From: Octopus vulgaris | Lineage: Eukaryota | Direction of reading: 5' to 3' | DNA: 64,000 nt | Assembly (NCBI GenBank): GCA_951406725.2 | Contig: OX597820.1 | Span: forward strand, 86,428,001 to 86,492,000 | Shown here: piece after piece, positions 1 through 64,000 of the stretch | How the letters are laid out: each line of letters starts with the position of its first letter | Position numbering within the stretch: the stretch's first letter is position 1 | The notes under the pieces: model-generated | The model's database searches: none | Told to the model about the DNA's origin: nothing | What the model saw: only the letters and a program-made list of their open reading frames with translations | Position numbers and translations under genes: made by a program

Positions 1-540
1 TCCTTTGAGTTTTATTTAAGTTCTTGAGAGTTTGAGATGGTCGCTAAGAAAGCAACAAAACTTTTTGAGTTAAGATAGTTCTCATTACTAGCAAATATGT
101 GGTAGAGTTGGTAAGTTGTTTGAACTGTGATGCATACCACTAAGTGTGTGTATCTATTTACAAACAGGATCTCAAATGGTAAATTTGTGGAATGACTAAC
201 AAATTTTCACTGCCCCACTAATAGTTTGGACTTCGAGAATCCGCGTCATTTTCTTTTGTTCTTTTTCCATGAAACCAAGTATTTCTAGATTTTAGTGCAA
301 ATTTGTTGGTACAAAACGTAATCCACCTATGATGATATGTATGTATGTATGTTTGTGCAAATATTCTTCTAAAAAATATTTTCTTTTAATTTTTCCAAAA
401 TTTAATTGTTTTCCATACTTACAGTTGAAAGAGTTTCAATGACTGAAACCGGTACTGAAATGTTTTTATAATATTATTTTAGTATTTTCTATCTTGACTT
501 TTTTTCATATTTATCAACTCGTGTGTTCCTTTTCAACCTT

Positions 541-709
<169 letters not shown>

Positions 710-796
710 GGGAGAGTTAACGAAAAAACAAAAGACAAAGACAGGTGGTGTACAAACAAACATATGTATTAGTATAACGCTCAGGAATAGAAAAGT

Positions 797-832
797 CTTT
801 TACGTTTCGAGCCTGCGCTCTTCTACAGAAAG
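797..832 (-). ncRNA. Minimal type I hammerhead motif with non-canonical core CUGUAGA (A6U), inside a short PLE-type non-coding element (~710-857)
   Basis: Minus strand reads CUUU-CUGUAGA-A-GAGC(GCAG)GCUC-GAAA-CG-UA-AAAG: stem I CUUU/AAAG, stem II GAGC/GCUC, palindromic ACGU stem III as in PLE minimal hammerheads. Confidence 0.65.
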
Positions 833-924
833 GGACACAGAAAAAACAAGGAGAGAATATATATATATATATATATAAATATATAATAATAATACATACA
901 TATACCCACCTTTCTTGGTTCAAA

Positions 925-1180
925 AATAGGAAAAAAATGAATTGTCAAATTTGAGTGTGTTCATCGATACTTTGAAAGGTAGGGACGCTAAATATGATAT
1001 AAAATGGGCAATTATTAGTAGCACTTCACCGTATCCTATTGAAAAACCGAAATATGATCTATCCTTGGAAGAAATATTCCATACTTTTACCTCTATTTGC
1101 AGTTTATTAAATGGAAATATCAGTAAATTCACACATTCATTTAGAAAAGTACTTAGGTATTTTCAAAATAAGACTTTTTA
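925..1180 (+). mobile_element. Degenerate Naiad-type PLE GIY-YIG endonuclease C-terminal fragment
   Basis: SNLSVFIDTLK...YDIKWAIISSTSPY...KYDLSLEEIF resembles the T.LS.YIW.LK...I.W.I...A.PY...CxxCxxE segment, with the Cys residues lost. Confidence 0.5.
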
Positions 1181-2110
1181 ATTAGAAATCACTTAGATAT
1201 TAGCGCACATATGTTAACCTGGTCAAATAAAAAATTATATTTAGTTAGAATTTAACAAATTCACACTAAACCTTACAATTACAGGGTTTTTGTGAATTGG
1301 GAAAAAATATTATTAGAATTTCAACTTACAATTTTTATCTCAAATTAACAAAACTTCTAACATTCAAAAATGTATAAAACATTATTCTTATGGACTGGTC
1401 TGATTACCCAAATTGAAACGAAGATTTATCCCCTCTTTCTATTCCTCTTAAATCTATCCGTTTGTCTTATATGGTATCATATTCTCTTTGTGAATGGTCA
1501 GTGATGTGAATGTGTCCTAACCGAATTAAGGTTTCTTTCTACTACAATGTATATGAAATATTCTGTTCCACAAATATCTAAAATGATCTTATAAATTTAA
1601 GTGATACCAGGACTATCGCCATACTGCTATTTCAACGCAAACTCTACTGTCGTGTAACCTGAGGTTTTATGATCTCTCGCCTTTAAGAAGGATTACTTGG
1701 ACAATCAGTTAGCTTCACTCAACCATATCGGTAAAATCGTGAATAAGGTTGTATAGAAATGTCTGACTTAGAAGAATATGTACTGAAACCGAACCAACTA
1801 AATGCACATAAATACTAAATCGAAGACCACTACAACACTTATCCAGCAAAAACACGTGTCAGCTTCTAATTTAATGAGAATTATACTGTAATAAATAAAT
1901 TTTGAAGACATATAATACTCTATTCTTTTCTCTCTCTCTGTGTGTGTGTGTGTGTTTGTGTGTGTTTGTCCGTGTGAGAGAAAGAGTGTCTGTGTGTATT
2001 TGTATTTGTATTGTGTCTGTATACATATTCACTAATGTTTATCAATACGTATAATTCTAACTTGAACGAAAATACGGAGAGGATTGTGAAAGGCCTAAGA
2101 AATGTTTTAT

Positions 2111-2218
2111 GAACAAAATATTCCAGATAAGACAGTATTAAGAAATGTCAGCGAATCTCTGATTTCTCTTGAAATATTTATGTAGCTCCTTTTCTTTTCT
2201 CTGCGTATTTTTATTCAC
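2111..2218 (+). repeat. Dispersed ~110-bp repeat; second copy at ~4729-4836
   Basis: Both loci share attccagataaga...gaaatgtca..gaat.tctga.ttctctt.aaatatttat...ctcc...tttttattca. Confidence 0.7.
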
Positions 2219-2327
2219 TCTGCCATCGTAAATGAGAAAATAGCAAAGCTGTCATATTTTCAATATCCTTCTTTGTTAATGAACAAAAAACTGAAAAAAA
2301 ATTCTATATACGAATATGTATGTATGC

Positions 2328-2370
<43 letters not shown>

Positions 2371-3216
2371 CACGCACACACGACATACGATACATATATA
2401 TATATATATATATCAAATATCATATATCATATATATACACGATATACACGATATATGATACGTATATATAATGTATGGTATTTTGCAAAATACATATATA
2501 TTTTAGCAGCAAAAAAAGCCAGGAAAAGGTGAAGCATAACATTATGAATAAAAGAGATATCTCTTGAGAAATATAAGCGTCGAAACCCTAAAATCACAAA
2601 AGACAAACCATTATTTCATATCCCACCGTGTTTTTGCTGTCACTCCTTTAAACTTTCATTTCTTTCTCTCTCAATCTCTTTTACTGCCTCTCTATAGGTC
2701 TATATGCCCGTGTGCCGAGAGAGAGAGAAGAAAGAATAAAAGAAACAAACAAGCAAAGAACGTCAGGGGAAGTCCATTTACTCACACATAAGCACTCATT
2801 CATAGCACTTACAGCTGTGAATATATATGTGGGTGTGGGTACTTATGTGTGTATGTGTGTGTGTGTGTATGTGCGTGTATGTATGTACGTGCGTGCGTGC
2901 TTGTATGTATGTATATTCAAATGAGACTCACAGTGGATCATTATTCAAGTTTCCCAAGTATGCATAAATATTTTTGTAATTTGTTTCACTATCTTGAATA
3001 CTATTTTGCTTATTAGCATATACTCTCGCGGGGTAAAATTCATTTGCGTATAAGTGTGTGTGTGTGTATGTGTGTGTGTGTGCATTTTTTGTGTGTGTTT
3101 TTTCTTTGTGTGTGTGTGTACACAGGTCATTCCAAAGTTCCGTCAGCGCTTTTATACTGATTATTTCAAGTTCCCAGAAAATTCTAAATACCTTTTATAA
3201 GTATTTAATATTACTA

Positions 3217-3410
3217 AATGCTTAGCGGCCTTTACTTTACAGTATTTCGTTTGCCGCTACTTTCTGAGTTCGAATTCCGCCGAGGTGGACTTTGCCTTTC
3301 AAATTTTTTGAGTTGATAAAATAATTACTAACTGAGCACTGGGATCGATCTTTTCGACTTAGTCCCTTCCCCGAAATTTATGGTTTTGTACCAAAATTTG
3401 AAACCGATAT
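3217..3410 (+). mobile_element. tRNA-derived SINE family A, 5'-truncated
   Basis: aaatgcttagcgg...gagttcgaattccgccgaggtggactttgcctttc...gataaaataa; matches the other family A copies. Confidence 0.8.
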
Positions 3411-3419
3411 TATTTTCTT

Positions 3420-3740
3420 TGGTACACCTGTCAAAAATGTACGCCATCATGCTCAATCCATAATCGAACCTGTAAAGAATTCTGTGGTTCAAATTTTCAT
3501 CACTTCGATTTTTTGCTTTTATACACTCAAAATACCTGATTGCAGCTCTGTTAGCTGATCTCGAAAATAGAAATTCCATGAACTGAGACCAGTTTTTGTG
3601 AGATCCAAATTTCATGGCAATTGTGGTTATAGGCTGGCTGAACATGGAGACAATATATTGAGGAGCACCATCTTGGTGTAGAATAGTGTTCAAAATTATT
3701 CTTTTCCTTTTCTTGTCTGATATCATGTTTCAAGTACTCC
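3420..3740 (-). mobile_element. Tc1/mariner transposase remnant
   Basis: LHQDGAPQY matches the (F/L)QQDGAPxH motif of the second catalytic Asp; the rest is degenerate. Confidence 0.45.
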
Positions 3741-4090
3741 AGTTACATCTTTTTTTTTTGTAGATGTATTAAGAAATAGAGGGCAAAATTATAGTCACAT
3801 TTTGGCGGCTCAGTGTTGTGGGCCAAGAAAGCAGAAATTTGAGTTGCTGAAATCAACTATCAACTGTTTTCCAAGGCTTTTTATAACGCTATACACGACG
3901 AAAACATTGGAGCTTAAATGCTAAATGGACTTCTTAATCACTTAGTGTGTGTATGTGTGTGTATGTGTGTGTGTGTGTGTTTGTGTGTGTCTGTGTGTGT
4001 GTGTGTGTGTGACATGTCGCATAACTTTTAATACTTCGGTCTTCTTTTGCACACTTCAAGTATGTATGTATGTACTTATGTGTGTGTGTA

Positions 4091-4131
<41 letters not shown>

Positions 4132-4233
4132 GCGTACATACGAACGTATGTATATATGTATACAAATCATATTTGAGTAAATTATGTGTTATGTGTTTGT
4201 GTGTGTACGTGTAGACAGACAGAGAGAAGATGG

Positions 4234-4362
<129 letters not shown>

Positions 4363-5197
4363 ACTTTTTAACTTCACCAGATTGTGTCAGCACTTGTCAC
4401 GAGTTCTAGTCAAATTAGGCATAGATACCGAAACTATCCTGTAAGTTATAAACACAACCTAAATAAAGTTACTCTTATTTAAGCCACATATTTACTTGTA
4501 TTGTTATTATATTTGTCTTTATGAGTAAATACATCTGTATCCGCGTAGATGCATATAGAATAACGTGTGTTTATACGTATGTGTGTGTGTGTGTGTGCGT
4601 GTCTTTGTATACAAATACGAGTGTATGTGTTTGTGTGCCTGCCTATACACTAAAGTATATCAATGCACATTGTTCTAAGTTAAGGAAAATACAAATAGGA
4701 AAGACGAAGCGCTAATGATATGCTTCACGAAGAAAACATTCCAGATAAGAGAGTGTTAGAAAATGTCAATGAATATCTGACTTCTCTTAAAATATTTATA
4801 CAACTCCATTTTCTTTCTTATATCTATTTTTATTCAAAAATAATTCCTTCGTCACACGCCTTTAGTAAACCAATAATTACTGATTGCGATGTGCTTTGAT
4901 ACATATATATATATATATATATATATGAAATTATAAATACATACATACATATATATACATATATACATATATATAATATATACTATTATATATATATGTG
5001 TGTATGTGTGTATACATATATGTATATAGATATAGACATATGGATAGAGGGATAGATAGATAGATAAATACAGATATATACAGAGAGAGAGAGAGAGATG
5101 TAATACTTTTATTCAGCGAAACGTGCGGTGTTATCTAAAAGTTCAGTAACACATTATTGCAAGTAGACGAAATTCGCTTAATACATCAGTACTTATA

Positions 5198-5571
<374 letters not shown>

Positions 5572-5771
5572 CAGTTTGCAAGGTGTCACCAAAAAAGAAA
5601 ATTATAAATGTCACTAAATATGATTAGGGTGTTAAGAGCTAAACCGCTCCAATATCGTAATGTAGTTAGCTCTTCTAGCAATGCAAGTGTTTCCTAACAC
5701 TTTATTCACATTTAGTGGCATATATTTCTTTTATTCGTTTATTCTTTTACTTGTTTCCCCTTTTTAAGTAG

Positions 5772-6170
5772 TTAGCGATAGAGAGAATTGTCAAGCAGGT
5801 ATGAATTACTCGTTTTATCTACATGGACGAGTATTCCTCTTTTTCGTTTTAGTTGCTTAGTTATGGAATATAGCTTTTGTAGATGAGGATTACCACTCAG
5901 TGGATGTTCATGGAATCTAATATCTTTAACAATATTCCAGAGTTCGTCTTCAAAGAGTGATAAATTTTGGTTTGGTGGGTACTTTCCGTTGTACTTCCGT
6001 TGTACTTCCTCGTCAGTTTCATTGTTGTTGTGAGTTTTCTTCTTTTCATCATAAAAATACGCACGCCATCTCATTCTGTTAATAAAGGACTTGGTTTCCT
6101 AGATTAAATTTTATTGGGGGGGGGCGGTACAGGGATATCTTTAATTGATGCACCCAAATTTATTTTCTCT
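5772..6170 (-). mobile_element. PLE N-terminal/pre-RT fragment (Naiad-like), inverted relative to the 6650-7700 fragment
   Basis: RMRWRAYFYD...LSLFEDELWNIVKDIRF...LVHVDKTSNSY; the DKT motif is the PLE DKG equivalent. Confidence 0.65.
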
Positions 6171-6649
6171 ATTCTCTATTATTCACTCCAGACGAAGTTG
6201 ATTTACAGTGAGAGGAGGGATATTTTATCCAGCCAGGTACCGAATTTCTCAGAGTAAAATTCCAAGGCTGGTTCCTTCCGATGGTGTGTTTCTTTTTTTT
6301 TTTTTTTGTAATCTACCCTCAGCTCTCTCCCAGGTTTGGCTACTTAGAGTGTAAAAAACAATCTTAAAACGAGGCGAATGAAGAATTAAAACATTCAAAC
6401 TGTTTGTTTATTTCCAGCTAGGATAAAAGTCCAACACGTGTTTCGATCGCACAAAACTGAACATTATGGAAATAAAACTATTGTCGATGAGAAAATTATA
6501 AATAAAGATGCAGCTAAGGATTAAAATAATAAACATAAATAAAAACTATAGCCATGATAATGATAGGCAACTGTATAACAACAAGCATAACAACGTAACA
6601 AATAATAGCAAAATATAACATTCTAATAATGGAAAAAGCTATGATAACA

Positions 6650-7700
6650 ATTTAAAACCCGGCCTAAATCAACTACTAAAAAATACAAAACAATAAAATT
6701 AAACGCAAAGTTTTATCGCAATGAGAAACAAAATTAGAACGTTCACTCCGACCTTAAACGATAACTACAACCTAAACCATAATTGAAGACATTTTTCTAA
6801 AGATCTAGACCGGATGATAATCCCCTTTGCAAGGTAGTTAACTCAAAAATACCTAGAATGTCCAACGAAACACTGAATAATTTTTTTCCGATAAAGAATA
6901 AATACCATAATTTATTTACTAAGCCAAAAATACGAATCAGTTTCTTTTTTAACTCTAAAAATCTAGCTCAGCTGCCCACAACGCCAAACAAATTACTAAA
7001 GAACAGAACAATGATATTAATACGGTAAATAATAATGAAAACCTACGTAAAAGTAATAATAACTATACTAATTTTCAAAACGAAAAGATGATTAATCCAA
7101 ATTCTATGAAAACACCACTAAAAAATAAATAACGATCCAAGGGAAAGAATTCAAATAAACAATTCTATAGATTCTATAACTAATAAATAAACATACATGG
7201 TAACTCGAAAAAAATAGTGATTTTTATGCAACAATAACAATATAATCAGCTAAAACATAAAAGAAACATAAATGTTATTAAATCTACTAAGAAAAACGGA
7301 AATAACTTTATACAGGGAAAATGTGACTGCGCTAGGAGAACGCGATGTAAATGTTAAAATAACTGTAAAATTTTACCCCTTTCTTTATAAAACAAAGGAT
7401 ACCAAATCATGGAACTTCGTTTAGAAATAATACTAAGTAATTTTCAATAGGTTTTAGTAAACTTATATGGTTGCTGAATGATGAAAATATTAGATATTGA
7501 TTAAAATTGGAAATCATTAGTACGGCGAAACCTTATAAAATAGGGGTCGAAAGATGCGATTTCTGCCTGGAGTAATTATACCAAATATTTACATCGGAAC
7601 ATAGATTAACACTAGACAAGAGAGAAATTTTATTTTACTTACACAAACAAGATTTTTTTTTTATTTAAGCAATAGAATGCATTAATTTATATAATATCCA
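6650..7700 (+). mobile_element. Degenerate Naiad-type PLE linker and GIY-YIG region
   Basis: LNNFFPIKNKYHNLFTKPKIRISF linker, CDC....C motif at ~7322, and TAKPYKIGVERCDFCLE (CxxCxE) at ~7520-7572. Confidence 0.6.
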
Positions 7701-7827
7701 TAAACCTTTCTAAACCTAACTATAATAATTATAATTATTAAGAATATGAGAATTAAATTCAATTCATAGGCCTGTATTATATATAATTATTTGCAAGGGG
7801 TCTCCTTCATCGAAAACCGGTGTTTAC

Positions 7828-7872
7828 CATGCGTTGACGAGAGGCAATTACCTTGAAACTATAGTCCGTATG
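7828..7872 (+). ncRNA. Type I hammerhead ribozyme, structurally intact (C3U core), in PLE 3' region
   Basis: CAUGCG-UUGACGA-GAGG(CAAUUA)CCUU-GAAA-CUAUAG-UC-CGUAUG: 6-bp stem I, 4-bp stem II, palindromic stem III, GUC cleavage triplet. Confidence 0.85.
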
Positions 7873-8068
7873 TAGCACTTAGGTTTTCGAGGGAGGATGA
7901 CCTCCCTTTGCAAATAACACAAGGGCACTGAGATTGTGTCTAAAGTCCATCTGGTGACGTTGATCGCCTGGGGCTAAAAGCATCAGTAACACCCCACCCC
8001 CAGTGGCTAGCCACATTCAGATGGCTAGTACACCTTACGTTGTCGAGCGCTTACTGTTTATATCTCGT

Positions 8069-8120
8069 TTTTTACTTATGTTTCAAAGCGTTTTTACGCT
8101 TTGAAACATATAAGTAAAAA
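8069..8120. repeat. Near-perfect inverted repeat (hairpin)
   Basis: tttttactta-tgtttcaaagcgt-tttt-acgctttgaaaca-ta-taagtaaaaa. Confidence 0.85.
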
Positions 8121-8377
8121 GTAATGTTAGAAGAATTGAAAATACAACTATTTATTTTCTTTTTTAATAACCACGAAGTTCTTACCGATTAACAATTATC
8201 CACTACTACTATTAATAACCTTCACAAAATTCAAATAATACAATCAACTCTGAATTTTATCACTATGACTTGTAACTAAAAAGTATGTAGTGCAATTAAA
8301 AGAATAAGTATATATATATATATATATATCTGTAAATGATATATATATATATACTTAAAGATTTTTCCGATGGCCTA

Positions 8378-8436
8378 ATAACTGAAGAGATGGCGGTGTG
8401 GATTTCCACCTCGGCATCCGAAACTCGGAGTTTTAT
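8378..8436 (+). ncRNA. Type I hammerhead ribozyme motif
   Basis: AUAA-CUGAAGA-long imperfect stem II (gatgg...gtgg/ccac...catcc)-GAAA-CUCGGAG-UU-UUAU. Confidence 0.7.
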
Positions 8437-8493
8437 CATGGCTACCGAATAATTGTTACATATTAAATTTACAGATAAATTCCTCTATCTATC

Positions 8494-8552
<59 letters not shown>

Positions 8553-8557
8553 GTTTG

Positions 8558-8592
<35 letters not shown>

Positions 8593-9474
8593 CAGACGGT
8601 TCTTGCAGCAAACGATATAAATATGAGTGCTTTTTATGTACCATGCGTCCATATTAGAGGTCATCTCAAAGTATAGAATGCAGAATTCGGTGATATAACA
8701 AACCTTGTACGTTAAGTTGGACATAAAAGTTTGACTTCGATATTAAAACCGCTTCTGTCACTATTAATTAATTGTATATACAAACATGCAAACACACACA
8801 CATTTATATATATATATATATTCATATGTACCAAGAGATGGATAGAGAGAGAGAAAGAGAACTATAAAGATATATGTATATATAGGTCTTATTAATATGT
8901 GGTCTAATATATGTGGTGCGTGTTGATATGTGTATCTTTACGTAAGTGTATATATTCAGAAGTGTTTTTGTATCTATAGATATACAATTCTATGTTTATT
9001 TCAGTGTGTATGCGTGTGCATATATGTGTATGTATGAGTCTACACAGGAGCAGGCAAAATCAACACCCACGTACAAATCCATTATATTTAAAGCATTAAT
9101 CAAAATTATTATTTAAAAGATATATTTTTGAATATTGCTTAAAACAGCAAGAACCAAGAAAGAAAGAAACCCGTGCTTGCAGCAGCTGTGTTTGTACGTG
9201 TTGTTCACAAAGGTTTTCCAGCAGAAGAACAAAAGGATAAGCGTTTTATTCAAATTTTTATTTCTTATTGCACGAAACCTATTCAAACAGTGGTATTTCT
9301 ATAGAAAACTATGCTCAGTTTACCGGTTGATCGTCGGAAACGGCAAACTCTGAGTACTGGAAATCGGAGCCTATTGATTATAATGTATTAGAGAAAACAT
9401 TTTTATTAAGTCTTGTAATTTATCGCATTTAGTGAATCAACAGAAATATATGTATATATATGTATGTAGCTATT

Positions 9475-9562
9475 CTGAAAGAAGCGGCTCAGGATAGAAC
9501 TGACTGGAGGACACTGATCCAACGAGTGACCGAGAGTCGACTTCGACTGAGCGGATAGAGAG
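9475..9562 (+). mobile_element. 3' end of an RTE (BovB-like) LINE, 5'-truncated
   Basis: LKEAAQDRTDWRTLIQRVTESRLRLSG* matches the RTE/BovB C-terminal A.DR..WR......SR.RL motif; followed by a simple-repeat tail. Confidence 0.7.
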
Positions 9563-9603
<41 letters not shown>

Positions 9604-10170
9604 CGTGCACCATTATATATATTTATATATATAGATATATATGCATACATCATTGTTTATATATATAGAAGTCAATCGTAATTGTTTCTTAATTATTTTT
9701 ATTTTCTTACAAAATATATTGATTTCTTAAGTCGAACTTGAGTAGTTAGACAGGTATAAAAATAAAAGAAAAAATTCAGATTAGGCAAACCACTATCAAC
9801 ATATTGATTAAGATAAATTCGTCCAAAATCAAGACATATATTAATATATGGAACATAGACAAATATAGGAATATTAAATATATATAAAGATATATAATTA
9901 TATAAATATGCGTGTTGAAATATAGTGATAATATAGCAAATGATAGGAATATAAAAAAGAACGGGTATTGAAAAATTTGGAAACAATGAAAAGTTAATAA
10001 TAGGTGTCTAATAAGATTTCGGATTACCATTCTAGATAATTTTCCAACATCCGTTTCTGGGGTTCATTCTTCCAAGCGAAAAATTAATCTTGAAATCCGT
10101 TTTCGGAGAACGCCTCCTTCGTGAGGGAGAAAAATGATATTCACGGTAGATATGCAATTAGTGCACTGAC

Positions 10171-11813
10171 TGATTTTTTATTACCCACGAGGGGCTACAC
10201 AGAATTGGACAATACAAACATTGGGGACACAAAACATCACAATTACATAAATATGGGTAAAATGAATTAATGAAAATGATATATGAAAGTGGTGCTAACG
10301 GCCCCATCCGCTAGCATCACTTACCTGTCCTTCAGTCTTGCTCAGTCTCAATATAATATGCCTTCACCTCTATCCTTCTCTCAAATCTCTCTTCAAATTC
10401 CTTCACCGTCTCTTCATCCATATCCACTTCAATTATTCTCCAGTCCATCCTTTCGCACCTTTCCATAAACTCATCCACTTGTTCCTTTGGAATTACTGCA
10501 CATCTTTTCCCTCCCCTATTACACCATCGGTAGTCCGTCATTGTCTTTTTTATCTCCTCATTTCCTGCAATACATAAAATGTTGGGCCTGGGTTCTTTTT
10601 TAGTGTCTTGACTGTGTGTATCTTTTTTCTGTTTTCTTGTTGGTGGGGATCGGGTGGGTTCACTGTCTGCAGGGGAAGGGTGGGACTCAGAGGGTGCGGG
10701 TGGTGTTGGGGTGGACTGGGGTTGCGTACTGTTTGCTTTTCTCCTTCTCTTTCTTTTTTTCCTTCCTTCTTCCCACTCTTGCTGGATCTCTTCTTCTGTC
10801 GTTTCCTTTTCTGTTTGGTTCTCTTCTTCTTTAGTTTCTTCCTCTTTTTGGGGTTCCGTAACGATTTCCTTTTCCTTTGGTGGGGGAGGGCAGTTGGCTC
10901 TTATGTGGCCTCTCTGGCCACACTTATAACAGCACGGGGCTCTGCCCTCCACCCACACTCTCATGATGATGTTTCCCATTCTTATATTTTCTGTTAACCT
11001 TTCCAGCGTTTCAGTCTCCACCTGTACGTTCATGTCCAGGGTAGCACCCCTCCAGCCTTCATATTTTATGGTGGCATGGAGGATATCCACCTTTTCTTCA
11101 TTCCCTTTAATCACAGCTGCTGCTATATATTCGCCCTCTAGGTGTGGGGGTATTCCCTCCACCCTGATTCTCGTGGTTTTCCTGTTTAGGTACGAAGGTA
11201 GTAGGTATACCTTCTCCGTTTTTACTGCCTTGGCTGCCATTTTTCTTGCGACGCTCTCGCTCCTATATTGAACCGTCACTGTACCGTATTCCATTCCTCT
11301 TGTCAAATAAACAATTTCCTCCTCTGTCTGTTTTAGCGCCTCTTCAATAATTTCCATGCTTACTATTTCAATTCTTTTCCTTCCATTTGCGTACACTCTA
11401 TATTTGACGGTCCTGCGATCGAACCACTCACCACGCTTTGTTGGAGGTGACAGTTCGACTTCACCGTCCTCCTCTTTCATAAATTCCTGGAAGCCTGGCA
11501 GTTTAACCAGGTTTATCTCTTTTTCTTCCGACTTCTTCTTCGTTACTCCTGCATACGTATTTCCAAGCTTCTTGTCCATTCTTTTCACTGCTCTTTCTAG
11601 TTCCTCCTCAGGCGTCGACAATTCCGACAAACTTTCAAACAAATTTTCCCCGGCCATCTCTCCCGTTAGGGAGGGGCTGTCCTTGTTTGTCTCAACACAG
11701 ACAGACTAAACCTTGCGCGACCGTACAACAAAAAAAACGTTTAACAAAATTTACGTGTAACGCAGTAACAAGGAAAAATGAACTCACGACTTGTCAGTTG
11801 GACTGTACTGTTC
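10171..11813 (-). mobile_element. ORF1-only non-autonomous non-LTR retroelement (HAL1-like architecture; L1/Tx1-type ORF1)
   Basis: Identical 18-bp direct repeat tgcaattagtgcactgac at 10153-10170 and 11814-11831. 156-nt 5' UTR, one ORF, 161-nt 3' UTR ending ...gtgggtAATAAAaaatca. No RT or endonuclease. Confidence 0.85.
10332..11657 (-). CDS. Retrotransposon ORF1/gag-like nucleic-acid-binding protein, 441 aa
   Basis: Uninterrupted complex ORF with a CX2CX4HX4C knuckle (CYKCGQRGHIRANC), preceded by RRM-like segments (GTVTVQYRSESVARK; TRIRVEGIPPHL), then an acidic tract, basic RKKRKRRRK and a Pro/Ser-rich tail. Confidence 0.85.
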   Translation of the reverse strand: MAGENLFESLSELSTPEEELERAVKRMDKKLGNTYAGVTKKKSEEKEINLVKLPGFQEFMKEEDGEVELSPPTKRGEWFDRRTVKYRVYANGRKRIEIVSMEIIEEALKQTEEEIVYLTRGMEYGTVTVQYRSESVARKMAAKAVKTEKVYLLPSYLNRKTTRIRVEGIPPHLEGEYIAAAVIKGNEEKVDILHATIKYEGWRGATLDMNVQVETETLERLTENIRMGNIIMRVWVEGRAPCCYKCGQRGHIRANCPPPPKEKEIVTEPQKEEETKEEENQTEKETTEEEIQQEWEEGRKKRKRRRKANSTQPQSTPTPPAPSESHPSPADSEPTRSPPTRKQKKDTHSQDTKKEPRPNILCIAGNEEIKKTMTDYRWCNRGGKRCAVIPKEQVDEFMERCERMDWRIIEVDMDEETVKEFEERFERRIEVKAYYIETEQD

Positions 11814-11959
11814 TGCAATTAGTGCACTGACAAGGTAGGAGGCAATCGCAAGCTTATATAGAAGAACAGTTGTATGTATGCAAATAATATAGGTCTTCAT
11901 GAGAGCTGATGGGAGTAAAAACTACGTTACTTACAGAGCAATATATTGTTATAGGTAAT

Positions 11960-12350
11960 AAAACCGAAATTTTGGAGAGAATTATTTGATGAAATGTAGT
12001 TCCATTGCTTTTCGGTATTGCGGATCGTCCCGTGCACATTTCGAAGAGGGAAAAATTTTGAATTTTTCGTCGCTGCATATTTCCAGATGCTTACTTAATG
12101 GAATCTTGCGTAATTCCTCTTGTCGTATATGTGGATTATTGCACGTTGGCAGAGGGAATTATTTGTTTCGCTAATGTAATTTGAGCAGGTAATGCAGTAT
12201 ATGAGGTTTTGCGTTTTGTAGTTCATATCTGCATTTATTTTGGAAAGAGACCCGCTCTTGAATTTTATGTGAGAACCACTTTCCAAGTTTTTGAAGTTGT
12301 AGATGTTTCATGTTCCACATCTCCTCTCTCCACACTCTTTTACAAAGAAT
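11960..12350 (-). mobile_element. PLE GIY-YIG endonuclease fragment, same family as 45600-46015
   Basis: NLIYCITCSNYISETNN; the nucleotide sequence closely matches the reverse complement of the 45620-46015 region. Confidence 0.8.
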
Positions 12351-12452
12351 TCTTATTCCTTCTCTTATTTGAATTCTATATCTTATATAATTGAATAAGC
12401 TGTTTGTACATTCACAAAATTTTGTTTGACAAGTTCGAGAAAAGAACGAAAG

Positions 12453-12495
<43 letters not shown>

Positions 12496-12648
12496 GATGT
12501 AACTGGATTGGGTGTTCTTTTCTCTTTTTGCCATCAGTGATTTTATTTTTGATCTATATAAATGAAGATATTTCTTTCGTCTGGCTGCTTTTCTTTCTAC
12601 ACAACAGAAAGTTACATTGCGGTACAGTCATTTTAACGAGTTGTATTT

Positions 12649-12700
12649 ATCACCCGACGAGATACATCTGCACCACCGGATGTTGAAAAATTGCCGTGAT
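12649..12700 (+). ncRNA. Degenerate type I hammerhead motif, core CCGACGA (U4C)
   Basis: AUCAC-CCGACGA-...ACAUCUG/CGGAUGU-GAAA-AAUUG-CC-GUGAU; stem I is perfect, stem III and cleavage site are mutated. Confidence 0.5.
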
Positions 12701-12758
12701 TAATAATAAATTCTCGTATATTCCATCTTCCGTCTCTCATTTGCCGTATATAATGATG

Positions 12759-12822
<64 letters not shown>

Positions 12823-13084
12823 GATGAGTGTACATATGTATATATATGTATAATTAGGTATATATATATATATATACATATATATCAAATCCTAAAAAAG
12901 AAGATTAACAAACACAAGAAAAAAGACAACAACTCGAGAACGTGGTACATGTAAAGTATTAGCAGACGCTCAGGGAAGGAAAGAATGATGGTTTAACGTT
13001 TCTTCAGAAACAGAAGAGGAAGGTCCAATAGAAAGGAAGACGGATCACACGTGGTTATATTTTGATATACATAATCCTTTCAGC

Positions 13085-13492
13085 TATAGGAATTATAGCT
13101 GAAATTTGGGAGAGGGGTATGAGCTATTATATCGACTCCAGTACTTAACTGGTACTTAATTTATCGATCAGAAAGGATGAAAGGCAAAATCGACCTCGGT
13201 GGAATTCGAATTCAGAATATAGCGCAGACGAATTGCCTCTAAACATCCCGCATGGCGTGCTAGATTCTGCTAGTTTGCTGCCTTATTGTTTCAAATTTTG
13301 CCACAAGGGTAGCCGTTTTCGAGGAGGGGACAAGTCGATTACATCAATCCCAGTGTTTCACTGGTACTTAATTTACCGATCGAGAAATGATGAAAGGCAA
13401 AGTTGACCTTGGCGGAATTTGAACTCAGAAAGTAGCGACGGTCGGAACACCAGTAAGTATTTCGTCCAGCACACTAATGATTCTGTCAGTTC

Positions 13493-13557
<65 letters not shown>

Positions 13558-13771
13558 TCTTTTCTAATTTACACACAAGGCCCAGAATTTTGGGGAAGGG
13601 GGTCAATCCATTAGATCGACCCCAGGACGCAACTGGTGCCTAATTTTTCGAGTCCGAAAGGATGAAAGGCAAAGTCGACCACTGCGGAATTCGAACTCAG
13701 AACGTAAAAACAGACGAAATACCGCAAAGTACCTTGCCCGGCGCGCTAACGTTTCTGCCAGCTCGCCGCCC
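13085..13771 (-). mobile_element. Three head-to-tail SINE family A copies (~13085-13284, ~13287-13497, ~13559-13771)
   Basis: Each contains gatgaaaggcaaa.t.gacc....ggaatt.gaa.tcagaa; the first and third end in the reverse complement of the ggcggcgagctggcagaa head. Confidence 0.85.
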
Positions 13772-13847
13772 TCTCCATCTCTCTATATATACATGTATGT
13801 ATGCATGCATGTACCTATGTATGCATGTATGTATGTATGTATGTATT

Positions 13848-13910
<63 letters not shown>

Positions 13911-13913
<3 letters not shown>

Positions 13914-14515
13914 ACATTTAGAGGACTGACCACCAAATCGCCATTACCATGAAGAATGTGTTCTCAATAAAAATCCCACAAAGGAACCAAAATGTAAAAG
14001 TAAGCAAGGCAAATGAAAATATACGAAATAAAAAATGATTACCTATGTACCATTTGTTTCACTTGTTAATATTTACGTATATGGACAGACAAGCATTTGC
14101 AAGATCATCAGCATAGTCTGTCGTTTACAAAACACAATTTCCAGAACTAGATACAGAAAGCTCAACCGAAATCCATCATGTATCAAGTTCTACAAATTAT
14201 AGTTAGATGTATCCTTTCAAATGCTTTCACTTTGGCGCGCTGAGATTGGAAACTACTCTGCAGTTAATGAACTACAGCAGTAAATTTACCGGTTAGAGAA
14301 CATTTTTTTAAATTTAAAGTTAAATAAGGGTAGAAATTGACATTAATCAATTAAAACCAATGGCGTAGCATATTTTAAAAAATCCGAAGATTAAAAATTG
14401 TGGTACATACAAAATTTAGAGGACTGACCACTAATAGCGGACAGCCTATATGCTAAACATAGACGTCAAATCGCCATTACCACGAAGAATGTGTTCTCAA
14501 GAAAAATCCCAGCAT

Positions 14516-14519
<4 letters not shown>
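13911..14519 (-). mobile_element. Non-coding PLE-derived unit with terminal direct repeats and an internal hammerhead
   Basis: tttagaggactgaccac...aaatcgccattacca.gaagaatgtgttctcaa.aaaaatccca occurs at ~13917-13978 and ~14415-14511; flanked by (TA)n and (CT)n. Confidence 0.6.
14043..14116 (-). ncRNA. Type I hammerhead ribozyme motif
   Basis: Minus strand CUAUG-CUGAUGA-UCUUG...CAAGU-GAAA-CAAAUGG-UA-CAUAG; perfect 5-bp stem I and canonical core. Confidence 0.7.
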
Positions 14520-14568
<49 letters not shown>

Positions 14569-14577
14569 GTATATATA

Positions 14578-14620
<43 letters not shown>

Positions 14621-15802
14621 TATATATATGAATGTATACAAGGAGTGAAAGACGCGCAAAAAGTTTCAAATACGTTTGTAGATATAATTGTATAACACCC
14701 GTAGTACTCAGTCAACTTGTTGCTGCTCAACAGCTGGTTCAAAGCCTCGGGATGTGGTTTATTCGATTTCTTTGTTTTTAGCATACACAACGTACCAATA
14801 CTTGAATAATACGCAATCTTTTCTATATACAATGAAATATAGAAGCACCAAAATAAAAACATTAACGACCGTGTAGCAGCATACGGGGACTGTATTTAAT
14901 CGTACATATAGAAATGTGTAATAGCTGTCTGTGTATATTCAACACAGTAGTGTTGGTATAGTGCATAGAATAGTTCAGGTATACTACGCATACAACTATA
15001 AATAAAATGTATACAGCAATGTTGATAGACTATACACAACATTGTGTTTAGAATCTGTACAGTTACACATACAGACTGAATAAGAGTAGGGTATAAATAG
15101 TGAACATTAACAGTGTAAGTACACTATACACATCAATGTAGACAGCCTGCATATATGATCTAAAAAGGCAGGATACTCAGACTAACGGGTGTAAAAATTG
15201 AGCGATAGAAAACGAAAAAGGAGCGTCGGAAAACGTTTACAAAATGAAACGGTGAGACAAGCTAATAGGAAAGAAAAAAATCAATTATACAAATAATCAG
15301 ATTACATGAGAGAAATCGAAATACTGCCGGTTTGGCAAACTAAGGTGGGAACAAACTTTGATCACAGCTTTGTAACAACGTACAATTTAATTTGAATAGC
15401 ATTTATTCAACATAAATTGAAACTAACACGATAGTAAGTGTTGAATTAATGGCAAAGCAGATGCAACTGTCAGTAATGCATTAATATTGCAAGATGGCAC
15501 GAAATGGAAATAAACACATGGCAAGTTAGGTAAAAATCAGCACACAGATCGTAAAAAAATTGAAAAGGAACTTATTTCATCGCGGCCCAAAACAGTGATA
15601 AAATTAAATTTGGTAAACGTTGTACTCAGAATATACCGGGATAAATATATGTTACTGACGTATTTGTCCATCTACTCTTCTGTCTCAGCTACTTCAAGCA
15701 CAGTATATATACTTCATTACATAAATATATGCTGAAAACTCAATAATTACCATATCACCAATCCATATGTGTGTGTCTGTGCGTGTGTATGTGTGTGTGT
15801 GT

Positions 15803-15842
<40 letters not shown>

Positions 15843-16364
15843 CTGTATGTGGAATTAAAACACACTGAGCCACTATGTACTCGACACCTCTTGTCCTGAC
15901 GTCCGATTTCTTTAATTAAAAATCTGCATTTAGATATGCATTTACATACCCTAATCAATAACGTTCAATAAGTGATTTTTCAAACTTCTATCCATCTTCT
16001 ATCATGATCATATCATGTATGTATCTCTCACTAAACCAATAAGAATAATCCATATATTTTAGTTTTTTCTTATACTTAATTTAATGTATTTTAATTTTAT
16101 ATAATTTTTTTTTTAAATTTTATTTCAGTTTATTTTTGTTTTGATGTTCAATATTTTTTATTTTATTTTATTATATTTATTATATTTGCATACTTTATTC
16201 ATCTTTTTATTTATTTTTCTATTTATTTACTTATCTATATGTTTCCTAATTATAATATATGGTATATAGTACATTCACAAATATTGAAAACTTACCAATC
16301 AAAGAAAATCTCAATACATAGCTTTTAACTTTTAACCTGCTAATACTATATACTTCTCTCTCTT

Positions 16365-16482
16365 GAAGCCTGACGAAGTCCTACTACAGTATAGCTTGAA
16401 TGTGGCAACTTCCTGACATTAAACAGTATGCTTGGAGATTACCATCAACTAGATGGTACAACTGAAACATATATGTAGGTTT
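16365..16482 (+). ncRNA. Type I hammerhead motif with long stem II
   Basis: GAAGC-CUGACGA-AGU...ACU-GAAA-CAUAUAUG-UA-GGUUU; palindromic stem III, one mismatch in stem I. Confidence 0.55.
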
Positions 16483-16713
16483 TTTATCTGTATTTATCTT
16501 AATTTATTTTTCTTTGAAATTTCAACTTCCAATCAATTTATTTATTTGTAATGTTTTTTCAAAAAAACCTCATCATTTCATAGCATGCAAATAAATCAGT
16601 AATTCCCTCCAGTTATTCTCCACTTTCTTCTCCTTATTTTCCCTCAATATTGATAATTTCAATAATCCTAAACATTTACCAATGACTTTCCCGTTATATG
16701 ATAAGGATATGAA

Positions 16714-16922
16714 GGCGGTGAGTTGACAGAAACATTAGCAACATGGGCGAAATGCTTAGCGGTATTTCGTCTGTCTTTGCATTCTGAGTTCAAATTCCGC
16801 CGAGGTCGACCTTGCCTTTCTTCCTTTCGGGTCAATAAATTAAGTACCAGTTGCGTACTGGGATCGATCTAATCGACTGGCTTCCTCCCCCAAAATTTCG
16901 AGCCTTCGGCCTAAAGTACAGA
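16714..16922 (+). mobile_element. SINE family A, full length
   Basis: ggcggtgagttgacagaaac head, B box gagttcaaattcc, common tail ...cccccaaaatttcgagccttcggccta. Confidence 0.85.
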
Positions 16923-17557
16923 TGATCATACGATACGCATTAAACCAATGGAATACATCGGATTATATAATCTCTAATGGGGATTTTGACATCGGGGGTT
17001 AGGGTTAATAATGAGGTTACTACTATCACTAGCCTCATATCCAGCTCTCATCTCAGCCCTCAGGACTGTTTGCATGCATCAGTGCTCTACCGACAAATCA
17101 AAAACATTGGCAGCTCAGCTAAATCAGTGTGAGCTTAACCTTACGAGTTTATATTCTTGGTTCCAATCTCTAAGAAATTATCACTCTACAAAAGATTACC
17201 AATTTTAAATTCCTACATCTCACAAATCAATGAATTTTTTTTCAGAACAAGCCTAAATAGTGGAAATAAAATAAAAGCCTTCAATATTACAGTAGAGGCA
17301 CATCTACCTAAAATTAGCAACGACGTAATCTTAATCATAAAACTGTGTAACAAATTAAAATTTTTATATTTACTTTTATTTTTTTGTATATGGCCAGTAA
17401 GTTTTATTTCTTATTTGCTTCTCTCTAGAAATCAAAGGAAATGACAACTATTACCTTCAAACTTTGCTTTTGCCTCCTGGAGATCACTGTTATGAAACAG
17501 ACTTATTTTCCATTACATTTCAGACAGATTCAATGCCGAGTTGTTGAAACAGAAATA

Positions 17558-17670
17558 TTCTTTTGTACTCTAGGCACAAGGCCCGAAATTTGGTGGGAGG
17601 GGCCAGTCGATTAGATCGACTCCACTACGCAACTGATATTTAATTTATCGACCCCGAAAGGATGAAAGGC
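17558..17670 (-). mobile_element. SINE family A, 3' half
   Basis: Reverse complement of the family tail (ggcacaaggcccgaaattt...gaaaggatgaaaggcaa). Confidence 0.8.
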
Positions 17671-19107
17671 AATGCTTGTCATTTGCTTGACCATAACCAC
17701 TTGAGTATATCACTCAGTGACTGTCAATATGAGGAACTCTTTGAAGTTTGAATAAATGTAACAAAAGCAAAGTTTCAAAGAATTATTATGTATTTTTCAT
17801 ACTCTCTTGGAGTTAGCAAACAAGAAATAAAAGCTGTTACCCAAAGACAAAAGTCGTATTACACAGTGTAATAATTCAAGGTTCCATCGCTATTACTAAA
17901 GTTATGAATCTTTTGACATATGCAAGTACCCTAAAATGTCATTAAGAAATTAATGCTCGATATACCTATGAAGCTTCAAGAAAGTTATGCTTATCAACTA
18001 TTCTTAATGCTTCACGATACTTTAGCTAGATGTGGATCTGAAGTTACAATCACTCACCTTAGTAACTTTACTGAAAATAGAAATTGAGTATAATCTGGTT
18101 TAAATTCCCTTTTAATATTACATTACACCACGTATCCTGTTCTATATTAGCTTAAAACTTTGCCTCCTAAAATTTCCAAAGATTAAATAAGTGTATAACC
18201 AATCAAGCCACTAAGTTTTGTGACTATATCCATACTTAACTAGATATATAGGGTACCTAATATCAATAAAACCTTACAATAATTCCATGGGAATGAATAA
18301 GGTTTCAACTTCAAATAGTTTTCATTTAGATTATAATTTCCACATACATTCGTATAGAAATCATAATAAAAGAAATCAAAACTCACTTGCAGCTTATATG
18401 AAGAAGCGAATAGTGTCGTACTTTACTCTTTAAAATAAAATATTTTTACTCGACTGAGTTATATAGAAAGGTAATCTTAAACTGCATGTTATGTAAAATG
18501 AAAGCTATGAGACTTTCATAGTTAAATAAACTTGAATCATGGATTGTGTCATATACGTACAAACAAAAAATTAAAGTACTCCATTCTTCACTAATAGTGT
18601 ATCTACTCTGTTGATTAAAATACAACCAGTAATTGTTTACCTGTTTTTGTTTACTTGCATCTAACTGCGAATGTTTAAATTTACATGGAAACATACTAAC
18701 AGGTAATATTAAATTTTACATGAAAAATGTTTACACCAAAATAATAATATACTATTCAACGTGTATTTCGAGTGATTTTTCTGTTAATGATGCATTATCT
18801 TGAGGTACAATAGTACGTGAAATAATCACCTTACTCTAGTATCTAATATGTAGGACCACCAATTTAGACACTTAATACATTAAACTACACAGTGTGATTA
18901 TACCTACACACACATGCACAAACGCACGCACACACATAGATACATACAGACGTACAAATATATATATATATATATATATATAGATGGATCGATAGATATA
19001 TAGATATATATAGATATATATATATAGATAATGATAAATATCAATGTGAGTTATATACAGTAGCGGTAACACAAATGGCAAAAATACGTCACGTTATATA
19101 TAGATAG

Positions 19108-19177
<70 letters not shown>

Positions 19178-19306
19178 ATATGTAGGTTTATATATATATA
19201 TGTGTATATATGTATATATATATATTTATATATATGTATAAATATTGATATATATATGTATAAATATTAATATATATGTATGCTTGTATATATATAAATA
19301 TATAAA

Positions 19307-19338
<32 letters not shown>

Positions 19339-20125
19339 GCCATTTCTCTAAAAAAGGATGTTTATCAGTAAACGAATTTACCTTTCTAAATTATATAAAA
19401 AGTTGTAATTTTCATGTCTGTATTGTGAATACTATATTGTTAAATTTCACACTTCTTCATACACTATTACGTTAATATACAAGTATGATTATTCAACAAT
19501 CGATTTGTAATTATTTATATTATTTTTTATTCGTTCGTTATTATGTTTATCTTAAACACAAATTTCTTACCGATTTTGGTTTCTTGGATAACGTTATTGC
19601 TTTGGCACTTTGCAATCTTGTTCTACGCTGATGCTTGTAGCTAATATTTACTGTCTTTTCTGAAAGAAAATCATTTTATGTTCGTTAAACTCCCGTGAGT
19701 TTCGTGATGTAAAACAGCTATTCTATGTAAATAATAACTAAAATAAAAGGAAATATTAACACAGTACATGTTATAATGTTGTGAATCCCTCGTGTTTACA
19801 GCGACTTTATACAGTATATTAATTAAAGATTAATAAATGGTGAGCTAATAGGAACCAAGCTATCTCTTTCACCCAGAGTAATTTGTGGATTCCTGTGAGG
19901 AGAGGCGAAACGTTTTTTGGTTAAATTTCGAAACCCTATGATAGGATCTTATAAAATTACTTCATTCAACGAGTTTGTGCTCGCAGTTCCTTGGAACATT
20001 TGATGACGTTGTTGATTTTATGTGGCTATTCGAGTTATCTTTTTAGCTCCTATTTCTAGCAATTGTAGGCGCTATTTTTCACTCTTAATTATGTATGCTA
20101 CCTTTTTGGTAGAATACATAATTTT

Positions 20126-20187
<62 letters not shown>

Positions 20188-20239
20188 AAGCCAAGTATCG
20201 AGATGTAGGAAGAACGTTCGCTTCAAGTAATCAGTAGTA

Positions 20240-20620
20240 AATTTAGAAATAACTTTCAGGAAAAATAGTGGTTTATTGAGGTGAAAGGTTGTGGACTATT
20301 TTGTATCGCAATATGATAGGCTGGAAAAAATTATTTTTATATTTCACCTTAGGCAACTAGGGCTGCCAGGTATGCGAATAAGTATACATGAGTTAAGGAA
20401 TGGGGTAAATAAAATCGAGGTTACATATGTTTCATAGCAAGTGGAACCTCAGAAGTAATAAATATCAAGTGAGGTGTATACCGCAGGCAACTCGTCAAGC
20501 CAAGGGATTCTTGATTAAATGAAAGTTTACATTATCGTAAACATGTAACTATTAATGGTGGCTATTAAGTAGGTAATGCCTTAGAAGGTCCATAACTTGG
20601 GTGGAGACAGTGGCCCCCAT
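20240..20620 (-). mobile_element. Possible highly decayed PLE GIY-YIG remnant
   Basis: Weak resemblance to ITC..CK..YIGET and downstream motifs, with many stops. Confidence 0.25.
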
Positions 20621-21693
20621 AGGGATCTCAAGAAAGTTGTTAACACATAGAAGATTCGATTAGGATGCGTAGAGAGCACGGTAAGAGTGGAGGATTCAAA
20701 TGTGGAGAGAAGTTAGGTATATAAAAGAAAATAGAAAAGAATAAAAGGAAGTGGGAAAGTTAAAGAATTAAAGCAAGGTTATTGAACTGATACGTTTGGA
20801 TAGGGCTATTTGGGCCCAGTCATAGAGATTTGCAAGGGGAGTGGTATTTGAAAACTAGATAATGTGGAGGGAAAGCATGAGTAAACACTTGTAAATAAGG
20901 AGGAGAAAATAGTATGCTTGGAGATATGGGGTAGTATTAGAACTGGAATTCAAGAGAGAATGGAGAGAATTGTAGAAGCTACTACAAACTATCAGTTAAG
21001 CAGTGTGTATTGTTGTGCACGAGCGTGTTTACAGTATGAAGTAGTCGAGATGTATGTGGGCATAGGTACTTGCAAGTTTACAAAGGAGCAGGAGGAGTGA
21101 GAGGCACATGAAATAAGAGAAAAATGGTATAAATGGTAAGGAAAGATAAAGTGTGATAAAAAAAATATAAACGACAATAATGAGTTAAAGAGAATATAAT
21201 GGGAACATGTTGGATTGTTTTACTGTTTTGTTCTCACTGTCCTGTTCTTGCTACCACTTTCGCCCTCCGCAAAAAATACCAAATTTTATTTAATTTGCTT
21301 TGCGGGAAGGACTGTTTCAACGAAGTCGCGTCTTGTACTTGCCTCCGTAATGCGGAGTAGATGAAACAGGGATAACAGAAGAAGGGGAATATTCTTTATG
21401 TTGTATATCTCGTTTCTCTGTTTGTTTTTCGTTGTTCTAAAAAAGTTCGTTTCTATGTTTTTGGTTTTTATGTTTTCGTTTCTCATTGTGTTCAACGTTT
21501 TTTATTATGAACGCTAGGAAGATAGTAAAGATAGAAGAGTGCGCATCGTAATTATTAAGATAAAACTTATACATATATATATAGGTATATATATATATAT
21601 AACTTATACATATATATATTTATATATTATTTATAATATTATATGATCGAATGCCACGCATCCTTTTCCAAGTAAGTTTTCTCTCTCTCTCTA

Positions 21694-21734
<41 letters not shown>

Positions 21735-21736
<2 letters not shown>

Positions 21737-21905
21737 GACGGTTACCTTTCAGTTTCCGTCTACCAAATCCATTCACAAAGCTTTGGTCGAACTGAGGCTA
21801 TAGGAGCAAACGCTTACCCAAGGTGACACGCTCACGCACTGGGAGTGAACCAGGATCCATGTGGGTGATAAGCAAGCTACTTACCACACAGCCACATCTG
21901 CACCT
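21735..21905 (-). mobile_element. tRNA-derived SINE family B, 5' part
   Basis: Reverse complement: ggtgcagatgtggctgtgtggtaagtagcttgc...ggttcactccc...gaccaaagctttgtgaatggatttggtagacggaaactgaaa. Confidence 0.8.
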
Positions 21906-21952
21906 ATATCATATATTTATATATATATATATACTGATACACATACACACAC

Positions 21953-21991
<39 letters not shown>

Positions 21992-22253
21992 TAGGTAGAT
22001 AGAATTTCTAATGGAAAGAGTTTGCTCTTCCATAAGGATGTATTTCAATCAAGCCTACACCGGTTTATCTCCATATCGATTAATTTTCCTGGAATTTGTT
22101 GATTTGTATTAGTATTGGTGTTTATTGATATTAATTCTTCGACATAAGTGCTTAACACTCATAATGTTCCAGCTGTCATTATAGATGTTTTCATCTATCG
22201 GATATAGGGGAACAGAATTTAATAATATAATATAAAGAAAATGGAGATTAGAA

Positions 22254-22850
22254 AGAATAATAAAATCAAAAATATAAATATATGCGTAAGTATCCAAATC
22301 TATATAATTATTTAACTTCTACATATTTAATTGTGAGAATTTTTCAATTTTTATTTTTATTACAATTGTTTATTTATTTAGATGCATTAGTCCTATTTGT
22401 TCACGGTTTGAGTTATGATATATATATATATATATATATATTTAAATTAATATTCATGTATTTTTAGCGGGGATACTATTAACTATGTATCACATGCATG
22501 GAGGTAAATCATTAATAGAGTTTGAATTTAGATGATAAATTATACTTAAATAAACACTTCGTGATAAAGTTAAAATTAACTTAGGAACAAATTTTAAAGT
22601 GAAGCGCATCCTCACCATTTGAAAGTGATTTAGCTCCATACATGTGATAGAAGTATTTAAAAATTAATTAATTTTAGAATTTATATAATAAGCCAAATTA
22701 TGAACAAATAAGACTAATGCATCTAATAAATAAAAATGTGTAATAATTAATAAAAATTGAAATTCTTACAGTTAAATAAGAATTTAAATACTTATACAGA
22801 TTTTGATACTTACTAATATATTTTCAGTTTTATTTTTGGTTTTTTATTCT
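22254..22850. repeat. AT-rich foldback with ~150-bp imperfect terminal inverted repeats
   Basis: ttagatgcattagtcctatttgttca (~22378) is the reverse complement of tgaacaaataagactaatgcatctaa (~22700); similarity extends outward. Confidence 0.65.
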
Positions 22851-23122
22851 TCTGACAAGTGAGTAGGAAGAAGAGTGGCAGCCAGCCTCTAAAGAAGAAA
22901 CAGTCTAAATTCCATTGGGGATGAACAGTAGTATGACCCAGTTCTTCAAGACTGCTACTAGCCATTGTCCACTATGATCATAATTTAACCTCTAGCTATT
23001 TTTAGAACAGAATCCAGAGACACATATGCTGACACACAAACATACATACACATGCTGCTATTCAGCATGTAAGGAGCTTTCCATCCATTAGGATGTAAAC
23101 GAATACATAAATATGATACTTT

Positions 23123-23222
23123 TTGCCCTGAAGAGATTTCTACCTTTTTACCTTTTAAATTCATAATATAATTTTAATTAAAAAATATGAATGAAGGTGG
23201 GAATTGAAGTGTGCGTAGGCGA
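23123..23222 (+). ncRNA. Degenerate type I hammerhead with 12-bp stem II
   Basis: UUGCC-CUGAAGA-GAUUUCUACCUU...AAGGUGGGAAUU-GAAG(for GAAA)-UGUGCG-UA-GGCGA. Confidence 0.55.
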
Positions 23223-23297
23223 CAGGAAATTGACAATTATATAAATAAATTGATTTTTCTCTGTTCACACTCTCTATTTTCTTTATATTATATCATA

Positions 23298-23335
<38 letters not shown>

Positions 23336-23449
23336 CAGAACAGATGGTATACACACTTTTTTCTTTATGTTATCAAACCTAGGTCCATTAGCAAGAAGAC
23401 GATAAGAACATTGTCTTCCACAGTATCTCCCGAGTTAATTCACACCAGG

Positions 23450-24004
23450 GCAAACCTGTGGAATCAATTAAAGTGAGAACACTTTTAGCGCTAATAGGAT
23501 AGAATTTTCAAACCGGACGCGCAAGCAACAATCTGTTTAATAAAAGAAAAGTGTCAAATTTCGCTACAGATTTATGGAAAAATTCCGGCAGTATAAGGAG
23601 GAAAACACGCCGAAGGGTTAATGAGAATAACATGTCGTGGATTTTATTTCAGGATTAGAGAGAGAGCTGAAGTCTTAATGTTAAGTGCTTTGAGAAAGTA
23701 ATTATCTTTCATGCGAGTATAATATCTCAAGTGGCTGCTGCAGTAAAAAGAAACGTAATAATTTTTCCCCTGTGTATCTGCGGAGACGGTTTCAAAAGCT
23801 GTTGCGCCATCACCTAAATCAGTACTCCGTAACTATTTTTCAGTTGCGGTACACTTATATTCCTTTCAAAATTCGACGGCACTCCTGAACTAAAAATATA
23901 ATCAAAAGCATAGGGGAAAAATTATATTTAGGTTACACTGCGGCGCAACTAGCATCGTCTCGTGGCACATCTATGTGCCACAGTATACCGGTTGCGAAAC
24001 CCTG
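23450..24004 (+). mobile_element. hAT (Charlie-like) transposon 3' remnant with terminal inverted repeat
   Basis: IFPLCICGDGFKS resembles the YLCE.GFS dimerization motif. The end ...gtggcacatctatgtgccac...ccggttgcgaaaccctg is a Charlie-type TIR with a subterminal palindrome. Confidence 0.55.
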
Positions 24005-24210
24005 GCCTATATGAATAACGAAAAAATATATTTATTGAAAATCAAAAATATATATGTTTGGAAAATCAAAAGCTGATGTCTTCATCATTTTGAAATTAAT
24101 TGCCCAGTCATCGAAGGTAGCACGCCTTAAGTAAAATAAATTTCAACTAAGACCTGTAAAGCGATATTGCTTTCAAGCGAGGAGAATGACACACAAATAG
24201 CGTCGGACAA

Positions 24211-24352
24211 TGTATGTATGTATGTATGTATGTATGTATGTATGTATGTATGTATGTATGTATGTATGTATGTATGTATGTATGTGTGTGTATGTATGTA
24301 TGTATGTATGTATGTATGTATGTATGTATGTATGTATGTATGTATGTATGTA
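24211..24352. repeat. (TATG)n microsatellite
   Basis: Direct reading. Confidence 0.95.
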
Positions 24353-25818
24353 TAGAGTGTTAGAAGTGGTGTACAGATACTGCATATTGAGAAAAACGGA
24401 GGTCGCCAGAATTTTGGAAAGAAAATTTTTATTTCTCCATTATTATTAGCGCTTTTAACTTTGATATTTAGGAAACAATGATACGCGACCAAATATACTG
24501 CAGATTATTTTATCCACTCCTAGCATATATAGGTGGGTGTGGGTGTATTTGTGTGTGCGCGCGTGTGTGTGTGTGCGCGTGTGTGTGTGTGCGCGCTCGT
24601 GTTACATTTCTATATGTATGTATATAACTGAGGGAATTTACTGACGTTTCGGTACCGAAACACGACATCCGAATGAAAGTGAAAAGTTAATGTTTCGTCT
24701 GTTAAATTACGATATTACCGAAACACTGGGATCTTGGCATAGCTATGATTGACTACAAGCAGGAGGAAAGATAAGAATGCTAAAATGATAAGCTTGGAGA
24801 AAAATGTAATATGAATACCAAACTCTCGAAACAATTCTTTCAGTTCTTCCAATTTCATGAAACATTGTTAGGAACTTCAACTCCAAATCTGAAGAAATGC
24901 AATGCTTGTATTCTGGAGGTCAGTCGTACATTCCACACGGGGCGTTTTTTATCAATCGTACTCATGTTCTCCACGTGAATACCTGCAGAATGAATCCTAC
25001 CCACACGTCCATTCTTTTCGTTTATCTACCCATTTATATGCCAATTCCTCTCTCACGTCAACCACCCACTCACTAGTTCGGTACATCAGGCCAATCATTG
25101 AAATAAATCTCTGGCGGAATTCTGGTTTATGCACCCCATATGTCCCATTATAATTTTTTTGTGTTTTGGAATTTTCAGAAAATTTTTAAGAATTTACGTT
25201 CTACTCACGGGAATTCGTACGATTATGAAGAAATAATCTCTTTTTTTAATCCCTTCCTCAATGGATCTGACAATTTCCACTCTCTTTCGATATTCTTTAA
25301 AAATCAGAGTTTAAGAAACGGAATTTTTAGCTTAATTCCCACTATTGAGTGCATCATTATTTCATTAAATGTGTTTATAGGGAGAAAAATATTGAAAAAC
25401 ATCGATATATATAAGAGTGGCAATGAAACGAGAACGGTATCAGGGAGTCATAAGATGTTCAAAAAACCAGAGCTAAATCTACCTTAAATTACGCAGACAC
25501 ACATATAGTCTTTGATATACTCATATGATTTCCCATGTTTAGAACACAAACTCACGAAAATTGTCTGAAACTTACCAAAAATAAAAGTCCTGAACTCCGC
25601 CAATCTATGTACAACAATGTCTAATAAGTGAGCAGGACATTATACTTCCGAAACTATAAGGGAAAATGCTGTATCTTCGATATACATCCTCCATACACGT
25701 ACATCCCCAAACACACAAACATACACACACATTGATACGCTCAGGCACAGGTACTTACCATATATACATGAGCACAAGCGGAGGCGCGCTGCATGTGTTT
25801 TTGTGTGCGTCTGTAAGT

Positions 25819-25866
<48 letters not shown>

Positions 25867-25905
25867 CGGTATATAAATACGTACAATATACACACATTTG
25901 TATAC

Positions 25906-25955
<50 letters not shown>

Positions 25956-25988
25956 GTACACACACATGTATGTATAGATGTATATGTA

Positions 25989-26051
<63 letters not shown>

Positions 26052-26477
26052 CAGAATACTCGACTTGTGCAACGATTTTGATGAAGTGATAAAACGAAAG
26101 ATTATTTAGATATTATTTATGAGATTAATATGAGTTATCGTCCTTGACAACCTAGTGGTGCGTGTTAGGCAACTGAAATCACTTTCCTTTTTCCGAACAT
26201 TTCCTTTCTTGTTTCTAAATTTTTTTTTTATTTTTTTTTTTACTATTTCTAAATCCTTTATAAATAAGCAATAAATTATTTTCCTCTGAATATAACGTAT
26301 TACACCAACGCAACGTTACTGAGCAGAGTTTAATAGTTGTACTAGCAATATCTTTCAGGAAGCAACTTGACAAGTTTTATATCTCTCTGCGGTTTTCATT
26401 CGAATTGCCATAGTTAAAAGAATAAAATAAAAACAGAGAATAAAAAAGCCAGAGCACATGGCAAATATATACCCCCC

Positions 26478-26535
<58 letters not shown>

Positions 26536-26599
26536 CATGTATGTATGTATGTGTCTATTTATCTATTTATGTATATGCATATATGTGTATTATATATGC

Positions 26600-26668
<69 letters not shown>

Positions 26669-26729
26669 TATATGGAGAGAGATAGAAGATACATACATAT
26701 TATATATATGTACATATGTATATATCTAC

Positions 26730-26817
<88 letters not shown>

Positions 26818-27514
26818 ATATATATATACACACACATATATATTTATGTTTGTATATGTGTATATATATACACACATATACATATATATATATATATACA
26901 TATACACTCACATATATACACTCATATCACAATTTGTATGTGTATATACAAACGCATGAATATACACATACACACGCGCGCATATAAATGCAATGCATTG
27001 TGTTTTTCTGTTATTGTTGTAGAGCGTATCTTTGCGAAGAAAAACAAAAGAAAGAACTATTGAAAGCCTATTGAATCGAACAGTTAACACTGTTGCTAAG
27101 GTTACTTAGATTTCCTACGTCAACGCAGCAAGTGTAATAGTAAGACATGTATAATATAGTAGGCTCCATTTTAATATCGTACAGAAAGACGACATGGTGA
27201 AATAGCTGAGATCAGAGGTTTCAAACAATTACAACACTGAAGACTGTAAAATATTATTATTTATGTCTACCTCTCTCTCTACTCCTCTGTCTCTCGCTCC
27301 CCCTCCTCTCTCTCTCTCACTCTCACTCACTCCGTGTAAATTCGAGTATATTAAGTATATGTACGCGCGCTTCTGTGCATATGTATGTATGCATATATGT
27401 AAGTTGTAGATAGATACTGACTGTATATAACATATTTTCTGTATGCCTATAAATACAATGTATACCCCCATATGTAGGCGACTGGACGTATATATATATA
27501 TATATATATATATA

Positions 27515-27852
27515 TGAAGAATACAAAAAATGGGACAAGAACGCAACAGGTGACAATAAAACATCCAGACAGTTAGATGATACAAAAAGGGACAAGAAAA
27601 TACAAGGACGGGTCATTCGGAGTTTCCTTTCCTCGGTCGAGTTCCAGATCATCTTTGTCGCTTCAGCTGGTTATACTCTACTCGAAACTGCTCCAAACTG
27701 GCCAGCCTCAAGGAAAATCTAAGCTAAGAGCACTAGATTTCTTAAAAGAAAGCTGCGAATGTATATGAAATCAAGGACGAAAAGAAACGGGAAAATGATA
27801 CAGAAATACAAATGCAAAGAACAGGACATCAACAACAGGTGTCTTTCGACTA
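27515..27852 (-). mobile_element. Non-coding PLE-type repeat in (TA)n; diverged copy of 47367-47682
   Basis: Reverse complement tatacattcg...aagaaatcta.tgctc.tagcttag.ttttccttg.ggctggcc...cgaatg.cccgtcc aligns with 47468-47620. Confidence 0.7.
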
Positions 27853-28189
27853 TATATATATATATTTATATGTATATATATATATATGGTGGGTATCTAT
27901 TCCTATGCTAAGTTTGACCACCTCATGTGCCTACACCTTAGAACCATCATGGCGTCTGATGTGGCTTTTTAAACCAGTCAATGATTGAAAAGACACCCAC
28001 ATAGATTCCATATCCGATTTGGATCACCAATATCTGCAGATAAGTTCTTACTTTTGTGGATATTAAAATGTCTCTTGACGCCACCGTTATATTTGCAAAC
28101 CTTCTGGCATACATTGCATACAAAGATGTGCACAGATATATAGGCAGAATAGTGGAGACACTTAGACAGATAGACAGAGGGATAGATAT

Positions 28190-28260
<71 letters not shown>

Positions 28261-28745
28261 CAAACATGCATACATACAGACAGACATACATATGAACAAT
28301 TTATGTTAAAAAAAATAGTTAAGAGCGGTCTGTAGCATGCATATGAGTAATAAAGGTGAATAACATCATTTAAATTACAAAGAAAAAACTTGATTTATTG
28401 ACATTTTTATCCCTTCAAGAGAAGCGTAAGCAAATATCTTGTGGCACTCGTGACTAACGCCAACTAACAAAGGGAGATAATCTCGAGGATCAGAAATTTT
28501 TAGAAATGCTTTTAAGTAACAAACTGAGACGAACTTTGAGACAAAAAGCCCAATTGTGTACACATGTTTCTGTTTTATAAGATGTCAACATATGCATTTT
28601 CATGACGTAGCATGTTCGAAACATCCATTGTAGGATGTGTGAAACATTTACCATCTTTCATTTTGCAATGTCTTCAACAAAACATTCACTTGAAAATAAG
28701 CAATTTTTTTATATTTTGCTTGTTTTTACCGTCCGGCATTGAAAC

Positions 28746-28791
<46 letters not shown>

Positions 28792-29637
28792 CCGAAACTG
28801 AAACGTTGCCAGATGTTTCTCTATTGTGAGTAAAATCGAATTCTAAAACGAGATTTAATCACGTGAATGTGATGGTGGCTTTACAGTTATATCATTATTG
28901 GTAGCTGCGATTATTGATGTGGTAAACAATACATGTACTGTTATAAGACAGCCAGCGCTTCCAAATATTGGAAATTATAGCAGTGTTATGAATAGCTGAC
29001 GAAAAAATCATGATATTAAGATAAATTATAAACGATCTCTGACAGAATCAAAGTGACCCCACCCCCATAATCAAAGAGGCTAATTCGCATAGATACAGAT
29101 ATCCTGGTTAACAGACAGACAGTGTATTGTCAATATTCCTAGGATAGAAACATTTTAGTATCCATCTCATACATTACAGTATCAGACATAATAAATGTCA
29201 TATGTAGAATAAATACGTATACTAAATAAATATGAAGGTCTGGAAACAGAGATAAGGCGAAAATATTTAGTGTCTTAAGAATAATTGCAAAGAAGGCAAA
29301 CAAATAATAACGAAAAACTACAGGCTTCAATATATTCACAACTCAGAAAAATATAATATCATTTTTACGCTACGCAGCATGCTAGTAGTAACAGGCATAC
29401 ATAACATTCAGAAAAGAAACACCTTTATGTACTGCCTAATTATATATAATTAGAAAATAACGTGACTACGGTACCCACTTGGATTCTATATCCCTACCAA
29501 CCATAATTTGGAAAAAAATATTTAATATGCGCGTGTGTGTGTGTTATCATTATCACTATATAATAATTACATATATGTATAAATATATATACATATATAC
29601 ATGCACACAGACAAATAAATACACAAACACAAATAAG

Positions 29638-29709
<72 letters not shown>

Positions 29710-30716
29710 ACGTTCAAAAAGTAATACAAAGCAATTTATGTAATGAAAGCGGGCAGAGTTGTGCTCGATTGTACAGTGAAAATAATGAAACTTCTGAAGA
29801 AATATTTTAATTTCCTACAAAGCCACAAAGGAGATGTTTCAAGGAGGAAATCAACCTAGTGTTTAATTGGCAATTTCTTTTGCTGACTCTGGAGGGATAA
29901 TGACGAAAAGTTGATCTCGGTGGGATATGAACTCAGAATGTTAAGAGTCGTGGCTAATTATCACAAACCATTTTATCCAATGCTCTAAAGATTCCACTAA
30001 TCCACGCATGTAAACCATAGTAATGTGACTCTCAAACACACATACACAAGCCGCGCTATGAATTCTATACTTCATTGTGTTTTCCTTAGAATGTGAGCAG
30101 ATGTGTCAGCGAAGGTCATTCAATTGTTGGCTGTGCCTTTGTTATTATTGTAATGGTGGCGGTTGTGCTGGCTGATTTTTCGATTTTCTGTCCATAGATT
30201 CCTGTCGATAAGGTAATAATATATTACATTAGTTTCAGCTGGGCGGGCGAGGTGAAACACAAATACAAAAAAAAAAAAAACGATATTCAGCGAAAAAGAA
30301 ATAGACATTTGATATAGAAGAAATGCTAACTTGTACATACAGTGTTGATTGTTAGAACGTATCTAATGAGATAGTTGTGGAATATATCATGTAGAATCCA
30401 TAGATATTGGAGACGATAGTTTAGAAAACTTAGGGCAGGGTTTCATAGTCCAAACTATTGACATTCCAGCTTAAGTCACTTCAGTTGTGTTTTTCTATTC
30501 TGTTCTTATCTGTTTATTGTACTTTTTCTATCTTATACTCAACAATACTTCTTTTCTCTTTCTCTTTTCTCCTCTATCCACCTCTTTCATCCCATTCTAC
30601 ACCTCTTATCTCCACTCCTTCACATTTTGTCACCTCGCTCTCTTACATTTGTGCAATAACTACGTGTGGCTTACTCAGACGAGAAACGTGATAGATAGAA
30701 CGATATATAAGTATGT

Positions 30717-30737
30717 AGATATAGATAGATAGATAGC

Positions 30738-30793
<56 letters not shown>

Positions 30794-31030
30794 TACATAC
30801 ATACATGCATACATACATGCATGCATGCATGCATACATACATACATACATACATACATACATACATACATACATACATGCATACATACATACATACATGC
30901 ATGCATACATACATACATACATACATACATGTATGCATGCATCCATCCTCCATCCATCTATACATACATACATACATAAAAACATACATACATATGTAGG
31001 TAGATAGATAGACAGACAGACAGATAGATA
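30717..31030. repeat. (TAGA)n/(CATA)n compound microsatellite
   Basis: Direct reading. Confidence 0.95.
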
Positions 31031-31224
31031 GATTTCTTTATTGGACACACACAGCTAAACACAGAAGGGACAAAATACAAAGTAGAGCTTTTCTTTTTGG
31101 GAAAAAGAGAAGGGGATAAAAGGGGTGGGAAATTTCGATCAAACGGGATCATGAAAAGAAGAAAAAAGAAAAAAAGGGGACAAATTCCGATCAAAAAGTA
31201 TCGTGGGAAAATGGAAAAAGAAGG

Positions 31225-31321
<97 letters not shown>

Positions 31322-31489
31322 CTACAGTTATATGAATTAGGCATGAGTGTGTGTATTATGCGCGTTTGTGCATTTATGCGTATATGTGCGTGAGTACGTG
31401 TGTATTACTGCCCAGAAAACTGAGATCATTTAACATTAGCTTGTTTCATCGTCCCTACATTCTTAAAAGCGCAACAAAGCAAAAAAGAG

Positions 31490-32110
31490 CTATGAAGTAT
31501 TGGTAAATTCTGGGTGATGATGGTGAAGGCTTCTTCGTTTCTGGGGTTGTATGTAGATATGTAAGGTAGTATTTTCGGGGAAGGTGTGTTGTTGTGTTGA
31601 ACTTTTCTTAAAATTTCTATGTTGATTTCTGTTGCACGTCTGATCCCATCCTCTATGAGTTGAGCTGGGTAATGTCTGTCAATTAGGGTGTTTTTGAGTT
31701 CTTGCAGTCTAAAGTTCCTGGTATTTTGTTCTGACACTATTGTGCATATCCTTCTTGCAAGGTTGAAGGGGATGTTTGTTTTAGTGTGTCTTGGGTGGCA
31801 TGAATTAAAGAGAAGGTATTGTTTGGCGTCTGTGGCTTTGTAGAAAATGTCTGTTTCTATTTTAAGGTTAATTTTTTTAATTAGTATATCCAAGAATGGG
31901 AGCTCCTTTTGGTTGTATTCCATTGTGAACTGTATATTTGGGTTTATGCTGTTCAATAGGTTTTTAAATTTTAGGAGTTTATCTGTGTTTTCATTCCAGA
32001 GAATAAAACAATCGTCTAAGAATCGTTTCCAGTTCTCTTTTATGTATTGAGAGAGGGGATTTCCAAAGATTGATAAAGATTCCTGGTAAATGATTATTTC
32101 CATGTACGAC
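31490..32110 (-). mobile_element. PLE reverse transcriptase C-terminal/thumb fragment
   Basis: WKRFLDDCF, INPNIQFTME, LPFLDI, TDIFYKATDAKQYL..SCHP.H.K.NIP..LARRI; truncated at both ends. Confidence 0.9.
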
Positions 32111-35100
32111 TATTTTTTATATATTCACCCACGTGCTTTCACAAACCAACTTTCTTATCTATATATATATATATATATACATTAAGTACAGGACATCACC
32201 AACGAGTGAAAAACGCGTAAACATACGAGTGATAAATACAGGACAAAATATCAAAAGATACAATATAAAAACAGGACATCACCAACGAGTGAAAATACGT
32301 AAACACATGATGAAAGACAAGTATGAGACAAAATACCAAAAGAAGTCTAACTCCTCCTCAGTTTTCGAATGTTTATTAATCCATATTTCGAGCTTTCAAC
32401 AAGATAGGAAAACTTCATAAGACAGCAGAATCCAGAAATGTTTAAAATATAAAATTTGGGTAGAGTTAGAGCTTCGAACGAACAAACAATAACAGAGTGG
32501 CCGTACAAAGTAAACAATCGACGAAGGCAAAAATTAAGGGCCGTTAGGCCAAGACGCATTGAAATGGGTAACGTCTGGGACAAATTTTGAAGTGATATAG
32601 AATAAATAGAAGAGAAGAAAATAGTAGAAGAGGAGAATGTCGGGAGGCGAGAGAAATGACGTCCAGATAGGTGGAGGTCGCGTCCAGAAAAGACAGAGGT
32701 GGGAGAAATGGCCTGTAGTCACGTGTGAGCAAACAAGCAGAGGGGAGAGTGGACAAGAAAGAGGATGAGGGAATGAAGCAAAGGGAGTGAGGAGAAGAGA
32801 GAAGGAACGAAAGATGGTAGGGAGTGGAAGAAATACAGACAGGGGACAGCAAAGAACGAGAGGAAGAAGGGGAAAATAAGAGGATTATACAGGGATGTAA
32901 ATGTATATATTTATATATTTATTTTTTACATTTATGAATGTATATGTGTAACAGCTGTTTCAGTAGAACTGTATTCAATCTAGTCGTGAAAGATTATATA
33001 ATAGATTGCATAATATTATTTTGCAAATGTATTAGTAGCTTTAGTCCAAGGCTGGCCATTTAAATTCGATTAAGCCTGATGACGGTAGGATGGTATAATA
33101 ATATTATGTATTCAATTATGACATCTTTTACGACTTCATTGAACAAAGTTCTACTGTAATAGAACACCACTAGTATATCACTATTTTATACTTACTCTGC
33201 ACCAAAGATTCACCAGTTATTCGGTCATTGTCTATTAATTGGATTTGGTATTTACATAACCACAGTATCCTGTAAGCATTTCATGTTTACAATGTTGTAT
33301 TATATAACTGTAAGCGCAACGTAATTATACCTAGCCATTCTCTGGCGTCTTACATGCTGATATGCCTCAACTGTTAATGAATCCTTATAAATGGATAATA
33401 ATATATACGCTTATATCTACATATTCATGTATTTATGTATAATATTTTTATACACATATGCATGTATGTACAAATGTAATTAAATAGATATATGAATTAA
33501 ATAGGCACATGAATATTCTTACATGTAAATACTCGAAGATAGGTTGACAAAGTTATTACGGAGAAAGAAGACAATGGCTAGGTATGAAGAACGAGAAAAT
33601 CTATACACAATATGGTTTAGGATAACTGGATATCATTCTAATAGTATGTCGGTATCACCGTGATTTTGGTAAGTAGTTAGTCTGTCATTAGTATTGGAGG
33701 TCAGTGCTGCGTCCTGTCACTCATTTTGTCTACTGCCGCTGTCTCTCCCTTTGCTATGATATCATCAGATGTTTATCTCGTTCGTATTCCTTCCAGTTTT
33801 GTTTTTAAATTATTATGGTATCAGGAATGTGAAATAATTCGTTTTGAAAACATATACATATATATATAAATTTATATAAATAAGGATAAGATCGTTATTT
33901 AAAATACCGATCATATCAATATATAGGGGGGAGAGAGAGTGAGTATATGTATATACAGGATTCCTTTTGCTGTTTCTACGCAGATTGAAAAGAATGATGA
34001 TCACTCTTATTCGATTTTTATTTGATTCTAATCAGAGGTATTTACCGATCCCAGAAAAACAAGCAGCCATTATGTTTGTAAAGTCACCAATTACGGTAGC
34101 TACAGAAAATTGGAGCTACTAATTTACCTACCACAAATGCTAACACTTTATTTTAGATAATAGGGAACCTGCCAACGGGGATCTCAGTCGACATAGTATC
34201 AAGGTATGAATAGACAAAATGCTATATGTAGACTAACATTTATATATGTATGTGCGTGTGTACGTATAAAAAAAATGACAGGGAGAGAGATGAAGAGAAT
34301 ACGCGGAATAATTTCTCAGATTGTTCAGTTGAAAACAGATCGTGATAGCTTTGGTTTGTTTATTAAAATACATTTTTCATTATTTCTTTATTAGTTTTGA
34401 GAAATAGTTAATCAACTCTTGCAAAACATTCGGCATTATCCTCAGGGTGATATTTGTGCTAATTTTTATTACTGGTTTGTTTTAGATTAGCAAGCAATGC
34501 ATGACAATGTTGTTTACCTAATGGTACCATCACCACATGCCTTTTATTTATTTATTTATTTATCTATTTAAATCGAACCTGTATTCATTAACAGTTCATA
34601 GATTATTGTTACATTAGAATAACCTTGTGTTAATATTTGGTTGTACTTCGCTAATTTAATTGGTAATCATTTTATCTAAGTCTGTATAAAGTAGTTATAT
34701 AATATACATTTTTTTAATTTTATGTTCCGTTGCATATGTAATGTGTTGTAATGGTTATGTGTAAGAAATACATAGATAAATGGCGAGCGAGTGTTGTTGT
34801 TGTTTCTTCTACGTAACATTCATTTAAATTCTAATTTACAGCTTTTATGTTTACACTGAAATTTGACTATAACATTCATCTGAAGTTGCTTCCATCACAT
34901 ACGGTGCTACAGTTTTATAATGATCAGAAGGTTTGTAATACATTCTTAATGTTAGTTGTGGTTCATGCTAAGATTTATTTTGCACTATTTTATGAGAGGT
35001 TTTGTGTTCTTTCGTTTTATACGTAGGATGAATTTGGTTTCTGCGTTTTATTGGTTGTTGTATCTCTTATATTTGTAAGGTGATATTTGTGACACTGATT

Positions 35101-35789
35101 TTGTATTGTTCTGCAACTTGGTCTTCTAGCTTGTTCGAATAACAGCAGTGAACTAAAGGATAATTTAATTTGAGGAAGTAAACATCAATAGAAACGTAAT
35201 TTTGCGTGGACAACAACTACGTAAATTGGGTGTCCAGCAAACAAAGACAAAACAAAACAAAAGCTCTTGTCAGGATACACAGGAAAGTGTACTTTGGAGA
35301 CATTATTGATATTCTCTATATATGAACACTATGTATATATAGGCATCAGTTGTGGCTTCCTTAGTATATACAGATATTACGATTGTGTTATTTCCTACGT
35401 TAATTTAAAGGAGAGAATGGAATAGTTCCTAGCTTCTACTGCTGGACGCTATCAATGTTAGGTCACAATAAAATTCATTCAGAGCACAAGAATTATTAGA
35501 ATAAGGGCGAATCTAGAATGTCTATCGTTGTCTTTCATAGCGGTGCGAGCAGTATATCGTGAGCAGCTTGCTAGTTCTAATTCCTGCAACTTTTTTTGTC
35601 CATCCACATCACTATTAACACCACCACCGCCACTGCCAGCATCACCATCATCATCATCATCATCATCATTATCATCATCATCATTATCATCATCATCATT
35701 ATCATCGTCGTCATCATCATCATCATCATCATCGTCGTCGTTATTGTTATACATTTCACTCCCCAGAGCACTTGATTTCACTTTTTCTG

Positions 35790-36000
35790 ACTAATTCTTT
35801 AAGAGCAGACAACAGTCTATTGTCAAGGGTCCCACAGCGGTAATAGAATCCCACAGGGATTCAATTACTGCTAAACACTTATAATTCGCTCCCCCTGTAA
35901 ATGATTTTAATGCCTGGCCATCTGGTAATTGGATGCCTTCGCTAATAACAACATGTCCCCTTCTCATGACTAATATCGCACACTTATCCAACCCACACTT
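35790..36000 (-). mobile_element. R4/Dong-clade non-LTR RT fragment
   Basis: GLDKCAILVMRRG.VV.SEGIQLPDG....YKCL.VIE matches the R4-clade GLDKC...YKYLG(V/I)LE region. Confidence 0.7.
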
Positions 36001-36353
36001 ATCACGAGCAGAAGTAGTGGGGGAGCATCATAGCCATGTGTTGAGAGGGATTCTTTGGGGTTTGAATAGTTCACCTCTGGAAACATGGGTGGTTCTTTCA
36101 ACATCCTTAAACAACCCTTATTCAGGGACCGTTTGAGCGGGATGGCGTACTCGACCAGAAGAAAATTCTAACTGGGCCCCACCTGCAAGGTCATGTGCTG
36201 TTTATCTTGATATGAGATCACCATGTCGCGCACAAATGGTTGTGATGCATGTGCCTGGTGTACCCTTATCAGACGGGTAGTAATGATGGGTATATTGGGC
36301 TTCATATATTTTACCCCAGTGTCACTTTGAGGGCATGCACTGCTCTCTCACCC
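36001..36353 (+). mobile_element. (AAT)n-flanked ~550-bp non-coding element, 5'-truncated copy A
   Basis: Near-identical to 37181-37533 and to the reverse complement of 38517-38871. Confidence 0.85.
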
Positions 36354-37533
<1,180 letters not shown>

Positions 37534-38151
37534 AATAATTATAATGATAATATTTTCGTTATCCTTGTTCTTTTGTACTATCACTTTGCTGAAATACTTT
37601 AAATAATGTCGCAGGTGTGAAATTCCACTTCGAGTAATATCTAATACCCAATTAGTTACTGATGTAAAGGAAAATATTTGTTTCTGTAGTTTTTGTCTAT
37701 GATTTTGTCTACGCGTGTGTCGGTGATGGGAATTGTATGAGTATGTATATATGTCTATGTGCGCGTTTGCGCCTGTATAAGAGTGCTTGTTACATTCAAC
37801 ACATTACACACAAACGTCATCCACTCGAGGCAAGTTTGTATTAACCACTTTCTGTCTAATTTCATTTCCTCTGTGAATAAATTACCTCAAACGCTGTTAC
37901 GGTATATATTTGTTACGAATTGCTGTCATTATCAATTCGGTAAAATGGGCGTTGGATGAACTGGCAGAATCAAAACCTGTTCAAATTCTTTTATTTATTT
38001 AATCCACTAACCACCTCACCTCCAATTTTTATCCTGGTGCTAAAGCTAAATAAAACTATACAGAGTGGTGTTTTAGCAGAATCTTCAAAGCATTGCCTTT
38101 TCTTTAACACTTCCTCTCAAAATCACAGTCAGCAGCATCAGCATTATTATT

Positions 38152-38221
<70 letters not shown>

Positions 38222-38222
38222 T

Positions 38223-38259
<37 letters not shown>

Positions 38260-38272
38260 AAGTAGTAGTATT

Positions 38273-38485
38273 AAGGCGAAGAGTTGGAAAATTCGTTAGG
38301 ACGCCAGGCAAAATGCTTAGTGGCATTTCTTCCATCATTACGTATTGAGTTCAAATTCCGCTGAGGTTCACTTTGACTTTCTTCATTTCGGGATCAATAA
38401 AATAAATACTATTTGAGCAGTGGGATCGATGGAATCGAGTTAGTCCCTTGTGCAAAGTTTTTGACCTTGAGCCAGAATTTGAAAT
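38273..38485 (+). mobile_element. SINE family A following a (TAG)n tract
   Basis: aaggcgaagagttgg...gagttcaaattccgctgagg.... Confidence 0.8.
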
Positions 38486-38516
38486 TATAATTATTATTAT
38501 TATTATTATTATTATT

Positions 38517-39071
38517 GAGTGAGAGAGCAGTGCATGCCATCAAAGTGACACTGGGGTAAAATATACGAAGCCCAGTATACCCATCATAACTACCCGTCTG
38601 ATAAGGGTACACCAGGCACATGCATCACAACCATATGTGCGCGACATGGTGATCTCATATGAAGATAAACAGCACATGACCTTGCAGATGGAGGCCCAGT
38701 TAGAATTTTCTTTAGGTTGAGTAGCCCATCCCGCTCGAAAGGTTCCTGAATAAGGGTTGTTTAAGGATGTTGAAAGAACCACCCATGTTTCCAGAGGTGA
38801 ATTATTCAAACCCCAAAGAATCCCTCTCAGCACATGGCTATGATGCTCCCCCACTACTTCTGCTCGTGATCAGAGATGCACATATCGTCAGCCATTAAGA
38901 GACATGCTCAACTGGTTAAGGTCAAACAACTGACAAGCAAATCTGTGGTATTGAGCAGAATATTTGCTGTAGCCCATCTTTTATACCAAGACAAAACAAT
39001 GTACGTGATAACACTTCCAATCAGTTAAGATTGGAAGCCATGAGAGCCACTGCCTGGTACTGCATCAGGGC
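38517..39071 (-). mobile_element. (AAT)n-flanked non-coding element, full copy C (inverted)
   Basis: Reverse complement of copy B, bounded by (ATT)n on both sides. Confidence 0.85.
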
Positions 39072-39143
<72 letters not shown>

Positions 39144-39154
39144 TATCATCATCA

Positions 39155-39367
39155 TTCAGTAGTTTTATTTTTATAACGTGCTTTCACTTCACTACCGAGC
39201 GCAGTTCTGTGTGCCTAGGGTATGTGCTGTGATTTGTTGTGATGCTCTGATTGTTACTGTATTGAAAGTGTTCTGCGTAGGATGTGTGCGGTGCCTAGTA
39301 GTGCAATTTTCTGTATGTTATATGTGTTTGTAAGTCCTGGTGTTTTTGTTATGTATTTGTCTGGATA

Positions 39368-39370
<3 letters not shown>
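39155..39370 (-). mobile_element. 3' end of an R4/Dong retrotransposon inserted in (TAA)n
   Basis: KYITKTPGLTNTYNIQKIALLGTAHILRRTLS* (RLE C-terminus QK.ALLGT..ILR), a short 3' UTR, and TAA repeats on both sides. Confidence 0.8.
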
Positions 39371-39439
<69 letters not shown>

Positions 39440-39455
39440 CATCATCATCATCATC

Positions 39456-39555
<100 letters not shown>

Positions 39556-39580
39556 ACATCATCATCATCATCATTATTAT

Positions 39581-39790
39581 TAAGGCGGCGAGCTGGCAGA
39601 TTCGTTAGCAAGCCTGGCAAAATGCTTAGCGGCATTTCGTCTGCCACTACGTTCTGACTTCTAAATCCGCTGAGATTGACTTTGTCTTTCATCCTTTCCG
39701 GGTCGATAAATTAAGTACTAGGGGGACATTAAGTCAATTAGTCTCCTCCCCAAAATTTCAGGCCTTGTGCCTACAGTAGAAAGGATTATC
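39581..39790 (+). mobile_element. SINE family A
   Basis: aaggcggcgagctggcagattcgttagca head and common tail. Confidence 0.85.
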
Positions 39791-39819
39791 ATTGTTATTT
39801 TCTCATTATCACAGGTTTT

Positions 39820-40340
39820 GTAGGAGCTCCTGGAGCCTTGCATGCGTTGCGGTCTTACTACCTGCAGCCTTCGGTACCACCCTTTTCTTTCTTCTCAGCT
39901 ATCTAATATATTCCTGATTGTTGTGACCGTGCTAAGGAAGCAACCGTTTTCTAACAGTTCTACTGGGCACCCTATTCTAATTTCCTTTATATTCCACTTG
40001 ATGCCTTTTGATACTCTTCCCAAGGACCCAACACTAACAGGTACTATCTTCACCTTCTTCATTTTCCATAGCCGAGCTATTTCGTACATAAGAGGGTTGT
40101 ATCCATCTATCTTTTCGTCTTCGTTTTTGCTTATTCGTGGGTCAAAGGGGAATGCAATATCAACTATATAGCATATGCGGTAGCCCTTGTCTACCATTAC
40201 TAGATCCAGACTATTATGCTCTAGCACCTGATCTGTTTGGATTGAGAAATCCCAGAGGATTTTGCTAGTCTCCGACTCCGTCACTCTCTGTGGTCTGTGC
40301 TCGTACTAGCCTCTCGAGCCACCACTTTTCGCACAGTCGA
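39820..40340 (-). mobile_element. R4/Dong restriction-like endonuclease domain and 3' UTR
   Basis: KILWDFSIQTD....N.LDLVMVDK....YIVDIAFPFD..I..NEDEKIDGY..L..EI.RLW....IVPV.VGSLG; the PD motif is degraded to LD. Confidence 0.9.
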
Positions 40341-40611
40341 TGTAATCTATTCACTTATGTCATTAATGTCATTAACCACTGGGGTCTTGCTTTAGAGAGG
40401 TTCATGGGAAGACATTTTGCTGCTCTAGACAGCAGCAAAACCATAGTATGTGTGCTGAAAATATCCTGTTAAATATTCCTGCCTATAAGTTACACCGATT
40501 TCTCACCGGTAATATTTCAGGTCGCTTTATTGCAGTATTTGTTAACGGATCCCTTTATTCCTGACTCTCAAACCAATTTGGTGTTGAGGTGTGTGTGTGC
40601 GTGAGTGTTTG

Positions 40612-40741
40612 TAGGTTGGTAGGTAGGTAGGTAGGTAGGTAGGTAGGTAGGTAGGTAGGTAGGTAGGTAGGTAGGTAGGTAGGTAGGTAGGTAGGTAGGT
40701 AGGTAGGTAGGTAGGTAGGTAGGTAGGTAGGTGGGTAGGTA
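40612..40741. repeat. (TAGG)n microsatellite
   Basis: Direct reading. Confidence 0.95.
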
Positions 40742-41684
40742 TGCATGCTTCTACTTATGGAATTAAAATAAAGTTTTCATTTCATACTTAATATAATTCC
40801 GTTTCAACTACAATATTTACTTTTTCAATATTTATATAAAGTGCTGTTTTGATGTGACTTATCTCATCAGTATATTACACATAATTATGTTTTTGGAAAG
40901 AAATGAATATGCAAATGTTAACATTTATAAATATAGATGCAAACGATCGACAAATATATTTGATTAAAGAATATGATTCTTCTCTTTCAGAAAATATAGA
41001 CAGGAAGGTGAATTTCCTTTGACGTACAGTCTGGGAAATTTTATAAAGTATACCTTTGGATGACTTTGGTAACAGATCGCTACTCCATGGAGCTAGACTT
41101 AATGAGAACATTTTCATTACAATATACGTGACTATGTTTGCAACATGTGCGACTTATGCCGTCGTGTTTTCTATGTTTGCCTTTCATCGAACAGATTCTA
41201 CAGGTTTCGCGTACTAGTTACAAATACCAACATGCATTATATGAAGAAATTCACAGATATTTTGTGTTGATATCTGTTGAAGTGAATGCTTATTCCGTGC
41301 TATTTGTTCACTTTTTTTGCAAGAGCGACAGGCTACATTAGGAAAGTTATCTCTTTCAATATTAATTAAATACATATCACTTAATATATAATTTCTTTAA
41401 ATTTCTTACTTTTTCATTTCACTTTCACAGCAATTTTAGTCGCTCAACACTTATAAACTGATCAGTTTTGATGTGACCGAGTGTCATCTGTACAAACTAA
41501 TTAGGTATTATACGCATGTTCGTTATCTGTGTGTATATATGTGTGTGTATGTGTGCATGTGTGTCTATATACGTATAAAGTTACATATATAGACACACAT
41601 ATGCACACATATGTATATACATGCATACATACACGCAAACATACGTCAAGGTAAATAGATAGGTAGATAGATAGATAAATAAAT

Positions 41685-41792
<108 letters not shown>

Positions 41793-41949
41793 GTACGTAT
41801 ATACGTATGTATGTATGTGTGAATTTATGTATGTATGTGTGTACGTATGTATGTGTGTACGTATGTATGTGCATGTATATAAGTATGTATATGTATGTAT
41901 CTATCTTTGTATATATGTATGTATATCCTTATAAAGGTGCCAATATAGG

Positions 41950-42700
41950 CACCGTAATAATAACATTCCGATTCCACCAAGGGATCTTTACATAAAACTA
42001 TTATTACAGAAGACTTATAACCTCATTGAAGGGATGAGGTGGCGAATTCTGCTCTACGACAACAAATCTAATACCTCTCACTCCTCCAAGTACGATGGCT
42101 AATATAAATTAAAAACTTATAAAAGGGCTACTATAACTTAAAACTTTTAAAAATACGCCTCGTAACCTTACACTGGCTAATTTCGAAAAGGATCTTCTTC
42201 AAATGATTAGCAATATAAAATTCTTTAATAAGACGGCGGACCCATTCGATGAGAACCTCTCCAAAATTATCTAAGGGTAAAAACTCTCCACATTTTCTTG
42301 CTTTTTCGACAAAACCCGAGACAAAACACCTTCTTGATTGATATATATATATACTTATTTCATACGTAAAGATTTTAGTGCCACGATATATGTAACATAA
42401 TTACAGCATGGAATCATTAAAATTAATGGATTTCATCAGTAGCCAGCATATAAAAACCTTTTTAGGCAAAATACATTTATAGAGATATATAGTTGTACCC
42501 TACACAATTATACTTAAGGGCACAAAAACTATTATGCTTATATGCTGAAAGAACACGCCGAATACATTCTACCACTCCAGATATTCACTCCACAAATAAT
42601 TATACAGATTGAAAACAGAAAAACAGTCTAGCTAAAAATTCATAAAATAATTTAGATAGTTTCGGTTTGGTCAGTTTCTGAATTAATTTAGTAACTTTCC
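41950..42700 (+). mobile_element. Naiad-like PLE fragments (N-terminus and linker)
   Basis: NIPIPPRDLYIKLLLQKTYNLIEGMRWRILLYD, LANFEKDLLQMISNIKF, and PAYKNLFRQNTFIEIYSC. Confidence 0.6.
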
Positions 42701-42944
42701 TTCATCAGCAAAAGACATTGGGCGAAATAAATGAAAATATCTATACATAGTCTCAGAAAAACATACGCAAAATTCGAGTGCGTATAAATATTCGCAAATA
42801 TATATGCATCTAATTCCTCATACATATACACTCAAAGTTACTCCAAAATGGCTTATTATTGATAAACAACAATACAAATTACACCTCCTAACTCAGAACT
42901 GACTGATGAACACCCCATTCTCATACAGCTTTAGCGAATTATTG

Positions 42945-43370
42945 TTTCGAATTGATGTATCAGGTTAGAAATTTTGAAGAGAAAGAGGGAAAAAGAATCG
43001 TTCGTTAACACCAAACCAGTACTTGATTGACACCTTATTTTACGAACTCGACAGGATGATAGGCAAATGTGACCTCGGTACGGTTTGAACTCGAAACAAA
43101 AAGTGTCGGAACACATACCACAAAGCAGTTGTCCAATCCGCTAACAATTCTGTAACTCCACCGCTCTCTTTTGTTTCTAACTTTTTTTACCTGACTGCAA
43201 ATCTGAGTTGTCTTGGTTAGTTTATGAAATCGATATCAGTACCTGGATTGAGACTTTATTTGATTGACCCTGCTGAGTTGAAAGGCAAAGTTGACTTCAT
43301 CGAGATTTGAACTTGGACTGTTTCATAGTAACGGAACAGATACGTCAAACCACTTTTGCCACACTTCCAA
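42945..43370 (-). mobile_element. Two diverged SINE family A copies
   Basis: ggatgataggcaaatgtgacctcgg...tttgaactc and gaaaggcaaagttgacttc...tttgaactt. Confidence 0.55.
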
Positions 43371-44519
43371 TGCTACTATAGTAGTTACATCACAGCTGTT
43401 GCTGTTACTATTGTTGCTAACACTTGATTGTGATATATTTATTACTTGTAATATTTAGTTAGAGTAAGCATCACCATCATAATCCTGCATCCATTACTAC
43501 CAACTCCACCACCATCATCATCTTCATCACCACCAACACCACCATCACCATCACTACTATTACTACTACTAACTCTACCTCCATTAGAGCAGGTGCAGCT
43601 GCTGCTGCTGCTGCTGCTACAGCTGCAATTACTGTACTACTACCATTAAAAGAGTACAACATGAATAACAACAACCATATGTTTTACGGTAATCCGTGGT
43701 GACAGATTGAAAGATGGTGGATTACGTTGATTCACTCGTGGGTGGATGTTTGGAAAGATGGCGGAGTAAAGACAGGGATGATGATGATGACGGCGACGAC
43801 AACGAGAACGGTAGCGATGACGACGACAGCGACGAGCCGATGACGACGGTGAAAATTAGTAATTAATAACAAAAAAATAACTGTTTGTATGATAAAAAAT
43901 ATACTATACTTGTGTTATTCGAGGCAATATCAATTTGTAGTAGTTACGTCACAAGGCCTATTCAAGCATGTATACACACATGCGTATATATATATACATC
44001 ACAATGCCTTCATAAGCATATACATACACATATATACATATAATTTTTGATTTATTGCAGTGATTATAGAGACACATGGAGACGATATTAATTGCCTTGC
44101 TATCAATCTTGTGTAGCAGGGCTATACAAACCAGAAAAGACAGCCAATTAAGATATCACTACTGCAAGATATGGATAGAAATGTAAAGACATGAATGACA
44201 TTACAGAGGTAAGGCCTGCGGTAGAAAGACGGGTAGAGATAGACATACATATGTGCCTAAAAGAAAACCTACAGAAGCCCCAACACAATCATATTCACGC
44301 TTGAGATCACACATAAGCACGCTGATTACGACATACATATACATACAAAAACGTACACTAACACACGCCCGGACGTCGTGATGTACTTATACATATCTAT
44401 GTAAATGCGTATGTGTGTATGCATGTATATATATATATATATATGCATACAAAAATATTCATATATATGTGTAGATATTCACATAAATATTCATATATAT
44501 ATATATATGTGTGTGTTGA

Positions 44520-46015
44520 TATTCAGTTTTTAGATATACTCCTAAAATCTTTGTGCCCTTTAATACCCAGTTATGTACGAGATGGCATAGGTTTCATCCA
44601 ACATACCCCCCCCCCCACTGTCGCAGAAGGTACTATACTTACAAGTTTTGAAATCACCAATCTCTATACTAATACACCTCACACTTTAGGCCTAGAAGCA
44701 ATCAAATACTGGCTAAAGAAACATAGGGGACGGATAGAGGAATGCTTCAAGACTGACCTCATCACTAAGTCAGTACTAGAAGAAAATACCTTTAGATTCG
44801 ACTATAAAACATATGAACAGAAAAAAGGGCACGGATATGGGTACGCGGTTTGCGCCCTCGTATGCAAGCTTAGTTATGGGATACTTGGAAGAAAAACTTT
44901 ATGAAGAAGTAGAAAAAAATCTTTTGATCAGGAGTACAAGAAATATGTCATCAAAAAGCTTCCTTGATGATTGCTTCATCTTCTGGGACAGATCGAATGA
45001 AGATCTAATTATATTTAACAATATACTGAACATACTTCACCCATCCATCAAATTCACGACAGAATCCAGTTGCAATGAATTACCATTCCTGGATATCCAC
45101 ATAAAAATACAGAAGTCCACAATCACAATAGACATATTTTACAAAAAAAAAAAAACTGATTCACACCAATATTTAAATTTCTACTCTTGCCATCAATCAC
45201 ACATCAAAAGAAACATCCCATACTGCATGGCAAGACGCATCTGGGCTATACTGACTGACTTCAAAATACGTGAAATCCGTCTCAATGAACTCAAAGGCTT
45301 CCTCACAATGCAGAAATGCCCCTTAGGATTAATTAATGAGGGAATTAAAAAAGCGATGAAACTGAACATCACCCAACTACGAACACCTAAGGAAAAAGTT
45401 AATGAAAACACGATTCCATTCGTTAACACACAGTCCTGGAATAACCAACATCTTTCACGCCATAAAATCGAACTTGCCTAAACTCATATAAAGCCCCAAA
45501 AGGAAAAATCTGATTGATAAAAAAAACACCTTACGGAATAGCAGATGCTAACCAAAAAATCTTCAAAAACACCTTACAAGGGCAGAATTCAAATCAGAGA
45601 ATGAATCAGAATTCTTAGTAAAACAATGTGGAGATAGGAGATGTTGAACATGCAGCAATATCAACAACTTCAAATACTTGGAAAGTGGTTCCCACATAAA
45701 ATTCAGGAGCGGATCCCTTTTCAAAATAAATGCTGATATGAAATGCAAAACGCAAAACCTCCCATATTGCGTTACTACAAAGAGAATTACATTGGCGAAA
45801 CAAATAATTCCTTTTGCCAACGTGCAATAATCTACAAGCAACATAACCGACATGGGGAATTACGCAAGATTCCATTAAGTAAGCAACTGGAAATATGCAA
45901 CAACAGAAAATTCAATATTTTTCCCTTTTACAAACGTGCACAGGACAATCCGCGATACCGAAAAGCAGAGGAACTACATTTCATCAAAGAATTCTCTCCA
46001 AAATTGAATGTTTGA
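44520..46015 (+). pseudogene. PLE pol (RT + GIY-YIG endonuclease), frameshifted and 5'-truncated
   Basis: SFEITNLYTNTP, GTDMGTRFAPSYASLVMG, FLDDCF, LPFLDI, then YIGETN...AEELHFIKEFSPKLN; spread over several frames. Confidence 0.9.
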
Positions 46016-46426
46016 AAGAAAAGCAGAGACAGTACATTTTGTATTCTAAATATAACTCAAATATCGGAAACATAATGCTCATCTCTGTAAATATTCAGGT
46101 GTATATGTGTGGCATTGAGATGTTCGCGATCTTCTGAGCTTTGCGTGTTTTTCTAGTTTGTAAGTGTTATACAAATGTTCTCTAATGCAAAAATATGAAA
46201 TTGAAAGAGGCGTGATCGAAGTTACACAGTATAAAACATGGACATATTCCCACTTAACCCCACACTCATACACATACGCACACGCGCACACACACAATTC
46301 ATCAAGGGATTCTTTCCAAAATTGAATGCTTGAAGGTAAAGCAGAGAATTTGCATTTTTTATTCCAAATATGGCCGATCTCTACAAATGTTCAGCATTGT
46401 GTAGCATTGGGATATTCTACCTTTAC

Positions 46427-46523
<97 letters not shown>

Positions 46524-46727
46524 CATATATATATACATATACATATATATATACATATATATATATATACATATACATATATATATACATATATATATAT
46601 ATAATTTATTTATTTATTTATTTATTTTTAAAAATTCTTCATTTGCAAATGTTATACTAATGTTTTTTCATGCAGAACTACATTTCATCAAAAAATCCTC
46701 CCCCCAAAATTCTCCGCTATATATAAA

Positions 46728-47676
46728 TATGTAGAAAAATACAAACTGGGACAAGAACGTAAAGCATTTAGAAGACGATACAAAAAACACGGACGGGACA
46801 TTCGAAGCCTTCAATCTTCATTCAAGAACCGGATCATCGTACCAATTTCGGCTAGCGGCGTCCGTACCCTCGTTGGCCTTATATAAGTACATATTCCTCT
46901 AATATGGTACGACTCTACACACTGTCTCTCTCTCCTACATTTCTCTGCCTTTCACACTTTGCACTCTACTTTGATCTGTCCCCTTCTCTCTCCCTCTCTC
47001 TCTCTCTCTACTTCTCCTTTTCTCTTTTCTTGCCTCTGATTCTTTGGTCTACTCTTCCCCCCACTCTCTTACAATTCTGTCTTTCTCACTTTGCACTCAC
47101 TAGCCAATCCTTGGCACGCACTCTTTCTTCTCCCCTCTTTTATTCCTTCTTTCTCTCTCTTCTCTCCTTCTTTTGTTGCCTTCGTCCCTCTTTCTCTCTC
47201 TCTCTTTGTTTCCTTTGCCCCCTTTCTTATCTCTCTCTTCATCGCGTGACCGCTGGTCAAAATCAGCCTTTTGGCCTCCGACCACTGCCGTGAGAACATC
47301 GTGTCTTCGTCTGCCGATAAAGGCATTATTTCCAAATACGCCAGCTAAACTTGTTATACTGTTTATTAGTCGTAAGACACCCTCTGTTTTTGTCCTGTTT
47401 TTACCATTATTGTTTTTTGTATTTTATATTCGTGTGGCATCGTCCGTTTTTCTGTCCCTGTTTCGTATACATTCGATCCTTCTTCCAAGAAATCTAATGC
47501 TCGTAGCTTAGTTTTTCCTTGGGGCTGGCCGGATCGGAGCGATCTCAAGATTAATCAGCCGAAATTGCTACGATGATCCGGTTCTTGACTGAAAATTGAA
47601 GGCTTCGAATGTCCCGTCCGCGTTTTTTGTATCGTCTTCTAAATGTTTTACGTTCTTGTCCCAGTTTGTATTTTTC

Positions 47677-47682
<6 letters not shown>
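46728..47682 (+). mobile_element. Non-coding PLE-type element bounded by ~125-bp inverted repeats, flanked by TA repeats
   Basis: 46728-46853 is the reverse complement of 47557-47682 with few mismatches. Confidence 0.8.
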
Positions 47683-47746
<64 letters not shown>

Positions 47747-47834
47747 CATACATACATACATACATACATACATACATACAAATATATATGTACATATTTA
47801 TATATATATGTATGTATATATATTCTCTCAATCT

Positions 47835-47879
47835 AAACTGTCCGACGAACGGGAACGTGAAACTCTGAGTAGCAGGTTT
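47835..47879 (+). ncRNA. Type I hammerhead motif with core CCGACGA (U4C)
   Basis: CUGU-CCGACGA-ACG(GGAA)CGU-GAAA-CUCUGAG-UA-GCAG; all three stems pair. Confidence 0.7.
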
Positions 47880-48209
47880 TTGCGATATGATGTGGATTCA
47901 TTTGTTCGACCTACTGAATTACCCACACCTGAGTTAGCATGTAGGTGACTGAGCATTCTACAAACACACTAACTCTAAGGCCGAATCCGTGTGACATAGT
48001 CAATGAAAAAGGAGTACCTCTTGAATTGCATCTACGATCTACCTTGCGGACTTCTAAGCAGTTTTTGTCTACGCAATTTCACTCACAAGTTATAAGTCAA
48101 TCTGAGATTATAGACATGCATCTACTCTGTACCACCGAGATAGAACCCCGAAGTACCGGGCTCTAGCTCAGTAGAATTCCCGGGACTTTGTAGTTGTGAA
48201 GCGAACATC

Positions 48210-48392
48210 TTAAGGTTATCAAAAACCTCCACTGTAAGTTGATGGCGGAGCTCGGATTATGAGGTCGAAAAGAACTCTATGCATCTAAACCATACCCGCT
48301 TCACTCTGAATGACCATAAGCCTGACTTTTCCATCAAAACTTATATTAGGCTTATTTGCCCTGCTAATACAGACTTGGGTTACATCGGTTAA
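48210..48392 (+). mobile_element. Naiad-like PLE RT motif 1-2 fragment
   Basis: FTLNDHKPDFSIKTYIRLICPANTDLGYIG resembles TLKDHK.NF....RLINP.K.ELG.IS. Confidence 0.65.
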
Positions 48393-49598
48393 TGCGACCA
48401 TTCAGCCACACTGCGTTTACCAACAAGTTTACACTATGTCACAACTACGAGCTGATCAAGAAACCATTGCGTAGTTGCTTGTTTGAAATAATGATTATAT
48501 CACCCTCCGCCATACTTTAATGAATTAAATAAATTCAGGTAGTTTAGTCTCAGTTATAGTTATATATTCTTCAATTGAATGTAAGACTTCATCAACTCTC
48601 ACATCGAATTCAGTAATGATTTTGATGTTTTCATAAGGTGTCAATTTCCTCGATTTTTACCACTCTAAGAGATAAAATTTTTGAGCTCCCACGTTAGAAT
48701 ATTGAAACTACGATGTATTTGGGGCAAAACTTCCATGACTGAGTCAAACGAAGCCAGTGATTAATTGTTTGTTATGTAGCCCTTAATTAGCCTAGATTGA
48801 ACAATTATTACCGACGGGTGTGGAATTAAAAGACTTAATTAATAACCGAAGTGATTTGAACTTGGATAGTAAAGAAACAGAATTGACAACTTTGGTTTGG
48901 CAATTAGTCTGAAATTCCAGCGTTTCTGCCAACTTTTTCACGTTGCTTACTTTGTTTCTATATTTATTTTTATTCTTGTTTCTTTTATATCTTTGCTTTG
49001 TTTTTTGCATTTTTTTGCTGTTTTAGTATTCCTTTCCTTCTTTTAACTGACCAATTATACTTACAAGTAAGTCACATCAGGACTGGCTTTATAATTGCTC
49101 GCCGCCAATAATAACTATAAAATACGACAGCAGCAACAACAAAAACAGCAGAGAAATGAATCGCCATTGGAATAATTGGCAGACGAATGAGAAAAAAATA
49201 AGATAACAAAATAATGTAAATACATTGACAAGAAACAAAAAAAAATCTAACAATTCTTTATTAATTCGATTTAAAATCAATAGAACTAGTGGTCTTCCGC
49301 GATCAAAGATTTTTTTTTTTTCGCCGGCTTTGAAGTGTAACTAAATTGAGTTATGGTGCGGTAGACGTAGTAATATAGCAGTAATAATGTCGGTAATATC
49401 TTATCTCCATTAATATACCATATACACTATTTATACACTACATATACACATACACACAAGCGCGCGCAATCACACATATTCACACACAAATATGAAATAT
49501 ATATAAATATGTATAAATGTGTGAATATTTGTATGCATGTATATACAGACATATAGAGATATATACTCATACACAAATACATATACATGCATATATGT

Positions 49599-49657
<59 letters not shown>

Positions 49658-49814
49658 AGAGAGATAGATATGGGTATGTAAATGTATATAAACATTAAAA
49701 AAACAAACCTACTTTCATCGTCATGTATATACAGACAGGAAATTCAAGGTAGATATACATATTTCATGCGGATATATATACTTGCATACATAGTTATATG
49801 TATTTATATATAGA

Positions 49815-50095
49815 TATTCTTCTATTCTTTTAGTTGTTTCTGTGATTTGACTGCAGTCATGCAGGAGCACCACCTTTAGTCGAACAAATCGACACCAGGA
49901 CATACTTTTTAAGCCTAGTACTTATTCTATCGGACTCTATTGCCGAACCGTCAAGTTTCGGTGGCGTAAACACCAACTTTTGTTGTCAAGCGGACAAACA
50001 CAAACACACATATACAGACATGCATACATACATGGCGGTGCCCCAGCATGGCCACATCTTGTGAACTGAAACTAAATGAAATGAAAAAAATTAAA

Positions 50096-50176
<81 letters not shown>

Positions 50177-50330
50177 CACGACGGACTTCTTTCAGTTTCC
50201 GTCTATAAAATCCATTCAGAAGGCTTGGGTCGGCTCATACCTATAGTAGAAGATACTTGCCCAAGTTGACTGAACTCGGAACCATGTGGTTGGGAAGCAA
50301 GCGTCTTACTAAACAGCAACTCCTGCGCCT
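49815..50330 (-). mobile_element. SINE family B with internal microsatellite
   Basis: Head ggcgcaggagttgctg at ~50329; tail matches 54670-54870. Confidence 0.75.
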
Positions 50331-50440
50331 ATATATACATATAGACACAGACATACATATATACATATATGTACATATAGTATATAAATATGTATATGCA
50401 TGTATATATATATAATATATATGATATATATATATATACT

Positions 50441-50478
<38 letters not shown>

Positions 50479-50499
50479 GATATATATAATATATACACA

Positions 50500-50565
<66 letters not shown>

Positions 50566-50994
50566 GCTATCAGTACAGGTATAGTTATATCAGTGTGTGT
50601 GTGAGTTTATATATATATCACATACAAATACAGACTGATATTTCACATTCAGCATAATTAAACACATATAAACATATATACATATACATTTAGAGGTATA
50701 GGTATTAAAGTATGTATTTCTATGTCCGTACAAAGAAACATGTGTGCGTATATATGTATGTATATATCTTTATATTGAGAGATTGATTCATAGATACTAA
50801 TTCGTGTATATATAATAAATATAGTAAAGCGTATGAAATATATGAGAGTAGATATTATGTAGTTGCCTATGGCAATTCGAAAGCATGAATATATATATAC
50901 TTGCACATAGGTACGCACATACAAACACATATAACAGCGCGTGTATGCTTAACTGTAGATTTGTGTGGGGTGTGCGTACCTATATGTATATATA

Positions 50995-51033
<39 letters not shown>

Positions 51034-51142
51034 ATCACGTGACCGACCAGGCTTTCAGATGTTGCTACACATCGCTGGCCACAATGCGCTTCTCATTGAT
51101 TTAGCCTTCAAATGACGCCACCCCGCTGGCTAAGCGAGCAGG

Positions 51143-51190
<48 letters not shown>

Positions 51191-51230
51191 CATATATAAA
51201 CACACACACGCACACACATGTATATATATA

Positions 51231-51459
51231 GGCGGCGAGCTGGTAGAAACGTTAGCACGCCGGGCGAAATTCGTACCCGTATTTCGTCTGTCGTTACGTT
51301 CCGAGTTCAAATTCCGCCGAGGTCGACTTTGCCTTTCATCCTTTCGGGGTCGATAAATTAAGTACCAGTTACGCATTGGGGTCGATGTAGTCGACTTAAT
51401 CCCTTTGTCTGTCCTTGTTTGTCCCCTCTGTGTTTAGCCCCTTGTGGGTAGTAAAGAAT
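51231..51459 (+). mobile_element. SINE family A with an alternative 3' tail
   Basis: Standard head and body, then ...tgtttgtcccctctgtgtttagccccttgtgggtagtaaagaa instead of the usual tail. Confidence 0.9.
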
Positions 51460-51576
51460 ATATATATATATATATATATATATACCTACACACATTTCTA
51501 TAAATATTTGTGGTCATTTATCAATGTATGCTGCAAACATATACACATATGTATGTATATATGTATGTATCTATGT

Positions 51577-51946
51577 CAGGTCACTTTCGAGTACTACTGG
51601 TAACATGTAGCCCAGTACAAACTGTCGCATGGTCGGGTCGTCGGCGACTAAACCGGCAACCCCACCAAGCTTGCTTGGTGAGGAGGAGGATTATTGAACA
51701 CCCTGCGGGATGAAAAACAAAACCTGTCAAAGGGCGGAGGATATCTTTAGTTCCAATAAATGTCTTAAGGCTGTATCATGCGCAGGGACATGGAAATAAT
51801 CGGACTGAATACCCGATCGTGCGCTTAAATCATTGGAAGTGAAGGATTCCTAGCCTTTGTTAGGGCATCCTTCTAGGAGAAGGTAACTCAGGTAACTGGG
51901 ATAACTCCGACATTAAAACTGCGGCTCAGTGGTTACCGATGATGTT
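51577..51946 (+). mobile_element. Structured GC-richer non-coding insertion, probably derived from an RTE 5' UTR
   Basis: Several hairpins, RTE-UTR-like gaaaaacaaaacctg...agggcatccttctaggagaagg, and a short (GAT)n end. Confidence 0.4.
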
Positions 51947-52037
51947 GACTTGTTCTTCTTTTCGGATTATGGCTGTGGAGAGTAACAGACTGAGAGGAAC
52001 ATACGTACACAAACACACATACACACGTACGCACACA

Positions 52038-52102
<65 letters not shown>

Positions 52103-52927
52103 TATAATAACTGCCAAAATTAATTTCTGTGTGTCAGTGTGTTACACTTTGACCCAGTCTCTCGCTATTCAATGACACTTCTATTCCTCTTGCTGGGGTG
52201 AGAGTAATAGTAGGCATAGAGACGGTGAGGATGGTAGTAGATTGACAGTTGAGATGATAATGGGGCGATAATAATAGTATGAGCTGTAGTTGAGATACAG
52301 TCGGAGGCGGCGGCGGTAGTGGTGGTGGTGGTGGTGGTAGCTGAAGCGGTCAAGCATGATGGTGCTAATAAGGGATGGGAAAGACAATGGTTATGGTTAT
52401 GGAGGGAAAGACGGTGAAGTCAAAAGTGTTGATGGTGGTGGCGTCAGAAGTCTGAATGGTGTGTGTATGTCAGTTGTGGTGGCGATGGTGCTGGTACAGA
52501 TGATGGTGATAGTTGAAAACAATCTGCAGAAAGAGAGAGAGAAAGAAAGGGGTTAAACAGGAAAAAAAAAACTGTACTGGCCCCCGAATAGGAAGACAAA
52601 AGAATGTTCTTTATCATGAAGCGTTGCAATACGTTCCAAGTCGACATATTATATCATTGCTTTGAGGAAAATTGCTCATTGCTTGTAAAATATTGGTCAA
52701 ATTTAATAAAATTTAATATGTACTCAATGCATGAAGCGTCATTGTTGGGCCCAAGGCCCAATGAAGAGCCCTCCACAGGAACTAGCTTAAAAGCGGCCCG
52801 ATATATGCATATATACGTATATTCATATAAATATAGGTATATAAATATATACATATACATGTGCATATATATGAATATGTGTGTATATATATACGTACAT
52901 ATGTATGTTCATTCATATATATATATA

Positions 52928-52962
<35 letters not shown>

Positions 52963-52967
<5 letters not shown>

Positions 52968-53863
52968 ATAAAAATGGTAAATAATTTTCCTGTGGTTTTT
53001 CATGTAACCAACAATTATTTACCGGTAAATTTCGGTATGTAAATACGACAAATTAATTGTCAGGACCTTTGTAAGGTTCAGTATATAGTAAAGAAAATAA
53101 GATGGCTAGCAGCAGGCTGTTTCGCCTCATACCGAAGGAATTAGAAATGGTAGTCAAAGACTGATTTTTCCATTTTCTATAAGTGGAGATTCCAAAAACG
53201 AAGGCCCTTACGGATCACATACACAAAACCGGAGTGGCAAATATACGAAAGCAATCACTTACCGTTAATAGCGAACACCGTGTTTCTGGATCACAAACAT
53301 AGAAAAAGTAGTTTGAATTCCGTCATCAGCGCTATATTCGATAGCTTTACCAAATGCCACCAGCCCTCACTTCTGACCCAGCGACATCAGCTAGTGGGGG
53401 AAGTGCGCAGATGTTAAAACTAAGTAACGACTGGGAACGTAAATTTTCCCTCCAAAATTCTGCCATGCGCGCCTTCTGGGTAATCGTAATGGAATGAGGA
53501 ATCCACATGGTAATGCAATAAAAATGGTAAATAATTTTCCTGTGGTTTTTCATGTAACCAACAATTATTTACCGGTAAATTTCGGTATGTAAATACGACA
53601 AATTAATTGTCAGGACCTTTGTAAGGTTCAGTATATAGTAAAGAAAATAAGATGGCTAGCAGCAGGCTGTTTCGCCTCATACCGAAGTGATTGCTTTCGT
53701 ATATTTGCCACTCCGGTTTTGTGTATGTGAGCCGTAAGGGCCTTCGTTTTTGGAATCTCCACTTATAGAAAATGGAAAAAACGGTATTTGACTGCCATTT
53801 CTAATTCCTTCGGTATGAGGCGAAACAGCTTGCTGCTAGCCATCTTATTTTCTTTACTATATA
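52963..53863 (-). mobile_element. Non-coding PLE derivative: 550-bp unit, 175-bp direct repeat, ~180-bp inverted segment and hammerhead
   Basis: 52963-53137 = 53513-53687; 53685-53863 is the reverse complement of 53082-53260; flanked by (TA)n. Confidence 0.85.
53268..53335 (-). ncRNA. Type I hammerhead ribozyme
   Basis: AUAGCG-CUGAUGA-CGGA...CAAAC/GUUUG...UCCA-GAAA-CACGGUG-UU-CGCUAU; perfect 6-bp stem I. Confidence 0.8.
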
Positions 53864-54067
53864 TATATGTATATATATTTATGTATGTATGTATGACTGT
53901 ATGTATGTGTGTATATATGTGTGTGTATGTGTGTGTATGTATACATATATGTATATATATGTGTGTATATATATACATCTGTATATATATATATGTATAT
54001 ATACATATACATTTATATATATATATATATACATATGTATATATATAACTGTATATATATACATATG

Positions 54068-54120
<53 letters not shown>

Positions 54121-54239
54121 ACATATATGTATATATATGTATGTATGTACGTATGTATGTATGTATATCGTCAGTAAATCATAAATCCGAAAGAGAAGCA
54201 GTTGATTAATTAGATACAGATAGTTATGTCCGATGTTTG

Positions 54240-54298
54240 GGGCTACCCAGGATTTCACGTCTATAAAGAGCTTTCTTTTACAACGTCTCAACAGATCC
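54240..54298 (-). ncRNA. Type I hammerhead motif with core CUGUUGA (A6U)
   Basis: GGAU-CUGUUGA-G-ACGU...ACGU-GAAA-UCCUGGG-UA-GCCC; stem I partly decayed. Confidence 0.55.
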
Positions 54299-54457
54299 TA
54301 ATTGCCGGTGACCTATAACCTTTCTTCAAAAGCGCTTAGCTTTAGAAACTTTCGTCCGCCCCTAGTTGCTGGTGGCCTATAACCAGTCTCTGAAGCGAAG
54401 GTATAGATACACTACAAACCCTGAGTAATTCCATAGACCGGCCATAACTATTATTAT

Positions 54458-54618
54458 AGGTATAGTTGTTTGGTAAAGAGCTTCCTTCTCAACCACATGG
54501 TTCCGGGTTCAGTCGCACTGCGTGGCGCCTTGGGCAAATGTCTTCTACTACACCCTCGGATCTACCAAAGCTTTGCGAGTGGATTTGGTAAACGGAAACT
54601 GAAAGAAGCCAGTCATGT

Positions 54619-54654
<36 letters not shown>

Positions 54655-54867
54655 TTGTTTCTCCGGGCCATCGCTTAACAACCGATGTTGGTGTGTTTAC
54701 GTACCACTAACTTACCATTTCAGCAAAAGTGCGTGATAGATTAAGTGCTTGATAGATTGAAGCTTACAAAGTATAAGTCCTGGAGTTGATTTCTTCGACT
54801 AAAATCCTTTAAGGCGATGCTTCAGCATGGCCGTAGTCAAATGGCTGAAACAAATAAAAGAATAAAA

Positions 54868-54870
<3 letters not shown>
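54458..54870 (+). mobile_element. SINE family B, full length
   Basis: tRNA-like head (tggtaaagag...gggttcagtcgc), body ggatttggtaaacggaaactgaaagaagcc, tail ...gaaacaaataaaagaataaaagaa. Confidence 0.85.
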
Positions 54871-54928
<58 letters not shown>

Positions 54929-55124
54929 CAACGAATTCTCCCTTTGAGATTGATATACGAGTGTTTATTGAGAATCCATTCACTTCACCTGGTAACGCCT
55001 CATGTGAGTCCTCAGACCAACAAAAGCAATATGGATATAAACACGAGCATGGTTTATCAAGCTAGCACGTGACCTAGCAGAGAAATTACACAATGGTGGT
55101 TTGTGGAGTATCTCTCTTTCTCTC

Positions 55125-55278
55125 TTTGACGGCGGCTATGCTGGAGCACCGCCTTTAGTCGTGCAAATCGACCCCGGGACTTATTCTTTGTAAGCCCAGT
55201 ACTTATTCTATCGGTCTCTGAACTCAGAACCATGTGGTTGGTTAGCAAGCTACTTATCACGCAGCCACTCCTGCGACT
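55125..55278 (-). mobile_element. Internally deleted SINE family B
   Basis: Head (gcaggagtggctgcgtgataagtagc) fused directly to the tail segment. Confidence 0.7.
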
Positions 55279-55379
55279 GTTATTTTTTCTTCTTTTTTTT
55301 TTGTTGATTCCTTTTCTTATTTTTCCATAACTTTTCTTGATGAAGTACCTTTTGAAATTCGAAATTCTGAAGCTGGAAG

Positions 55380-57500
55380 AAGCACACTCTCCTCCAGTTT
55401 AGGCGTTTTAAATTATCTTTTAATTTGTCCTGATGCCGTAGAGGTGGTCAGTCTATATTGCATCGTGAATTACAAGCTGACCACTATTTAAGCGAAAGAT
55501 TTGTCCACACCATCACATCTATTCCGAATATTCCACACTTTTCCAGGATAGTCCTATTCTTTACTCTATAATCCGACTCAAACTATAAAGTGTCCATATA
55601 AAAGAGATTTTAGAGTAACTAACTTATACACATCAGTTTGTGTCCTTCGTGAGACATCATGGACATTCCAAAGTCAGTCAATCATAAAGCTTTCCAAAAG
55701 CTATACTGGACTTTCCAATATGGGTTTGGACCTCCCTTTCGAGTTTAGCATCGCTTGTTACTGTAGAACCCCAATATGTGAAGGCATCAGTGCTTTGCCT
55801 TCAATAAACAGGCTTTTCAGAGTTTTGCCTTCAACGTGCTGGGCAAGATTTGTAGAGAGTTACCAGAACGTGGCTGATACAAGAATTCAGTTCTTTTTAT
55901 GCTGATAGTCATGCCAAAAGAATTGACTGTTGCTGCAAATCTATCAAGGGTGTGCTGGATGCACTCGAGTGTATGAGTAACCAGGGCTTATATTCCTATT
56001 TTCAAGAAACAGTCTTCTACATCAGAAAAGGAACAATCCAGGATTACTGCAAAAAATAATGCAAATAATACTGGTGGCAAAACAACGAACTTGTTTTGTA
56101 CAATTTTTAATATCGAAAGGCTGAGACTGATCCCCATTTCAGAGAACGGAAGTCTTTAAATCTTTATGTAGTGATACTATGACATTTAGCATTTACTGAG
56201 GAATCCCGTGCTTCGCTAATACTTTCCACAAAACCTGCCAATATACCGGGTCGAAGACCTTTGTTAGGTCAACAAATACGGTTGAGATCCCATCGGTCAT
56301 GAATAACCATGGGATTGCACCTACAAAGTTACACTCCGAGGCATGAGTCCGGGCAAGGTTGTTTATGGAAGGCCAGCAGTCGCCCATGCATACCAGCCTC
56401 CCCTCTCCACACCACTGATGCTATCCAAGGGAAAGGCAAAGGCCGATACAGCTTGGCTCCAGTGACGTCGCAATTCATTTCTACAGCTGAGTGAACTAAA
56501 GCAACGTGAAATAAATACTCAAGAACACAACACGCAGCCCGGTCCGGGAATCAAACTCACAACCTCACGATCATAAGCTCGACGCTCTAACCACTGAGCC
56601 ATATGCCTTCACACCAAATACGGTACAGAGGTCTTTATTATGCTCCGGGGTCTTCACCTGAACTTGCCACAAACTAAATACCACATTCACTGTCCCTCGA
56701 CATGAACTAAACCCATACTGACTCTCTGGATAGACAGAACCGACAAAGTCAATCTTAATTCTGTCTAGGATGACGCTAGAGAGGATCTTTCCTGCATCAG
56801 AGAAGCGATATGCCATGATAAGTTTCACATTCGTACTTATTACCTTTATATTTATATATATGTATAATCGTTGCATCTTTGAATTGTCGGGGAACAGTTA
56901 CTATTTGCCACATTTAGACCATAAACTCTCTCAGTTTATGTATCAAAATATTTCCGCTACATTCAAAATTTTCTTCAGAAATACAATCCTTTCCTGGAGC
57001 TTTTCAATTCGTCAGTTGTTTTATAGCCTCATTCACTTCATCCAAAAATGTCAGTTACCGGTCTTTGAAGGATACTATTGACTTAGTTCATGTCTATATT
57101 TGTATGTCTGTTGTGCTATTGTTTATAAAATGTTCTGCTCAGCGCTTTGATATGTCATTATGATCTGTGAGAAGATTCCCTACTGTAGAAAGAACAAGAG
57201 AGCACCCGTCTTTACTTGGACCAGATACTCACTTCAAATTTTGATAGAAACCTTTCATATAATGTTTGTCAGCTGTTGGTTTGAACAGTGTTTATGGCAG
57301 ACTTGTAAAGCCTTTTCTTTCTAACAGTGTTCTTATCTGCAATCCATTCTTTGTAAAGTCTATATATCTCACCTTTTCTAGCCTACTTCCCACACAATTG
57401 AAAGCAACACCATCCTAAATAGTCTGCTTTGTAGTTAGGAAGAGGGCACGGTCTGTGAAATTGCTCCCATAAGTCTCACAGAACGACCATCTACTTCTTG
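55380..57500 (-). pseudogene. Decayed RTE-clade LINE ORF (APE + RT), split by a SINE
   Basis: GKILSSVILDRI...PESQYGFSSCRGT....FSLWQ.Q.K..EHNKDLCTVF|VDLTKVFDPV....LWKVLAKHGIP. Confidence 0.8.
56283..56614 (-). mobile_element. tRNA-derived SINE family C with 10-bp TSD
   Basis: A box tggctcagtgg, B-box-like gagtttgattccc; caaatacggt duplicated at 56273-56282 and 56615-56624. Confidence 0.85.
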
Positions 57501-57904
57501 TCACCATACGTGTAAAGCTCAAGCTAGAAACCTCCAGTGACATTAGCCACTTGTTCCTGTCGCAATCACTTCATCGCCATAGAATTTGGTTTGTTCTTAG
57601 GTTGTCACTGAGTGATCTACACTGAGTTTGTTTAAAACGGAATTTGCATGTGCTGGACAAAACCTACTCTCTCTACCTAGAAAGCATAACCTGTACTGTT
57701 ACTCAGTGTGCTATTTGTCAGATGCAGACCAGGTCACAGATCAAGTAGTGACTATATAGCTTGATCTATCAATGGGTTGACAGATGGTGGCTCAGCTCAC
57801 AAACATAAATATACACATATACATATACAAAAATTATGATATGTAAAAATATATATAGAAAGGAATATAAAAAAATATATAATGATGAATAATAATAAAT
57901 ATTC

Positions 57905-58045
57905 CATCTCCCAAATTCACTCACAAGGCTCTGATTAGCCTGGAGTTATAGTAGAAGACACTTGACCAAGATGATAAGCAATGGGACTGAACTTGAAATC
58001 ATGTGGCTGGGAAACAAATTTCCTACCACACAGTCACTCCTGCAC
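57905..58045 (-). mobile_element. SINE family B 5' part, diverged
   Basis: Reverse complement gtgcaggagtgactgtgtggtagg...aagtgtcttctactataac...gccttgtgagtgaatttgg. Confidence 0.7.
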
Positions 58046-58176
58046 GAATATTCATACCCAGGCTTTCGGCCCTTGAGTCTCTGTCGATTCTGATAAATAT
58101 TAATAAAAAATATTATGTATATATTCATGTTCTGAGTTCTGTTTTTTTCTGTTTGCCACATCAAGCTTTTGTGCAT

Positions 58177-58234
<58 letters not shown>

Positions 58235-58843
58235 TTGTGCGTGTGTGTATGTACATACATACAGCGTCAACATATAAATATATTTACAAGTGTGCACAAG
58301 TGTTTACACACACACACACACACAGATATATATAATAACACTCACTAACACACATACACACACCAACACACACATATACACATTCTCCTGGTCGGTCATT
58401 AGTGTTTCTCTCCTATCCATCTTGTAGTAATTGGTATCAGATTAGTCTTCATAGGATAATATTTATTTAGTTTCTGTTTTTATTTGCTTTTAAAGTTTTT
58501 CTTTAATGTCTTGTCTTTTATGTATGCTGCTTTTTCCTCTGTTATTTCGTGAAACGTCACACCTTGTCTCGTTATATCTTCATTTTTCATTCTGTCTACC
58601 ATCTTAGAACTAGCTGTATTCTGGTCAAACTAATAGCAATAGCGAGGCAATCAAATTCTTCAGTTCGTTATACATGTATACACACAGAGAGACGCGCATA
58701 TTTATATATATATATATATATATACATATGTGTGTTTGTTCTACATATACATGTATGTGGACGAGTATGTATGTATATGTGCATATATATATATATATGT
58801 GTGTGTGTGCGTGTGTCTGTGTGTGTATATATATATATGGATA

Positions 58844-58928
<85 letters not shown>

Positions 58929-59591
58929 GTGTGTGTGTATGTGTATGTATGTTATCTGTGTGTATGTAAAGAGAAAGGAGAAGAAGATTATGATAGAAAG
59001 AGAAAGAGGGAGAGAGAAAAAACAGAGAGAGAGAGAGAATGTAAGATCATGGACACAAAAGCTTAGCGCGCTTTTTTTTTAGTTTTTGCCAATGACTGAG
59101 AAATCGAGACTCATTTTTTTGTATATTTTACATCGAAACGTATTATAATGGTAAAACCAGTATCAAGAACATCAGCAACAATAATAATGATAATAATATT
59201 TTTGCTGCTAGAGCGTCGAATTATGGGACCATTTAGGCACGTATATATTGCTTTCTGTTTAATTTTATAAATAATGCAACTGCTGTCGTATGGTTAGAAG
59301 ATTCATTTAGTTTTCATAAATACAGGAGAGATGATATTAATAAAAATCTCGCCAAAGCCAATATTTTTAATAACTAATCAATTCGCGAATATCAACGACA
59401 ATAACACAACCGTTAAGGAACGGTGAGGAGGTGCATACGTTGCACTGTCTTTTAAATGGAGACTGAGTTGTCTAGGAATATTTTATTTATGCATATTATA
59501 TTGATATATGTATAACAAGATTATTTTACTCGTATCAAACACTTCAACTGGTGTTATACATAGATACACACATACTATATAATACACACGT

Positions 59592-59622
<31 letters not shown>

Positions 59623-59640
59623 TACATAAATATATATAAT

Positions 59641-59703
<63 letters not shown>

Positions 59704-59749
59704 GCCTACATATATATGCTGCCATGTGTCTGGTGAGAAGTCGAGTACT

Positions 59750-61250
59750 TTTTTCTATGCAAAAGTTTTTTATGAATATTTAGCACGACGTGAATCACTG
59801 TTTCCACTCTTTGATAATGTATCTAATCATAGTAAGCCATCTTGAAGACTGTTCGAAAATACATTTGGGGTCACAATGTTTTTTTTAAAACAACTTTAGT
59901 TTTTCTAAGAAAGTTGGGCAATTTTTGAAGAAGCAATATTCCTCATATTAGAAGGATTTCGAATTATTCACTTCTACATCTGTTGTAGTATTCCTGATAT
60001 GAAAAATAATATTAGTTCAATGAATTACTGTCAGTATTTTAATTCAAACTAAAGATCGAATGACTTGACCAATAACCATAATAGTAACCAGGTATGTTAT
60101 TCCTGTTCTAAAAGCTTTGATAACAGCGTGCAGTACTATGGAATATCAGGGGTTTCTTTTGGACTACCAAGTATTAATTGTACCACATCATCGACTTTCT
60201 TTTGGTTATTGTCAGCAAAATCCAAGAAATCTTTACTGCATTTCTACAAATTGGACTGTCAATGCAGTTTATTCTATATATGAGTTTCAGGGACTTTATT
60301 TTGTATATTGAGTTTCTGTTAGAAGAGTCTTTCTAACTTGATTAGCACAACATAATATATATAATGAGCTTACATAGCATACTTTTAAATTTAGGAAGTC
60401 TTAACTTTGTTGAAATGTTAATTTGTTAATGGACAATATGACCATCTGTTCATAAATTCATAAAAATATCTTTATTGATTATGGTTTTCGCTTCCGAATG
60501 GTTAAGCCCTCTTCTCCGAGAAAGATTGCAGTATCTAAAAGACTTAAAATTTTCTTCTCGAGGTTTTTCTGGTCCCGAATGTTTCGAATCAAAGTACGAC
60601 CAACGGAGACTTTGTACGATAATCCAAGGATCAACTATTGATATAGTAAAGCTTGTGATGAAATCTATTCACACTGCTCATAGTTCTTTGGTGCTCTGAT
60701 AAGAGTTTCAGTGTCTTCCACTTGTTATTCAATCATAAAATAATGGAAAAAGGTAAACGTCATTCATGTGCTTACTTCATAGAAAATACGGTTGAATGAA
60801 AACACTTTATCTTTTAACATATGTTCCAATGTGATCAATTACAATAGTGCTTTTCACTGCTTTATCTTTCATTAAGACGGTAAATATATTCTCAAATCAA
60901 CCGTTGAACTACTTTCGAAAACACATTTGGAAACATTAATGTTCATTTATTTTATAGCTTCAGTACTCTAAGTGATGGTAGTAGCCTGACTTTTGCAATA
61001 CTGTAATACCAGAATCAAATTATATTACACGAGTTGCTGTGACAGATTCATTTAGTCTAAATCAGAGTTGGGCTGAGTGATGACTTCTTTGGCATAGTAG
61101 ATATTCCCGTGTTGTAATTTTGTCCACAATCCTAATCTGCATCGAATCACTTTGCCTGAAGAAAAGAAAAGACAAGTTAAACGTTGTGCTTCAGATGAAT
61201 TTTGATCTTGTTGAATCTTTAGTTTTCAACTCCTGGTTATTCACAGTACA
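59750..61250 (-). pseudogene. Highly decayed hAT transposase
   Basis: Remnants resembling GQ.YD, C..H.LNL, FR.......I.Q...R and the C-terminal ERSFS...R..L..LNI motifs, with many stops. Confidence 0.45.
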
Positions 61251-62937
61251 CTTCCAACAGAGGTATTAGCTATGTAAATATCGAACAGCGTTTCTCTTTG
61301 CAGTGTAAGCGTCATGCTGTATATGTATTCGACTACATTGGCATGTTCGATATATAAACAGAACGATACGTATTGTGTACCTTTAAGATCAGAGTTCTTA
61401 ATTCGCCAAGTAAACTTCATCATTCATCCTTTGGAGTCGATAAGGTAATGTACCAGAGAAGTAGTGGCGCTAGTATGATCGACTAAACACTTCCTAAAAA
61501 TGTATGAAGGCGTGCTAATCTTAGAAATTACTATTGTTATATATATATATAGAAGATGGTTGAATGGTAAAGACATTGATTGTAAGTCTTAGTTTCGTTG
61601 CAGGATTGTGTTATCTCTCTTTCGTTCAGACTTCAGATGCTGACACGATTGATTGTATCTTTCATTCCTTCCTTATAGATTTAATAAATGACAGTAATGA
61701 AACCGGGTCACTATTTGAATAACCTTCTCTTCTACGGACAGGCGACTTTGGGCCAGTGTCAAATATTATTCTTATTGTTGCTGTTTATATTCCTGCTGCT
61801 ATGGTGAGGATAATGAAGACAACGTTTGCTATAATGGCAGTAGAGAGGACTGTTACAATGATGGAGTATCTAACTTTCAGACTTTGACTTTGTAGTTATG
61901 CTGTGAAAGCAAATACTGCCGATCACGTCATCCAATATAAGAGATTACTATTTCTGTTTGACTGTAGTTAATCAAGTGCGAGGTAAATAGAGGACGACAA
62001 ATATATAATATGACAGCCAACTTGGGGCGGATATTTGAACTAGATATTACATTTCAACGAATCACTTTTCAATTTCTATAACAGAACTGATGATTAAAGC
62101 TGTGAATTAATTTTTATCCGTGTTTACACCTACTTGCACTTGAACTGGAATCTTGAACGAAATGTGTTTTCCCAGCAACACATCGCTATGAAGTATTCCT
62201 CATAGAAAGTTTGTAACACCAATTTCGTCAACCTCTAAGTTAAAAAAAAAACGTGTGTGTGTGTGTGCGTGCGTGTTTGCACGTAAGCATTTTTGGTTAC
62301 AAAATAAAGAAAAAGAACTCAATCCATGTAGAAGTGTTTGTATATATATTTTTCGATACAGCTCGATACAGACAAAAAGGCTGGAGACTCTTAATGCCGA
62401 CAGAGTGAATCATCGAATATTTTACAATATTTGTGCGTGTTTGTATATACGTATATGTATGTATATATCTATGTATGTATATATATATCTATGCGGCTAG
62501 AAGACACTCACAGACAATAGACGGGTGAAGTTATTACTTGTCTGTCTGTCTGTCTCTCAATATATATAATGCTCTCTCTGTCTACTTTCTCTGCTAAAGA
62601 AAGCAGAAATGAAAACAGCATCAAAGACACACTGATTAAATATCGAGTTTAATTTCGAAATTTCCGATATATTGGATTTCAGAGAAAGAAGATAATATGC
62701 AGATATCAATCAGTCACGATATTTATTCCTCCCCTGTGACTAAACCGTGTGAAGCTCCTATTCAGCTAGCCAGTACACTAAACACATGAGTATCTAGTCA
62801 CTTTCTATACAAGTCTCTCATAGTCTCTCTCTTCTTCCATCTCACCCTTTCTCTCTTCATTTTGTCTCTATCAATTTATATATGTCACTATACTTCTGTT
62901 TCCTCTCTTTCTCTCTGTCACTTCACTGTTAGAGAAA

Positions 62938-62997
<60 letters not shown>

Positions 62998-63214
62998 ATT
63001 ATATATATATATTTATACACACTCACACACACATTTTTATTATTGATCAGCAGAAGTTACAGAATGACAGAAGGGCCGATAGTTTCGTGCGTTGGCACTT
63101 ATCAAACTTAACATAGCACGAAACCCTCTGTCCTTGAGTAACCCGGTACCTTCTGCCGAATATTAATATCAACTATCTACTCAATTCTTTTAGCTTAATT
63201 TTCTTGTTTGCATC

Positions 63215-63280
<66 letters not shown>

Positions 63281-63389
63281 CTGGACAGATATATTTTTTC
63301 AATGACAGGCATGAAATCATAGCATCGACTACTTGTTGAGTAGTTGTGCACTTTTTATATTGCTCAGATAAAATAATATTTTATTGCCT

Positions 63390-63945
63390 TGATTCCTCCG
63401 AGGTCGACTTTGCTTTTCATCCTTTCGGGGTCGATAAATTAAGCACCAGATGCTTACTGAGGTCGATCTAATCGACTGCCCCACCCCGCCTCCCCAAAAT
63501 TGCAGGCCTTATGCATAGAGTAGAAAAGAATATTATACTGCCTTGATTCATGTGCACTGTGTACTTTATGTGTGTGTGTGTATGTACGTTTGTGCATGTG
63601 TGTCAATGTTGTGTATGTGTGATTCCATGTACGCATATATATGTATATAAATGTGTGTATATACATTGACATGTCTACAAGTTTAAATATATGTAATGTA
63701 ATGTAATATATGCAAATATTATATAGATAATATTGGGTTTTGTAACCACGACAGTAATTTCGGGGTCGGGTGTTAGTCGATTGCATCAATCCTAGCACTC
63801 AAGTGGTACTTATTTTATCGATATCCAAAAGAATCTAAGTCAAAGACGATCCTGACGGCATTTGAACTGAAAACATTAATGTCTGAAGAACTGCTGCTAA
63901 GCATTTTTACCACCGCCATAACGATTCTGCCAGCTTGCCAGTTTA
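63390..63945. mobile_element. Two SINE family A copies (~63390-63530 plus strand; ~63735-63945 minus strand, diverged)
   Basis: ccgaggtcgactttgcttttcatcctttcggggtcgataaattaag and the reverse-complement family motifs. Confidence 0.7.
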
Positions 63946-63961
63946 CCACTTTTATTATATA

Positions 63962-64000
63962 CTAACAGTATCGCCCGGCGTTGCTCGGGTTTGTTTCGAC
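63962..64000 (-). mobile_element. Probable Helitron 3' terminus (element continues beyond the window)
   Basis: Minus strand: hairpin cccg-agcaacgc-cggg, 8 nt, then TTAG (variant of CTAG) followed by T. Confidence 0.55.

Follow-up and report, generated by a model that had tools for sequence, protein, structure and literature searches.

Introduction

How could a unit that encodes an ORF1-type protein and no enzyme of its own have been copied into the octopus genome, and does it stand for a family of such units or for a single accident? The question is raised by a locus within a 64-kb stretch of Octopus vulgaris DNA (the window), where we find a retrotransposed unit with an 18-bp target-site duplication (TSD), a single open reading frame (ORF), no reverse transcriptase (RT) or endonuclease, and a SINE-like 3′ end. 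Non-autonomous LINEs that carry ORF1 alone are on record for three lineages (L1 of mammals, Jockey of flies, CR1 of mosquitoes); their representatives HAL1 (L1), HeT-A (Jockey) and Ag-Sponge (CR1) have been grouped as ORF1-present non-autonomous LINEs, which are proposed to use the enzyme of a partner and to multimerise with its ORF1p (Kojima 2018, PMC5786205). We somewhat favour the reading that the octopus unit is one copy of a family of this kind, which would depend for its copying on ORF2 protein supplied by a partner LINE, probably of the L1-Tx1 clade.

A target-site duplication encloses the 1,643-bp unit

Two direct repeats, identical at 18 of 18 positions and not extendable, lie at 10153-10170 and 11814-11831. 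At any one pair of positions, an exact 18-mer match would arise by chance with a probability of about 1e-10 to 1e-11. The DNA between the repeats (1,643 bp, 10171-11813, minus strand) has a GC content of 44%, against 26% and 35% in the flanks, and is arranged as follows.

11814..11831, no strand: TSD copy at the 5′ end of the element, 18 bp, 18/18 against 10153-10170
11658..11813, minus strand: 5′ UTR, 156 nt, without an upstream ATG
10332..11657, minus strand: ORF for a type I ORF1p-like protein, 441 aa, no internal stop
10317..10331, minus strand: four in-frame codons (RTGK) and a second stop beyond the ORF stop, overlapping a splice-donor-like 9-mer at 10319-10327
10171..10331, minus strand: 3′ UTR, 161 nt, no ORF2 remnant seen
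10153..10170, no strand: TSD copy at the 3′ end of the element, 18 bp

The 441-aa ORF is the longest of 39 ATG-initiated ORFs of at least 100 aa in the window, ahead of two of 225 and 222 aa, and the five other frames of the unit hold stop-free runs of at most 139 aa. A scan of the unit for RT and APE motifs detected neither RT nor endonuclease, and the 3′ UTR contained no remnant of ORF2 either in the frame of the ORF or by motif scan. The terminus reads AATAAA (10177-10182) plus three A's and then TCA; with a longest terminal A run of six, there is no poly(A) tail at the 3′ end of the unit. The 18-bp repeats, the intact ORF, the short 5′ UTR, the 161-nt 3′ UTR and the lack of RT and endonuclease were thus all as the original prediction had described them; of the AATAAA and A-rich end that it also named, the AATAAA is present and the A-rich end was an overstatement.

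Screening of 9500-12600 against Rfam returned only miRNA matches driven by a microsatellite and one sub-threshold frameshift element, with no family on the unit. Likewise, the 5′ UTR showed no stable fold (z +0.96, 144 of 156 nt folded), and no significant structure appeared when both UTRs and the SINE tail were folded. By analogy with LINE biology, the 5′ UTR is likely to hold an internal promoter.

The unit occurs once in the window. In an index of sequencing runs, 24 runs were listed, of which 20 held the stretch or part of it and six held half its words or more, with shares of up to 0.67; the holders span 11 studies and four organism labels. No RNA run is among these holders, which carries no information on expression. 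The sequence is therefore real and not an assembly artefact, although an orthologous locus and many copies look the same in such an index.

The encoded protein is predicted to be of the ORF1p type

The AlphaFold2 model of the protein, built from a 98-sequence alignment, has a mean pLDDT of 76, rising above 90 over aa 70-260. Two alpha/beta domains are followed by a knuckle, after which a charged helix and a disordered linker lead to a C-terminal domain.

11190..11411, minus strand: predicted RRM fold 1, aa 83-156, pLDDT 91-97 per block
10950..11183, minus strand: predicted RRM-like fold 2, aa 159-236, pLDDT 94-97
10887..10934, minus strand: single CCHC zinc knuckle, aa 242-257, Pfam PF00098, E 4.9e-4
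10347..10583, minus strand: C-terminal alpha/beta domain, aa 359-437, behind the charged helix and disordered linker

RRM fold 1 aligned with several RRM-containing chains in VIA-align (Z 8.0-9.1, rmsd 2.3-2.9 Å, 69-80 residues), and the best Foldseek matches were the tandem-RRM proteins IMP3 RRM12, Sxl, U2AF65 and hnRNP A1 (E ~6e-5 to 2e-4), the assignment to RRM being one by predicted fold and not by sequence profile. The knuckle is the only Pfam match of the protein, at 20.5 bits against a curated cut-off of 20.8; exactly one knuckle is present in 66 of the 69 knuckle-bearing proteins of the fetched set. The C-terminal domain adopted the same secondary structure in the full-length model and when modelled alone. 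Its fold matches were weak (Z at most 5.0), with none from Foldseek at E 0.001 and no usable match in the Atlas. An Atlas feature search gave unnamed CCHC clusters (0.92) and a ZCCHC3 RNA-binding-domain cluster (0.90), which are leads only, and at E under 0.001 the viral structure library returned only giant-virus RRM proteins.

An ORF1p counts as type I if it has one or more RRMs directly followed by a CCHC knuckle (PMC4120745). The unit's protein resembles this type in that its predicted RRMs lie directly upstream of the knuckle, the second RRM-like fold ending at aa 236 and the knuckle occupying aa 242-257; it departs from the type in its C-terminal domain, which has no clear fold match. 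It also carries one knuckle, as against three in the type I subgroups of Jockey, L2 and CR1 for which a count is listed (PMC4120745). Together, the two predicted RRM folds and the zinc knuckle would be predicted to bind the RNA of the element.

CCHC and RRM-like domains had been proposed from the sequence, and Pfam (for the CCHC) and the modelled tandem RRM folds bear this out, the structure prediction matching an ORF1p-like reading. The original prediction went further and took the combination as typical of L1/Tx1-clade ORF1. Here the protein type stands, and the clade assignment is a putative one. ORF1 proteins with RRM and CCHC are found in I, Jockey, R1, Tad1, plant L1, L2 and one CR1 subgroup (PMC4120745), and RRM/CCHC variants occur in Tx1 ORF1 (PMC5203782). 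Being common to several clades including Tx1, the RRM and CCHC type does not fix the clade.

The mammalian HAL1 (half-L1) is likewise non-autonomous and encodes ORF1p only (PMC5753468). However, the ORF1p of its parent, mammalian L1, is of type II, with a coiled coil, one RRM, a CTD and Transposase_22, a type that the unit's protein does not match; for Transposase_22 there was no Pfam match at E up to 1. HAL1 proper was rejected on that lack of match and on the modelled two RRM folds and CCHC, and the unit also differs from HAL1 in having no poly(A) tail. No L1 ORF1p appears among the listed PDB sequence or fold matches, which does not by itself exclude kinship.

The unit has its 3′ tail in common with a SINE-like repeat

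The last ~45 nt of the unit recur elsewhere in the window.

10173..10217, minus strand: terminal ~45 nt shared with a SINE-like tail at 51415-51459 (plus strand), including the AATAAA
51231..51459, plus strand: SINE-like repeat with the common tail, outside the unit

The two tails match at 80% over 46 columns (BLAST E 0.002 within the window). Their alignment score is 44. Sixty shuffled tails averaged 25.7 and did not exceed 32, and none of 26 other 60-nt pieces of the unit scored above 33. The sequence at 31034-31074 (minus strand) provides a third end, more diverged than these two, and all three ends finish at the same position. A pattern made from both tails was found at two places in the window against 0.01 expected, a circular comparison in that the pattern was built from those two places; the same pattern had no match in metagenome contigs. 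Some 11 further matches to the head and body of the SINE-like repeat lie in the window; four of these were inspected, and all bear another tail. No tRNA genes were called in the window, and the fold of the shared tail was not significant (z -0.27 and -0.61). A 15-nt antisense match between the 5′ UTR and the SINE tail was set aside as likely chance (E 0.16-0.47).

SINE tails derive from the 3′ ends of the partner LINEs that recognise them (PMC3747384). Since the tail of the unit is shared with a SINE-like repeat, the unit likely ends at the true 3′ end of its family, and it would then be bipartite, consisting of a 5′ part and a 3′ end. No partner LINE carrying this end was found, the end being known only from the SINE-like repeat and the third remnant.

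The unit probably interrupts a decayed repeat

Both flanks of the unit were examined for traces of older elements.

11968..12377, minus strand: decayed repeat flank, putative Penelope-like endonuclease end, the likely target element
10101..10125, minus strand: degenerate hammerhead-like core in the left flank, 27 nt beyond the TSD

Over 423 columns, the right flank (11968-12377) shares 85% identity with 45584-46005. By its motifs it resembles a Penelope endonuclease end; Pfam did not confirm this identity. On the left, the core at 10101-10125 is presumably hammerhead-like, judged by a pattern that was set after the site was seen and that arose in 3 of 2000 local shuffles; Rfam did not report a hammerhead there. 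Hammerheads are typical of Penelope termini (PMC8557442). With a Penelope-like repeat on the right and a hammerhead-like core on the left, both flanks likely belong to one Penelope tail interrupted by the unit. For two RT-like ORFs in the window, Penelope identity was not confirmed by Pfam, nor by PDB for the one tried.

Because the TSD encloses both UTRs and the unit breaks what looks like a single Penelope-like tail, it appears that the unit was inserted as the short unit now seen, in support of what had been proposed from the sequence. The window holds no paralogous empty site, the second Penelope-like copy diverging before the insertion point, and one site cannot show that Penelope tails are targeted.

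Relatives of the protein are numerous, divergent and found in octopods

A word-based search gave one homolog, O. sinensis LOC118767527, with 53% identity over 240 aa. An exhaustive search yielded 323 clusters at E 0.001 or better, of which the best 150 were listed. The source was seen for 30 homologs, and all 15 that carry an organism name are octopods (O. vulgaris, O. sinensis, O. bimaculoides and Argonauta hians). A tree of 43 core-covering sequences, from which a coverage filter excluded P0002 and other partial sequences, contains many deep lineages; the nearest sequence is P0007 of O. bimaculoides (46%, moderate support). Furthermore, gene models fuse pieces of ORF1 with unrelated domains (Helitron/PIF1, C2H2 fingers, LDLa), and at 90% identity one distant relative comprises 28 members. 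With their many clusters, deep lineages, fusions and the 28-member relative, the homologs look like a transposon radiation. Metagenome contigs contained no relative of the 441-aa protein, and viral contigs no match to it or to one distant relative.

RT and endonuclease Pfam families were absent from the best 150 of the 323 homolog clusters (30 searched at E 0.01, 120 at E 1e-5), and low-sensitivity searches for longer proteins with a linked ORF2 (773-2205 aa and 1092-3115 aa) gave no match. Ordinary LINEs encode ORF1 and ORF2 as separate proteins, so homologs free of RT and endonuclease are weak evidence. An identical protein is absent from the protein collection searched; a closest relative at 53% does not suggest a large intact family, although repeat-masked annotation would hide one.

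The C-terminal domain has closer kin. It is homologous to seven O. vulgaris proteins (E 2e-18 to 4e-10) without knuckle or RRM core, which correspond to 10 accessions on at least six contigs, seven of the accessions falling in one 90% cluster. These proteins lean towards 5′-truncated copies of a short, ORF1-ended element; full-length elements could also yield them, through internal start codons or through the way exons were called. Moreover, RTGK, the residues encoded just beyond the stop of the unit's ORF, forms the last residues of 4 of the 174 fetched proteins, all of them O. vulgaris relatives of the C-terminal domain. Taken with the near-identical C-terminal models on several contigs, these endings make it likely that O. 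vulgaris harbours a closely related, multi-copy family whose ORF1 ends in the same way. Since RTGK ends those four relatives, the stop of this copy may be five codons early, or may be a trait of a subfamily.

The insertion itself is probably recent. In neutral-decay simulations of 400 copies, 2-24% still had an open ORF at 2% divergence, a share that dropped to 2% or less at 5% divergence, the range depending on the assumed indel rate and the age bound being void under purifying selection. The unit had been called young; its state is compatible with a recent insertion, and a date does not follow, the simulations giving a bound only if selection is absent.

Family copy, single deletion or host gene

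The unit has a predicted ORF1p-type protein, no ORF2 and a TSD copy at both ends, as expected of an ORF1-present non-autonomous LINE. Like HAL1, HeT-A and Ag-Sponge, it combines one ORF1-type protein and no ORF2 with a 5′ part, a 3′ end and an insertion scar. Unlike them, it has a cephalopod host, two predicted RRMs, a single knuckle, an extra C-terminal domain, a very short 3′ UTR and a SINE-like shared tail, and it is known here from one copy.

That single copy leaves room for a less likely, though quite possible, explanation, namely that an autonomous two-ORF LINE lost its ORF2 once, by template jump or later deletion, and founded no family. Internal deletion is the usual source of bipartite LINE derivatives (PMC5786205), and a recent event of this kind also predicts a TSD, a shared 3′ tail and an intact ORF1; a stop that may come five codons ahead of where the relatives end would suit a decaying dead copy. 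However, with no ORF2 remnant in the 161-nt 3′ UTR, the removal of ORF2 would have to be clean, and the C-terminal-only relatives on several O. vulgaris contigs lean towards short elements that end with ORF1.

An intact ORF could also be that of a host gene, domesticated from ORF1 in the manner of ZCCHC3, or of its processed retrocopy. The Atlas lead to the ZCCHC3 cluster at 0.90 and the 11 studies and four organism labels of the run index, which a fixed locus would also give, are consistent with this. We nevertheless consider it improbable, as the perfect TSD and the site inside a decayed repeat point to recent insertion, the relatives are many, divergent and fragmentary, no close ortholog is present among annotated octopus proteins (best 53%), and the unit bears the tail of a mobile element.

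ORF1-only retrotransposition of prematurely polyadenylated or truncated transcripts is known for mammalian L1, and the AATAAA near the 3′ end could indicate that a LINE transcript, polyadenylated early or truncated at its 3′ end, was inserted once as ORF1 only. If the unit ends at a family 3′ end, truncation or premature polyadenylation is no longer a likely cause; a cryptic poly(A) site within LINE sequence would not give three ends that finish alike, and a poly(A) tail is absent, making this a very improbable origin. A gag-only remnant of an LTR retrotransposon, suggested by retroviral nucleocapsids as the top PDB sequence matches of the knuckle, is largely excluded by fold and ends and scarcely credible, as those matches span only the ~20-aa knuckle and the remainder models as tandem RRMs, no long terminal repeats occur in 9500-12600, where the 18-bp duplication alone flanks the unit, and the 3′ end is SINE-like.

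Candidate partner and mechanism

Turning to a copy of an ORF1-present family as the preferred reading, candidate partners are to be sought among the recently active LINEs of O. vulgaris, listed as RTE, Dong-R4, CR1, L1-Tx1, Hero and R2; L1-Tx1 comprises 80 families, 13 of them recently active, and CR1 also has 13 that are recently active (PMC13282606). Other repeats are frequent targets of Tx1 elements, and for one Tx1-dependent SINE the expected TSD is 16 nt (PMC4494074). A long TSD and a position inside another repeat therefore favour L1-Tx1 as the partner of the unit, the clade being inferred by this analogy. Within the active LINEs named above, L1-Tx1 and CR1 are the two-ORF candidates. 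Points of comparison with the O. vulgaris L1-Tx1 elements are their recent activity in a related or the same species, RRM/CCHC variants of ORF1, which other clades also have, and a position inside another repeat. Unlike L1-Tx1 LINEs, the unit has no RT, so that an RT phylogeny is not applicable.

It is the anatomy alone that we observe, and for the movement of the unit we infer the following course. A LINE would have lost ORF2 and kept its 5′ part and 3′ end. The derivative would be transcribed by Pol II from the 5′ UTR, and its RNA packaged by its own ORF1p, which may join the ORF1p of the partner. The partner's ORF2p would recognise the terminal ~45 nt, the same tail that the SINE uses, nick the target and reverse-transcribe from the 3′ end, giving rise to the 18-bp duplication.

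Wider context and the end of the ORF

A literature search found no cephalopod ORF1-only element, and none is described in the passages seen of PMC9115989, PMC8967140, PMC4758252 and PMC11203168. ORF1-only LINEs as a kind are already described, and the unit itself may sit in Repbase, in Dfam or in the 2026 O. vulgaris Zenodo library (PMC13282606), which lie outside that search. If true, the cephalopod unit would mark a further, independent origin, and could serve to test why some LINE parasites keep ORF1p while SINEs do without it. If the unit were instead a one-off deletion, it would be an ordinary young insertion with little wider meaning. Through the shared tail, the LINE that serves one type of octopus SINE could be traced directly; SINEs account for 11.6% of the O. 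vulgaris genome, where 893 of 900 recently active SINE families are unclassified (PMC13282606).

A more far-reaching scenario, speculative and unlikely to hold in full, would have the unit belong to an undescribed, recently active octopus ORF1-only family, derived from an L1-Tx1 LINE with strict 3′-end recognition. The LINE, the half-LINE and a tRNA-headed SINE would then compete for one ORF2 protein through one tail, and a splice donor at the end of ORF1 would feed the C-terminal domain into host transcripts. The 9-mer at 10319-10327 is presumably donor-like, judged by the donor consensus, and has no second occurrence in the 128 kb of the window's two strands. Two further members of the seven O. 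vulgaris relatives of the C-terminal domain, P0034 and P0125, depart from homology right after the residues RT, at the place of this 9-mer.

Shared tails of the SINE-like repeat and the ORF1-only unit

The SINE-like repeats in the window comprise one head and body with at least two alternative tails; the four related copies that were inspected carry a tail other than that of the 51.2-kb copy. Among these repeats, the tail of the ORF1-only unit (its terminal ~45 nt, 10173-10217) was found only at the 51.2-kb copy. Tail swapping on the common head and body, if true, would point to two partner LINEs.

51231-51459, +, SINE-like repeat with a tRNA-like head, bearing the tail common to the ORF1-only unit
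near 3280, 13128-13800, 16707-16878, 17605-17672, 38274-38449, 39583-39721, 43034-43317, 63392-63477 and 63775-63939, related SINE-like copies from within-window comparison
31030-31225, -, pyrimidine-rich stretch of ~200 nt embedded in a TCTA microsatellite

The pyrimidine-rich stretch terminates in a diverged form of the shared tail (78% over 41 nt against the SINE tail) and is likely a 5'-truncated 3' UTR of a related LINE.

The end of ORF1 and its protein relatives

10317-10331, -, in-frame RTGK and second stop, lying 3' of the stop that ends the ORF; a splice-donor-like 9-mer overlaps this segment

O. vulgaris relatives either have RTGK as their last residues or depart from the homologous sequence at the same point. 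Three O. vulgaris gene models (P0026, P0156 and P0034) carry two ORF1 C-terminal domains per protein, which suggests that a related element inserted in tandem or in clusters.

The P0124 cluster, together with P0063, P0075 and P0114, forms a separate, well-supported clade within the same ORF1 family, with intact long ORFs of up to 861 aa and including a 90% cluster of 28 members. A linked ORF2 might be visible on the contigs of this clade.

Other features of the window

31426-32103, -, decayed RT-like ORF
44419-46005, +, decayed RT-like ORF
5772-6074, -, decayed RT-like ORF
52964-53137 and 53514-53687, local duplication, period 550 bp, 174 identical bases
36017-36260 and 37197-37440, local duplication, period 1,180 bp
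10101-10125, -, hammerhead-like core, one mismatch
804-828, -, hammerhead-like core, one mismatch

By their motifs, all three RT-like ORFs resemble Penelope elements; a Pfam search of the RT-like ORFs in the window lent this reading no support. The hammerhead pattern gave 4 matches across the window, where 30 shuffles averaged 0.6.

What the first reader, a model, noticed from the sequence alone, without database searches (positions are those of the whole stretch)
51405..51459. One SINE carries the same 3' stem-loop tail as the ORF1-only element
Seen: most family A SINEs end ...cccaaaattt..ggccttgtgccta.agtagaaa (e.g. 16714, 39581, 63390). The copy at 51231 instead ends tctgtgtttagccccttgtgggtagtaaagaa. 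The ORF1-only element ends tctgtgtagcccctcgtgggtaataaaaaa (minus strand, 10174-10203). Both form a GCCC/GGGU stem with a CUYGU loop. Established: SINEs of stringent LINEs share the LINE 3' stem-loop recognised by the RT. Inference: an unseen autonomous LINE mobilises both a tail-swapped tRNA SINE and an ORF1-only element, a three-member system with a shared recognition signal.
Basis: partly seen in the sequence, partly recalled or inferred. Interest (0 to 1): 0.75.

Follow-up and report, generated by a model that had tools for sequence, protein, structure and literature searches.

The report
Octopus retroelements share one RNA hairpin
Short jumping repeats and a half-length jumping gene in this octopus-like genome end in the same tiny RNA hairpin loop as full-length L1/Tx1 jumping genes found in another animal's DNA, with the stem rewritten but still paired, so these passengers likely borrow that family's copying enzyme through a specific hairpin signal, which the papers searched report only for plant and algal members of this family.

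Summary
The tail match is real: SINE 51231 and the ORF1-only element share 46 nt at 80%. The motif occurs only at those two 3' ends, and 0 times in 100 shuffles.

The ORF1-only element has an 18-bp target duplication and a predicted two-RRM + CCHC ORF1. It is a multi-copy family, not a one-off deletion.

I found autonomous ORF1 + APE-RT L1/Tx1-type LINEs, homologous in ORF1, in animal DNA inside two bacterial genome bins. They end in the usual stem version, as does an unrelated tRNA SINE there. No autonomous LINE with the variant stem was found, and no genome was held to search.

Best reading: an L1/Tx1 lineage of the stringent, hairpin-reading type mobilises both SINE tail versions and a HAL1-like ORF1-only lineage. 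The SINE likely took its variant tail from that lineage. Tail swaps and ORF1-only LINEs are known; a stringent L1/Tx1 partnership in animals was not in the papers searched. Verdict: new variant of a known kind, untested experimentally.

The parts
51231..51458 (+). tRNA-headed family-A SINE copy with the variant tail, inserted in a (TA)n run
   Evidence: 75-84% identical over head and body to five other copies, 20 CpG kept against 8-16
51241..51315 (+). Pol III A-box-like (51241-51251) and B-box-like (51303-51315) motifs of the SINE head
   Evidence: read from the sequence against box consensus from my own knowledge; ARAGORN and Rfam find no tRNA
51404..51458 (+). variant 3' tail, replacing the usual tail just after the shared body
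51437..51449 (+). hairpin GCCC[CTTGT]GGGT
10171..11813 (-). ORF1-only non-autonomous retroelement, 1643 bp
   Evidence: other copies
10332..11657 (-). ORF1, 441 aa: two predicted RRM folds (about 76-159 and 158-240), one CCHC knuckle (242-257), a low-complexity linker and a small C-terminal domain
10171..10331 (-). 3' UTR module shared with many related contigs; begins with a splice-donor-like G|GTAAGT; ends AATAAAAAA plus short TCAG units
10183..10195 (-). hairpin GCCC[CTCGT]GGGT
10153..10170 (-). 3' copy of the 18-bp target-site duplication
11814..11831 (-). 5' copy of the 18-bp target-site duplication
39584..39790 (+). family-A SINE with the usual tail; hairpin AGGC[CTTGT]GCCT at 39760-39772
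17555..17672 (-). 5'-truncated family-A SINE with the usual tail; hairpin GGGC[CTTGT]GCCT at 17572-17584
16714..16925 (+). family-A SINE, usual tail with a mutated hairpin
13565..13770 (-). family-A SINE, usual tail with a mutated hairpin
63392..63535 (+). 5'-truncated family-A SINE, usual tail with a mutated hairpin

Best explanation
The SINE at 51231, the ORF1-only element and the intact usual-tail family-A SINEs all end in a four-pair hairpin with the loop C[CUNGU]G, which autonomous L1/Tx1-type LINEs from another host also carry, and this hairpin is likely the signal by which that lineage's reverse transcriptase picks its passengers. Shown: shared loop, compensated stems, 3'-terminal position, ORF1 homology, ORF1-only structure with TSD. 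Inferred: (1) the ORF2 protein reads the loop and needs the stem only to pair, so one enzyme lineage would accept both stem versions; (2) the GCCC/GGGU version belongs to an old ORF1-only (HAL1-like) lineage that kept ORF1 as an RNA-packaging helper and borrows ORF2 in trans; (3) the SINE likely acquired that version by template switching onto an RNA of this lineage just after its body (near 51403); (4) insertion is by target-primed reverse transcription, giving the 18-bp duplication.
For: The hairpin class occurs 4 times in the 64-kb window, all at retroelement 3' ends (shuffled mean 0.02). It occurs 6 times in 359 kb of a second host's DNA: 2 Tx1 tails, 3 checked SINE tails and 1 unchecked copy of the same 13-mer; 0 in 10 shuffles. 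On 11 hand-picked tails 43 of 44 stem cells pair, 3 of 4 pairs change on both sides, and slid registers give 30-57%. Window ORF1 matches ORF1 of autonomous tandem LINEs at up to 28% identity, E 8e-16. Their ORF2 has APE, RT and zf-RVT domains, and human L1 ORF2p is its best PDB match, E 3e-71. 58 of 58 ORF2 ends examined (overlapping loci counted repeatedly) are followed by AGGC[CTNGT]GCCT, with loops CTTGT 33, CTCGT 19, CTAGT 6. 5 of 8 other family-A tails match the L015 LINE 3' UTR (0-2 of 1000 shuffles), while 51231 matches only the ORF1-only UTR. An unrelated tRNA-headed SINE in the second host ends TGGC[CTTGT]GCCA plus a second hairpin, the LINE's own layout (4 of 4 copies aligned). In public runs, other copies bridge the ORF1 stop and the UTR and have other 3' flanks. 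4 of 5 listed loose ends at the UTR start read by eye as ORF1-like C-termini, none as ORF2 (compare P0025/P0151). Non-chromosomal contigs of the window's ORF1 clade are 1.3-2.2 kb (9 proteins). Precedent: L2 LINEs tolerate stem swaps but not loop swaps (PMC4176376, passages).
Against: No genome was held, so neither an autonomous LINE with the usual stem nor one with the variant stem was shown in the window's own species. The LINEs found come from a host with no DNA match to the window. The window's ORF1 sits in a separate, deep clade (18 rows, 100/100), as a separate autonomous lineage would. Other Tx1 subfamilies in the second host end in other hairpins, so stems and loops do diverge by family. 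The ORF1-only 3' UTR shows no significant overall match to the LINE UTRs (58-390 of 1000 shuffles). The both-side stem changes rest mainly on one lineage split (2 sequences). Only 24 of 337 loose ends were displayed, and Logan contigs are short in any case. The hairpin is energetically weak. No binding or retrotransposition was tested. The stem-swap precedent is from L2, not L1.
Confidence: 0.5

Rival explanations
1. One reading: a sister autonomous L1/Tx1 family with the GCCC/GGGU stem exists or existed in this genome. The ORF1-only element is its internal-deletion derivative and the SINE took its tail directly from it. The usual-tail SINEs use a different Tx1 family.
For: Window ORF1 forms its own deep clade. 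Tx1 subfamilies differ in tail hairpin. The ORF2 search shows several diverged sub-lineages at 43-68% identity. O. vulgaris has 80 L1-Tx1 consensus families (PMC13282606 supplement), 13 of them recently active.
Against: No ORF2-like sequence adjoins the GCCC-type UTR among the listed loose ends. No ORF2 remnant lies in or near the element. The variant motif was not found in metagenome or viral contigs or the two bins, which is weak because these hold little octopus DNA.
Confidence: 0.33
2. The enzyme is relaxed like mammalian L1 and reads only the A-rich end. The hairpin is kept for another reason (3'-end formation or RNA stability), and the tail similarities only record template switches.
For: All tails end in AATAAA/AGTAAA-like A-rich sequence. 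L1-clade LINEs are mostly relaxed (PMC3472496). The hairpin is weak.
Against: Two unrelated SINE families in two hosts both kept the same loop and a paired stem, which Pol III passengers of a relaxed enzyme would not need.
Confidence: 0.1
3. The 51231 copy is a one-off chimera formed during its own insertion, not a member of a SINE subfamily.
For: It is the only one of 11 family-A copies in the window with this tail.
Against: It also differs in the head at several positions and keeps 20 CpG, as a young subfamily would. I recall an abundant Octopus SINE form with this ending (memory only, from no call).
Confidence: 0.07

Closest known systems
HAL1 (half-L1), HeT-A, Ag-Sponge: ORF1-coding non-autonomous LINEs
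   Same: Keeps the 5' part, ORF1 and a 3' end, lacks ORF2, moves as a family (PMC5786205 and PMC5753468, passages).
   Different: HAL1 is from mammalian L1, HeT-A from Jockey, Ag-Sponge from CR1. This one has a two-RRM + CCHC ORF1 related to L1/Tx1 elements in octopods and shares a hairpin tail with a SINE.
Stringent SINE/LINE pairs (UnaL2/UnaSINE, ZfL2; bivalve CR1 and L2 pairs)
   Same: Shared 3' stem-loop with compensatory stems; loop-specific recognition shown for L2.
   Different: The partner here is L1/Tx1-type, and the signal is a 13-nt hairpin followed by AATAAA rather than a stem-loop plus microsatellite.
Stringent L1-clade pairs in plants and algae (ZmSINE2/3 with LINE1-1_ZM; SINEX-3_CR with L1-1_CR)
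   Same: L1-clade LINE and SINE share a hairpin with a conserved loop and variable stem.
   Different: Those were the only three L1-tail SINEs found among 58 pairs in that 2012 survey. None of the animal rows of its table has an L1 or Tx1 partner. The loop differs (UCU there).
SINEU / Tx1-Mar of crocodilians
   Same: SINEs thought to be moved by Tx1, with target preference; some Tx1 families target microsatellites (PMC4494074, parts 2-3 of 5).
   Different: That link rests on shared targets, and no LINE-like tail was found for SINEU-1. Here the link is a shared tail hairpin.
Octopus OR1/OR2 tRNA SINEs (Ohshima and Okada 1994)
   Same: tRNA-derived octopus SINEs; family A may be one or both.
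   Different: The paper was not seen (only cited) and no sequence was available, so identity is untested. The two tail forms may already be these two named families.

Membership tests
ORF1-coding non-autonomous LINE (HAL1-like) | Intact LINE-type ORF1 | tested here: met
   441-aa ORF; CCHC just under the Pfam cut-off; RRM-RRM fold; homologous to ORF1 of autonomous LINEs
ORF1-coding non-autonomous LINE (HAL1-like) | No ORF2 within the element | tested here: met
   161-nt 3' UTR between stop and TSD; tblastn of ORF2 against 4000-20000 gives only one E 2.8 hit outside the element
ORF1-coding non-autonomous LINE (HAL1-like) | Retrotransposed as a unit (TSD, A-rich end) | tested here: met
   18-bp TSD and AATAAAAAA end
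ORF1-coding non-autonomous LINE (HAL1-like) | Multi-copy family with the same ORF1-to-UTR junction | tested here: met
   X4 record 19, X5 record 26 and X1 record 1 bridge the stop with other letters; X5 has two other 3' flanks
HAL1 proper | Derived from mammalian L1 (coiled coil, one RRM, CTD ORF1) | tested here: not met
   two RRMs plus CCHC, no Transposase_22 hit; octopod homologues
L1 clade (for the autonomous relatives L001-L030) | ORF1 plus ORF2 with APE, RT and C-terminal zinc domain | tested here: met
   best PDB match human L1 ORF2p, E 3e-71, against R2 at 5e-25 (no RTE or CR1 structure to compare)
Tx1 subgroup of L1 | RT phylogeny with named Tx1 elements | not testable with these tools
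   no named Tx1 reference came from any call. The label rests on ORF1 type (RRM/zf-CCHC consistent with Tx1, PMC5203782; ZCCHC3-like Atlas hit at 0.90) and on my own knowledge
Stringent SINE/LINE pair | SINE tail matches the 3' end of an autonomous LINE | tested here: inconclusive
   met for the usual tail across hosts and for the second-host SINE within one bin; for the 51231 tail only the loop matches and no autonomous LINE with that stem was found
Stringent SINE/LINE pair | Conserved 3' stem-loop with compensatory changes | tested here: met
   few independent events
Stringent SINE/LINE pair | Stem-loop required for retrotransposition | not testable with these tools
   needs a reporter assay
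tRNA-derived SINE (family A) | Pol III A and B boxes in a tRNA-like head | tested here: inconclusive
   box-like motifs by eye; ARAGORN and Rfam give no tRNA match
Octopus OR1/OR2 CORE-SINE | Sequence identity to OR1/OR2 and CORE domain | not testable with these tools
   no consensus available; motif searches of papers gave only unrelated hits

The most novel reading that the evidence does not exclude
Octopods carry an old, diversified ORF1-only lineage that has no autonomous counterpart with its own tail. It survives as a long-term parasite of stringent L1/Tx1 LINEs by keeping only their 5-nt loop in a rewritten stem, and it, not a LINE, donated the 3' tail of a SINE subfamily. This would be a stringent L1-clade enzyme in an animal serving at least three passenger types, and a SINE tail taken from another passenger.
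Probability: 0.3. Interest if true: 0.78.

Novelty: new variant of a known kind. Interest (0 to 1): 0.58.

Why it matters
Ohshima proposed that L1-clade LINEs were ancestrally stringent and became relaxed in parallel in plants and mammals, with stringent examples only from maize/sorghum and a green alga. An animal L1/Tx1 lineage with a 13-nt hairpin kept by LINEs, two SINE families and an ORF1-only family gives a compact test case, with natural loop and stem variants ready for a reporter assay. It would also name the likely engine behind an abundant repeat class: SINEs are about 12% of the O. vulgaris genome, and nearly all recently active SINE families there are unclassified.

Tried and rejected
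No whole genome was held.

Searches for the variant tail motif: none in metagenome contigs, viral contigs or the two bins G001/G002. These hold little octopus DNA, so the blanks are weak.

ORF1 alignment A4 found no loci in metagenome or viral contigs. A search for longer ORF1-ORF2 fusions found none among very long proteins only. 29 longer or C-terminal homologues showed no RT or APE domain; one fusion-like model, P0246, turned up later in the autonomous clade.

C-termini of 120 ORF2 relatives do not match any frame of the element's UTR, so an ORF2 remnant there was rejected.

No RNA holder on record was listed. Runs X4 and X5 are only guessed to be RNA, so expression is not claimed. A joint skipping the element in X1 (side 24, 39 other letters between) is too weak to call an empty site.

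The R4/Dong-, Penelope- and RTE-like fragments in the window do not carry the hairpin and were rejected as partners. A 5'-3' pairing suggested by a 15-nt complement was rejected: the element's own UTR does not pair (295 of 300 shuffles as good). Rfam gave only microsatellite-driven hits.

The transcriptome supplement of PMC9115989 could not be read (84 characters), 4 of its 8 files were not searched, and the O. vulgaris repeat library lies outside the held supplement. These may already contain the families.

Literature searches found no octopus Tx1-SINE tail pair or ORF1-only Tx1 family; Repbase, Dfam, SINEBase and subscription papers were not covered. Earlier scan findings gave nothing relevant.

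Full report
Observation. The window is AT-microsatellite-rich animal DNA. The best homologue of its ORF1 is an Octopus sinensis gene model, and further relatives are from O. vulgaris, O. bimaculoides and Argonauta, so the host is inferred to be an octopus. A 229-nt family-A SINE lies at 51231-51458 in a (TA)n run. Its last 46 nt match 10173-10217 (-) at 80%. The motif has 2 hits in the window and none in 100 shuffles. Of 11 family-A copies aligned, only this one has that tail; the switch falls just after the shared body, near 51403.

The ORF1-only element. It spans 10171-11813 (-) between two copies of an 18-bp duplication, with a 441-aa ORF and a 161-nt 3' UTR. AlphaFold2 and fold searches give two RRM-type domains followed by one CCHC knuckle. 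The Atlas places it near zf-CCHC and ZCCHC3-like clusters at 0.90-0.93. No ORF2 trace lies nearby.

Contigs of four public runs were laid on the element. Contigs span the 5' junction unchanged under two organism labels, so the insertion is shared. Many other contigs differ in sequence, three listed ones bridge the ORF1 stop into the UTR, and two show other 3' flanks, so it is a family. Depth is far higher over the UTR than over most of the ORF (the tool warns this is no copy number), with a sharp boundary at 10330-10333. Four of the five listed loose ends there read by eye as ORF1-like C-termini, one matching the end of P0025/P0151; one is uninterpretable; 313 loose ends were not shown. Three loose ends show tail variants with the same GCCC-type stem start. 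Two of them have the pre-stem sequence of the SINE rather than of the window's element, and the third runs into a TA repeat. The SINE's tail donor is therefore likely a relative of this element rather than this copy.

The usual tail is the same signal. The common family-A ending folds to AGGC[CUUGU]GCCU: the same loop and closing C-G pair as GCCC[CUYGU]GGGU, with the next two pairs flipped. This hairpin class occurs exactly four times in the window, each at a retroelement 3' end, against 0.02 expected.

Autonomous relatives. A profile of distant ORF1 homologues found 31 loci in two bacterial-labelled genome bins that contain animal DNA. Thirty are tandem arrays of intact ORF1 plus 1158-aa ORF2 elements. 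ORF2 has APE, RT and zf-RVT domains and is closest to human L1 ORF2p among solved structures. Its only named close relative is from Argonauta, at 43%; the next named relatives (lancelet, fish) are at 28-33%. I call these L1/Tx1-type; the Tx1 label is by ORF1 type and my own knowledge, not by a tree.

The window's ORF1 matches their ORF1 (64 matches, best E 8e-16). Their 3' ends read C-rich, A-rich, AGGC[CTNGT]GCCT, a second hairpin, AATAAA. All 58 ORF2 ends examined had it, counting overlapping loci repeatedly. Five of eight other family-A tails match the L015 LINE end (0-2 of 1000 shuffles), one is marginal (14 of 1000) and two do not match; 51231 matches only the ORF1-only UTR.

In 400 kb fetched from the second bin (359 kb scanned, two mostly bacterial stretches left out), an unrelated tRNA-headed SINE ends TGGC[CTTGT]GCCA plus a second hairpin. 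Other decayed Tx1 subfamilies there end in different hairpins. On 11 chosen tails, 43 of 44 stem cells pair and three of four pairs change on both sides; these rows are related and hand-picked, so independent events are few. This host shares no DNA match with the window, so the partnership in the window's own genome is inferred.

Which enzyme. An ORF1 tree of 31 rows puts the window's protein in an 18-row clade with the named octopod proteins, separated with full support from the 13-row clade holding the autonomous elements. Contigs of that clade from short-read or metagenome assemblies are 1.3-2.2 kb, the size of an ORF1-only unit, against 2.8-6.2 kb for six proteins of the autonomous clade. 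This is a weak hint that the whole clade lacks ORF2. In zebrafish L2 elements a stem swap leaves retrotransposition working while a loop swap abolishes it (PMC4176376, passages). I therefore favour loop reading by the L1/Tx1 enzyme lineage, with the variant stem belonging to the ORF1-only lineage (0.5). An unseen sister LINE with that stem comes next (0.33), then relaxed recognition (0.1) and a one-off chimera (0.07).

Comparison with what is known. ORF1-coding non-autonomous LINEs are known from the L1 (HAL1), Jockey (HeT-A) and CR1 (Ag-Sponge) clades, and SINE tail exchange is common (PMC5786205, PMC5753468, PMC4824008; passages). Shared SINE tails in the L1 clade were reported only for maize/sorghum and Chlamydomonas (PMC3472496, passages; PMC3747384, passages and Table 1). 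Crocodilian SINEU is linked to Tx1 by targets only (PMC4494074, parts 2-3 of 5).

Octopus repeat papers list L1-Tx1 and abundant SINEs but name no partner in what I read (PMC13282606, parts 1-2 of 3 and a supplement search; PMC8967140 and PMC9115989, passages). PMC4758252, PMC5203782 and PMC11203168 were seen as passages. Ohshima and Okada 1994 and Bao and Jurka 2010 were not seen; the two tail forms may be the OR1 and OR2 families, untested. Repbase, Dfam and unreadable supplements may hold these families.

Verdict. Observation confirmed; interpretation partly supported and widened. It works like a stringent SINE/LINE system with a HAL1-like passenger. It is not HAL1 proper, and the autonomous partner with the identical stem remains unseen. 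New variant of a known kind; interest 0.58.

Noticed in passing
window 10317-10326 (-); L002:6810-6820, L003, L005, L009, L010, L015 at the same place: A splice-donor-like G|GTRAGT lies at or just after the last stop codon in the ORF1-only element and in 6 of 6 autonomous LINE types checked, and the shared 3' module starts there. It may be a U1-binding site or chance.
   Followed up: partly
L001-L030 (G001 contigs C3-C19): A bacterial-labelled genome bin contains animal contigs made almost wholly of head-to-tail arrays of intact 6.4-6.9 kb L1/Tx1-type LINEs of several subfamilies, suggesting insertion next to their own ends. G002 C16 joins bacterial-like and animal DNA.
   Followed up: partly
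L087:2400-2620 (-), L093:1680-1900 (-), L099:6210-6430, L101:3310-3530: A roughly 125-nt tRNA-headed SINE with almost no body, ending in the LINE-type double hairpin.
   Followed up: partly
L092:14740-14830 (-), L092 about 5100, L095 about 14530: Other decayed Tx1-type subfamilies end in different hairpins (GGGA-led stems, 6-7-nt loops), so the tail signal has diversified within the clade.
   Followed up: partly
window 51409-51423 (+) and 11677-11691: [quoted passage not shown] The element's own UTR does not pair there, so it is probably chance.
   Followed up: partly
window 13495, 38275, 3242 (family-A copies): A third, older-looking tail form: a decayed hairpin followed by ATTTGAAA instead of AGTAGAAA.
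   Followed up: no
window 10625-10730 and 10880-10982: Two short parts of ORF1 (the Pro/Thr linker and the zinc-knuckle region) attract far more contigs than the rest, implying abundant diverged relatives conserved there at the DNA level.
   Followed up: no
window 35998-39071: Three copies (two inverted) of a 350-470-nt repeat bounded by (TAA)n runs.
   Followed up: no
window 39243-39334 (-), 39895-40305 (-); 31426-32109 (-), 44362-45481 (+); 56091-57045 (-): Fragments that look like R4/Dong-type, Penelope-type and RTE-type retroelements; the labels are from my own knowledge of the motifs.
   Followed up: no
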